A stretch of 24,000 nt of DNA from assembly GCF_000718025.1 (NCBI RefSeq), contig NZ_JODS01000002.1:405972-429971 (forward strand). Direction: 5' to 3'. A model generated the notes under the pieces. That model was not told the origin of the DNA, ran no database searches, and worked only from the letters and a program-made list of their open reading frames with translations. Numbering within the stretch: position 1 is the stretch's first letter; every line of letters starts with the position of its first letter. Positions 1 to 24,000 of the stretch are shown one piece after another. The position numbers and the translations under genes were made by a program. This DNA is from Kitasatospora purpeofusca. GTDB taxonomy: Bacteria; Actinomycetota; Actinomycetes; Streptomycetales; Streptomycetaceae.

Positions 1-86
1 CACGTACGACCGGCAGGATCCGCACGACCCGCACCATCCGCACGACCAGCACCATCCGCACGACCCGCTCCAGCAGAAGGAACTGA
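1..86 (+). CDS. 3' end of an upstream ORF (partial), possibly the CvnA-like sensor kinase that normally heads a conservon
   Basis: Frame 3 (codons from nt 3) has G/C at almost every third position and stops at TGA 84-86, 3 nt before the next ATG. Frame 1 has poor GC3 and frame 2 never stops. The tail reads ...IRTTRTIRTTSTIRTTRSSRRN*. The cvnA-like identity is inferred only from conservon gene order. Confidence 0.35.
   Translation, partial: RTTGRIRTTRTIRTTSTIRTTRSSRRN
18..71 (+). repeat. 18-bp in-frame tandem repeat x3 (atccgcacgacccgcacc / atccgcacgaccagcacc / atccgcacgacccgctcc)
   Basis: Direct reading shows three adjacent 18-mers with 1-2 mismatches, encoding IRTTRT/IRTTST/IRTTRS in the inferred frame. 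Confidence 0.8.
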
Positions 87-89
87 TTC

Positions 90-509
90 ATGACCACTTC
101 GACGCAGTCGTCCGGAGACCTCAACTGGCTCCTGGACGACCTGGTGGGCCGAGTGGCCGCCCTGCGCCACGCGGTGATCCTCTCCGGCGACGGCCTGGCC
201 ACCGGCGCCTCCCGCGACCTCGCCCGGGAGGACGCCGAGCACCTTGCCGCCGTCGCGGCCGGCTTCCACAGCCTGGCGAAGGGCGCCGGCGGGCACTTCA
301 AGGTCGGCGGCGTGCGCCAGACCATGGTCGAGCTGGACGAGGCCTTCCTGTTCATCACCGCGGCCGGCGACGGCAGCTGCCTGGCGGTGCTGAGCGAGGC
401 CGAGGCCGACATCGGCCAGATCGCCTACGAGATGGCCCTGCTGGTCAAGCGGGTCGGCGAGCACCTGGCCGCCGAACCGCGAGCCGACGTGGCTCCGCCC
501 GGGAGATGA
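90..509 (+). CDS. Roadblock/LC7 domain protein (conservon CvnB-like)
   Basis: 139-aa ORF. The N-terminus ...DLNWLLDDLVGRVAALRHAVILSGDGL... and ...LFITAAGDGSCLAVL... are typical of actinomycete roadblock/LC7 (MglB-like) proteins. AGAAGGA lies 8 nt upstream of the ATG. The stop overlaps the next start (ATGA). Confidence 0.9.
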   Translation: MTTSTQSSGDLNWLLDDLVGRVAALRHAVILSGDGLATGASRDLAREDAEHLAAVAAGFHSLAKGAGGHFKVGGVRQTMVELDEAFLFITAAGDGSCLAVLSEAEADIGQIAYEMALLVKRVGEHLAAEPRADVAPPGR

Positions 510-1108
510 GCGGTCCGATGGCGGACGAGGAGCCGAAGGCGGTGGCGGCCGACCCGGAGCCGCCCGGACCGGGCGCGCCCGGCCCGGGGACGGCCGGATC
601 CGGCACGACCGGAGCGGACGCGGCCGGAACGACCGGCGGGGAAGCCGCCGACCGGGGTCCGGACGGCCCGGACGGCCCGGACGGCGACGGGTCGGGACTC
701 GACCTGTTCCGGCCGCGGACCCCGGTCGACGACCGCTGGTTCGACGACGAGGCCGGCCCGGTGGTGCGCCTCTACTCGATGACCCGGGGCCGGGCCCGAC
801 CGGTCGAGGACGGCCTGTTCGACCTGATCTCGCTGATCGTCGCCAAGGACCCGGCGCCGGTCGCCGCGGCCGTCCCCGCCCATGTGCTGGACCCCGAGCA
901 CCAGACCATCCTGGCCTGGTGCCGCCGGGAGCCGATCTCGGTGGCCGAGCTCGGCTCCTACACCGACCTGCCGGTCAGCGTCGTACGCGTCCTGCTCGGC
1001 GATCTCTACGACGCCGAACTGATCAGCGTCACCCGACCCGTTCCGCTCGCCGAGCTGCCGGACGAGCGCCTGCTGCGAGACGTGATCAATGGACTCCGTG
1101 CGCTCTGA
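506..1108 (+). CDS. DUF742 domain protein (conservon CvnC-like)
   Basis: 200 aa. Disordered Pro/Gly/Asp-rich N-terminus, then ...VVRLYSMTRGRARP... and a C-terminal wHTH-like ...ISVAELGSYTDLPVSVVRVLLGDLYDAELI... characteristic of DUF742. ATGA overlap with the roadblock gene. Confidence 0.9.
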   Translation: MSGPMADEEPKAVAADPEPPGPGAPGPGTAGSGTTGADAAGTTGGEAADRGPDGPDGPDGDGSGLDLFRPRTPVDDRWFDDEAGPVVRLYSMTRGRARPVEDGLFDLISLIVAKDPAPVAAAVPAHVLDPEHQTILAWCRREPISVAELGSYTDLPVSVVRVLLGDLYDAELISVTRPVPLAELPDERLLRDVINGLRAL

Positions 1109-1775
1109 CCTCCACGCCCCCGCCACCGCCCCGGGCCCCGCGTACGACGGGGGCGCCGGGCGGGCCAACGACCCGCGCTGGCGCGGCGGTCCGGCGGTCG
1201 CGGTGAAGATCCTGGTCGCCGGCGGCTTCGGCGCGGGCAAGACCACCCTGGTCGGATCGGTCAGCGAGATCCGGCCGCTGCGCACGGAGGAGGAGCTCAG
1301 CGAGCTGGGCCGCCCCGTGGACGACACCGCCGGCGTCGAGGCCAAGCGCACCACCACGGTGGCGATGGACTTCGGCCGGATCGACCTGCGGCCCGGGCTC
1401 GCGCTCTACCTGTTCGGCACGCCCGGCCAGGACCGGTTCTGGTTCGTCTGGGACGAGCTGGCCCGGGGCGCGCTCGGCGCGCTGGTGCTGGCCGACACCC
1501 GGCGGCTGGCGGACTGCTTCCCCTCGGTGGACTTCTTCGAGCAGCGGCGGATCCCGTTCCTGGTCGCCGTGAACTGCTTCGAGGGCAGTGAGCTGTTCTC
1601 GCCCGAGGAGGTCAGGGACGCGCTCGACCTGGACCCGGACATCCCGGTGGTGCTGTGCGACGCCCGCCGCCGCGAGGACGGCAAGGAGCTGCTGGTGGCC
1701 CTGGTCGAGCACGCGGCGGCGCGCCGGGGGACGAGCACCGGGACGAGCACGGGGACGAGCGCCGGGGCACGCTGA
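1089..1775 (+). CDS. Small ATP/GTP-binding protein (conservon CvnD-like, MglA/Ras-like GTPase)
   Basis: 228 aa. P-loop GGFGAGKTT, DxxG-like FGTPGQDRF, and NCFE in the NKxD position. Overlaps the DUF742 gene by 20 nt. The C-terminus carries a (GTST)n repeat. Confidence 0.9.
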   Translation: MDSVRSDLHAPATAPGPAYDGGAGRANDPRWRGGPAVAVKILVAGGFGAGKTTLVGSVSEIRPLRTEEELSELGRPVDDTAGVEAKRTTTVAMDFGRIDLRPGLALYLFGTPGQDRFWFVWDELARGALGALVLADTRRLADCFPSVDFFEQRRIPFLVAVNCFEGSELFSPEEVRDALDLDPDIPVVLCDARRREDGKELLVALVEHAAARRGTSTGTSTGTSAGAR

Positions 1776-2040
1776 GCCCGCCCGGTCCCGCCCGGCCCCG
1801 CCCGGCCGGGTCCCCCGCCCCGGCCCGACAGGTGGCGTCTCATCAGGGTGTTCACATGCCGGACGATCCTGGGCGAGCAGGTTGCCTTGACGGGCCCGGC
1901 GTGGAAGGCTCTGGTGACGAAGGCCGCCCGGGCCCATTGCCGGGATGCCTCGAACGTGCCGCGCACCCGGTGTGCGTCCGGCACGCGTGTCGCAGCGCGG
2001 TACGGGACGTACCGGCAGACCGAGGGGGGAGGACCGAACC

Positions 2041-2169
2041 ATGAACGTCGAGCAGCGATGTGCCGCGGCCGGGTCCGCCCAAGCCGATCTCGCCATGCCG
2101 GCCACCCCGGCGCTGACCGTCCGGCGGTACATCGACCACGCGCTCATCTGCAGCGCCTGTTGTCGCTGA
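2041..2169 (+). CDS. Candidate 42-codon Cys-containing sORF (MNVEQRCAAAGSAQADLAMPATPALTVRRYIDHALICSACCR)
   Basis: ATG 2041 is preceded by GGAGGA (2028-2033, 7-nt spacer). GC3 is about 85% in this frame and lower in the competing frame 3 over the same span. It ends GCC TGT TGT CGC TGA, nucleotide-identical to the end of the sORF at 4648-4692. No homology-based support. Confidence 0.45.
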   Translation: MNVEQRCAAAGSAQADLAMPATPALTVRRYIDHALICSACCR

Positions 2170-2533
2170 CCTCGCCCACCGTCGCCAGCCACCTCACCGT
2201 CACCGCCGTTCGCCGCCCGGGGGATCTCCCGGCCGGTGCGCCCCTGCCGGAACCACCGGACGGGCCCGGCGGACGCTGACGGTCCATCGCATCGTCGACC
2301 CGGCAGCACCGGACAGCAGTCCGGTGGGCCGTCGTCGGCCCTGCCCGCTTTGCGGAGAGCACCAGTGAAATTCCTCGAACCGTTCTGGCCGTCCCGCCAG
2401 CCACACCTGTTCGACCAGACGTGTCCGGGCTCGCCCAGCGCGTCCCGGCACTCCCTCCGCTGACCTCGGGTCGGTCCACGGCAGCACGCCCGGTAGACGC
2501 GCAGACGACTCCACCCCGTCCGTCACGCGCGAA

Positions 2534-3451
2534 ATGAGCGACACCATGTCCTCCACCTCCACGGCCACTCTTCCTCTCCCCTCCGCGACCCCGCACCTGC
2601 GCGCGGTCCGCTCCGTCCCGTCCCCCGCCGACCGCCGGCACGGGGGTCCCGCGCCGCAGCGCCCGGCCGCCGGCCAGCCCGGCTCCGTGCCGCAGGGGCC
2701 GTCCCAGTCCGGCTTCGGGCAGCCCGGCTTCGGCGCGTCCGGTTTCGCCCCGTCGGGGTCGGCCCGGGTCGCCGCCGCCGCGGTCCCGTCCGTCCCGCAG
2801 ATCGTTCCGGCGCTCCCGCCGCAGGCGCTGCTCGCGGCGCTGCCCGAGGGTGCGGCCGTGGTCGCGGCGCTGCCCCAGGGCTCGCTGCCGCAGGCCCTGC
2901 TGGCCCAGTACGGTGCTCAGTTCGGCGCCTCGGCGGGGCAGCCGATGGTCGGTTACCTGGTGCTGGTCCCGGCCGAGGGCGGAGTCGCCGCCGCGCCGGG
3001 TGCCGGGCAGCAGGGCTTCCCGACCGCCTCGATCCCGGCCCCGCAGGCCGGTCCGGTCGCCGCCGTCGGGGCCTCCGTCCTCGGTGCGCCCGGTACCGGT
3101 GGCCTCGGGGTCCCCGGAGTCGGGACCGCCGCCGCGGCCGGCACGCGACCGGTGCGGCCCGTCGGCCGGGGGATCACGGTCGACACCGAGCGCCGGAACG
3201 CTTACGTGGACGGCCAGTTGCTCGACCTGACGTACCTGGAGTTCGAGCTGCTCGCCCACCTGACGGAGCACCCGCAGCGGGTGCACACCCGCGACCACCT
3301 GGTCTCCGCCGTCTGGGGCTACGGCCACGTCGGCGACGGCCGCACGGTGGACGTGCACGTGGCCAGGCTTCGCCGCAAGCTCGGAGCGGCCTACCGCGAC
3401 AGCATCGTGACGGTGCGTCGGGTCGGTTACAAGTACACGCCGGTGGCCTGA
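2534..3451 (+). CDS. Orphan OmpR/PhoB-type winged-helix DNA-binding protein (no receiver domain; long disordered N-terminus)
   Basis: 305 aa. C-terminal ...LDLTYLEFELLAHLTEHPQRVHTRDHLVSAVWGYGHVGDGRTVDVHVARLRRKLG...IVTVRRVGYKY matches the Trans_reg_C effector domain. The first ~210 aa are Pro/Ala/Gly/Gln-rich low complexity. Strong GC3. The start could instead be ATG 2546. Confidence 0.8.
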   Translation: MSDTMSSTSTATLPLPSATPHLRAVRSVPSPADRRHGGPAPQRPAAGQPGSVPQGPSQSGFGQPGFGASGFAPSGSARVAAAAVPSVPQIVPALPPQALLAALPEGAAVVAALPQGSLPQALLAQYGAQFGASAGQPMVGYLVLVPAEGGVAAAPGAGQQGFPTASIPAPQAGPVAAVGASVLGAPGTGGLGVPGVGTAAAAGTRPVRPVGRGITVDTERRNAYVDGQLLDLTYLEFELLAHLTEHPQRVHTRDHLVSAVWGYGHVGDGRTVDVHVARLRRKLGAAYRDSIVTVRRVGYKYTPVA

Positions 3452-3479
3452 GCACGCACCCCGCTCCTCGTCGCACAGC

Positions 3480-3569
3480 GCGTCCCGCTCCACCGCGTCC
3501 CGCTCCACCGCACGTCGCTGCACCGCACATCGCGTCACCGCGTCCCGCCGTACCGCGCGTCGCGTCACC
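3480..3569. repeat. Degenerate 15-bp tandem repeat x6 in a convergent intergenic region
   Basis: Units are gcgtcccgctccacc (x2 identical), gcacgtcgctgcacc, gcacatcgcgtcacc, gcgtcccgccgtacc and gcgcgtcgcgtcacc. Each ends in (c/t/g)cacc or tacc. The array lies between stop codons at 3451 (+) and 3633 (-). Confidence 0.8.
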
Positions 3570-3580
3570 GATCGGCCGGG

Positions 3581-3609
3581 GGCCGGGCGTTCTTCCCGAA
3601 CGCCCGGCC
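3581..3609. terminator. Bidirectional intrinsic-terminator-like hairpin
   Basis: Perfect 12-bp stem GGCCGGGCGTTC / GAACGCCCGGCC with a 5-nt loop, between convergent genes. No long U-tract, which is common in high-GC actinomycetes. Confidence 0.65.
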
Positions 3610-3632
3610 TCCTTCCGTGTTCTGACGTCGCC

Positions 3633-4415
3633 TCAGATCCGCTGGTCCGGCGGCAGCAGCAGGACCGCGAGCGCGGCGGCGCAGGTCCTGGCGTGGTCCA
3701 GGAACCAGTCCAGCCGCTCGTCGGTGAGGTGGACGGGCGTGGAGCGGACGGCGAGGGCGAACCTGGCCTGGCCGGCGCCGTCCAGCACCGGTACGGCGAC
3801 CGTGCGCACCCCGGTCTCCGACTCGCCGTCGTTCAGCGCGTGACCGGCCGTCCGGACCTTCGCCAGCTCCTCCGCCAGGCGCTCCGGCGCGGTGATGGTC
3901 CGGTCGGTGAACGGTGCCAGCGGGCCGAGCGTCGCCACGCCCGCGTCGCCGGGGCGGGGCCAGGCCAGCAGGACCTTGCCGAGCGCGGTCGAGTGGAGCG
4001 GTCGGCGCAGTCCGAGTCCGGTGTCCGGCCGGACCGAGGCGCCGACCAGTATCACCGCGTGCGGACCGCTGCGGATCGCGAGATCGGCGGCGGCGCCGGT
4101 GCGGCGGGACAGCAGGTCGAGCTCGGGCGCCGCCAGGTGCAGCCCGCGCTGGTGGAAGGTGAGTTGGCCGAGCTCGGCGACCGCCGGGCCGAGCCGGTAG
4201 CGGGCCGTGTGCTCGTCCTGCTCCAGGAAGGCGGCGCTGACCAGGGTGCGGGCCAGCCGGTGCGCCGTGGACACGGACAGGCCCATCCGGCGGGCCAGGT
4301 CCGAGGCGCTCAGGTCGGGGCCGTTGTCGTGGAAGCAGTGCAGCAGTCCGAGGGCCCGCTGAACGGCCTGGGCGCCGGCCGGCGGGCTCTGGGCGGCGGT
4401 GACGGCCTCGGCCAT
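3633..4415 (-). CDS. IclR family transcriptional regulator
   Basis: 260 aa. N-terminal wHTH ...VQRALGLLHCFHDNGPDLSASDLARRMGLSVSTAHRLARTL... and a C-terminal IclR effector domain (...LHSTALGKVLLA..., ...GHALNDGESETGVRTVAVPV...). Divergent from the sulfonate operon. Confidence 0.9.
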   Translation of the reverse strand: MAEAVTAAQSPPAGAQAVQRALGLLHCFHDNGPDLSASDLARRMGLSVSTAHRLARTLVSAAFLEQDEHTARYRLGPAVAELGQLTFHQRGLHLAAPELDLLSRRTGAAADLAIRSGPHAVILVGASVRPDTGLGLRRPLHSTALGKVLLAWPRPGDAGVATLGPLAPFTDRTITAPERLAEELAKVRTAGHALNDGESETGVRTVAVPVLDGAGQARFALAVRSTPVHLTDERLDWFLDHARTCAAALAVLLLPPDQRI

Positions 4416-4498
4416 GGCATCTCTCGTTCTGTCCGTGGCTCCGGTCGTTCACCGGAGTCGCTCCCAGACTATGGCAGCGTGTGCTGCGGGAATGTGTC

Positions 4499-4523
4499 AA
4501 CGGCGTTGCAAAAGGATGCCGTT
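4499..4523. promoter_or_regulatory. Inverted repeat AACGGC-N13-GCCGTT in the lowest-GC patch of the divergent intergenic region (candidate operator)
   Basis: Perfect 6-bp arms at 4499-4504 and 4518-4523 inside the A/T-enriched stretch tgtcaacggcgttgcaaaaggatgccgttcatgaacaagcaatcccatgatg. The binding protein is unknown; the adjacent IclR is the obvious candidate. Confidence 0.3.
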
Positions 4524-4647
4524 CATGAACAAGCAATCCCATGATGTGGCAAACCCTTGCTCCTGGCTCGCCCGCCGTGGAACGCTCGGCGCAGCGCACC
4601 GGGCAGCCCCGTCCGGCGGCGCCCGGACCGCGGGAAGGAGCAGTGCC

Positions 4648-4692
4648 GTGACGACCCACCGGTGCCCCTCCTCCCGCGCCTGTTGTCGCTGA
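4648..4692 (+). CDS. Candidate 14-codon Cys-rich leader sORF (MTTHRCPSSRACCR) of the sulfonate operon
   Basis: GTG 4648 with GGAAGGAG (4633-4640) 7 nt upstream. 3 Cys in 14 codons. Ends GCC TGT TGT CGC TGA. A C-rich, G-poor tract of about 145 nt follows, then the first operon gene. Confidence 0.55.
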   Translation: MTTHRCPSSRACCR

Positions 4693-4836
4693 CGCGCCCC
4701 GGCCCGCGCCGGTCCCGTACGACTCCGCCCCGCCCCCCGTTCCGTTCCACCGCGCCTGGTGACCCCGCACCGCGCCCGCCGCCCCGCCGTCGGCGCCGCG
4801 CACGCACCACGCCCCCGCCGCAGAGGACCAGCCACC

Positions 4837-5910
4837 GTGCCCAGTTCCGCCCGCAGTTCCGTCGAGGAGCCCTCGTCGACCGCCGCCGTTGCCCCGGGGC
4901 CGGTGCCCGACACCCTCTGGTTCACCCGCTGCCCGGTGCCCACCGCGACCGGCATCGCGGCCGACCGGGGCTGGCTGGGACGGGAGTTCGCCCCCGACGG
5001 CATCGCCGTCCGCTCGCTCCAGGACGTGCCTCCGGAGGTCGCTTCCGACCACCACTACACCCACGCCCTGACCGGGCTGTTCCGCGAGGGCGGCAATGTG
5101 CCGGCGCTCTGGGCCCGTTCGCGCGGCGAGCGGACCAGGCTGGTCGGGCTCACCTGGATCGAGGAGCGCCAGGTCGTCCTGGTCCGCTCCGGCAGCGGGG
5201 TCACCGAGCCCGGGCAGCTGCGCGGGCTGCGGCTCGCCGTCCCACACCATGGGATAGCCATCGACTTCTGGCGCGCGATGGCGCTGGCCGGCCTGCACGG
5301 AGCACTCTCGCTCGCGGGTCTCACGCCGGCGGACGTCGAACTGGTGGACGTGCCGGCCGCGCCGGGCGAAGGGCAGTGGGAGGCGGAGCTGACCGCGCTG
5401 CGGGACGGCGTCGTGGACGCGGTCTACGTGAAGGGCGCGCTCGCCGTCGAGGCGGCCCGACGGATCGGGGCGGAGGTCGCCGTCGACCTGGACGCCGTCC
5501 CGGACCGCCGGGCACGGGTGAACAACGGCACGCCCCGGCCGATCACCGTGCGCCAGGAACTGCTCGACGAGCACCCGGACCTGGTGGCCCGCTTCCTCGC
5601 CGTGCTGCTGGAGGCCGCCGACTGGGCCGCCGGGCAGCCGGCCGAGGTCGCTCGGATCCTGGGCGCCGAGACCGGAGCGGGGGAGGAGGGCGTCGCCGGG
5701 GCGTACGCCGCGGGCGGTCACCGCACCCTGCACCTCGATCTCTCCGAGGACCGCCTCGCCCTGCTGGAGCAGCAGGAGCGCTTCCTCGACCGGCACGGGT
5801 TCCTGGCCGGACCGGTCGACGTCCGGGCCTGGGCCGACCCGGAGCCGCTCCGCGCCGCCCGCGCGCTGCTCGCCGCCCGCCGCGCCGAGGGGCGGACGCA
5901 CGGTGGCTGA
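4837..5910 (+). CDS. DszB-like / NMT1-THI5-type substrate-binding-fold protein without signal peptide (possible sulfinate desulfinase-like enzyme)
   Basis: ...DTLWFTRCPVPTATGIAADRGWL... aligns, from my memory of it, with the N-terminus of Rhodococcus DszB (...DTLTYSNCPVPNALLTASESGFL...), including the nucleophile Cys, and with the ...R.GG..P... segment. No signal peptide or lipobox. GTG 4837 is preferred (AGAGGA upstream; GC3 deteriorates upstream of it); the track start 4759 is the alternative. Confidence 0.75.
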   Translation: MPSSARSSVEEPSSTAAVAPGPVPDTLWFTRCPVPTATGIAADRGWLGREFAPDGIAVRSLQDVPPEVASDHHYTHALTGLFREGGNVPALWARSRGERTRLVGLTWIEERQVVLVRSGSGVTEPGQLRGLRLAVPHHGIAIDFWRAMALAGLHGALSLAGLTPADVELVDVPAAPGEGQWEAELTALRDGVVDAVYVKGALAVEAARRIGAEVAVDLDAVPDRRARVNNGTPRPITVRQELLDEHPDLVARFLAVLLEAADWAAGQPAEVARILGAETGAGEEGVAGAYAAGGHRTLHLDLSEDRLALLEQQERFLDRHGFLAGPVDVRAWADPEPLRAARALLAARRAEGRTHGG

Positions 5911-6023
5911 CGGGTAGCGGCCGACACTTCCCGCAAGCCGTCGGTCCGCCGCCCGCGACCCCCGCCCCGTACCCCGCCAGGCACCCCCCCGCCCGCACCC
6001 CTCAGACCTCAGGAGCCGACCCC

Positions 6024-7046
6024 GTGAATCCCTCCCGCCCCCTCCTCGCCGCCACCGCCCTGCTCGCCACCACCCTCCTCGCCGCCTGCGGCTCCTCCGC
6101 CGACGGGGGAGGGACCGCCGCCGGCAAGGGCGACAAGGCCGAGGCAGTGCTCCGGCTGCCCGACCCCGGGAACAACGGCTTCCTCGCCCTGGGCAAGAAG
6201 GACGGCTCGCTCGACCGCGCCCTCGCGGCGGTCCACGCCAAGGTCGCCTGGACCGGCAGCGCCGGCCCCTTCGCGCCCGCCGCCCAGGCCCTCTCCGCCG
6301 ACCAGCTCGACGTCGCCCAGGGCTCGATCACCTCCGCCGTCGCCGCGCTCGCCCAGAAGCCCGGCTTCAAGCTGTTCGCCCAGACCGCCCCCGACGGCGT
6401 CGGCGAAGGCATCCTGGTGAAGAACGGCTCGCCCATCAAGACCGTGCAGGACCTCGTGGGCCACAAGGTCGCCGTGAGCCAGGGCGGCACCAGCGAGTAC
6501 CTGCTGCTCAAGGCGCTGGAGAAGAACGGCATCCCGGCGGACAAGGTCGAGCGGGTCTATCTCCGCGCCGACCAGACGGCGGGCGTCTTCAACTCCGGCC
6601 AGGTGGACGCCTGGGCCACCTGGAACACCTTCTCCACCCCGTCGATCGCCAACTCCGGCGCGCACTTCCTGGTCAACGGCAAGGAGGTCGGCTCCGACAA
6701 CTACGCCGTCTGGGCCGTCCGCAACGGCTTCGCCGACAAGCACCCCGAGGTGGTGAAGGCCTTCTACGCCTATCTGCGCGAGAACGGCCTCAAGGAGAAG
6801 GCCGACCCGGCCGCCTACCTCAACGTCTTCACCGACTCCGGGCCGACCGCCGTCACCCCCGCCGAGAAGGACGTCGCCGTCGAGGTGACCCGCCAGGGCG
6901 CCGCCGCCGACGCCATCGGCGAGGCCGACATCGCCCGCTTCGGCACCGTCGCCGCGTTCTTCGCGGAGCAGAAGGTCACCAAGCAGCCGGTCGACGTCAA
7001 GCCCTATCTGATCGACCTCGGGGCGCTCGGCGGTGGCACCAAGTGA
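6024..7046 (+). CDS. ssuA: Aliphatic sulfonate ABC transporter substrate-binding lipoprotein (SsuA family)
   Basis: 340 aa from GTG 6024 (AGGAG 8 nt upstream). Signal peptide with lipobox LAAC. NMT1/SsuA-like body (...HKVAVSQGGTSEYLLLKALEKNGI...VDAWATWN...). Adjacent to permease and ATPase genes. The 829-aa track ORF is an upstream read-through of this frame. Confidence 0.85.
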   Translation: MNPSRPLLAATALLATTLLAACGSSADGGGTAAGKGDKAEAVLRLPDPGNNGFLALGKKDGSLDRALAAVHAKVAWTGSAGPFAPAAQALSADQLDVAQGSITSAVAALAQKPGFKLFAQTAPDGVGEGILVKNGSPIKTVQDLVGHKVAVSQGGTSEYLLLKALEKNGIPADKVERVYLRADQTAGVFNSGQVDAWATWNTFSTPSIANSGAHFLVNGKEVGSDNYAVWAVRNGFADKHPEVVKAFYAYLRENGLKEKADPAAYLNVFTDSGPTAVTPAEKDVAVEVTRQGAAADAIGEADIARFGTVAAFFAEQKVTKQPVDVKPYLIDLGALGGGTK

Positions 7047-7933
7047 CCACCGCCACCCGCCCGTCGGGGGACCGGGCCACCGGCCCGGAGACCGACCCGG
7101 AGACCGAGGCCGCCCGTGCCGCCGGACTGGTCGAACCGCGCACCCGCCGCCGGACCGCCCGCCCCCGCGCCCTCGCGCTGACCCTGCGCGCCCTCGGCCC
7201 GCTGGCCCTGCTCGGCGGCTGGGCCCTCGCCTCCGCCACCGGCGCGCTGACCCAGGACGTACTGGCCTCGCCCGCCCAGGTCGCCGAGGCGGTCGGCGAA
7301 CTGTGGGGCAACGGCCAACTCGCCGACGCCCTCGGCGTCTCGCTCACCCGGGCCGGCCTCGGCCTGCTGATCGGCGCCGGCACCGGCCTGGTGCTGGGCG
7401 TGGTGACCGGCTTCTTCCGCCTCGGCGAGGAACTCCTCGACTCGGCGGTCCAGGTCCTGCGCACCGTCCCCTTCCTCGCCCTCGTCCCGCTGTTCATGGT
7501 CTGGTTCGGCATCACCGAGACCGCGAAGGTCGCGCTGATCGGCGTCGCCACCAGCTTCCCCATGTACGTGTCGACCTCCGGCGGGGTCCGCAACACCGAC
7601 CCCAAGCTGATCGAGGCCATGCGCAGCTTCGGCCTCGGGCGCTGGGCGATCGTGCGCACCGTCGTCCTGCCCGGCGCCCTGCCCGCCCTGCTCTCCGGCC
7701 TGCGACTGTCCATGACGCTCAGCGTGATCGCCCTGATCGCCGCCGAGGAGATCAACTCCACCGAGGGCATCGGCTACTTGATGGCCCAGGCGCAGAACTA
7801 CTCCCGCACCGACATCCTCGCCGTCTGCATCCTGATCTACGGGGTCCTGGGACTCACCGCCGACGGCATCGTCCGCCTGCTGGAGCGGGTCCTGATGCCC
7901 TGGCGCAGGGCCGCCCAGGGAGGCACCCGATGA
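7043..7933 (+). CDS. ssuC: Sulfonate/nitrate/taurine-type ABC transporter permease (SsuC family)
   Basis: 296 aa, multiple hydrophobic segments, EAA-loop-like ...IEAMRSFGLGRWAIVRTVVLPGALP.... GTGA overlap with ssuA and ATGA overlap with the next gene. Confidence 0.9.
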   Translation: MTTATRPSGDRATGPETDPETEAARAAGLVEPRTRRRTARPRALALTLRALGPLALLGGWALASATGALTQDVLASPAQVAEAVGELWGNGQLADALGVSLTRAGLGLLIGAGTGLVLGVVTGFFRLGEELLDSAVQVLRTVPFLALVPLFMVWFGITETAKVALIGVATSFPMYVSTSGGVRNTDPKLIEAMRSFGLGRWAIVRTVVLPGALPALLSGLRLSMTLSVIALIAAEEINSTEGIGYLMAQAQNYSRTDILAVCILIYGVLGLTADGIVRLLERVLMPWRRAAQGGTR

Positions 7934-8718
7934 CCACCACCCCCGCCCCCAACTTCACCGAAGCCGAAGCCGAAGCCGAAGCCGAAGCCGGGACCGGAGC
8001 CGAAGCCGGGACCGGGACCGGGACCACCCCGGCCGTCCATCTGCGCGGCCTGCGTCGGGTGTTCGGCACCCGGGCCGTGCTCGACGGCGTCGATCTCTCC
8101 ATCGCCCGCGGCGAGTTCGTCGCACTGCTCGGCGCCAGCGGCACCGGCAAGACCACCCTGCTGCGGATCCTCGGCGAGCTCGACCGGGCCGACGGCGGAA
8201 CGGTCCTCGTCCCGCCGGTGCGGACGGTGGTCTTCCAGGAGCCGCGGCTGGTCCCCTCGAAGCGGGTGCTGGCCAATGTCACCGTCGGCCTGCCGCGCGG
8301 TGCCGCCACCCGGGAGACCGGACTGAGGGCGCTCGCCGAGGTCGGCCTCGACCGGCACGCCGACGCCTGGCCGGTCACCCTCTCCGGCGGCGAGGCACAG
8401 CGTGCCGCACTCGCCCGGGCGCTGGTCCGGGCGCCCCAACTGCTGCTGCTGGACGAGCCGTTCGCCGCCCTGGACGCGCTCACCCGGCTGCGTATGCAGG
8501 ACCTCGTGGGCGATCTGGTCCGCCGTCACCGGCCGGCCGTGCTGCTGGTCACCCACGACGTGGACGAGGCGGTGCGGCTCGCCGACCGGGTCGCCGTGCT
8601 CCGGGACGGCAAGCTGGTGCGCGACCAGCGCGTGGGTGTCGCCCGCCCGCGCGACCCGGCCGACCCCGCCTTCGCCGACCTGCGCCGTCTGCTGCTCGCC
8701 GACCTCGGCGTCCACTGA
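7930..8718 (+). CDS. ssuB: Sulfonate-type ABC transporter ATP-binding protein (SsuB family)
   Basis: 262 aa. Walker A GASGTGKTT, signature LSGGEAQR, Walker B LLLLDEPF, H-loop VTHD. The N-terminus carries an (EA)5/(GT)n low-complexity repeat. Confidence 0.9.
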   Translation: MTTTPAPNFTEAEAEAEAEAGTGAEAGTGTGTTPAVHLRGLRRVFGTRAVLDGVDLSIARGEFVALLGASGTGKTTLLRILGELDRADGGTVLVPPVRTVVFQEPRLVPSKRVLANVTVGLPRGAATRETGLRALAEVGLDRHADAWPVTLSGGEAQRAALARALVRAPQLLLLDEPFAALDALTRLRMQDLVGDLVRRHRPAVLLVTHDVDEAVRLADRVAVLRDGKLVRDQRVGVARPRDPADPAFADLRRLLLADLGVH

Positions 8719-8812
8719 CACCGCCCGCCACCCTCGCACCGCCCCGCGCGAAACCGCCCCGCCTCCCCCTCGTCCCGCCCCACGCCCCACCCGCACCACA
8801 GGAGCTGATCCC

Positions 8813-9748
8813 ATGGCCATCACCCTCGGCGTCCACGCCAGCAATCCCTCCCTCTACTACCTCTCCCGACTCGACTACCTGGCCGAGGAGTTGGCACCGC
8901 TCGGGGAGACCGGCGAGTTCCACCGCTACACCGACGGGACCCGCACCGGCGAGCTGCTGGCCGAGGGCGTGATCGACTTCGGCGGCACGGGCTCCACCCC
9001 GCCGGTGACCGCCCAGGCCGCCGGCCACGACCTGGTCTACGCTGCGGTCTCGGCGCCCCGGCCCGACCACGGCGCGCTGCTGGTGAGCGCCGACGGACCG
9101 GTGAAGTCGGTCGCGGACCTCAAGGGCGGCACCGTCGTCCTGGCCATCGGCTCCTGGCAGACCCACCTGCTCGCCAAGGCCCTGCACGCGGAGGGCCTGT
9201 CCTACGCGACCGATGTCACGGCCGTCCGCCCGGCGGCGGGGGAGGACCAGGCGCGGCGGCTGCGCGAGGGCGCGATCGCCGGCTGGATCGCCCAGGGCGC
9301 CGAACTGGCGGCCGCCCGGCGCGAGGGCGGGTTCCGCGAGCTGGTCCGCACCGGCGACGTCATCACCGACCGCTCGGTGTTCTTCACCCGGCGCGGCTTC
9401 GCCGTCGACCGGCCCGAGGTGGTCGCGGCGATCGTCACCGCCCTGCGCCGCGCGGACGCCTGGGTGGCCGCCAACCTGTCCGAGGCGGCCGCGATCGCCG
9501 CGGCGGACCTCGGCGGCAGCGCCGAGGACTGGCGGACCGCCCTGGCCGGGCTGCCGTGGCGGCTGGAGCCGGCGAGCGCCGGGTTCGTCGCCGAGCAGCA
9601 GGAGGCGGCCGACATCTTCCACCGGGTCGGCTTCGTCGACCGGCAGGTGGTCGTCGCCGACGCCCGTCTGCCCGCCCTGGAGGCCCCGGTGGCCGCCGCG
9701 GCGACCGCGGACCCGACGGCCGCCGCCGCCGACACCCGGGCGGTCTGA
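8813..9748 (+). CDS. Second SsuA/NMT1-like substrate-binding-fold protein lacking a signal peptide
   Basis: 311 aa from ATG 8813 (AGGAG about 8 nt upstream). Starts MAITLGVHASNPSLYYL... with no hydrophobic leader. Periplasmic-binding-protein type 2 pattern (...DFGGTGSTPP..., ...LKGGTVVLAIGSWQTHLLAKAL...). Confidence 0.75.
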   Translation: MAITLGVHASNPSLYYLSRLDYLAEELAPLGETGEFHRYTDGTRTGELLAEGVIDFGGTGSTPPVTAQAAGHDLVYAAVSAPRPDHGALLVSADGPVKSVADLKGGTVVLAIGSWQTHLLAKALHAEGLSYATDVTAVRPAAGEDQARRLREGAIAGWIAQGAELAAARREGGFRELVRTGDVITDRSVFFTRRGFAVDRPEVVAAIVTALRRADAWVAANLSEAAAIAAADLGGSAEDWRTALAGLPWRLEPASAGFVAEQQEAADIFHRVGFVDRQVVVADARLPALEAPVAAAATADPTAAAADTRAV

Positions 9749-9751
9749 CCG

Positions 9752-10828
9752 ATGGCCTCCGAATTCCTCTGGTACATCATCCCGCGCGAGGGCCACTACC
9801 CCTGGGAGCCGTCCGGACGCCGCCCGGTCGACCTCCGCTACCTCCAGCAACTCGCCGGCAGCGTCGAGCGGTTGGGCTACACCGGCGCGCTGCTGGCGAC
9901 CGACCTGCACGACGTGTGGGACCTCGGCAACGCGCTCGCCGCCGCCACCACCCCGGCGTTCAAGCCGCTGCTCGCCGTGCACCCCGGGCTGATCTCGCCC
10001 ACCCTGCTGGCCAAGATGGCGCTCAGCTTCGACCACCTGCACGGCGGCCGGCTGCGCTTCAACGTGGTCAACGGCTCCACCGAGCAGCTGCGCGAGTACG
10101 GCCTGCACGTCGAGCACGACGACCGCTACCGCCTCAGCGCCGAGTACTGGTCGATCGTCAAGCGCCTCACCGCCGGCGAGGTCTTCGACCACAAGGGGGA
10201 GTTCTACGACCTCCGGAACGCCGGGGCGAGCCTGCGCGAGCTCACCCCGGTCCAGCCGGGCGGCATCCCGCTCTGGTTCGGCGGCAGTTCGGCGGCCGGG
10301 ATCGAGATGGCCGCCGAGCACGTGGACGTGTACCTCACCTGGGGCGAACCGCCGCAGCAGCTCAAGGAGAAGCTCGACCTGGTCCGGGAGCGCGCCGCCG
10401 CGCACGGACGGACCCTGCGGATCGGCCTGCGGCTGCACCTGATCGTCCGCGACACCGAGGACGAGGCCTGGGCCGCCGCCGACCGGCTCCTCGACGTGAC
10501 CAGCGAGGCCACCTACGCCCGCCAGCTGGGCGGGGTGCGCGGCGAGGACGGCGTCGGCTGGCAGCGGCAGTTCCGCCAGCACGGCGGCAAGGTGCCGGCG
10601 CGGGCCCGGGAGCTGGAGGTCCACCCGAACATGTGGCCCGGCATGAGCCTGTTCCGCCCCGGCCCCGGCACCGCCGTGGTCGGATCGACGGCCCAGGTGG
10701 TCGAGCGGCTCCAGGAGTTCGAGTCGCTCGGGGTGGACACCTTCATCCTCTCCGGCAATCCACTGCTGGAGGAGGCCCACCGGGTCGCCGAGACGGTGCT
10801 ACCGGCGCTGGGCGTCCGACGCCGGTAG
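9752..10828 (+). CDS. ssuD: FMNH2-dependent alkanesulfonate monooxygenase (LLM class, SsuD)
   Basis: 358 aa, collinear with E. coli SsuD as I recall it: ...RPVD..YLQQ.A....RLGYTG.L..., ...VD.YLTWGEPP....EK...VR..AAAHGR..R.G.RLH.IVR.T..EAW.AA..L..., ...LSG.P.LEEA.RV.E...P.L. Confidence 0.9.
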   Translation: MASEFLWYIIPREGHYPWEPSGRRPVDLRYLQQLAGSVERLGYTGALLATDLHDVWDLGNALAAATTPAFKPLLAVHPGLISPTLLAKMALSFDHLHGGRLRFNVVNGSTEQLREYGLHVEHDDRYRLSAEYWSIVKRLTAGEVFDHKGEFYDLRNAGASLRELTPVQPGGIPLWFGGSSAAGIEMAAEHVDVYLTWGEPPQQLKEKLDLVRERAAAHGRTLRIGLRLHLIVRDTEDEAWAAADRLLDVTSEATYARQLGGVRGEDGVGWQRQFRQHGGKVPARARELEVHPNMWPGMSLFRPGPGTAVVGSTAQVVERLQEFESLGVDTFILSGNPLLEEAHRVAETVLPALGVRRR

Positions 10829-10982
10829 GGCGCCCGGGAGGAGGGGGAACGGCAGCGGCGAGGTCAGCGCCAGCTGCCGGGCGAAGCGGGCGACGGTCCG
10901 GAGGAGGTACATCCGCACGACGGGCTCCCGAGATCTCGAAGGACGCGTACGGACGGTCCCGTGCCCGCGGTCCAACGAGCGC

Positions 10983-11019
10983 GGTGCCCCGCCGGTCACG
11001 CATCGACCGGCGGGGCACC
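10983..11019. terminator. Strong bidirectional terminator-like hairpin
   Basis: Perfect 15-bp stem GGTGCCCCGCCGGTC / GACCGGCGGGGCACC with a 7-nt loop, followed by GTGTGTT, between convergent ssuD (stop 10828) and the aldo-keto reductase (stop 11063). Confidence 0.75.
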
Positions 11020-11062
11020 GTGTGTTCCGTCCCGGGGGCGCTCCGGCGGCCCGGCGCGCGCC

Positions 11063-12055
11063 TCAGCGGCTGAGCGCGTCGATCTCCGCGAGCTCCTCGT
11101 CCGTCAGCGGACCGCCCGCCAGCGCGTCGAGGTTCTGGTCCAGCTGCCGGACGCTGCTGGCCCCGATGATCACCGACACCACCCGCTCGTCCCGCAGGAC
11201 CCAGCTCAGCGCCAGCTGCGCCAGGGTCTGCCCGCGCCGCTCGGCCACCTTGTTCAGCGCCCGCAGCTGGTCCAGCTTCGCCCCGGTGAGCGCCTCCTCG
11301 CGGAGGAACTTGCCGACCGACATCCGCGACCCGCTCGGCACCTCGCCGGAGAGGTAGCGGTCCGTCAGCAGCCCCTGGGCGAGCGGCGAGAAGGCGATCA
11401 GGCTGGTCCGGGTGTCGGCGACCGCGTCCAGCACGCCCTCGTCCTCGACGTAGCGGTTGAGGATCGAGTAGGAGCACTGGTTCATCAGCACCGGCGTGCC
11501 CAGGTCGCGCAGGATCGCCACGGCCTCCCGGTGCTGCTCCGCCGGGTAGTTGGAGATGCCCGCGTAGAGCGCCTTCCCGGACCGGACGGCGGAGGCCAGC
11601 GCGCCCATGGTCTCCTCGAGCGGGGTGTTCGCGTCGTAGCGGTGCGAGTAGAACACGTCCACGTAGTCGAGGCCCATTCGGCCCAGCGACTGGTCCAGGC
11701 TGGCCAGCAGGTACTTGCGGCTGCCGCCGTCGCCGTACGGCCCGGGCCACATGTCGTAGCCGGCCTTGGAGGCGATGAACAGCTCGTCCCGGTACGGGCG
11801 GAAGTCCTGCGCGAACAGGTGGCCGAAGTTGCGCTCGGCGCTGCCGTACGGCGGACCGTAGTTGTTGGCCAGGTCGAAGTGGGTGATGCCCCGGTCGAAG
11901 GCCCGGCGCAGCACCGCCCGCTGGACGTCCAGCGGTTGGGTGTCGCCGAAGTTGTGCCACAGGCCCAGGGAGACGGCCGGGAGCAGCACACCGCTGCGGC
12001 CGGCCCGGCGGTAGGTCATCGACGCATAGCGGTCATCCGCAGCGAGGTAGCTCAT
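11063..12055 (-). CDS. Aldo/keto reductase, YghZ/Gpr-like (L-glyceraldehyde-3-phosphate reductase family)
   Basis: 330 aa from ATG 12055. MSYLAADDRYASMTYRRAGRSGVLLPAVSLGLWHNFG...ITHFDLANNYGPPYGSAE.NFG...YRDELFIASKAGYDMWPGPYGDGGSRKYLLASLDQSL.RMGL.YVD.FYSHR... is near-collinear with E. coli YghZ. The 113-codon upstream extension in the track is Arg/Gly/Pro junk. Confidence 0.9.
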   Translation of the reverse strand: MSYLAADDRYASMTYRRAGRSGVLLPAVSLGLWHNFGDTQPLDVQRAVLRRAFDRGITHFDLANNYGPPYGSAERNFGHLFAQDFRPYRDELFIASKAGYDMWPGPYGDGGSRKYLLASLDQSLGRMGLDYVDVFYSHRYDANTPLEETMGALASAVRSGKALYAGISNYPAEQHREAVAILRDLGTPVLMNQCSYSILNRYVEDEGVLDAVADTRTSLIAFSPLAQGLLTDRYLSGEVPSGSRMSVGKFLREEALTGAKLDQLRALNKVAERRGQTLAQLALSWVLRDERVVSVIIGASSVRQLDQNLDALAGGPLTDEELAEIDALSR

Positions 12056-12142
12056 GCCGGACATCCTGCCAGGTGGGGACCGGCCGGCCGAGGGACGGGC
12101 CGCGGCCGCCGGGAGCCGCACCCGGGGTGCCGGGGACGGCCC

Positions 12143-12172
12143 TTGCCCGGAGCGCGGGCCGGTGCCTATGCT
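12143..12172 (+). promoter_or_regulatory. Candidate housekeeping-sigma (HrdB-type) promoter, TTGCCC-N18-TATGCT
   Basis: -35 TTGCCC 12143-12148 and -10 TATGCT 12167-12172 (TANNNT). This would start a transcript about 40 nt upstream of the sORF at 12221. Sequence match only. Confidence 0.35.
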
Positions 12173-12220
12173 CGCGGGAGATCGTGGATCGTGCGCGTGC
12201 GAGCGGAGGGGGCCGGAGCG

Positions 12221-12277
12221 ATGTGCGTCCGTGCCGTCGACCTGCGCTGTTGTCGCCCCCGCAGCGCCGCGTGCTGA
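12221..12277 (+). CDS. Candidate 18-codon Cys-rich leader sORF (MCVRAVDLRCCRPRSAAC)
   Basis: ATG 12221 with GGAGGGGG upstream. 4 Cys in 18 codons, including CGC TGT TGT CGC. Lies 140 nt upstream of an LLM monooxygenase gene. Confidence 0.5.
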   Translation: MCVRAVDLRCCRPRSAAC

Positions 12278-12417
12278 ACGCCGGTTCCCGAACTCCCGAC
12301 CGGCCCCGCGCGATCCGACCCTTCGGTGCTGCCCCTGCGTGAGCGGCCGATCGCGGGGCGCTCCGCCGGGCCGCCGCGCCGGCCGTCCGCCCACCGAGCG
12401 CCCCCAAGGAGACCGCT

Positions 12418-13449
12418 GTGCGGTTCATCGTCTCGTCCCTCGCGTCCAATGTGCCCGATCCCGTCACGGGCGTGCGGCGCACTCCGCACGAGAAGGTGCA
12501 CAACATCATCGACCAGGCCGTCACCGCCGAGCGTCTCGGCTTCGACGGCTACGGAGTGGGGGAGCGGCACGGCGAGCCGTTCCTGTCCCCGGCACCGGCC
12601 GTGCTGCTGAGCGCCGTCGCCGCCCGCACCTCGGTGATCCGGCTGTTCACCACCGTCACCGTGCTGTCCGTCGCGGATCCGGTCCGGGCGGCGGAGGAGT
12701 ACGCCCTCGTCGACCAGATCTCCGGCGGGCGCCTCGAGTTGATCATCGGCAAGGGCAACGATCCGCGCCTCTTCGAGCAGTTCGGCCTGGCGGAGGAACG
12801 GCAGTGGGAGGCGCTCGCCGAGAACTACGGTCTGCTGCGCCGGCTCTGGCGGGAGGAGAAGGTGACCTGGGAGGGCAGCACCCGGCCGCCGTTGCACGCG
12901 GTCACCACCTGGCCGCGGCCCCACCAGGAGCCGATCCCGGTCTGGCACGGCAGCGCGACCAGTACGCTCTCCACCGACCTGGCCGCCCGCTACGGCGATC
13001 CCCTGTTCTCGGCCAACACCTCGCACCCGATGGAGCAGTACAAGGCGCTGGTGGACCACTACCGGGAGCGCTGGGAGCACTACGGCCGCGCCCCGGAGGA
13101 CGCCCGGGTCGGCACGGGCTTCGGCGGACTCTTCGTCGCCCGGCGTTCGCAGGACGCGTTCGCCGGCTTCCGCCCGTACTGGGAGGCGATGGCGAAGTGG
13201 GCGGCGGGGCGGCGGGGCGGCTCGACGTTCACCTCGCTGGAGGACGCCGTCGGGCGCGGCTCCCTGCTGGTCGGCAGTGTGGAGCAGGTGATCGAGAAGA
13301 TCCACCGCTATCACGAGGCCTTCGGCAACGAGGTGGTGGGCGTCGGCGTGGACCTGCTCACCGAGGGGGCCCAGCGCGAGCAGCTGGAGCTGTTCGCGGG
13401 CGAGGTCGCGCCGGTGGTCCGGCGCGAACTGCCGTCCCGGCGGCCCTGA
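12418..13449 (+). CDS. LLM class flavin-dependent oxidoreductase (luciferase-like monooxygenase)
   Basis: 343 aa. GTG 12418 with AAGGAG 6 nt upstream. ...AERLGFDGYGVGERHG.PFLSPAP.VLL.AVAARTS.IRL.T.VTVLS..DPVR.AEEYA.VD..SGGRLEL..GKGN... is the typical LLM N-terminal TIM-barrel signature. Confidence 0.85.
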   Translation: MRFIVSSLASNVPDPVTGVRRTPHEKVHNIIDQAVTAERLGFDGYGVGERHGEPFLSPAPAVLLSAVAARTSVIRLFTTVTVLSVADPVRAAEEYALVDQISGGRLELIIGKGNDPRLFEQFGLAEERQWEALAENYGLLRRLWREEKVTWEGSTRPPLHAVTTWPRPHQEPIPVWHGSATSTLSTDLAARYGDPLFSANTSHPMEQYKALVDHYRERWEHYGRAPEDARVGTGFGGLFVARRSQDAFAGFRPYWEAMAKWAAGRRGGSTFTSLEDAVGRGSLLVGSVEQVIEKIHRYHEAFGNEVVGVGVDLLTEGAQREQLELFAGEVAPVVRRELPSRRP

Positions 13450-13664
13450 TCGGCTCCGACGGGCCGCCGCTCCGCCGTCGGTGACGCACCGTGGCCGGCG
13501 GTGGCCCGTGAGGTGACGCGCGCCACGGTCCGCGGGCGAGTGCCGTGCGGTCTTCCTGGGGACGACGATCTCGCAGGGCTGTGGACCGCCGGGGGGCGGC
13601 CCACGGTCCACCGTCCACGGCCGCGGGCCGACCGGGCCGGGTCCGTGGGGCGCATCCCAGGATT

Positions 13665-13708
13665 CTGTACCTACTGGTATGTACAGTCGCTGTACCAGTA
13701 GGTACAGT
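13665..13708 (+). promoter_or_regulatory. Palindromic operator overlapping a candidate leaderless promoter of the tetR operon
   Basis: Perfect 15-bp arms CTGTACCTACTGGTA (13665-13679) and TACCAGTAGGTACAG (13693-13707), built from four CTGTAC/GTACAG half-sites. -35-like TGTACA 13680-13685, 17-nt spacer, -10 TACAGT 13703-13708, and the ATG at 13716 lies 7 nt after the -10. Confidence 0.6.
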
Positions 13709-13715
13709 GACGGCC

Positions 13716-14282
13716 ATGGCAACCCAGGACCGCCTCATCGAGACCACCCAGGAACTCCTCTGGGAGCGCGGCTACGTCGGCACCAGCCCCAAGGCCATCC
13801 AGCAGCGGGCAGGCGTCGGCCAGGGCAGCATGTACCACCACTTCGACGGCAAGTCCGACCTCGCCGCCGCCGCCCTGCGCCGCAGCGCGGAGCAGATGCG
13901 GGCCGTCGCCGAGGCCGACCTCGCCGGTCCCGGGACGGCCTACGAGCGGGTCGCCGCCTATCTGGGACGCGAGCGCGACGCCCTGCGCGGCTGCCGGATC
14001 GGCCGGATGGCCCAGGACCCGGACGTGGTCGCCGACCCCCGGCTGCGCGCGCCCGTCGAGGAGACCTTCGACTGGTTGCGCGGGCGGCTCGCCGCCGTGA
14101 TCGCCGAGGGGCAGGCGAACGGCGAACTGCAGCCCGGGGCCGAGCCCGCCGACCTCGCCGCCGCCGTGGTCGCCGTGGTGCAGGGCGGCTATGTGCTCGC
14201 CCGCGCCGCCGACAGCGCCGAACCGTTCGAGCGGGCCGCCCGCGGCGCCCTCGCCCTGTTCGCCGCCCACCGCCGCGACTGA
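13716..14282 (+). CDS. TetR/AcrR family transcriptional regulator
   Basis: 188 aa. N-terminal HTH ...RLIETTQELLWERGYVGTSPKAIQQRAGVGQGSMYHHFDGKSDL.... No SD, consistent with a leaderless start. Confidence 0.9.
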   Translation: MATQDRLIETTQELLWERGYVGTSPKAIQQRAGVGQGSMYHHFDGKSDLAAAALRRSAEQMRAVAEADLAGPGTAYERVAAYLGRERDALRGCRIGRMAQDPDVVADPRLRAPVEETFDWLRGRLAAVIAEGQANGELQPGAEPADLAAAVVAVVQGGYVLARAADSAEPFERAARGALALFAAHRRD

Positions 14283-14322
14283 GCGGCGGCACAGCTCCCG
14301 ACACGTCCACCCGGAGCCCGCC

Positions 14323-14937
14323 GTGCACGCGATGCAGTACGAGATCACCCTGCCCGCCGACTACGACATGCGCACCGTCCACCGCCGGATCGCCACCAAG
14401 GGCCCACTGCTGGACAGTTGGCCCGGCCTCGGCCTCAAGGCGTACCTGGTGCGCGAACGCGGCCTGGACGGTTCGCCGGTCAACCAGTACGCGCCGTTCT
14501 ACCTCTGGCGCACCACCGAGGGCCTGAACGCCTTCCTGCTCGGTCCCGGATTCCGCACCCTCTGCGCGGACTTCGGCCGCCCCGCCGTCCGGCACTGGAT
14601 CGGCGCGGGCCTCCGCCGGGGTCCGGCGGCGGGCGCCCCCGCGGCCGACGGCCCGGCCGCGGTCGGTCCGGCCGGTCCGGTCGCCGCCACCAGGCTGACG
14701 GAGCGGCTGCCGGAGGGCGCGGACCCGGCCGAGGCCGTCGAACGGGCCCTGGCCGAGCTCCCCGACCACCCCGACCTGCACACCGCCGCCGTCGCCCTCG
14801 ACCCGGCCCGCTGGGAACTGCTGCGGATCGCCCTCTGGCGCGCGGACGCCCCGGCCGGGGCGCCCGGCACCCGCTACCGGGTGCACCACCTCTCCAGCCC
14901 CGAACTCGACCGGCTGCCCGTCGGCCGCCACTGGTGA
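14323..14937 (+). CDS. DUF4865 family protein
   Basis: ...MQYEITLPADYDM..V..RIATKGPLLDSWPGLGLKAYLVRERGLDGSPVNQYAPFYLW... matches my recollection of the DUF4865 N-terminal signature. GTG 14323 has GGAG 6 nt upstream; ATG 14332 is the alternative start. Confidence 0.7.
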   Translation: MHAMQYEITLPADYDMRTVHRRIATKGPLLDSWPGLGLKAYLVRERGLDGSPVNQYAPFYLWRTTEGLNAFLLGPGFRTLCADFGRPAVRHWIGAGLRRGPAAGAPAADGPAAVGPAGPVAATRLTERLPEGADPAEAVERALAELPDHPDLHTAAVALDPARWELLRIALWRADAPAGAPGTRYRVHHLSSPELDRLPVGRHW

Positions 14938-15473
14938 AAGGACCGTCCCGTCCCGTGAATTCGGCAGCCACCACCCCGACACCGCCCGCCGACCGCCCCC
15001 TCGACGCGGGCCTGGTGCCCTCCCCGTTCGACCGCGCCGCCGGCCACGCCCTGCTCGCCGAACTGGCCGGTGAGCGGACCCGCTCCGGCACGCTCGGTCC
15101 GCTCGACGAGCTCGCGCCGGGCTTCGCGGACTGGATCGTCACCGCGCTCTTCGGCGGCACCTACCAGCGGCCCGGACTCGCCCTGCGGGACCGCCAGGTG
15201 GCCAACCTGGCGGCGCTCACCGCGCTCGGCGGCGTGGAGCCGCAACTCGCCGACCATGTGCGCAACAGCCTGCGGATCGGCCTGACCAGGACGGAGGTCA
15301 CCGAGGTCCTGGTCCACCTCGCGCCCTATGTCGGCGTGCCCAAGGCGCTGGCCGGACTGCGCGTCGCCGCCGCCGTTTTCACCGAGACAGAGACAGAGAC
15401 CGAGACCGAGACCGAGGCGGAAGCGGCCGCCGCCGCTGCGGGGGCGCCCGGGACCGGGGAAGCGGCGGAGTGA
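14934..15473 (+). CDS. Carboxymuconolactone decarboxylase (CMD/AhpD-like) family protein
   Basis: ...ELAPGFADWIVTALFGGTYQRPGLALRDRQVANLAALTALGG.EPQLADHVRNSLRIGLTRTEVTEVLVHLAPYVGVPKAL... is the CMD-domain pattern. GTG 14934 overlaps the upstream stop (GTGA); GTG 14955 is the alternative. (TE)n(EA)n repeat at the C-terminus. Confidence 0.8.
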   Translation: MKGPSRPVNSAATTPTPPADRPLDAGLVPSPFDRAAGHALLAELAGERTRSGTLGPLDELAPGFADWIVTALFGGTYQRPGLALRDRQVANLAALTALGGVEPQLADHVRNSLRIGLTRTEVTEVLVHLAPYVGVPKALAGLRVAAAVFTETETETETETEAEAAAAAAGAPGTGEAAE

Positions 15474-16390
15474 ACGCCCCCGGCAGCCGGGTCCGCACCG
15501 TCCTCGGCGACCTCGATCCGGCCGAACTCGGCGTCTGCGACGCCCACGACCACCTCTTCCTGCGCAGCCCCAGGCTGCCGGGGGAGGAACTGGACGATCC
15601 CGCCGCCGCCGAGGCGGTGCTGCGGGGCTTCGCGGCCGCCGGCGGCCGGGCGTTCGTCCAGTGGACGCCCGCCGGGATGGGGCGGCGGGCCGACGCGCTG
15701 CCCGGACTCTCCCGGGCGACCGGGGTCCACCTGGTCGCGGCCACCGGGCTGCATCAGGCGGTCCACTACGACCCGGCGGAACTCGACCGGCGGTACGAGG
15801 GCCTGGCCGCCTTCTTCACCGCCGAGCTGACCACCGGGCTGCGGGGTGCCCCCGAGGGCGTCCGCGCCGGACTCGTCAAGGTGGCGGGCGACTACCACGG
15901 CCTCGACCCGCACACCCGCCGGGTGATGGCGGCGGCCGCCGAGGCGCACCACGCCACCGGCGCGCCGATCGCCGTGCACCACGAACTCGGCACCGCCGCA
16001 CCCGATGTGCTCGACCTGCTCTGCGAGCGCCTCGGCGTGCCGCCCGAGCGGGTGGTGCTCGGGCACCTCAACCGCTTCCCGGACCTCCGGCTGCACCGCG
16101 AACTCGCCGCCCGCGGCGCCTTCGTGGCCCTGGACGGTCCCTCGCGGGCCAACCACGCGACCGACCACCACCTCTTCGACACGGTGGCGGCCCTGGTCGA
16201 GGCCGGGTACGGCGACCGGGTGCTCCTCGGCGGCGACACCACCACCCGTACCGCCCGTTCCGCCCCCGGGCCCACGCACCTGCTCACCGCCCTCGCGCCC
16301 CGGCTGGCCCGGGCGTTCGGCCCCGAGGTCCCGCACGGCATCCTCACCGCCAACGCGGCCCGGGCGTTCGCGGTGGAGTGGCGGGGCTGA
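15470..16390 (+). CDS. Phosphotriesterase-family (PTE/PHP, amidohydrolase-fold) protein
   Basis: 306 aa. GTGA overlap with the CMD gene. N-terminal metal motif ...GVCDAHDHLF... (HxH), ...GLVKVAGDYHGL..., ...PIAVHHE..., ...VLGHLN..., ...LLGGD... are spaced as in PTE-related proteins. Confidence 0.8.
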   Translation: MNAPGSRVRTVLGDLDPAELGVCDAHDHLFLRSPRLPGEELDDPAAAEAVLRGFAAAGGRAFVQWTPAGMGRRADALPGLSRATGVHLVAATGLHQAVHYDPAELDRRYEGLAAFFTAELTTGLRGAPEGVRAGLVKVAGDYHGLDPHTRRVMAAAAEAHHATGAPIAVHHELGTAAPDVLDLLCERLGVPPERVVLGHLNRFPDLRLHRELAARGAFVALDGPSRANHATDHHLFDTVAALVEAGYGDRVLLGGDTTTRTARSAPGPTHLLTALAPRLARAFGPEVPHGILTANAARAFAVEWRG

Positions 16391-16419
16391 GCCCGGCCAC
16401 CGCCGTCCGGGGGCCGGGC
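16391..16419. terminator. Terminator-like hairpin directly after the phosphotriesterase-family gene stop
   Basis: 8-bp stem GCCCGGCC / GGCCGGGC with a 13-nt loop, starting 1 nt after TGA 16388-16390. No U-tract. Confidence 0.4.
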
Positions 16420-16430
16420 CCCGGAGCCCG

Positions 16431-16552
16431 CCGACGTCACAAGGCCGACGTCACAAGGCCGACGTCACCAAGCCAGCGCCACAAGGCCGACGTCACCAAG
16501 CCAGCGCCACAAGGCCGACGTCACCAAGCCAGCGCCACAAGGCCGACGTCAC
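16431..16552. repeat. 14-bp-periodic tandem array (about 8.7 units): 2 x ccgacgtcacaagg, then 3 x the 28-mer ccgacgtcaccaag+ccagcgccacaagg, then ccgacgtcac
   Basis: Six copies of CCGACGTCAC (containing the GACGTC palindrome) at 16431, 16445, 16459, 16487, 16515 and 16543. The period is not a multiple of 3. The last copy overlaps the stop codon of the minus-strand SDR gene. Confidence 0.9.
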
Positions 16553-17313
16553 ATGTGGGTGCCGCCGTCGATCCGCAGCTCGGTCCCGGTGACGAACGCG
16601 CCGTCGTCCGAGGCGAGCATGGCGATCACACCGGCGACGGTCTCCGGCCCGGCGAAGCCCTGCCCGAGCGCGGGCGAGAGCTTGGCGAGCAGGCTGAAGT
16701 CGGCGTCCGCCGGCAGGCCCGGGTTGTTGGTCATGCCGCTGTCGATGCTGCCCGGCGCGACGCACACCGCACGCAGCCCCTGCTTGGCGTACTCGGCGGC
16801 GATCGCGTGGGTGAACGACTGGATGCCGCCCTTGGTCGCGGCGTAGGCGGCCATGTAGGGGTGGGCGAAGGTGGCGGAGGTGGAGCTGAAGTTCACCACC
16901 ACGCCCTTGCCGCCGGCGAGCAGCGCGGGCAGCGCCTCCCGGGTCATCAGGAAGGTCCCGGTCAGGTTGATCGCCACGATCCTGTTCCAGAACTCCAGGC
17001 TGGTCCCGTGGGTGTGGGCGGAGCGCAGGATGCCGGCAGCGTTGACCAGGACGTCCAGACCGCCGAGCGCGGCGACCGCCTCGGCCACGACGGTCCGAAC
17101 GGCGGCCTCGTCCGACACGTCCAGCACCGTCGTGGTGAGGCGGTCAACGGTGCCGTCGGCGGTGGCGCGGTCCAGGGTGGACTTCAGGCCGTCCTCGTTG
17201 ACGTCGACGGCGACGACCCGGCCGCCCTCGGCGAGGATCCGGTGCACGGTGGCCCGGCCGATGCCCGAGCCGCCGCCGGTGATCAGGACGTTCCGTCCGG
17301 TGAAGCGCTCCAT
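16549..17313 (-). CDS. SDR family oxidoreductase (short-chain dehydrogenase/reductase)
   Basis: 254 aa from ATG 17313 (GGAG 8 nt upstream). TGGGSGIG cofactor motif, NAAG, catalytic YxxxK (YAATK), ...VTGTELRIDGG... C-terminus. Confidence 0.9.
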   Translation of the reverse strand: MERFTGRNVLITGGGSGIGRATVHRILAEGGRVVAVDVNEDGLKSTLDRATADGTVDRLTTTVLDVSDEAAVRTVVAEAVAALGGLDVLVNAAGILRSAHTHGTSLEFWNRIVAINLTGTFLMTREALPALLAGGKGVVVNFSSTSATFAHPYMAAYAATKGGIQSFTHAIAAEYAKQGLRAVCVAPGSIDSGMTNNPGLPADADFSLLAKLSPALGQGFAGPETVAGVIAMLASDDGAFVTGTELRIDGGTHM

Positions 17314-17450
17314 GGTGGTTCTCCGTTCCGTTCGTGGTCTCTCGACCTCGCTGACACGGTACGCCTGAATGACACGTCGTGCCAAAAAGGCTCGACACGC
17401 CGTATCGACGTGAGATGCCACCGATCCCTTCGTCCGCGTACGCTGTGCCC

Positions 17451-18071
17451 GTGACCGGACGTCCGACCCTGAACCAGCGCCGCCGCGAGAGCACCCGGCT
17501 GGAGATCGCCCAGGCCGCGGCCGAGCTGTTCGCTGCCCGCGGGGCCGAGGCGACCACCGCCGAGGAGATCGCCACCGCCTCCGGCATCTCGCTGCGCACC
17601 TTCTACCGCTACTTCTCGGAGAAGGAGGACGCCGTCGCCCCGCTGCTCGCGGCCGGCGGCGAACGCTGGGTGCGGCTGTTCACGGAGAGCGCCTCCGACC
17701 TGCCGGTCCGCGAGGCGCTGGAGCGTTCGGCGACGGAGTCCCTGAGCCCGTCCGACGCGACCGCCGTCGAGGCCCTGCGCTGGACCCGCGACCTGCTGCG
17801 CGACCCCCGGCTGGCCACGGTCTGGCAGCGGGTGCACGCCGACTCCGAGGAGCGGCTGCGGGCCGCGATCGCCGACCGCTGCCCGCCCGGCACCGACCTG
17901 CTGGAGATCCGGCTCGCCGCCGCGGCCGCCACCGCCGCGATCCGGGTCGCCCTGGAGCAGTGGGCGCGCTCCGGCGCCCCGGCCACCGGACCCGGCTCGC
18001 CCCGCGAACTCGGCGCCCGCTGCATGCGCGAACTCACCGCCGGCCTCGACCTGTGGAGCCGCGTCAACTGA
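17451..18071 (+). CDS. TetR/AcrR family transcriptional regulator
   Basis: HTH ...RRESTRLEIAQAAAELFAARGAEATTAEEIATASGISLRTFYRYFSEKEDA.... Start uncertain: GTG 17451 lies 7 nt after a TACGCT -10-like hexamer and may be leaderless; ATG 17415 and GTG 17379/17445 are alternatives. Divergent from the SDR gene. Confidence 0.85.
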   Translation: MTGRPTLNQRRRESTRLEIAQAAAELFAARGAEATTAEEIATASGISLRTFYRYFSEKEDAVAPLLAAGGERWVRLFTESASDLPVREALERSATESLSPSDATAVEALRWTRDLLRDPRLATVWQRVHADSEERLRAAIADRCPPGTDLLEIRLAAAAATAAIRVALEQWARSGAPATGPGSPRELGARCMRELTAGLDLWSRVN

Positions 18072-18343
18072 CGCCGCCTCCGTCACCCGCTCCGCCGCAG
18101 CAGCCGCAGCGGCCGCAGCAGGCGGAGCAAGGGCCGGAAGCACATCCCCACGGCCCGCTTCTCCTCCTCAAGACCGAGGGCGTCACCGCTGGTCGGCGGG
18201 GGCGGGGGGCACTCCGGAGCGGCTAGGCTGGGTGGTCGCGCCTCGGCGACGGTGCCCCACTGCGGACGGGGGAACCGGGGCGGCCCTCCCGGGTGTCCTT
18301 CCCCCGGGGGCTGGGGAGTACGAGGCGTGGGAGCAAACACGAC

Positions 18344-19492
18344 ATGGGTCTGACGAGCCACAAGGTGCTGGCACTGACCGTTCTGATCGCCGTCGCGGCG
18401 ATGGTCGGGACGGTCTGGCTGTGGCCGAGACTGTCGAAGAAGAGCTGGAAGGCCGTCCTCGGCCGGATCGGCGCCCTGCTCGCCACCCAGCTGGCGGTGC
18501 TCGCCGCGCTCGGCCTGGTCGCCAACAACTACTTCGCGTTCTACAGCAGCTGGGACGACCTGCTGGGCACCGGGGACAGCGGGCCGGTGGTCATCCACAA
18601 CAAGGTGGACGCCTCCGGCCGGCTGCGCGTCGAGACCATCGGCCACGCCGAGGTGCAGGGCGGCGGCGCGCTCGGCCGCGACCGCGACAAGTCCGGCGAG
18701 ATCCGCGAGGTCCGCATCGACGGCGCCACCACCCGGCTCTCCACCGAGGGCTACGTCTACCTGCCGCCGCAGTACTTCCAGCCCGAGTACGAGCAGAAGC
18801 AGTTCCCGGTCCTGGTCGTCAGCACCGGCTTCCCGGGCATCGCCAAGAACCTCGTCACCCGCCTCAACTACCCGGGCGCGGCGCTGAAGCTGCTCCAGGA
18901 GGGGCGGATGCAGCCGACCGTGCTGGTGCTGGTGCGCCCCTCGCCCGCGCTGCCGCAGGACACCGAGTGCGAGGACGTCCCCAACGGCGCGCAGACCGAC
19001 GCCTACTTCGCCAAGGACGTGCCCTCGGCGATCCAGGCCACCTACCGGGTCTCCGCCGACCCGAAGGCCTGGGCGTTCATGGGCAACTCCACCGGCGGCT
19101 ACTGCGCGCTCAAGCTGGCGATGCGCCACCCCGACGTCTACCCGACCGCCGTCTCGCTCTCCGGCTACTACCAGGCGGCCGACGACCCGAGCACCGGCGA
19201 CCTCTACAACGGCAGCGAACAGCGCCGCAACGAGGCCGACCTGATGTGGCGTCTCAAGAACCTGCCGCAGCCCGCGATCTCCGTGCTGCTGGCCGGCACC
19301 CGGGAGGGCGACGGCAACTACCGGCGCGAGACCGAGGCGTTCGTGGCCGCCGCGCACGCCCCGATGAAGGTCTCCTACAGCATGCTGGAGGCCGGCGGCC
19401 ACAACTTCGAGACCTGGAGCAAGCTGCTCCCGTCCTCACTGGAGTGGATCTCCCAGCGTCTGACCGTCCCGGCCGCGAGCCCGTCGGCCTGA
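18344..19492 (+). CDS. Membrane-anchored alpha/beta hydrolase (putative esterase family)
   Basis: 382 aa from ATG 18344. Two N-terminal hydrophobic segments (VLALTVLIAVAAMVGTVWLW; IGALLATQLAVLAALGLV). Esterase-D/mycolyltransferase-like core with nucleophile elbow GNSTGG and ...YLPPQY...FPVL.... Confidence 0.8.
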   Translation: MGLTSHKVLALTVLIAVAAMVGTVWLWPRLSKKSWKAVLGRIGALLATQLAVLAALGLVANNYFAFYSSWDDLLGTGDSGPVVIHNKVDASGRLRVETIGHAEVQGGGALGRDRDKSGEIREVRIDGATTRLSTEGYVYLPPQYFQPEYEQKQFPVLVVSTGFPGIAKNLVTRLNYPGAALKLLQEGRMQPTVLVLVRPSPALPQDTECEDVPNGAQTDAYFAKDVPSAIQATYRVSADPKAWAFMGNSTGGYCALKLAMRHPDVYPTAVSLSGYYQAADDPSTGDLYNGSEQRRNEADLMWRLKNLPQPAISVLLAGTREGDGNYRRETEAFVAAAHAPMKVSYSMLEAGGHNFETWSKLLPSSLEWISQRLTVPAASPSA

Positions 19493-19537
19493 CCGTCCCT
19501 GCCGCCGGTCGGCCGGTCGGCCCGACCGGTACGGCCG

Positions 19538-19585
19538 GGCGTCCGTCCGGGAAGGCGTCCGTCCGGGAAGGCGTCCGTGCGGGCA
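19538..19585. repeat. 16-bp tandem repeat x3 (ggcgtccgtccgggaa x2, ggcgtccgtgcgggca)
   Basis: Direct reading, in the convergent intergenic region between stops at 19492 (+) and 19591 (-). Preceded by CCGGTCGG CCGGTCGG c CCGACCGG (19505-19529), which can form a short hairpin. Confidence 0.85.
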
Positions 19586-19590
19586 GGCGC

Positions 19591-19920
19591 TCAGGCCACC
19601 TGCTCCAGGGTGCCGGTGTGCAGCTCGCCGACCCGGCCGCCCTCGCCCTCGTACGTCCAGAACGCGCGGACCGTCATCCGGGCCAGGTCCATCACGTGGC
19701 TCACGGTGATGCCGCTCACCTCGGTCCAGCTGACGAAGTAGAGCTGCGGGCCGACCTCGGCGACGTGCAGGGAGACGTCCTCCCACTGGCCCGCCGACTC
19801 GCCGAGGCCCTCCCAGCGCAGCCGCTTGCCGTCGGCCGAGTACGCGTTGCGGAACGCCGCGCCGTTGTCGACCCGGAACAGGAAGGTACGGCCGGCGAAG
19901 GCGGGCGGGGACGCGGTCAT
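19591..19920 (-). CDS. Small MoaF-like / calycin-like hypothetical protein (109 aa)
   Basis: ATG 19920 with GAGGAG upstream. Good GC3 from there to the stop, while the upstream part of the 218-aa track ORF has poor codon usage. The pattern ...GRTF.F...G.....Y.ADGK.L.W......G.......V.EV.P.LYFVSWTE..G..VSHV.DL... resembles MoaF-domain proteins; the family call is tentative. Confidence 0.5.
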   Translation of the reverse strand: MTASPPAFAGRTFLFRVDNGAAFRNAYSADGKRLRWEGLGESAGQWEDVSLHVAEVGPQLYFVSWTEVSGITVSHVMDLARMTVRAFWTYEGEGGRVGELHTGTLEQVA

Positions 19921-20148
19921 GGCGGGGCGGGTCTCCTCGTCTCTGGACGTGCTGTCGTGGTGCTCGCTGCGACCCGGACGGTTCCGGACGCGGATGGATC
20001 TCCAACCTATCCGACCACCCCGCCTCCGTGGCGCACTTTCCCCGCCGGACCCGCCACCACGGCCACCGCGGCCCCCACGGCGACCCGGAACGGCCGCTCG
20101 GGAGCGCGGGGCGGCGGTGTGAGCTGCGCGACAACAGCCCCCGGAAGG

Positions 20149-20178
20149 TTGTCCGTGCGCGGACGGCCTGCCTAGCCT
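20149..20178 (+). promoter_or_regulatory. Candidate promoter TTGTCC-N18-TAGCCT for the riboswitch-GH16 transcript
   Basis: -35 TTGTCC 20149-20154 and -10 TAGCCT 20173-20178 (TANNNT), about 35 nt upstream of the riboswitch P1. The -35 sits in the right arm of the inverted repeat GACAAC (20130-20135) / GTTGTC (20148-20153). Confidence 0.4.
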
Positions 20179-20214
20179 GCAGAGGCTTCCGCCGCAGCGG
20201 AGCCCCGCCGTCGG

Positions 20215-20395
20215 GACGCCGAGTCCCGTCCACCCGCCGGCCGGCAATCGAGCACCACAGCGGACGGGAGCGGGGGACCCAGGTCAGTGCCCGGCCGCGC
20301 GCCCAGAGCGTGCGAGTCGCGGCTAGGGGTGAAGCCGCTCTCCGGACGGCCGGGCAACCTCGCGCCCGAACCCGACAGCTCACCTCGTAGGCGTC
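20215..20395 (+). promoter_or_regulatory. Cyclic-di-AMP riboswitch (ydaO/yuaA motif)
   Basis: Conserved cores are present in order: AGCGGGGGACCCA (20269-20281), GGGGUGAAGCC (from 20326), and CCCGAACCCGACAGCUCACCUCGUAGGCGUC (20365-20395). Compare the B. subtilis ydaO cores GCGGGGGACCCA, GGGGUGAAUCC and CCCGAACCCGUCAGCUAACCUCGUAAGCGU. P1 can form between GACGC 20215-20219 and GCGUC 20391-20395. A hairpin CCCGUCC/GGACGGG (20225-31 / 20262-68) precedes the first core, as in ydaO. Confidence 0.85.
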
Positions 20396-20411
20396 GCAGA
20401 GGACCACTGCC

Positions 20412-21692
20412 ATGCCCACTGCCTCCCCGCAGCCTGCGCCGAACCGGCGCGCCCTCGGCCGCCACCCCGCGCCCCGCCACGCCCGTCCCTCCCACCGGGG
20501 CCGCAGCGCCGCCCTCGCCGCCACCGGGGCGCTCGCCGTCACCGGTGCCGGACTGCTCGGCCTGCCGGCCGTGACCGGCGCCCAGGCCGCCGCCCTGCCG
20601 ACCGTCACCCAGGACAAGCTCGCCCCGGCCGCCATGGTCGCGGGCAAGGCGGCGACCGGCTCGCTCACCCTGCACTCCTCGTCCTGCTTCACCGCGAAGA
20701 CCGTCGGCGTCGGCATCCGCGACGCGGCCGGGCACAACCTCGACTTCCCCGGGAACAAGAGCAACGTCCAGGTCTGCCCGGCCGGCCTGACGGTCACCAC
20801 CGGCGCGCGCACCCTGGCCGCCGGCACCTACACCCAGTTCGGCTTCTGGCAGGACAGCACCGGCGGCTGGCACAACCTGCCCTCCCGCGAGCTCGTCGTC
20901 TCCGCCGCCACCCCGACGCCGACCCCGACGCCGACGCCCACCCCCACGCCGACCCCCACGCCGACCCCGACGCCGACCACCCCCACCACGGGTGCCCCGG
21001 TCGCGGGCAAGACGCTCACCTGGTCCGACGACTTCAACAGCCTCGCCCTGGGTTCCCGCTGGACCGCCGACCGGAGCAGCTCCTACCACTACGGCGACCA
21101 CAACCCGAACGACAACAAGCTCGACTGGCTGAACAAGAACAACGTCGCCGTCTCCGGCGGCGTCGCCACCTTCACCGCCCGGCCGGGCACGCACACGCTG
21201 GAGAACGGCAAGCAGGCCTGGGACACCGGCCTGCTCACCACCGAGTACTCCAGCGAGGGCTTCAAGGTGAAGACCGGGGACTACATCGAGACCCGGGTCA
21301 AGCTCCCGGCCGGCACCGGCGCCTGGCCGGCGCTGTGGACGTGGAACAGCACCAGCGGCACCCACGGGGAGATCGACTCCTTCGAGTACCACAGCGACAA
21401 CCCGAACCTGCTGGAGCTGACCAACCACATCAACCCGGGCCACCTGTACGTCACCGACGCCAAGGCGATCGCCAAGGACAGCTGGGTCACCGTCGGCACC
21501 CACTACGGCGCCACCTCGGTCGACTGGTACATCAACGGCACCAAGGTCTTCTCCGACGGCAAGGGCGTCGGCGCCGGCTGGACGGCCTACCCGATCCTCA
21601 ACCTGTCCCTGAGCGCGGGGAACTACCACCCCGCGCCCTCGGGCACCACGCCGATCACCTTCGCGGCGGACTACGTCCGGGTCTACCGGTAG
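20412..21692 (+). CDS. Secreted glycoside hydrolase family 16 protein (unknown N-terminal domain, Thr-Pro linker, GH16 catalytic domain)
   Basis: 426 aa. Arg-rich N-region plus hydrophobic signal ending AQA. A domain of about 105 aa of unknown family. (TP)n linker at nt 20910-20984. GH16 hallmarks WPALW and the catalytic E-I-D-S-F-E (GEIDSFEY), with a concanavalin-like C-terminus ...ITFAADYVRVYR. Confidence 0.85.
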   Translation: MPTASPQPAPNRRALGRHPAPRHARPSHRGRSAALAATGALAVTGAGLLGLPAVTGAQAAALPTVTQDKLAPAAMVAGKAATGSLTLHSSSCFTAKTVGVGIRDAAGHNLDFPGNKSNVQVCPAGLTVTTGARTLAAGTYTQFGFWQDSTGGWHNLPSRELVVSAATPTPTPTPTPTPTPTPTPTPTPTTPTTGAPVAGKTLTWSDDFNSLALGSRWTADRSSSYHYGDHNPNDNKLDWLNKNNVAVSGGVATFTARPGTHTLENGKQAWDTGLLTTEYSSEGFKVKTGDYIETRVKLPAGTGAWPALWTWNSTSGTHGEIDSFEYHSDNPNLLELTNHINPGHLYVTDAKAIAKDSWVTVGTHYGATSVDWYINGTKVFSDGKGVGAGWTAYPILNLSLSAGNYHPAPSGTTPITFAADYVRVYR

Positions 21693-21716
21693 CAGTCACC
21701 GGTCCGGGGCCGACGG

Positions 21717-22340
21717 TCAGACGATCGGCCTCGGACCGGTGGACTCGACGACCTCGATCGTGAACGGCTGCCGGTTGTTGCTCTCGATCCGGTCGTCGTC
21801 GCCGCGCACCGCGACATAACCGCCGGCCAGCGTGCCGAGGGGGACCTCGGGGGAGAGCCGGAGCGGGATCAGCGCGGTCGCGCTGCGGAACTTCGGCAGA
21901 CCGGCCGGGAAGGTGCAGCGCACCCGGTGGCCGTTCTGGAACTCGTAGCAGTTCTCCGGGAAGAACGGCGGCTCGGCCGTGACCCCCTCGGGCAGGGTGA
22001 TCACGACGGTGAACGGCGAGGCGGTCCGGTCCGGGCCGAGGTTGCCGACGAAGGCGTGCAGGACGGTGCTGCCGCCGGGCGCGGCCGGGTCCGGGTCGAT
22101 CCGGACGACGTAGAGGTCGGAGTTCGAGGGCACGGCCGCCACCGCCGGGTCGGCGGTCGTGCCCGGGGCCGGGGCGCCGGGGTCACCGGCCCCCGGTGCC
22201 GGGGCGCCCACCCCGGGCGCGGGCGCCTTGTCGTCCGGCGGACAGACCGCCCCGGCCTGCCCGGCGGCCAGCACCGCCACCACGCACCCCGTCACCAACG
22301 ACCTGCCGAGAAGCCTCCGAACGGAACCGCTGCGGGTCAT
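21717..22340 (-). CDS. Secreted hypothetical protein
   Basis: 207 aa. N-terminal signal-like MTRSGSVRRLLGRSLVTGCVVAVLAAGQAGA, a Pro/Ala/Gly-rich spacer, then a beta-rich domain of about 130 aa with Cys residues (…ENCYEF…VRCTF…). Good GC3. I do not recognise a family. Confidence 0.65.
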   Translation of the reverse strand: MTRSGSVRRLLGRSLVTGCVVAVLAAGQAGAVCPPDDKAPAPGVGAPAPGAGDPGAPAPGTTADPAVAAVPSNSDLYVVRIDPDPAAPGGSTVLHAFVGNLGPDRTASPFTVVITLPEGVTAEPPFFPENCYEFQNGHRVRCTFPAGLPKFRSATALIPLRLSPEVPLGTLAGGYVAVRGDDDRIESNNRQPFTIEVVESTGPRPIV

Positions 22341-22507
22341 CGCCGCTCACCCAACCCTTCGTGTCCGGCGCACCCGCGCCGTCGCGGGCCGCGTCCGGAC
22401 CAGCGTCGCCGACGGGTCTCCGGGGTTGGGGCAACCCGCCCTCGGACGGGTCCAAGGGTGGCTCGAACGGGTGAACGCCCGCGCGCGTCGCCCGCACTGA
22501 ATCCGCG

Positions 22508-23365
22508 TCAGGGGGCCAGGACCTGGCCCAGCCGGGCCGCGATCCCGTGCATCACGGGCACCAGCGAGGCCGCGCCGGCCTGCTCCTCCAGCGCCCTGAT
22601 CCGGGCCTCCGGGCCGGAGACGGAGAGCGCCGTCGGGGTCGGCGCGCCGGGCACGGCGAGGGCGATGCAGCGCACCCCGATCTCCTGCTCCTGGTCGTCG
22701 ACCACATATCCGCGCTCGCGCGCCTCGGCGAGCTGGGCCATCAGCTCCTGCGGGTCGGTGACGGTGTGCGGGGTGTGCGCGGGCAGCGGGTTGGGGCCGA
22801 GCACGGCGCGCGCCTCCTCGTCGGGCAGCTGCGCCAGCAGCGCCTTGCCGACGCCGGTGCAGTGCGGCTGCACCCGGCGGCCGACCTCGGTGAACATCCG
22901 CATCGAGCGCCGCGACTGCACCTGCCCGACGTAGACCACCTCGCCGCCCTCCAGCACCGCGAGGTTGGCGGTCTCGCCGGTGGCCTCCATGAGTTCGGCC
23001 AGGTAGGGGCGGGCCCAGCTGCCGAGCAGTCGCCCGGCGGTCTCGCCGAGCCGGATCAGCCGCGGGCCGAGGGTGTAGCGGCGCGCGGTGTCCTGGCGGA
23101 CATAGCCCTGCTGCACGAGGGTACGAACCAGGCGATGGATGGTCGGCATCGGCAGTCCGGAGGAGGTGGAGAGCTCGCTGAGCGTCGCCACGCCGCCGGA
23201 GTCGGCGAGCGCCTCCAGCAGTTGGAAGGCCCGTTCGACGGACTGCACCCCGCCGCCGGTGCGCTCCGGCGCCGTCGTGGCGGGCGCCTTCGGGGCGCCG
23301 CCCTCGCCGTTCGCGGTGCTCCCGCTGCTTTCGGTGCTCTCACTGCTCTCGGAGGTCGGGGCCAC
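22508..23365 (-). CDS. IclR family transcriptional regulator (AllR-like, divergent from malate synthase)
   Basis: 285 aa, GTG start at 23365. wHTH ...[50 protein letters not shown]... and an IclR effector domain (...[12 protein letters not shown]..., ...[20 protein letters not shown]...). The arrangement next to aceB resembles the Streptomyces allR/aceB neighbourhood. Confidence 0.9.
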
Positions 23366-23429
23366 CGGCGTTCCCTTCGCGGTCGGAGGAGGAGTACAGT
23401 CCCAGCGATCATCTCAACAAACCGTTGAA

Positions 23430-23467
23430 ATTCTGTATCGCGGAAACTAGTCTCCACCTTACAGAAT
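23430..23467. promoter_or_regulatory. Inverted repeat ATTCTGTA-N22-TACAGAAT in the A/T-rich divergent promoter region (candidate IclR operator)
   Basis: Perfect 8-bp arms at 23430-23437 and 23460-23467, in the lowest-GC stretch of the window (…caacaaaccgttgaaattctgtatcgcggaaactagtctccaccttacagaatcaag…). Confidence 0.4.
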
Positions 23468-23496
23468 CAAGCCCTCCACTTAGGAGTGTCCTGCTC

Positions 23497-24000
23497 ATGG
23501 CTGCAGATCAGGGACCCGGAGCTTCCCCCACCGCTCCGGTCGTCACGGTCGCGGGTCCGCGCGTCCACCGGGCCGAGGAGGTGCTCACTCCGGAGGCGGT
23601 CGCCTTCGTCGTCGGCCTGCACCGCTCCTTCGAGGGCCGGCGCCGCGAGTTGCTCGCCCGCCGCCGGGAGCGCCGCGCGGAGATCGCCCGCACCGGCACC
23701 CTGGACTTCCTGCCCGACACGGCCGGGGTCCGCGCCGCCGACTGGCGGGTCGCCGAGGCGCCGAGGGCGCTCCAGGACCGCCGGGTCGAGATCACCGGCC
23801 CCACCGACCGCAAGATGGTGATCAACGCGCTCAACTCCGGCGCGAAGGTCTGGCTCGCCGACTTCGAGGACGCCACCTCCCCGACCTGGGAGAACGTGGT
23901 GAGCGGTCAGATCAACCTGATCGACGCCTTCGAGGGCCGGATCGACTTCGCCACCGACGCGGGCAAGAGCTACACCCTGCGCCCGGCCGCCGAACTCGCC
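23497..24000 (+). CDS. aceB: Malate synthase A (5' partial, continues beyond the window)
   Basis: ATG 23497 with TAGGAG upstream. The translation ...[47 protein letters not shown]... is the conserved malate synthase A N-terminal region. The frame is open to the window end, so it is absent from the ORF track. Confidence 0.95.

Follow-up and report, generated by a model that had tools for sequence, protein, structure and literature searches.

A conserved Cys-rich leader ORF as a candidate cysteine-responsive attenuator upstream of glnRII in Kitasatospora

A 42-codon Cys-rich leader-peptide gene, uORF1, lies at 2041–2169 of the window (the whole 24,000-nucleotide stretch of Kitasatospora purpeofusca DNA analysed here; all features are on the plus strand unless stated otherwise), upstream of the gene for the regulator GlnRII. 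On balance, we favour the reading that uORF1 is translated and acts in cis as a Cys-rich leader, forming the first cistron of a composite glnRII leader, with Rho-type attenuation as the most likely mode of action. The arguments for this reading are the conservation of the uORF1 peptide, its homology to mycobacterial Cys leaders, a codon-level signature at its 3′ end and the arrangement of the region between it and glnRII.

A Cys-rich ORF under purifying selection

uORF1 runs from ATG 2041 to TGA 2167–2169 and encodes MNVEQRCAAAGSAQADLAMPATPALTVRRYIDHALICSACCR, with the C terminus ICSACCR-stop. Its Shine–Dalgarno (SD) sequence, GGGGGGAGGA (2024–2033), contains GGAGGA at 2028–2033 with the ATG 7 nt downstream, and its G+C fractions at codon positions 1, 2 and 3 are 0.65, 0.60 and 0.84; the strong SD and good GC3 reported in the earlier note were thus both confirmed. 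The SD motif GGGGGAGG is kept in all orthologues, 6–9 nt ahead of the start. The N terminus varies among orthologues in both length and sequence. The last ~19 codons (LTVRRYIDHALICSACCR and the stop) have a dN/dS of approximately 0.21 across about 20 Kitasatospora genomes, and the module varies synonymously at Leu, Arg and Ala codons. This substitution pattern shows that uORF1 is genuinely protein-coding and evolves under purifying selection, and it is probably translated. The conserved C-terminal module, ALTVRRYIDHALICSACCR plus the stop (2110–2169), is supported by dN/dS and by the profile match and pairwise alignment described below. uORF1 has been annotated only as a 'hypothetical protein', in Kitasatospora only, and Pfam assigned it no family. 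Two minus-strand ORFs (1086–2309 and 2144–3568) and a plus-strand ORF (1848–2279) were Arg-rich, without a family match, and were rejected as spurious high-GC ORFs.

The highest non-coding conservation between cvnD and uORF1, seen in at least 15 Kitasatospora loci, falls in a promoter-like block at 1880–1935, approximately 130 nt upstream of uORF1. This block contains TTGCCT (1882–1887), a 17-nt spacer and AAGGCT (1905–1910) preceded by TGG, and may mark the start of the transcript; a strict sigma-70 consensus promoter scan of 1700–5000 gave no match.

About 20 of 25 Kitasatospora loci contain uORF1, always between cvnD and the regulator, and it is absent from Streptomyces. Conservation of the sORF upstream of orthologues of the regulator therefore holds for most Kitasatospora loci and does not extend to Streptomyces. 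Five Kitasatospora lineages have no uORF1 and a single Cys in the second leader ORF described below (uORF2), which indicates that Cys sensing cannot be a general property of glnRII. The genes cvnB-C-D lie upstream in all 25 Kitasatospora loci; adjacency to the ssu locus is not conserved (9 of 25). A profile search with the uORF1 alignment against 1.84 billion representative proteins returned the Kitasatospora orthologues and no copies in other contexts. One weak match in this search (E 4e-4) was to a 479-aa protein.

To NCBIfam NF042936, the 'Ms4527A family Cys-rich leader peptide', uORF1 aligned over residues 24–42 (profile positions 2–20 of 21; E 1.3e-3) with 18.3 bits, far under the curated cut-off of 45 bits. 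Pairwise alignment with Ms4527A (TPALTVRRYIDHALICSACC / TGSLVARRHVDKR-VCSCCC) scored 53, which was matched by none of 5,000 shuffles, and alignment with Ms5788A gave p = 0.0066. These comparisons show uORF1 to be homologous to Cys attenuator peptides that have already been validated in mycobacteria. The latter are the polycysteine leaderless sORFs of Mycobacterium smegmatis and M. tuberculosis (Ms4527A, Ms5788A, Ms4533A and Ms5280A; Canestrari et al. 2020, 10.1101/834739), which relieve attenuation under limiting cysteine (10.1101/834739). Like them, uORF1 is a short co-oriented ORF ahead of a gene, with at least two consecutive Cys codons near its 3′ end; at least one CC pair is present in all ~21 uORF1 orthologues. 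The motif [ST]L[TV]xRRx[IV]D, 10–12 residues before the Cys pair, is common to uORF1 and the mycobacterial leaders, and the Cys-Cys-Arg ending recurs in Ms4533A and Ms5280A. Both lack a classical terminator, and in both the choice of Cys codon is constrained at the nucleotide level. The differences are that the mycobacterial leaders are leaderless whereas uORF1 is preceded by a strong SD and a 5′ UTR, that uORF1 has just two consecutive Cys codons rather than a polycysteine tract, and that the next genes downstream of it are another sORF and a transcription factor, not a sulfur enzyme.

The Cys-Cys-Arg ending and the sequence that follows it

The 18-nt block GCGCCTGTTGTCGCTGAC at 2153–2170, with the core TGT TGT CGC TGA, occurs exactly twice in the window. 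As the earlier note had stated, the second copy (4676–4693) is identical but has unrelated flanking sequence. At three or fewer mismatches to the block, 0.10 matches were expected, and two matches were found in none of 100 shuffles. Both copies have the same codon register, xGC GCC TGT TGT CGC TGA C (Ala-Cys-Cys-Arg-stop). The second copy is held by the ssu leader sORF VTTHRCPSSRACCR (4648–4692), which has 14 codons, a GTG start and the SD GGAAGGAG, and lies upstream of an ssu-type ABC transporter/monooxygenase operon. A copy of this leader, with the pattern V(T/K)xxRC...CCR-stop, was found in eight of nine related loci with an IclR-ssu neighbourhood. With its CCR tail as in uORF1, the ssu leader also has the downstream sulfur-metabolism genes that are a feature of Cys leaders.

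Wherever uORF1 and the ssu leader are present, they end in TGY-TGT-CGC-TGA. Within 643 kb the CCR-stop pattern occurs 26 times, each time in one of these two leaders and with TGT as the final Cys codon; in the genes of the window, TGT makes up approximately 5% of Cys codons (TGT 1 : TGC 20). These counts show codon-level selection on the tail common to both leaders. That the block reflects selection and not a recent duplication, as had been proposed, is upheld by the restriction of the pattern to the two leader sites, with one reduction: the universal identity between the two leaders is just 10–13 nt, and because the length shared within one genome can be anything from 10 to 18 nt, some of the match over 18 nt seen here is coincidence.

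A C-rich, G-poor untranslated tract (2170–2249) starts right at the uORF1 stop. Its first part (2170–2218), which the sequence had suggested to be very C-rich and G-poor, does indeed contain C 29, G 9, T 6 and A 5. Over 2170–2249 the C/G ratio is 1.9, with a mean of about 2 in 20 orthologues; the sequence of this spacer is not conserved, whereas its composition is. Among 418 ordinary gene stops taken as a control, the median ratio was 1.09 and the 95th percentile 1.78, with 3.6% reaching 1.9. A similar tract separates the ssu leader from the first ssu gene (4693–4836; C 82, G 39), and over the 80 nt after the leader stops C/G is about 2 in the 20 uORF1 genomes and in nine ssu-leader genomes. 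The comparison across genomes shows that C-rich composition is conserved behind both leader stops. These tracts are compatible with Rho-dependent attenuation, and 2170–2249 is a candidate Rho loading site.

The GlnRII regulator and a second leader ORF

The regulator ORF spans 2534–3451, with an alternative in-frame ATG at 2534; ATG 2546 is more likely to be the conserved start, which places glnRII at 2546–3451. The conserved 5′ UTR of the regulator (2496–2545), found in ~55 loci, ends in CGCGCGAAATGAGC (the SD region) and agrees with the primers published for glnRII in S. venezuelae and S. coelicolor. The encoded protein is a receiver-less OmpR/GlnR-type winged-helix protein with a long low-complexity N terminus. 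Pfam recognized Trans_reg_C only (residues 228–300) and no receiver domain, in agreement with the earlier description of a receiver-less OmpR-type regulator. Its best solved-structure matches are the GlnR entries 8HML, 8HIG and 8HIH, and its DNA-binding domain (DBD) is 78% identical to that of S. venezuelae GlnRII. A published glnRII knockout primer has an exact match in FR845719, at the start codon of a Trans_reg_C gene that follows glnII and uORF2, and the window regulator has uORF2 and the 5′ UTR motif in common with this named glnRII. By these criteria of primer match, leader and DBD, the regulator is a GlnRII orthologue and not the orphan that the earlier note had taken it for.

Compared with GlnRII (SCO2213) of S. 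coelicolor and S. venezuelae, the window gene is alike in its receiver-less OmpR-family fold, GlnR-like DBD, 5′ UTR and upstream sORF. It differs in its neighbours, which are the cvnB-D conservon and the ssu locus and not glnII, in a low-complexity N-terminal region that is approximately 120 residues longer, and in the extra uORF1. S. venezuelae and S. californicus have glnII next to the regulator gene, unlike the 25 Kitasatospora loci, where cvnB-C-D lie upstream. As summarized in PMC3087709, PMC2691820 and PMC10704036, GlnRII was described by Fink et al. 2002. PMC3087709 and PMC10704036 state that it binds promoters bound by GlnR, the nitrogen master regulator, and that the deletion and transcriptome studies they summarize found no role in nitrogen control. 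The literature that we searched contained no link of GlnRII to cysteine or to an upstream ORF. Scanning the whole window with the GlnR-box pattern GTnAC-n6-GnAAC gave three matches against ten expected, none of them near ssu or uORF1, so the regulator is not tied to the neighbouring ssu operon by such boxes.

The 364-nt gap before the regulator, which had been left empty in the earlier reading, contains a second conserved sORF, uORF2 (VKFLEPFWPSRQPHLFDQTCPGSPSASRHSLR; 2365–2463), with a conserved core, third-position variation and the SD GGAGAG at 2354–2359. The core DLEPFWPSRQxHxFD..C precedes the regulator in 74 of 80 Streptomycetaceae loci, in Kitasatospora, Streptomyces, Streptacidiphilus and Streptantibioticus. 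uORF2 is annotated as 'hypothetical protein' in more than 150 clusters, and Pfam and NCBIfam searches found no family for it. In Streptomyces it reads ...FDRVCCRA..., with codons TGT (47/47), TGC or TGT (40/7) and CGC (46/47) for Cys-Cys-Arg. A small predicted hairpin surrounds the uORF2 stop (2459–2475; GCUGACC-UCG-GGUCGGU); other loci have equivalent GCTGAC..GTCAGC hairpins, with a compensatory GCTGAG/CTCAGC variant in one of them (L012).

The form of the uORF2 start differs with the presence of uORF1. In 17 of 19 uORF1-bearing loci, uORF2 has an SD-led GTG start without a TTCAAT element, and the arrangement GCGGAGAG-N5-7-GTG is conserved in such loci; by contrast, TTCAAT-N6-7-ATG is present in 54 of the 56 loci without uORF1. 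These counts show a link between having uORF1 and the type of start at uORF2. This correlation suggests that uORF1, uORF2 and glnRII lie on a single transcript. We also considered duplication of uORF2 as the origin of uORF1; the two are marginally similar (Streptomyces form, p = 0.018; Kitasatospora form, p = 0.24).

Proposed attenuation mechanism and its alternatives

In the mechanism that we propose, the promoter-like block would be followed in order by uORF1, the C-rich spacer, uORF2 and glnRII, and a ribosome on uORF1 would read two wobble-decoded UGU Cys codons located two codons before the UGA. With plentiful Cys-tRNA, it would finish and release quickly, leaving the C-rich, G-poor RNA bare, and expression of uORF2-glnRII would be reduced, most likely by tna-like Rho-dependent termination. 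With scarce Cys-tRNA, it would pause at UGU-UGU, cover the stop region and melt a hairpin within uORF1, so that transcription and translation would continue through uORF2 to glnRII. The same Cys-Cys-Arg-stop module ends the ssu leader at a distance of 2.5 kb, and GlnRII and the sulfonate-uptake operon may thus rise together in cysteine starvation. We infer both the direction of the response and the involvement of Rho. Because uORF1 is homologous to Cys-responsive leaders and the leader sORF of the Streptomyces regulator also encodes Cys-Cys-Arg, the cysteine control of GlnRII suggested in the earlier note is strengthened; on this comparative evidence it is plausible yet unproven.

Attenuation by tnaC, rut and Rho controls the E. 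coli tryptophanase operon, in which tnaC senses free tryptophan via its nascent chain. uORF1 is tnaC-like in its conserved C-terminal residues, in a decisive event presumed at or next to the stop, in the C-rich, G-poor tract after the stop and in having no intrinsic terminator. It differs in its presumed signal, which is Cys-tRNA supply rather than free tryptophan, and in that a part for Rho is presumed here. Seliverstov et al. 2005 (PMC1262725) had already put forward Rho/tna-like control for the cys leaders of actinobacteria. The classical leader-peptide attenuators, such as the trp, ilvB and leuS leaders of Streptomyces and Corynebacterium (PMC1262725, PMC13236596), resemble uORF1 in being short ORFs that contain regulatory codons for the amino acid sensed. 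Unlike them, the uORF1 region has no terminator/antiterminator pair or U-tract. A terminator scan of 1700–5000 returned 0 terminator-like sites and no G+C-rich hairpin followed by a U-run, and a classical attenuator was ruled against on the lack of such a hairpin and U-run between leader and gene. Rfam searches (the whole window at the gathering threshold, and 1700–4900 at E ≤ 1) found no RNA family in the leader; matches elsewhere were to an unrelated c-di-AMP riboswitch and, below threshold, to msiK on the other strand. A report on mycobacterial whiB7 (10.1101/2023.06.02.543512) describes a response to amino-acid starvation via an upstream ORF. As described there, whiB7 resembles glnRII as an actinobacterial transcription factor behind a uORF, and differs in regulator family, in the amino acid (alanine) and in an unrelated leader sequence.

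The predicted hairpin within uORF1 (2133–2165) pairs a 5′ arm at 2133–2145 (IDHAL codons) with a 3′ arm at 2151–2165 (SACCR codons). It is present in the minimum-free-energy (MFE) folds of 11 orthologues, with 13 pairs, 91.5% of cells paired and a single change from C:G to G:C. In the second TGT the invariant T is paired with an A, and the T/C that varies in the first Cys codon sits in a bulge. Statistically the hairpin is weak, as its covariation score was matched by 66 of 500 shuffles. RNAalifold favoured a shorter CAGCG/CGCUG hairpin, and local fold z-scores were just −1.7 to −1.8.

Several observations count against the proposal. They are the intervening uORF2, a downstream gene for a nitrogen-type regulator rather than a sulfur enzyme, the weak hairpin statistics, the lack of an intrinsic terminator, a modelled stall that does not consistently open the uORF2 SD (see below), the presence of only two consecutive Cys codons, the profile score of 18.3 against 45 bits, the five Kitasatospora lineages without uORF1 and the absence of GlnR boxes at the adjacent ssu operon.

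An unlikely alternative, in our judgement, is translational control of the Ms5788A type, in which a ribosome on the Cys tract would remodel the RNA and free the uORF2 SD, and thus glnRII, without Rho. This is the sole mechanism experimentally shown for the Ms4527A family. Cys codon choice mattered for pairing in that system, a parallel to the fixed TGT here, and the Cys tract of uORF1 lies inside the predicted hairpin. However, the Ms5788A mechanism requires the Cys tract to pair around the SD of the next gene, whereas in MFE folds the Cys tract of uORF1 pairs with upstream codons inside the ORF and not with the downstream SD. When SD sequestration was modelled on 13 orthologous leaders by partition-function folding, with a ribosome footprint imposed at the Cys codons or at the stop, accessibility of the uORF2 SD was not consistently changed (altered in just 1–2 of 13), and this model was rejected. 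The lack of sequence conservation in the spacer also argues against it.

It is similarly doubtful that uORF1 encodes a trans-acting small protein, such as a Cys/His metal- or redox-binding peptide or a GlnRII partner, with the CCR tail as a protein motif. Genome pipelines do call uORF1 a protein, and amino-acid-level purifying selection over 19 residues exceeds what a pure codon sensor would need. Yet the N terminus is variable, and the conserved last ~19 residues correspond approximately to the part that would be inside the ribosome tunnel at termination. The homology of uORF1 to cis-acting leaders, the identical tail on the 14-residue ssu leader and the nucleotide-level conservation of the rare codon and the stop codon all favour a leader acting in cis.

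We consider it very improbable that the 18-nt block serves as the DNA operator of a sulfur regulator acting at both sites (for example, the adjacent IclR protein or GlnRII) with the ORFs incidental. An operator would account for an identical sequence at two sites 2.5 kb apart, each upstream of regulated genes, but not for a block that is always in-frame Cys-Cys-Arg-stop behind an SD and start codon, with upstream codons that vary synonymously and only 10–13 nt common across genomes. The block also has no repeat or dyad architecture, and GlnR boxes are not enriched. Despite the Cys-rich C terminus on a short peptide, that uORF1 is a RiPP precursor or a functionless chance ORF is scarcely credible: the neighbours (Robl_LC7, DUF742 and the ATP_bind_1 GTPase of conservon cvnB-D, Trans_reg_C (glnRII), IclR and the ssu ABC/monooxygenase genes) include no modification enzymes, as the earlier note had argued, and conservation, the strong SD and a dN/dS of 0.21 exclude a chance ORF.

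If uORF1 is a Cys leader of the kind proposed, control by Cys-codon leaders would extend from mycobacteria to Streptomycetaceae and from enzyme operons to a transcription factor. The RRxxD upstream of CC and the Cys-Cys-Arg ending, common across orders, hint at a contribution of the nascent chain. Most genomes have the Cys-Cys-Arg signature either in the glnRII leader or in an added leader. More tentatively, an actinobacterial cysteine 'ribulon' may include GlnRII as its transcription-factor arm, with GlnRII synthesis gated in all Streptomycetaceae by RRxxD...Cys-Cys-Arg leaders (uORF2 in Streptomyces, to which Kitasatospora would have added uORF1). If this is true, GlnRII would be made at low Cys-tRNA and would couple nitrogen promoters (glnII, amtB and possibly a nitrite/sulfite reductase operon) to sulfur supply, and the peptide motif kept from Mycobacterium to Kitasatospora would act in the ribosome tunnel to sharpen the pause. 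The role of GlnRII has been obscure since 2002, and its leader suggests a testable link to sulfur or cysteine starvation. Since a leader sORF is conserved at nearly all glnRII orthologues, cysteine or sulfur limitation may be the condition under which to seek the function of GlnRII.

Conserved cysteine codons at the end of two leaders

In the window, which has a G+C content of 74%, cvnB (90-509), cvnC/DUF742 (506-1108) and the cvnD GTPase gene (1089-1775) precede the short ORF uORF1 (2041-2169) and a Trans_reg_C regulator gene (2534/2546-3451). An IclR gene (3633-4415, minus strand) follows, and beyond it lie the ssu leader, itself a cysteine-containing sORF, and the ssu-type operon, which encodes NMT1-like binding proteins, a permease, an ATPase and a luciferase-like monooxygenase. 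uORF1 runs from ATG 2041 to TGA 2169, encodes MNVEQRCAAAGSAQADLAMPATPALTVRRYIDHALICSACCR and has a Shine–Dalgarno (SD) sequence, GGGGGGAGGA, at 2024-2033, 7 nt before the ATG; just past its stop, positions 2170-2218 hold 29 C and 9 G. On re-checking, the earlier note's sequence description of the ORF, its SD, an 18-nt block and the C-rich stretch was correct. C-rich imperfect direct repeats were also seen past the stops of the regulator gene (CACCGCGTCCCGCT-like units, 3455-3570) and cvnD (GCCCGG(T/C)CCC units, 1776-1825). Elsewhere, a c-di-AMP riboswitch (RF00379, 20243-20408, plus strand) scored 47.5 bits, over the gathering score, directly 5' of an ORF (20412-21692) with a weak glycosyl hydrolase 16 match.

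We compared 80 loci, each with a gene for a relative of the regulator; 25 are from Kitasatospora. The cvnB-C-D genes lie upstream of the regulator in 25/25 Kitasatospora loci, and tblastn and pattern scans placed uORF1 between cvnD and the regulator in about 20. The conservation beside regulator orthologues raised in the earlier note holds in these and fails in the five Kitasatospora loci that lack uORF1 and in Streptomyces. Towards its N terminus the ORF differs between loci in both length (32 to ~70 codons) and sequence; the last 19 codons, (A/V)LTVRRYIDHALICSACCR, are almost unchanging; variation falls at synonymous sites (CTG/CTC, CGG/CGC/CGT, GCC/GCG; dN/dS ~0.21). Upstream, an SD (GGGGGAGG) is conserved, as is a promoter-like block at window 1882-1910 (TTGCCT-17-AAGGCT). 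The best match was a Kitasatospora purpeofusca protein (98% identity), the genome-pipeline label is 'hypothetical protein', in Kitasatospora only, and a profile run against 1.84 billion representative proteins returned only orthologues and one weak match (a 479-aa protein, E 4e-4). These sequence data show that uORF1 is a real gene. Two variants (L009:3400-3591 and L012:3360-3547) have an expanded Cys-rich C terminus, for example one ending in SCRCDSACRCDGACCRGTCCRGTCCR, which looks like an amplification of the CCR unit.

The 18-nt block, GCGCCTGTTGTCGCTGAC, occurs exactly twice in the window, at 2153-2170 and 4676-4693; allowing as many as 3 mismatches, chance predicts 0.1 matches, and 0/100 shuffles contained two copies. 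Both copies read xGC GCC TGT TGT CGC TGA C in frame, and the second ends the ssu leader, a 14-codon GTG-started sORF (4648-4692) encoding VTTHRCPSSRACCR. All 26 occurrences of TGY-TGY-Arg-stop in 643 kb of related loci end either uORF1 or an ssu leader; the ssu neighbourhood itself is present in only 9/25 Kitasatospora loci. In these tails the final Cys codon is TGT in 26/26, the Arg codon CGC and the stop TGA. The Cys codons of the window genes are TGT 1 versus TGC 20. The core is thus selected at the nucleotide or codon level in two leaders that do not otherwise resemble each other, and is not a recent duplication. The earlier note had extended this reading to the whole block; within one genome the identical run ranges from 10 to 18 nt, and the extra bases in the window are coincident codons, both leaders happening to have Ala-GCC after the xGC codon. 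The matching Ala codons before the Cys pair (GCC/GCC in the window, at 2160-2162 and 4683-4685, and in locus L002; GCG/GCG in L004 and L005) may, in this small sample, reflect concerted evolution of both tails.

In the ssu leader (window 4620-4700, plus strand; L001-L005, L011, L022 and L023), folding predictions pair the SD (GGAAGGAG) and the GUG start with the leader's own coding region, and the Cys tract GUUGUCGC with GUGACGAC at the GUG, a hint that translation of the leader limits itself. In the A+T-richer IclR-ssu intergenic region, a short plus-strand ORF (4479-4544, VCCGNVSTALQKDAVHEQAIP) starts GTG TGC TGC and adjoins a palindrome, AACGGC...GCCGTT. This ORF may account for the remaining Cys sORF in the earlier note's count, but could have arisen by chance.

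The only NCBIfam match of uORF1 was NF042936, the 'Ms4527A family Cys-rich leader peptide' (residues 24-42 on profile positions 2-20 of 21; E 1.3e-3), at 18.3 bits against a curated cut-off of 45 bits. The Mycobacterium smegmatis leaders (Canestrari et al., supplement; 10.1101/834739) include Ms4527A (VTSARNSITGSLVARRHVDKRVCSCCCLP, ahead of sirA), Ms5788A (ending SLTKRRAVDLCRVAGCCCCCCCC), Ms4533A (ending CVADAHCCR) and Ms5280A (MKARTGIKGCCRAQ). The uORF1/Ms4527A alignment score of 53 was matched by 0/5000 shuffles, and alignment with Ms5788A gave p = 0.0066. The signature in common is [ST]L[TV]xRRx[IV]D, 10-12 residues ahead of the Cys pair, and the Cys-Cys-Arg ending is recurrent. We therefore place uORF1, on its sequence, with known cysteine-sensing leaders, although it is SD-led whereas the M. 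smegmatis leaders are leaderless, and its downstream gene, unlike those of Ms4527A-type leaders, encodes no sulfur enzyme.

A second leader ORF

The gap between uORF1 and the regulator gene holds a further sORF, uORF2 (2365-2463, VKFLEPFWPSRQPHLFDQTCPGSPSASRHSLR; SD GGAGAG at 2354-2359). In 74/80 loci, from Kitasatospora, Streptomyces, Streptacidiphilus and Streptantibioticus, its core, DLEPFWPSRQxHxFD..C, stands ahead of the regulator gene, with differences at third codon positions. Its sole annotation is 'hypothetical protein', and it matched no Pfam or NCBIfam family. The Streptomyces form, M...GRxDLEPFWPSRQHHDFDRVCCRAxNAxAL, resembles Ms4527A (p = 0.0026), and its Cys-Cys-Arg codons are TGT (47/47), TGC/TGT (40/7) and CGC (46/47). 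Kitasatospora uORF2 has one Cys, always TGT; in five lineages of this genus uORF1 is absent as well, so that no Cys pair is present in either sORF.

The start of uORF2 tracks the presence of uORF1. Without uORF1, its ATG lies 6-7 nt past a conserved TTCAAT (5 Kitasatospora and 49/51 Streptomyces-like loci), a layout that fits a leaderless start; with uORF1, TTCAAT is gone and the start is an SD-led GTG (17/19). Gain of uORF1 thus seems to have gone with uORF2 becoming an internal cistron, and from this start form we infer that uORF1, uORF2 and the regulator gene are co-transcribed in the window.

Set against its closest relatives, the window is short of ~170 nt of the variable uORF2 N-terminal part (window ~2368-2372 against L001:3670-3839), and only five codons remain ahead of the conserved PFWPSRQ core. 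In Streptomyces loci (L026-L080, ~20-60 nt past the Cys codons; L081:3150-3230) a GC-rich hairpin, GCCGCGCG-loop-CGCGCnGGC, is conserved and begins at the Cys-Cys-Arg codons, a GGCC-UUCG-GGCC tetraloop hairpin lies past the uORF2 stop, and CGCGCG recurs beside the regulator gene's SD, making alternative pairings possible.

The regulator and its candidate control

The regulator, an orphan in the earlier note, can now be assigned. Its sole domain is Trans_reg_C, and its closest solved structures are GlnR entries (8HML, 8HIG, 8HIH). The sequence CGCGCGAAA(T)GAGC, just 5' of its start and conserved in ~55 loci, is identical to the 3' part of the primer published for knocking out S. venezuelae glnRII and the S. 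coelicolor glnRII promoter primer. The knockout primer has an exact match in S. venezuelae FR845719 at the ATG of a Trans_reg_C gene, in the order glnII, small ORF, Trans_reg_C gene, and the DNA-binding domains of that protein and the window regulator are 78% identical. Primer match, 5' sequence and domain identity identify the regulator as a GlnRII orthologue. GlnRII is described in the literature as OmpR-type and receiver-less with a GlnR-like recognition helix (PMC3087709, PMC2691820, PMC10704036). A route from GlnRII to sulfur genes is possible: the first gene of the S. coelicolor cysIHCDN-ssuABC cluster, SCO6102, encodes a putative nitrite/sulfite reductase and is listed as a GlnR target (PMC10704036 Table 1), and the genes differentially expressed in an afsS mutant include both glnII-region nitrogen genes and sulfate-assimilation genes (PMC2267785). 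GlnR-type boxes were not found near ssu in the window.

In M. smegmatis, these Cys sORFs were shown to lift the attenuation of the genes behind them under cysteine limitation; at Ms5788A a ribosome stalled on the Cys tract blocks its pairing with the downstream SD, and silent swaps of Cys codons break regulation (10.1101/834739). An Ms5788A-type switch at uORF2 is unsupported, since a ribosome footprint forced on the uORF1 Cys codons in modelling did not consistently open the uORF2 SD. In the predicted fold the uORF1 Cys tract (2151-2165) pairs with codons further upstream in uORF1 (2133-2145). Here the second TGT contributes its invariant T to a pair with A, and the first Cys codon has its variable third base in a bulge; this hairpin has one C:G/G:C swap and weak statistics, and RNAalifold favours a shorter one. 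Searches of the leader region found no intrinsic terminator, and Rfam no RNA family. Past the stops of uORF1 (20 loci) and the ssu leader (9 loci), C/G is ~2 over 80 nt while the sequences diverge, against a median of 1.09 and a 95th percentile of 1.78 past 418 ordinary gene stops. This conserved composition is what a Rho loading site just past a leader stop would be expected to show, and a 2005 study proposed that actinobacterial cys leaders are under Rho/tna-like control (PMC1262725). In the reading we favour, the ribosome would pause, depending on Cys-tRNA, two codons ahead of the uORF1 stop, and the outcome would decide whether Rho (or RNA refolding) shuts off the rest of the leader. Taken whole, we lean towards a Cys-leader function for uORF1, and hold the Rho step with less confidence.

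The cysteine-dependent leader control proposed in the earlier note is thus partly supported and made sharper: glnRII is preceded by a Cys-codon leader peptide and, in tandem with it, another conserved leader sORF. The main value of this arrangement is a concrete, testable hypothesis on the signal that GlnRII answers to.

Follow-up and report, generated by a model that had tools for sequence, protein, structure and literature searches.

A short cysteine-codon leader, probably a cysteine-responsive attenuator, precedes a sulfonate-scavenging operon in Kitasatospora purpeofusca

The window analysed here is a stretch of 24,000 nucleotides from Kitasatospora purpeofusca. Its forward strand carries a putatively controlled operon of six genes (4837–10828), the synteny of which is retained in all of the 80 loci compared. 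The first gene (4837–5910) encodes a DszB-like protein, for which the closest solved structure is DszB itself (2de2; E-value, 4e-16). It is followed by genes for an SsuA-like lipoprotein (about 5990–7046), an ABC permease (7043–7933), an ABC ATPase (to 8718), a second SsuA-like protein (to 9748) and an SsuD-like LLM monooxygenase (9752–10828), which scores 341 bits, below the model cut-off, against the alkanesulfonate monooxygenase model. The sulfonate genes named in a preliminary description of this DNA were thereby all found. The first gene has a Shine–Dalgarno (SD) sequence, GAGGA (4823–4827), and a GTG start at 4837 (together 4823–4839, forward strand). This start is consistent with homologues of 356–357 aa, and the block GCAGAGGACCAGCC(C)ACC GTG around it is conserved in close relatives.

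A gene for an IclR-family regulator (3633–4415, reverse strand) is divergent from the operon in 80 out of 80 loci, and its product likely controls transcription initiation of the DszB-like/ssu operon. Conserved upstream blocks (4455–4590, forward strand) probably represent the promoter and operator; the stretches TGAACA, TCCCA..AT.TGG, CTTG and TGGAACGCTC are invariant among 11 diverse loci. A consensus scan gave no sigma-70 promoter site upstream of the short open reading frame (sORF) described below. The Rfam 15 search of the leader (4300–5000, E-values up to 10) yielded no credible match, PtaRNA1 (13.5 bits; E-value, 8.8) being noise, and no family was found in the leaders of six related loci. 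The single Rfam match in the whole window, a c-di-AMP riboswitch, is located outside the leader.

The sORF (4648–4692, forward strand) consists of 14 codons and a stop, and lies 144 nt upstream of the DszB-like/ssuABC/LLM operon in the same orientation. Its sense codons are GTG ACG ACC CAC CGG TGC CCC TCC TCC CGC GCC TGT TGT CGC, and the TGA stop is found at 4690–4692. The encoded peptide, MTTHRCPSSRACCR, contains three Cys residues, two of which are specified by TGT TGT at codons 12–13. The last 12 nucleotides, TGT TGT CGC TGA (4681–4692, forward strand), thus combine two rare Cys codons, an Arg codon and the stop in a nearly invariant module. Direct reading of the sequence bore out the proposal of 14 codons with three Cys and a TGT pair near the stop, as well as that of a near-ideal ribosome-binding site: the SD sequence GGGAAGGAG (4632–4640, forward strand) is separated from GTG 4648 by a 7-nt spacer. 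The window contains two copies of the 12-mer TGTTGTCGCTGA, where 0.06 would be expected. The conserved upstream blocks sit 60–190 nt 5' of the sORF, the SD of which is invariant at ideal spacing, and both features argue for an SD-led mRNA with a 5' UTR and against a leaderless start. The sORF is absent from the current annotation, and no NCBIfam or Pfam profile matched it.

An SD-led sORF with SD, start, frame and stop is present at the equivalent site in 62 of the 80 syntenic loci, all from different species. The conservation of a Cys sORF in orthologous leaders, as anticipated in the preliminary description, was thus observed. Together with the window, these loci make up a set of 63 short forms, and the sORF is retained in more than 60 Kitasatospora species, one species having lost it (locus L061). 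In the relatives it is 12, 14 or 20 codons long, and length changes only by whole codons. The SD core GGA(A/G)GGAG and its spacing are conserved in 63 of the 63 sequences. The end TGT TGT CGC TGA is identical in 53 and reads TGT CGT CGC TGA in six; consecutive TGT TGT occurs in 57, the remaining six having TGT CGT. Judged by this comparison, the sORF is a real element beyond chance. Outside the C-terminal CCR the peptide is poorly conserved among the short forms, and a functional Cys-rich micropeptide was ruled out on this variation. The R/C variation at codon 10 follows the base opposite to it in a predicted stem, and part of the conservation appears to operate at the RNA level, because the conserved bases fall largely in predicted stems. 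An exact look-up of the 20-codon forms in the protein collection gave no match, and a metagenome scan with the pattern GGAG N6-7 GTG N15-45 TGTTGTCGCTGA returned mostly chance matches on unrelated contigs and no further operons.

Codon choice at the sensor position differs sharply from that in genes. The terminal Cys codons are TGT in 131 out of 132 cases, compared with 4 out of 95 for Cys codons in genes. The local rarity of TGT suggested earlier holds as well, since among the Cys codons of the 14 Pfam-supported genes in the window, 18 are TGC and one is TGT. In the first downstream gene, TGC occurs 73 times and TGT three times across all loci. Such figures point to extreme selection in favour of TGT, the rare codon, at the sensor positions. 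UGU is read by wobble, and a single tRNA-Cys (anticodon GCA) is the normal case. The end TGT CGC TGA is also invariant in the long forms of Streptomyces and in a paralogous sORF of the window (2041–2169, forward strand), so that, in the sequences compared, the family-wide invariant is Cys-Arg-stop rather than polycysteine.

All loci share the sORF slot, which is flanked by the IclR and DszB-like genes. In Streptomyces this slot is occupied by a longer sORF ending in ...LTRRRHIDLARVxxxxCR before the stop, which NCBI labels 'putative leader peptide'. The NCBIfam model NF042934 ('cis_reg_atten, putative leader peptide'; cut-off, 27 bits; motif LTxRRHIDLxRV...CR) scores the orthologous sORFs of Streptomyces and metagenome-assembled genomes (MAGs) at 28.3–31.9 bits, with one at 24.5. 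Against the models of the mycobacterial polycysteine leaders, NF042933 (Ms5788A) and NF042936 (Ms4527A), both with a curated cut-off of 45 bits, the Streptomyces orthologues reach sub-threshold scores of 8–34 bits. NF042934 did not match the window sORF, which was searched as a translation extended to 20 residues, and neither the window peptide nor the 20-codon forms were matched by the two mycobacterial models. As the longer Streptomyces orthologue passes NF042934, the window sORF can be regarded as a truncated family member that is missed by the HMM. The 20-codon Kitasatospora forms, ending in ...VRVRRTCCR, provide a bridge to the long form ...LVRVAATCCR. Based on position, the common 3' end and these intermediates, the short sORF appears to be orthologous, in position and descent, to the members of NF042934. 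The Arg codons of the RRRHIDL motif in the long forms vary synonymously, including CGN/AGG, which argues for selection at the peptide level and therefore for translation. Among 130 family members retrieved, 121 end in CR, about half have a single Cys, and the RRHID motif begins at a fixed distance of 15 residues from the C-terminus.

Folding of the leader predicts an RNA hairpin (4626–4687, forward strand) in which the 3' half of the sORF closes over its own SD. Positions 4668–4678 and 4685–4687 are paired with the SD and the 5' flank (4626–4640), and an apical stem (4643–4650 with 4657–4665) contains the GTG start codon. In the window the hairpin has a predicted energy of −31.2 kcal/mol (z −3.35 against shuffled sequences). 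All 12 loci chosen as representatives show the architecture, and in 11 the z value lies between −1.9 and −4.0. In a hand-defined structure, 84.9% of the cells are paired, compared with 40–64% in slid controls; the covariation in this structure has no statistical significance. RNAalifold recovered only the apical stem from a 60-sequence alignment because the outer stem shifts register between clades. The predicted cost of opening the ribosome-binding site averages 19.2 kcal/mol for the sORF and 8.7 kcal/mol for the main site of the first gene. Steady-state translation of the sORF may be low, since its SD and start are so strongly sequestered. Many stem positions are G–U pairs, which favours an RNA over a DNA structure. 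A DNA operator formed by the inverted repeat was ruled out, its arms being about 28 nt apart with many G–U positions. Also rejected was an intrinsic terminator made of the hairpin and UGUUGU, in which the Cys codons would not yet have been translated and hence would be unsensed; it would also leave the same 3' end of the long forms and the paralogue unexplained.

Downstream of the sORF stop extends a C-rich, G-poor and poorly structured spacer, a candidate Rho loading region by composition and folding (4693–4822, forward strand). The C-rich tract that had been noted after the stop is indeed present: the 144 nt at 4693–4836 contain 57% C and 27% G, a C/G ratio of 2.1. Among 144-nt windows, its C–G skew of 0.355 ranks in the top 0.8%. 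The C/G ratio is 1.4–2.6 throughout the 72 spacers measured, while the spacers vary from 85 to 254 nt, with neither length nor sequence conserved; in Streptomyces the sORF lies 164–560 nt from the gene. The window spacer folds worse than its shuffled versions (z from +1.7 to +1.9). No terminator-like site was found by a consensus scan of 4300–5000, no antiterminator alternative is detectable in the window, and neither a rut nor a boxA-like sequence emerged as conserved. Only a distant clade, with 12-codon sORFs, has a hairpin with UUUCC behind it. C-rich tracts are present elsewhere in the operon too, and the rut-like character of the spacer is a matter of composition only.

Conservation between loci bears out the ORF with its SD, the choice of codons, the potential to form the hairpin, the link to the family and the context of the operon. 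On these grounds, the sORF at 4648–4692 is probably a translated cis-regulatory leader, a truncated Kitasatospora form of the NF042934 family of actinobacterial Cys leader peptides, which is related to the Ms5788A and Ms4527A leaders of mycobacteria, and would act by cysteine-responsive attenuation. That the Cys codons of the translated leader sense cysteine supply for the sulfonate operon is well supported by the sequence comparisons. Stalling, the direction in which the operon is controlled and the step that produces the output are inferred, and the cysteine responsiveness of the operon is likewise deduced. The leader would be transcribed as a 5' UTR in the mRNA, and a ribosome would load at the strong SD, probably co-transcriptionally, because in the finished RNA the 3' half of the sORF hides the SD and start codon. 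The ribosome would then arrive at the two UGU codons. With plentiful Cys-tRNA it would pass them, terminate at CGC-UGA and leave, whereupon the hairpin would close and the operon would be attenuated. With scarce Cys-tRNA it would stall with its front edge at the stop codon and hold the hairpin open, and attenuation of the DszB-like/ssu genes would be relieved. The IclR regulator would presumably add a separate control of initiation. Thus, of the original proposal of a cysteine-sensing attenuator, the sensor leader is supported by conservation, TGT bias and family membership, while the conversion of a stall into expression finds support in no model.

As for the output, premature and probably Rho-dependent termination in the C-rich unstructured spacer is favoured, although at somewhat less than even probability; the spacer composition hints at Rho. 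A block of Rho in the manner of tnaC is not obvious, since a ribosome stalled at UGU masks only a few spacer bases. [quoted passage not shown] Simulation of the stalled ribosome left the overall pairing of the spacer nearly unchanged (0.54 to 0.56).

This last result also bears on an improbable arrangement of four RNA elements, in which the stall would free the G-rich SD arm, which would then capture a CUCC-type spacer element (for example, GACUCCGCCCCGCC at 4722–4735), so that a terminator-like hairpin is prevented or the main SD is released. Its logic resembles that of ermC or mgtA, except that the competing strand lies 5' of the sensor codons. CUCC-type motifs do recur in the spacers, and when the 3' arm is blocked the SD arm pairs with the spacer over 15.4 bp, compared with 6.1 expected; the partner in the window, ACGACUCCGCCCCGCC, is a near copy of the 3' arm of the sORF. 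However, no conserved partner of the freed arm was found, its position ranging from +13 to +205, and in G+C-rich RNA a G-rich arm would meet C-rich partners by composition alone. In the 12-codon clade, the probability of the stem-loop followed by UUUCC drops under the simulated stall in several loci (for example, 0.67 to 0.25 and 0.82 to 0.54), but the effect is modest and is gone if a second ribosome sits on the freed SD, and the clade of the window lacks a terminator-like site.

Equally improbable is translational attenuation of the Ms5788A type, the family's only experimentally dissected mechanism (10.1101/834739). In Ms5788A, the SD region of the downstream gene is bound through base pairing by the Cys tract (10.1101/834739); here, once the ribosome has left, the Cys tract would pair with the first gene's SD and start codon and block that gene, unless a stalled ribosome stood in the way. 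The minimum-energy fold of some close relatives does pair CGCUGACGCG with the first-gene start region CGUGCCCAGC. Nevertheless, the duplex that the last sORF codons and the stop region could form with the main translation initiation region (TIR) does not exceed in stability the one obtained after shuffling of the TIR (mean z, +0.84; below −1.64 in 0 of 63 loci), and is weaker than a mid-spacer control. The simulated stall footprint left the opening energy of the main ribosome-binding site unchanged (8.68 vs. 8.74 kcal/mol; 15 loci easier and 20 harder to open). The best pairing partner of the Cys tract is its own upstream flank, while other partners of the invariant GCCUGUUGUCGCUGAC are scattered and none is conserved. 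The distance of 164–560 nt in Streptomyces also stands against such pairing.

That the hairpin itself is the functional unit, acting as non-coding RNA or as a binding site for protein, is very unlikely; it might then, for example, stabilise the mRNA, cause pausing or bind a regulator, and the ORF would be incidental or translated without sensing cysteine. The variable peptide, the coincidence of conserved bases with predicted stems, the dependence of codon 10 on the opposite stem base, and a significantly stable fold that buries SD and start would all suit such an element. On the other hand, it leaves unexplained the rare-codon bias at the terminal Cys, the restriction of length changes to whole codons, the invariant SD and GTG at ideal spacing and the peptide-level selection in the long forms, and both the long Streptomyces forms and the 42-codon paralogue retain an invariant TGT CGC TGA amid quite different flanks. 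Slightly less probable still is a nascent-peptide arrest of the tnaC type, in which a small molecule (free cysteine, sulfide, O-acetylserine or similar), instead of Cys-tRNA charging, would stall the ribosome at Cys-Arg-UGA and block Rho entry beside the stop: the fixed distance of LTxRRHIDLxRV from the C-terminus in 121 of the 130 members, half of them with a single Cys, is a geometry typical of arrest peptides, the invariant CGC and UGA are not required by Cys-tRNA sensing alone and the C-rich tract begins right after the stop, but the window sORF lacks the motif, is with 14 codons too short for the exit tunnel, and has gained extra Cys codons as fits tRNA-charging sensing, and a signal rising with cysteine would drive a scavenging operon in the wrong direction if the ligand is not a marker of starvation.

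The reading of the sORF as a cysteine-sensing leader agrees with the known systems in several respects. Polycysteine sORFs of M. smegmatis are cysteine-responsive attenuators (10.1101/834739), and leader-peptide transcription attenuators are described in Actinobacteria (PMC1262725, PMC8079986). Like the mycobacterial polycysteine leaderless sORFs (Ms5788A/Rv0815A and Ms4527A; Canestrari et al. 2020, 10.1101/834739; NF042933, NF042936), the window sORF is a short same-strand ORF 5' of a sulfur/cysteine operon, with consecutive C-terminal Cys codons and proposed sensing of Cys-tRNA by ribosome pausing, and its Streptomyces orthologues match both models, albeit below cut-off. The position of the Cys pair by the stop, presented at first as a difference from mycobacteria, is not one, as the mycobacterial tract is likewise C-terminal (10.1101/834739). 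The differences lie elsewhere. The window sORF appears to be SD-led with a conserved 5' UTR rather than leaderless; the Kitasatospora forms have 12–14 codons with two to five Cys, compared with up to nine Cys in mycobacteria; the last Cys codon and the stop always have an Arg codon between them; the Cys tract is predicted to pair with its own SD and not with the downstream one; and the window peptide matches none of the mycobacterial HMMs.

With the NF042934 leaders, the window sORF shares the SD-led start, the IclR/DszB-like slot, the TGT CGC TGA end and the C-rich leader that follows. Unlike these long forms, many of which have a single Cys, it lacks LTxRRHIDLxRV and is about one third as long, the short forms carry two to five Cys codons, and a compact SD-hiding hairpin is predicted for the short form. 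Similar to trpL, hisL and ilvL, the peptide is rich in the relevant codons a few codons before the stop, and folding of the RNA would close the leader ribosome-binding site once a first round of translation is over; unlike in those systems, no U-tract terminator hairpin or antiterminator is detectable in the window, and the spacer varies. As in tnaC, Salmonella mgtL and the Rho-coupled uORFs of M. tuberculosis (PMC12810186; 10.1101/2022.06.01.494293), the leader ORF here precedes a long C-rich spacer that is not translated and has no intrinsic terminator, and Rho has been proposed for actinobacterial Cys leaders without terminators (Seliverstov et al., PMC1262725). In contrast to tnaC-type systems, a UGU-stalled ribosome would cover few bases past the stop, and Rho is here a candidate only.

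The novelty implied by the preliminary description has to be reduced, given that an NCBI model of the family exists and that the Streptomyces orthologues carry an annotation. Most likely, the window sORF belongs to an already known type of actinobacterial leader-peptide switch, of which it represents a short version that has yet to be annotated, and such shortest forms escape current annotation models. Ribosome-mediated cysteine sensing would thereby be extended from mycobacteria to antibiotic-producing Streptomycetaceae and to sulfonate/organosulfur scavenging. With its 45 nt and a spacer, the leader offers a very small natural test case for the rare-codon tuning of an amino-acid sensor, for the reason why Cys-Arg-UGA is fixed and for the coupling of a stall to expression without terminator or SD masking. 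It could also serve actinomycete engineering as a compact cysteine-responsive expression part.

The paralogous full-length leader sORF at 2041–2169 (42 codons, ending in ...LTVRRYIDHALICSACCR before the stop) lies 5' of a gene for an OmpR/PhoB-type DNA-binding protein (2534–3451). It ends in GCCTGTTGTCGCTGAC, as does the sORF at 4648–4692, the two having a 16-mer end in common, and is conserved in most Kitasatospora loci. A joint reading, which is tentative and rather doubtful as a whole, would combine the fixed UGU-CGC-UGA module, a minimal self-closing one-shot sensor of 12–14 codons, a Rho output in a spacer defined by composition and a two-leader cysteine regulon with an OmpR relay. If it is true, the Cys leaders of Streptomycetaceae would have in common a fixed sensor-stop module of rare UGU, CGC and UGA, which in Kitasatospora would provide a one-shot co-transcriptional readout of Cys-tRNA without the SD-masking duplex of mycobacteria; two leaders in one locus, one of them 5' of the OmpR-type regulator, would then form a small translation-driven cysteine regulon with a transcription-factor relay. 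Against the mycobacterial Cys-leader models the paralogue scores 18.3 bits, below the cut-off, and its exact peptide is annotated as 'hypothetical protein' in Kitasatospora purpeofusca.

A short open reading frame (sORF) of 14 codons lies in a 421-bp gap that is bounded on one side by a divergent IclR-family gene (3633–4415, minus strand) and on the other by the operon's first gene, which starts on the plus strand with GTG 4837. The sORF is preceded by the Shine–Dalgarno (SD) sequence GGGAAGGAG (4632–4640, plus strand), starts with GTG 4648, seven bases past the SD, continues with ACG ACC CAC CGG TGC CCC TCC TCC CGC GCC TGT TGT CGC, and terminates with TGA ending at 4692; the encoded peptide is MTTHRCPSSRACCR. 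On re-reading of the sequence, the SD, its 7-base spacing, the start codon and the peptide were found to be correctly given in the preliminary description, and the operon make-up proposed there (DszB-like, ssu-type transport and ssuD-like genes) was borne out by protein and structure matches. The first gene encodes a cytoplasmic SsuA/NMT1-fold protein whose nearest solved structure is desulfinase DszB (2de2; E-value, 4e-16), and it is followed by genes for an SsuA-like lipoprotein, an ABC permease and an ABC ATPase, a second SsuA-like protein and, lastly, an SsuD-like luciferase-type monooxygenase. Top-scoring protein hits, together with one nearby peptide matched exactly, assign the window to Kitasatospora purpeofusca. 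The region separating the IclR gene from the sORF contains strongly conserved blocks (4455–4590, plus strand) that include the invariant elements TGAACA, TCCCA..AT.TGG.AA..CTTG and TGGAACGCTC, and, in the window, the palindrome CAACGGCGTTG. They probably represent promoters and the operator for IclR; the 4455–4590 region showed no sigma-70 consensus, and GGAAC in these blocks resembles an ECF-type −35 element.

For comparison, 80 loci were fetched, one genome per species, each coding for a protein related to the DszB-like one. Every locus keeps the IclR gene in divergent orientation together with the SsuA and SsuC genes, and the LLM gene was detected in 56, i.e., in every locus whose fetched flank reached that far. 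The search of related loci suggested earlier revealed that the Cys-containing sORF is conserved: 62 of the 80 loci, all from Kitasatospora or Kitasatospora-like genomes, have an SD-led sORF of 12, 14 or 20 codons ending in C-C-R-stop or a one-base variant, 12 have a longer Streptomyces-type sORF, and six have none. Five of the latter belong to Streptosporangiales with a short intergenic region, while the sixth is a Kitasatospora locus (L061) in which the upstream conserved blocks are still present and the sORF is lost. In L061, the operon is kept, but positions 3619–4039 contain neither an SD-led ORF nor Cys codons; this natural deletion variant is of use for comparison. Among the 63 short forms (62 loci plus the window), the final 12 bases are TGT TGT CGC TGA in 53 and TGT CGT CGC TGA in six. 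The former 12-mer occurs twice in the window (0.06 expected), and the pattern TGTYGTCGCTGA is found in the 80 loci on the plus strand only, at both sORF positions. It is highly probable that the sORF is real and functional.

The single strongest signal for the sORF is its preference for TGT. This codon, given in the preliminary description as rare in high-GC actinomycetes, is rare in the genes of these loci (91 TGC, 4 TGT), whereas it accounts for 131 of the 132 Cys codons that fall among the three final sense codons of an sORF; at Cys positions farther 5′ in these sORFs, both codons are used (68 TGC, 33 TGT). Bacteria normally have one tRNA-Cys (GCA), and UGU is read by wobble. Near-absolute use of UGU at the last Cys positions is what would be expected of codons that make the ribosome wait when Cys-tRNA is scarce, and a sulfur-scavenging operon is the expected target of such a sensor. 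Cys-tRNA sensing by the leader sORF is therefore well supported by inference, and we regard it as likely.

The same slot in Streptomyces and one MAG is occupied by an sORF of 32–45 codons. Its SD is of the GGAGGGAGCAGG type, and conservation is strong in the C-terminal half of the peptide (...LTRRRHIDLARVAGAGCR-stop). These long-form peptides, already named "putative leader peptide" by NCBI, score 28.3–31.9 bits against NF042934 (NCBIfam "cis_reg_atten, putative leader peptide"; curated threshold, 27 bits), and match more weakly NF042936 (Ms4527A) and NF042933 (Ms5788A), the models of mycobacterial Cys-rich leader peptides. The Arg codons of the long-form motif vary synonymously, CGN to AGG included, which shows selection at the peptide level and, consequently, translation; the terminal TGT CGC TGA is invariant, and constraint on the last three codons acts at the codon or nucleotide level. 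Among 130 retrieved family members, 121 end in Cys-Arg, the RRHID motif begins at a fixed 15 residues from the C-terminus, and about half contain a single Cys. Thus, the family signature is not polycysteine but a Cys-Arg-stop ending whose distance to a tunnel-length motif is fixed. Although the sORF at 4648–4692 matches none of the three models, it is regarded as a derived, internally shortened family member, because it occupies the orthologous position, shares the SD type and 3′ end of the long forms, is linked to the Streptomyces tail (...LVRVAATCCR) by the 20-codon forms of three Kitasatospora species (...VRVRRTCCR), and is accompanied in the window by a full-length paralogue with the family motif.

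In the predicted fold, the SD and its 5′ flank (4626–4640) pair with 4668–4678 and 4685–4687, which cover codons 7–11 and part of the Cys pair, and the GTG start is held in an apical stem (4643–4650/4657–4665). The hairpin has a predicted energy of −31.2 kcal/mol (z −3.35 against dinucleotide shuffles), and all 12 representative loci show the same architecture, z lying between −1.9 and −4.0 for 11. When 60 sequences are aligned, the window register has 84.9% of cells paired, compared with 40–64% when the partners are slid. Covariation in this alignment was not significant (seven double-change pairs; equalled in 84 of 500 shuffles), partly because the outer stem shifts register between clades; alternation of G-C, G-U and A-U at many hairpin positions fits RNA structure rather than a DNA site. 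The mean opening cost of the ribosome-binding site (RBS) is 19.2 kcal/mol for the sORF versus 8.7 for the first gene. The sORF would be best translated co-transcriptionally, ahead of the synthesis of its 3′ half, and would close itself after the ribosome departs.

The spacer between the sORF stop and the first gene (85–254 nt in Kitasatospora, 164–560 nt in Streptomyces) is unconserved in sequence and C-rich in every locus (C/G 1.4–2.6), so the C-rich tract reported previously is real and conserved as composition. No significant structure was detected in the spacers (z −1.6 to +1.7), those of the window's clade fold worse than shuffles, and no Rfam family or consensus terminator was found in the leader. 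Tracts at 5893–6141 and 8620–8932 (plus strand), the junctions ahead of the two SsuA-like genes, have a C-over-G skew of 0.54 and 0.57, above that of the leader spacer; these could represent intergenic sequence, signal-peptide or linker segments, or Rho-sensitive sites within the operon. Within the first 40 nt past the stop, GC(C)UGACG, which is like the sORF end CGCUGAC, occurs in two to three copies in the Streptomyces loci L067, L068, L075 and L079, whose spacers are 380–560 nt long. One copy forms a small hairpin, GCUGA-CGUCG-UCGGC, and many Kitasatospora loci have its loop, CGUCG, in a conserved hairpin (CUCCGRC-CGUCG-YCGGAG) immediately before the main SD.

If Cys-tRNA is sensed, control of premature, Rho-type termination is the tentatively favoured output: it fits the composition, missing structure and sequence freedom of the spacer, agrees with the idea that Seliverstov et al. 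put forward for terminator-less Cys leaders of actinobacteria (PMC1262725), and has a parallel in the combined use of uORFs and Rho in M. tuberculosis (PMC12810186; 10.1101/2022.06.01.494293). However, a ribosome stalled at UGU covers few bases past the stop, and comparable C-rich tracts exist elsewhere in the operon. A rearrangement that controls the RBS of the first gene is somewhat less likely, and the remaining probability falls to other routes. A freed SD arm may possibly capture a CUCC-type spacer element. In the window, GACUCCGCCCCGCC (4722–4735) nearly duplicates the 3′ arm of the sORF itself, but the partner position varies among loci, and in the 12-codon clade the terminator-like hairpin responds modestly in the model. 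Pairing of the Cys tract with the downstream SD, the mycobacterial mechanism (10.1101/834739), was unsupported: complementarity of the last sORF codons and stop to the first gene's initiation region was no better than to its shuffled versions (mean z +0.84; 0 of 63 significant), and accessibility of the first gene's RBS was unchanged when a stalled-ribosome footprint was imposed in folding calculations. The fixed Cys-Arg-UGA geometry, with invariant CGC and UGA, is left unexplained by any output model considered.

The element probably works like the mycobacterial polycysteine sORFs and is grouped by descent with NF042934; it differs from known leaders in its failing HMM scores, from mycobacterial ones in lacking the Cys-tract/downstream-SD pairing and probably the leaderless start, and it is not a classical terminator/antiterminator attenuator. 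Of the differences from mycobacteria listed in the preliminary description, the SD-led start and the C-rich tract stand, while a Cys pair abutting the stop is no difference. This kind of element is not new: it was predicted in 2005, demonstrated in 2020 and is covered by an NCBI model, and annotations of the Streptomyces orthologues exist. What is added here is the minimal Kitasatospora form that escapes annotation, an invariant rare-codon sensor-stop module common to genera and paralogues, the predicted hairpin by which the sORF closes its SD and start codon, the negative outcome for mycobacterial-type pairing in these calculations, and a pair of such leaders at a single locus, where one precedes an OmpR-type regulator gene.

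This second leader, a paralogous full-length sORF of 42 codons (2041–2169, plus strand) with its own SD and the family motif, encodes MNVEQRCAAAGSAQADLAMPATPALTVRRYIDHALICSACCR. It reads ...LTVRRYIDHALICSACCR, and its ending, GCCTGTTGTCGCTGAC, is identical to that of the 14-codon sORF over 16 bases. Most Kitasatospora loci retain this sORF; its only annotation is "hypothetical protein". A C-rich tract comes after it. The gene about 365 nt downstream (2534–3451, plus strand) encodes a protein that carries an OmpR/PhoB winged-helix domain at its C-terminus and lacks a detectable receiver domain. This hints that a transcription factor encoded beside the ssu operon is under the control of a cysteine-sensing leader. 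The short frame MCVRAVDLRCCRPRSAAC (12221–12277, plus strand) contains VDL..CCR; located 140 nt upstream of a second LLM monooxygenase gene (12418–13449) and antisense to an aldo/keto reductase gene (11063–12394, minus strand), it is probably due to chance.

Elsewhere in the window, a c-di-AMP (ydaO/yuaA) riboswitch was identified at 20243–20408 (plus strand; 47.5 bits, gathering score 38), directly upstream of an ORF (20412–21692) with a weak GH16-type domain. At 90–1775 (plus strand), Roadblock/LC7, DUF742 and ATP_bind_1 (GTPase-like) genes stand in a row, an arrangement which we take to be an actinomycete "conservon" (cvnB-cvnC-cvnD).

Follow-up and report, generated by a model that had tools for sequence, protein, structure and literature searches.

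In M. smegmatis, start-codon mutants, recoding and compensatory mutations showed that polycysteine short ORFs serve as cysteine-responsive attenuators (Canestrari et al. 2020, bioRxiv 10.1101/834739). Base-pairing between the Cys tract and the Shine-Dalgarno (SD) sequence is the mechanism at Ms5788A, which the authors did not regard as established for other loci, and the ermCL and cat leader peptides, which act by translational attenuation, are named as analogues in the same study (10.1101/834739). In M. tuberculosis, an anti-terminator can form when a ribosome stalls on the ilvB1 uORF (PMC13236596). A literature search for Cys leader peptides in Streptomyces or Kitasatospora returned nothing relevant. 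The sequence examined here is a 24,000-nt stretch of the Kitasatospora purpeofusca genome (GCF_000718025.1, NZ_JODS01000002.1, 405,972-429,971, forward strand), referred to below as the window, in which a Cys-containing short ORF precedes the gene of a luciferase-like monooxygenase (LLM). Judged from this sequence and its orthologs, the LLM leader appears to add a new, SD-led member to an established class of leader peptides that respond to cysteine.

The locus shares several properties with the mycobacterial attenuators (Ms5788A, Ms4527A, Rv2334A and others; NCBIfam NF042933, NF042936 and NF042934). The short ORF is likewise unannotated and carries at least two consecutive Cys codons, it would be the first cistron of its transcript, as are the mycobacterial polycysteine ORFs that precede sulfur- or cysteine-related genes, there are several such loci in the genome, and the proposed event is ribosome pausing on Cys codons. 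In contrast to the leaderless mycobacterial attenuators, the Kitasatospora ORF has a conserved SD and a predicted leader of ~41 nt, and its tract lies 7-9 codons before the stop rather than at the C-terminus. Unlike in Ms5788A, the short ORF shows no complementarity to the downstream SD; in an unbiased column-pair scan, its tail had matches of 5 bp at most with the initiation region of LLM. The peptide also differs in matching none of the three NCBIfam models, and the gene that would be regulated encodes an uncharacterised LLM. The features of the locus are listed in Table 1.

Table 1. Features of the LLM leader and their positions in the window
Feature	Position	Strand	Details
Candidate promoter	12143..12172	+	-35 TTGCCC 12143-12148, 18-nt spacer, -10 TATGCT 12167-12172
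5' leader arm	12178..12195	+	core GGATCGTGCG 12186-12195
SD of short ORF	12205..12212	+	GGAGGGGG; 8 nt before ATG 12221
Putative leader-peptide ORF, 18 codons	12221..12277	+	MCVRAVDLRCCRPRSAAC; kept in 32/35 loci
Putative regulatory Cys tract	12248..12253	+	TGT TGT, codons 10-11; consecutive Cys codons in 32/33 leaders
S1	12261..12269	+	GCAGCGCCG; in 3' end of short ORF, 7 nt after Cys tract; complementary to S2
Helix A	12304-12315 with 12349-12358	+	perfect 8-nt core 12303-12310 / 12352-12359 (repeat tool)
a', linker segment	12307..12316	+	CGCGCGATCC; complementary to 5' arm; overlaps 5' strand of helix A; repeat tool I1
S2	12324..12332	+	CGGTGCTGC, part of non-coding motif CCGGTGCYGCCC; complementary to S1
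Helix B	12355-12363 with 12396-12404	+	9 nt, 100% complementary; ends 1 nt before AAGGAG
LLM translation initiation region	12406..12426	+	SD AAGGAG 12406-12411; hairpin; 12417-12426 complementary to 5' arm
LLM, 343 aa	12418..13449	+	start GTG 12418; Pfam Bac_luciferase E = 2.9e-73

The comparative set comprised 35 Kitasatospora-type loci with readable DNA upstream of an LLM ortholog; promoter, SD, tract, folding and spacer composition were compared over 33 leaders. The SD and the 18-codon ORF with four Cys codons described in the initial annotation are both present. Absence of the ORF from orthologous loci, which that annotation had named as evidence against a leader peptide, was not observed: an ORF of the same family precedes LLM in 32 of the 35 loci. 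Two orthologs (L016 and L025) have no leader, and the LLM ortholog of L026 is preceded by a different, unrelated Cys leader (...LTVRRHIDLLRICGSCCR). Since the short ORF is conserved across orthologous loci, it is far beyond chance expectation, and on this comparative evidence it is not a chance ORF. A purine-rich block resembling GGAGGGGG, with a few G-poorer variants, lies mostly 5-8 nt before the start codon in the 33 leaders. An exact look-up in a collection of 15 billion proteins found none of the leader peptides, so the leader ORF is unannotated. No Pfam or NCBIfam model matches the leader peptide, and the NCBIfam Cys-rich leader models gave no match at E <= 10 to this peptide (28-aa in-frame extension) or to three orthologous peptides.

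The Cys tract consists of 2-4 consecutive Cys codons in 32 of the 33 leaders, the other locus having three scattered Cys codons. Within the tracts, the codon is TGT 76 times and TGC twice, compared to 35 TGC and five TGT in the genes of the window, where TGT is rare. The first Cys codon of the tract is codon 10 or later without exception, and 7-9 codons lie between tract and stop in 30/33 leaders. Of the four Cys codons in the studied ORF, only the consecutive pair is conserved. The window contains three loci with Cys short ORFs, and a CGC TGT TGT CGC core had been ascribed to all three; the exact 12-mer CGCTGTTGTCGC occurs only at 12245, and the short ORFs at 2095-2169 and 4648-4692 share only TGT TGT CGC with it, as GCC TGT TGT CGC TGA. 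The L026 leader matches NF042936, the model of the Ms4527A family Cys-rich leader peptide (E = 3.4e-6, below the curated cut-off), and also NF042934. The window ORF at 2095-2169 matches NF042936 as well (E = 3.6e-4, below the curated cut-off).

The previously proposed candidate promoter upstream of ATG 12221 is present and recurs in the same place in other leaders: the pattern TTGCC(C)-N17/18-TA(T/A/G)(G/C)(C/A)T was found at the equivalent position in 32/33, and L032 has the near variant TTGCAC ... TATCCT. Within the -10 hexamer, the T-A---T positions are invariant and the middle positions variable in this comparison. A scan with an E. coli-type consensus did not call this promoter, which we accept because of its phylogenetic footprint. 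Transcription probably starts near 12179-12180; the distance from the end of the -10 hexamer to the ATG is 48 nt. The leader module retains its own promoter where the upstream gene differs (L010, L034-L036). Immediately 3' of the -10, nearly all leaders have the 5' arm block; a 7-nt duplication, GATCGTG, found only in the studied window and L001, lies ahead of its core. The short ORF and LLM are on the same strand, the ORF ends 140 nt before LLM with the promoter upstream of the ORF, and a search of 11900-12600 found no terminator-like site. We infer from this arrangement that the two are carried on one transcript.

The best NCBIfam match of LLM is TIGR04036 (CE1758 family) at 270 bits, under its cut-off of 479. 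The protein is neither SsuD nor SfnG, as it scores 41.8 bits with TIGR03565 (cut-off 518) and 48.5 bits with TIGR04021 (cut-off 383). The closest solved structure is 2I7G, to which no function is assigned. The 343 residues of LLM include 2 Met but no Cys, and Cys is scarce throughout the family: close orthologs (n = 35) average 0.017 and distant ones (n = 43) 0.033 Cys per 100 aa. Located 1.6 kb upstream of LLM is an ssuABC/ssuD-like operon, which has a Cys short ORF of its own, and the neighbouring ssu proteins are similarly sulfur-poor. The suggestion that LLM belongs to the sulfur-starvation response gains support because the LLM family is almost cysteine-free, and the adjacent ssu-like operon is consistent with such a role.

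Alignment of all 33 spacers with MAFFT was unreliable (indels of 0-250 nt, tandem repeats), and motif-anchored modules were compared instead. The motif CCGGTGCYGCCC, which contains S2, was recognised in about 27/33 leaders, 19-137 nt past the stop codon. RNAalifold predicted the S1:S2 helix, and 89.3% of the cells in this register are paired over 30 loci, compared to 21-56% in shifted registers. S1 is separated from the last Cys codon by 7, 10 or 13 nt in 26 of the 27 measured loci and by 25 nt in L004. The helix shows one A-U to G-C exchange (3 loci) and A.C mismatches in 7 loci. Forcing S1:S2 in the folding had no consistent effect. An alternative hairpin, S2:S3 (CCGGUGC with GCGCCGG), had a consensus energy of -3 kcal/mol in RNAalifold without covariation and was kept as a weak possibility.

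The second conserved pairing joins the core of the 5' arm to the LLM start (12186-12195 with 12417-12426). It has 89.3% of cells paired compared to 35-48% in shifted registers, and it was the top result of the unbiased column-pair scan as well as its sole long antiparallel run (10, compared to a maximum of 6 in the parallel control). The helix has no double-sided change, and equilibrium folding predicted it in 3/27 loci. RNAduplex scores of the 5' arm with the LLM initiation region or the linker were set aside as evidence, with z mostly near 0 (means about -0.4 and -0.9); we relied on the conserved-register tests because G-rich arms pair with almost anything. The arm is also complementary to the linker segment a'. 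The arm sequence GGACC is accompanied by linker GGTCC in 6/6 loci and GGATC by GGTCC in 2/18, L028 pairs GGGAAUC with GAUUCCC between 5' arm and linker, and the a' complement is missing in the L008 clade. At the LLM start itself, a hairpin (GACCGC/GCGGTT, 12411-12416 with 12420-12425) holds the GTG in or next to its loop; RNAalifold predicted it, its energy is -7.4 kcal/mol in the window and -8.1 for the consensus, and the non-coding ACCGC before the start is nearly invariant among the leaders. Judged by their conserved registers, S1:S2 and 5' arm:start-region are family-wide complementarities that rest on conservation and not on compensatory change. The invariance of S1 and of part of the start-region arm is also explained by their being coding, and the 5' arm may owe its conservation to a DNA operator or to an effect of the initial transcribed region instead.

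The conserved ORF, promoter and SD, the rare TGT tract, its fixed distance to the stop and the second Cys-leader family in L026 all agree with the leader peptide proposed in the initial annotation, and they suggest that the ORF at 12221-12277 probably acts in cis to report the supply of charged tRNA-Cys to LLM. In the model that we propose, the conserved promoter would yield an mRNA with the SD-led short ORF as first cistron. In the off state, the LLM start would be sequestered by the hairpin at 12411-12425, by pairing with the extreme 5' end of the mRNA, or by both. Under a shortage of Cys-tRNA, a ribosome would stall with a UGU codon in the A site and block the ribosomes behind it. Its leading edge would halt just short of S1, and S1 would be free to stay paired with S2 because the stalled ribosome stops before it. 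The resulting rearrangement of the leader would relieve the attenuation of LLM. Translation of the ORF, stalling at the tract and the identity of the on-state fold are parts of this model that we infer.

The proposed geometry fits the ilvB1, trp, his and leu leaders, in which the leader peptide has regulatory codons specifying the amino acid concerned and an RNA segment covered by a ribosome at the stop is left free on an upstream stall, the part that S1 would play here (PMC13236596). Unlike trp, his and ilvB1, the studied leader has no intrinsic terminator with a U-tract, and the alternative partner of S2 is weakly conserved (-3 kcal/mol). Inspection of the 33 leader sequences revealed no U-tract; the terminator tool was run on 11900-12600 of the studied window. 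As in ermCL and cat, a stalled ribosome would remodel the mRNA and free the downstream initiation region; in those leaders a drug acts jointly with an arrest motif of the nascent peptide, whereas the signal proposed here is a shortage of Cys-tRNA. We prefer, tentatively, the reading in which the output acts on translation initiation at LLM.

E. coli tnaC and Salmonella mgtL/mgtA are Rho-dependent leader-peptide controls, and the Kitasatospora locus resembles both in that a long, C-rich, untranslated spacer separates a short ORF from the gene that would be regulated. The same UGU-UGU sensor may accordingly have a transcriptional output, in which the C-rich spacer loads Rho and rearrangement of S1:S2 decides on termination before LLM, a possibility that we consider somewhat doubtful. 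The spacer has more C than G in 33/33 leaders (C/G 1.29-1.87, mean 1.6), and in the best 78-nt windows the mean ratio is 2.0 compared to a background 95th percentile of 1.67, whereas the C/G of the studied spacer, 1.43-1.5, is at about the 90th percentile of the window. Several long-spacer orthologs (L028, L004, L002, L020 and L023) contain C-rich tandem repeats whose period is roughly 8-17 nt. A precise long-range fold would be difficult to square with the distance from short ORF to LLM, which varies freely between 99 and 382 nt, and no intrinsic terminator lies between the two. The ssu leader in the window is organised alike, with a Cys short ORF ahead of a C-rich spacer of ~145 nt. Stalling in tnaC takes place at the stop codon, where the ribosome sits directly on the Rho loading site, whereas the stall site proposed in Kitasatospora is 8 codons upstream of the stop; a ribosome there leaves the spacer uncovered, and how it would block Rho is unclear. 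Among the references of PMC13236596 is work on the interplay of Rho with uORFs in M. tuberculosis. The one mycobacterial case that has been dissected is translational attenuation and not termination (10.1101/834739).

Two further explanations are both improbable in our view. The initial annotation had proposed that helices A and B are two states of a switch in which helix B, beside the SD, sets LLM translation. The repeat tool confirmed that both helices exist in the sequence, among 12 inverted-repeat pairs listed in 271 nt of leader. When the 140-nt spacer was shuffled 1000 times with its dinucleotides preserved, 18% of the shuffles had a perfect stem of at least 9 bp, 14% two stems of at least 8 bp and 3.1% a mutually exclusive pair; each helix alone is unremarkable and the exclusive pair mildly unusual. 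Helix A keeps its outer pairs through both-sided changes in some leaders and its 5' strand overlaps the conserved a'. Its covariation is marginal, with a score of 0.192 compared to 0.128 in shuffles (reached by 12/500) and 64.2% compared to 59.1% of cells paired. Helix B shows no covariation (73.8% of cells paired, 71.5% in shuffles), carries uncompensated changes in L022, L024 and L015 and is absent from the L008 clade; its GCGCUC/GAGCGC version is restricted to some clades. RNAalifold predicted neither helix in the consensus, and with helix B lacking covariation the two-helix switch was not upheld. Helix B covers neither the LLM SD nor the start codon, and a paused ribosome would have no direct means of choosing between A and B because neither helix touches the short ORF. 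Masking a ribosome footprint in the folding, a check that had been suggested for the switch, left the accessibility of the LLM SD unchanged in the studied window and in most of the 33 leaders. In this partition-function folding with a ribosome mask at the Cys tract or at the stop, the mean unpaired probability of the SD was 0.37, 0.38 and 0.36 across the three states. Relief of SD masking by a stalled ribosome was rejected on the same equilibrium folding, which gave no systematic change at the LLM SD or start over the 33 leaders. The other explanation holds that the short ORF encodes a functional small basic Cys-rich peptide, or that its translation is inconsequential, and that a transcription factor binding at -35 to +25 controls LLM. 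About 60 nt around the promoter and early leader are conserved beyond what a promoter needs, a similar promoter-like CCCTTGC...GCTCG block precedes the ssu and L026 leaders, and the peptide has a conserved N-terminus (MAVRTVT) and tail (RRHRSTxR). Against this, the tract is constant, as are its rare codon and its distance to the stop, despite variation in peptide length (18-37 aa) and Cys number, and two unrelated families of Cys short ORFs occupy the same position before the same enzyme. Control at the promoter can also coexist with attenuation.

If confirmed, the leader-peptide reading would extend cysteine-responsive leader control from mycobacteria to Streptomycetaceae, in an SD-led rather than leaderless form, and would add a leader-peptide family missed by current annotation models. 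It would also make sulfur starvation a physiological handle on an LLM family, uncharacterised so far, with members from Paenibacillus to Frankia, in agreement with the near-total lack of Cys in these proteins. The leader would further offer a compact, mutable test bed for translation initiation versus Rho in actinobacterial leaders and for the reason behind the rare UGU. A broader proposal, which we regard as speculative and rather unlikely in its entirety, is that Kitasatospora and its relatives possess a multi-locus cysteine 'ribulon' operated by ribosome pausing, with SD-led leaders containing rare UGU-UGU-CGC. In an arrangement so far undescribed, the 5' end of the mRNA would close on the LLM start and the ribosome-gated S1:S2 helix would open it, and the widespread, essentially Cys-free CE1758/2I7G-like LLM family would represent a new class of organosulfur-scavenging enzymes.

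The minimum free energy of the whole leader is -122 kcal/mol compared to a shuffle mean of -129 (z = +1.3), no better than the shuffles, and this z rules out unusual stability as an argument for leader structure. A search of 12050-12500 against Rfam at E <= 10 found no known RNA family apart from one 12-bit chance match. At gathering thresholds, the single Rfam match in the whole window is a c-di-AMP riboswitch located outside the leader.

A protein search with the luciferase-like monooxygenase (LLM), using one genome per species, retained 80 loci, of which 35 were of the Kitasatospora type (75-95% protein identity, upstream DNA readable). The same short-ORF family as 12221-12277 was found in 32 of these 35 loci. 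Its members share the consensus M(A/S/C)VR..., a variable stretch and RCC(C)(C)R(R)(H)RSTxR, span 18-37 codons and lie 99-382 nt upstream of LLM. Nearly all leaders have a promoter TTGCC(C)-N17/18-TANNNT, with T-A---T fixed and the middle positions variable, and, a few nt ahead of the short-ORF start (mostly 5-8), a Shine-Dalgarno block rich in purines. In L010 and L034-L036, the leader module stays with LLM despite a different upstream gene. This conservation indicates that the short ORF is real and not a chance occurrence. A look-up of 10 short-ORF peptides among 15 billion collected proteins found none of them, and the short ORF is thus unannotated. Two Kitasatospora orthologs, L016 and L025 (77-78% identity), have a short aldo/keto reductase-LLM gap (~110 nt in L025) with neither short ORF nor conserved leader in the intergenic region, so the leader would have been lost there or never acquired.

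The consecutive-Cys tracts of the leaders contain 76 TGT and 2 TGC codons, whereas the window genes use TGC 35 times and TGT 5 times; the isolated Cys codons of the window's three short ORFs are TGC. The tract starts at codons 10-27, never before codon 10 and otherwise free in its upstream position, and ends 7-9 codons from the stop in 30 of 33 leaders. Of the four Cys codons in the window short ORF, conservation is limited to the two consecutive ones. Codon use, tract geometry and Cys conservation appear to be the signatures of a sensor and not of a protein. The LLM ortholog of L026 is preceded by a different, unrelated Cys short ORF (...LTVRRHIDLLRICGSCCR) that matches two NCBIfam Cys-rich leader models, NF042936 (Ms4527A family, E = 3.4e-6) and NF042934. 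Two independent Cys-leader families before one enzyme would be hard to explain without cysteine-linked control.

The initial annotation had read the short ORF as a Cys leader-peptide switch operating through two alternative spacer helices, A (12304-12315/12349-12358) and B (12355-12363/12396-12404). All its elements were found, at most one base off. In a repeat search, helix B came out as an inverted repeat of 9 bp without mismatch and helix A as an 8-bp perfect core inside a longer imperfect pairing, two of 12 inverted repeats in 271 nt. The annotation's caveat that GC helices easily arise by chance was borne out by dinucleotide shuffles of the spacer, 18% of which contained a perfect 9-bp stem, though only 3.1% contained a mutually exclusive 8-bp stem pair. 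The full leader did not exceed shuffles in stability (z = +1.3), and neither Rfam families nor an intrinsic terminator were found in it. Covariation was assessed in alignment A3 of nine short-spacer leaders. Helix A was paired in 64.2% of cells compared to 59.1% in shuffles, and its support is marginal because 12 of 500 shuffles reached its covariation score in a control known to be liberal. Helix B was paired in 73.8% of cells compared to 71.5% and showed no covariation in these nine leaders; it occurs as GCGCUC/GAGCGC in some clades, with L022, L024 and L015 carrying changes that the opposite arm does not compensate, and the L008 clade lacks it. Neither helix appeared in the RNAalifold consensus, neither overlaps the short ORF, and a ribosome mask at the Cys codons left the predicted Shine-Dalgarno accessibility unchanged in the window and most orthologs. 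Collectively, these results argue against helices A and B as the switching element, while the conserved short ORF with its TGT tract supports the leader-peptide part of the proposal.

RNAalifold predicted pairing of the short-ORF tail S1 (GCAGCGCCG, 12261-12269) with S2 (CGGTGCTGC, 12324-12332), which forms the core of the non-coding motif CCGGTGCYGCCC that ~27 of 33 leaders carry 19-137 nt past the stop. Across 30 loci, S1:S2 was paired in 89.3% of cells compared to 21-56% in shifted registers. Its variation is limited, with A-U replaced by G-C in L030, L031 and L036 and an A.C mismatch in seven loci. For 26 of 27 measured loci, S1 begins 7, 10 or 13 nt past the last Cys codon; it lies at the leading edge of a tract-stalled ribosome and wholly within the footprint of a ribosome at the stop codon. 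This geometry fits the masking logic of the M. tuberculosis ilvB1 uORF, where a stop-codon ribosome covers a segment left free by upstream stalling (PMC13236596).

The sole outlier of an unbiased column-pair scan of 26 leaders was a 10-bp run between the block following the -10 element (5' arm, GGAUCGUGUG, 12186-12195) and the LLM start region (CGUGCGGUUC, 12417-12426). It was paired in 92% of cells in the scan, where the longest run of the parallel-strand control was 6, and by pair count in 89.3% compared to 35-48%. Most changes confined to one side keep the pairing possible: G faces C in place of U, U faces A in place of G, and a C faces the first start-codon base solely where LLM starts with GUG. 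Two-sided changes were absent from this pairing because most of its 3' arm is coding sequence and hardly varies. The LLM start codon also lies in a predicted local hairpin, GACCGC/GCGGUU (12411-12425, -7.4 kcal/mol), with almost no variation in ACCGC, its non-coding 5' half. In the window and L001, the 5' arm carries a 7-nt tandem duplication, GATCGTG GATCGTG (12180-12193), alongside a Thr to Ile change (ACC to ATC) at LLM codon 4; by hand count, these lengthen the possible pairing to ~17/18 positions. The 5' arm also complements a' (12307-12316, CGCGCGATCC), with clade-specific co-changes: GGAUC occurs with GAUCC, arm GGACC occurs with linker GGUCC in 6/6 loci having that arm compared to 2/18 having the other arm, and L028 pairs GGGAAUC with GAUUCCC. 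The L008 clade has no a' complement. Since a' overlaps the 5' arm of helix A, it may explain the apparent meaning of that arm.

The best-supported reading makes the leader a cysteine sensor that acts through the ribosome, as in M. smegmatis, where polycysteine short ORFs lift attenuation under limiting Cys-tRNA, as start-codon, recoding and compensatory mutants demonstrated (10.1101/834739). The LLM start may then be freed from the local hairpin or from the 5' arm pairing. In ViennaRNA equilibrium ensembles the latter helix was not favoured in most loci and the LLM start underwent no ribosome-dependent change, but such predictions at 250-500 nt and 75% G+C carry little weight for or against, and the 5' arm could instead be conserved as a DNA element. 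Alternatively, the sensor may act by controlling Rho-dependent termination within the spacer, where C exceeds G in 33/33 leaders (mean C/G 1.6) and where long-spacer orthologs have tandem C-rich repeats. These repeats, with periods of ~8-17 nt, make the spacer a hot spot in L002, L004, L005, L009, L020, L023 and L028 (in L028, CCCTCCCGAGT several times in tandem) and lengthen it from ~100 to 380 nt with the conserved flanking blocks undisturbed.

The cysteine sensor would belong to a known kind, Cys-rich leader peptides, of which its short-ORF family is a new one. It is Shine-Dalgarno-led, in contrast to the leaderless mycobacterial polycysteine type, and it lacks the complementarity between Cys tract and downstream Shine-Dalgarno on which the M. 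smegmatis Ms5788A mechanism relies. The peptide of 12221-12277 matched none of the NCBIfam Cys-rich leader models, so these curated models miss the family, and a literature search for Cys leader peptides in Streptomycetaceae found no report. The leader is of value mainly as a functional pointer to a Cys-free LLM family and as a tractable system for telling translational from Rho-dependent output.

Gene order in the window (74% G+C) was derived from frame-specific GC plots and Pfam/NCBIfam scans.

Genes and operons around the LLM leader, in window coordinates
Feature	Position	Strand	Remarks
IclR regulator	3633-4415	minus	
ssu-like operon	~4840-10828	plus	3 SsuA-family binding proteins, permease, ATPase, SsuD-like alkanesulfonate monooxygenase
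SsuD-like alkanesulfonate monooxygenase	9752-10828	plus	member of ssu-like operon
Aldo/keto reductase	11063-12055	minus	divergent
Intergenic region with Cys leader of LLM			360 nt, between aldo/keto reductase and LLM
LLM	12418-13449	plus	followed by TetR regulator

A sulfur-sparing composition is known to mark proteins that are induced by sulfur starvation. The LLM protein (343 residues, 95% identical to the Kitasatospora purpeofusca LLM) contains 0 Cys and 2 Met; sulfur amino acids make up 0.3-1.4% of the nearby ssu proteins (permease 2.4%) and ~1-3% of most other window genes. Cys per 100 residues is 0.017 in the 35 close orthologs and 0.033 in 43 distant ones (Micromonospora, Actinoplanes, Frankia, Cohnella, Paenibacillus), with Met ~0.43 in both. 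From Kitasatospora to Paenibacillus and Frankia, members of the family (L001-L080) mostly have 0 Cys per ~340 residues and 0-3 Met. The enzyme is CE1758/2I7G-like and scores far under the SsuD and SfnG cut-offs. The nearly Cys-free family and the nearby ssu-like operon favour the proposed link to the sulfur-starvation response. Orthologs in Micromonospora (L040), Actinoplanes (L064) and Frankia (L051) adjoin other LLM paralogs (three in each of the first two, at least one in Frankia), followed in Actinoplanes by an MFS transporter; no CC short ORF was found within 450 nt upstream of LLM in these three loci. The Cohnella LLM neighbours an Fe-S/CCG-domain protein and a thioredoxin-like protein.

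Other candidate Cys leaders were observed in the window. Upstream of the ssu-like operon lies a Shine-Dalgarno-led Cys short ORF (4648-4692, MTTHRCPSSRACCR) ending GCC TGT TGT CGC TGA, followed by an untranslated, very C-rich spacer of ~145 nt (4693 to ~4836), the same layout as in the LLM leader. The promoter-like block of this short ORF, CCCTTGCTCC...GCCGTGGAACGCTCG (~4564-4590), is also found upstream of the L026 Cys leader. A further Cys short ORF (2095-2169, MPATPALTVRRYIDHALICSACCR), ~365 nt 5' of an OmpR-type winged-helix regulator gene (2534-3451), matches NF042936 (E = 3.6e-4) and is homologous to the L026 leader. A putative leaderless short ORF (4479-4544, MCCGNVSTALQKDAVHEQAIP) in the interval from the IclR gene to the ssu leader starts GTG TGC TGC 6 nt past GACTAT, a -10-like hexamer, and would resemble the mycobacterial leaderless poly-Cys type. 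Elsewhere, a c-di-AMP (ydaO/yuaA) riboswitch at 20243-20408 (47.5 bits compared to a gathering score of 38) lies directly 5' of a gene (20412-21692) with a weak GH16-like domain.
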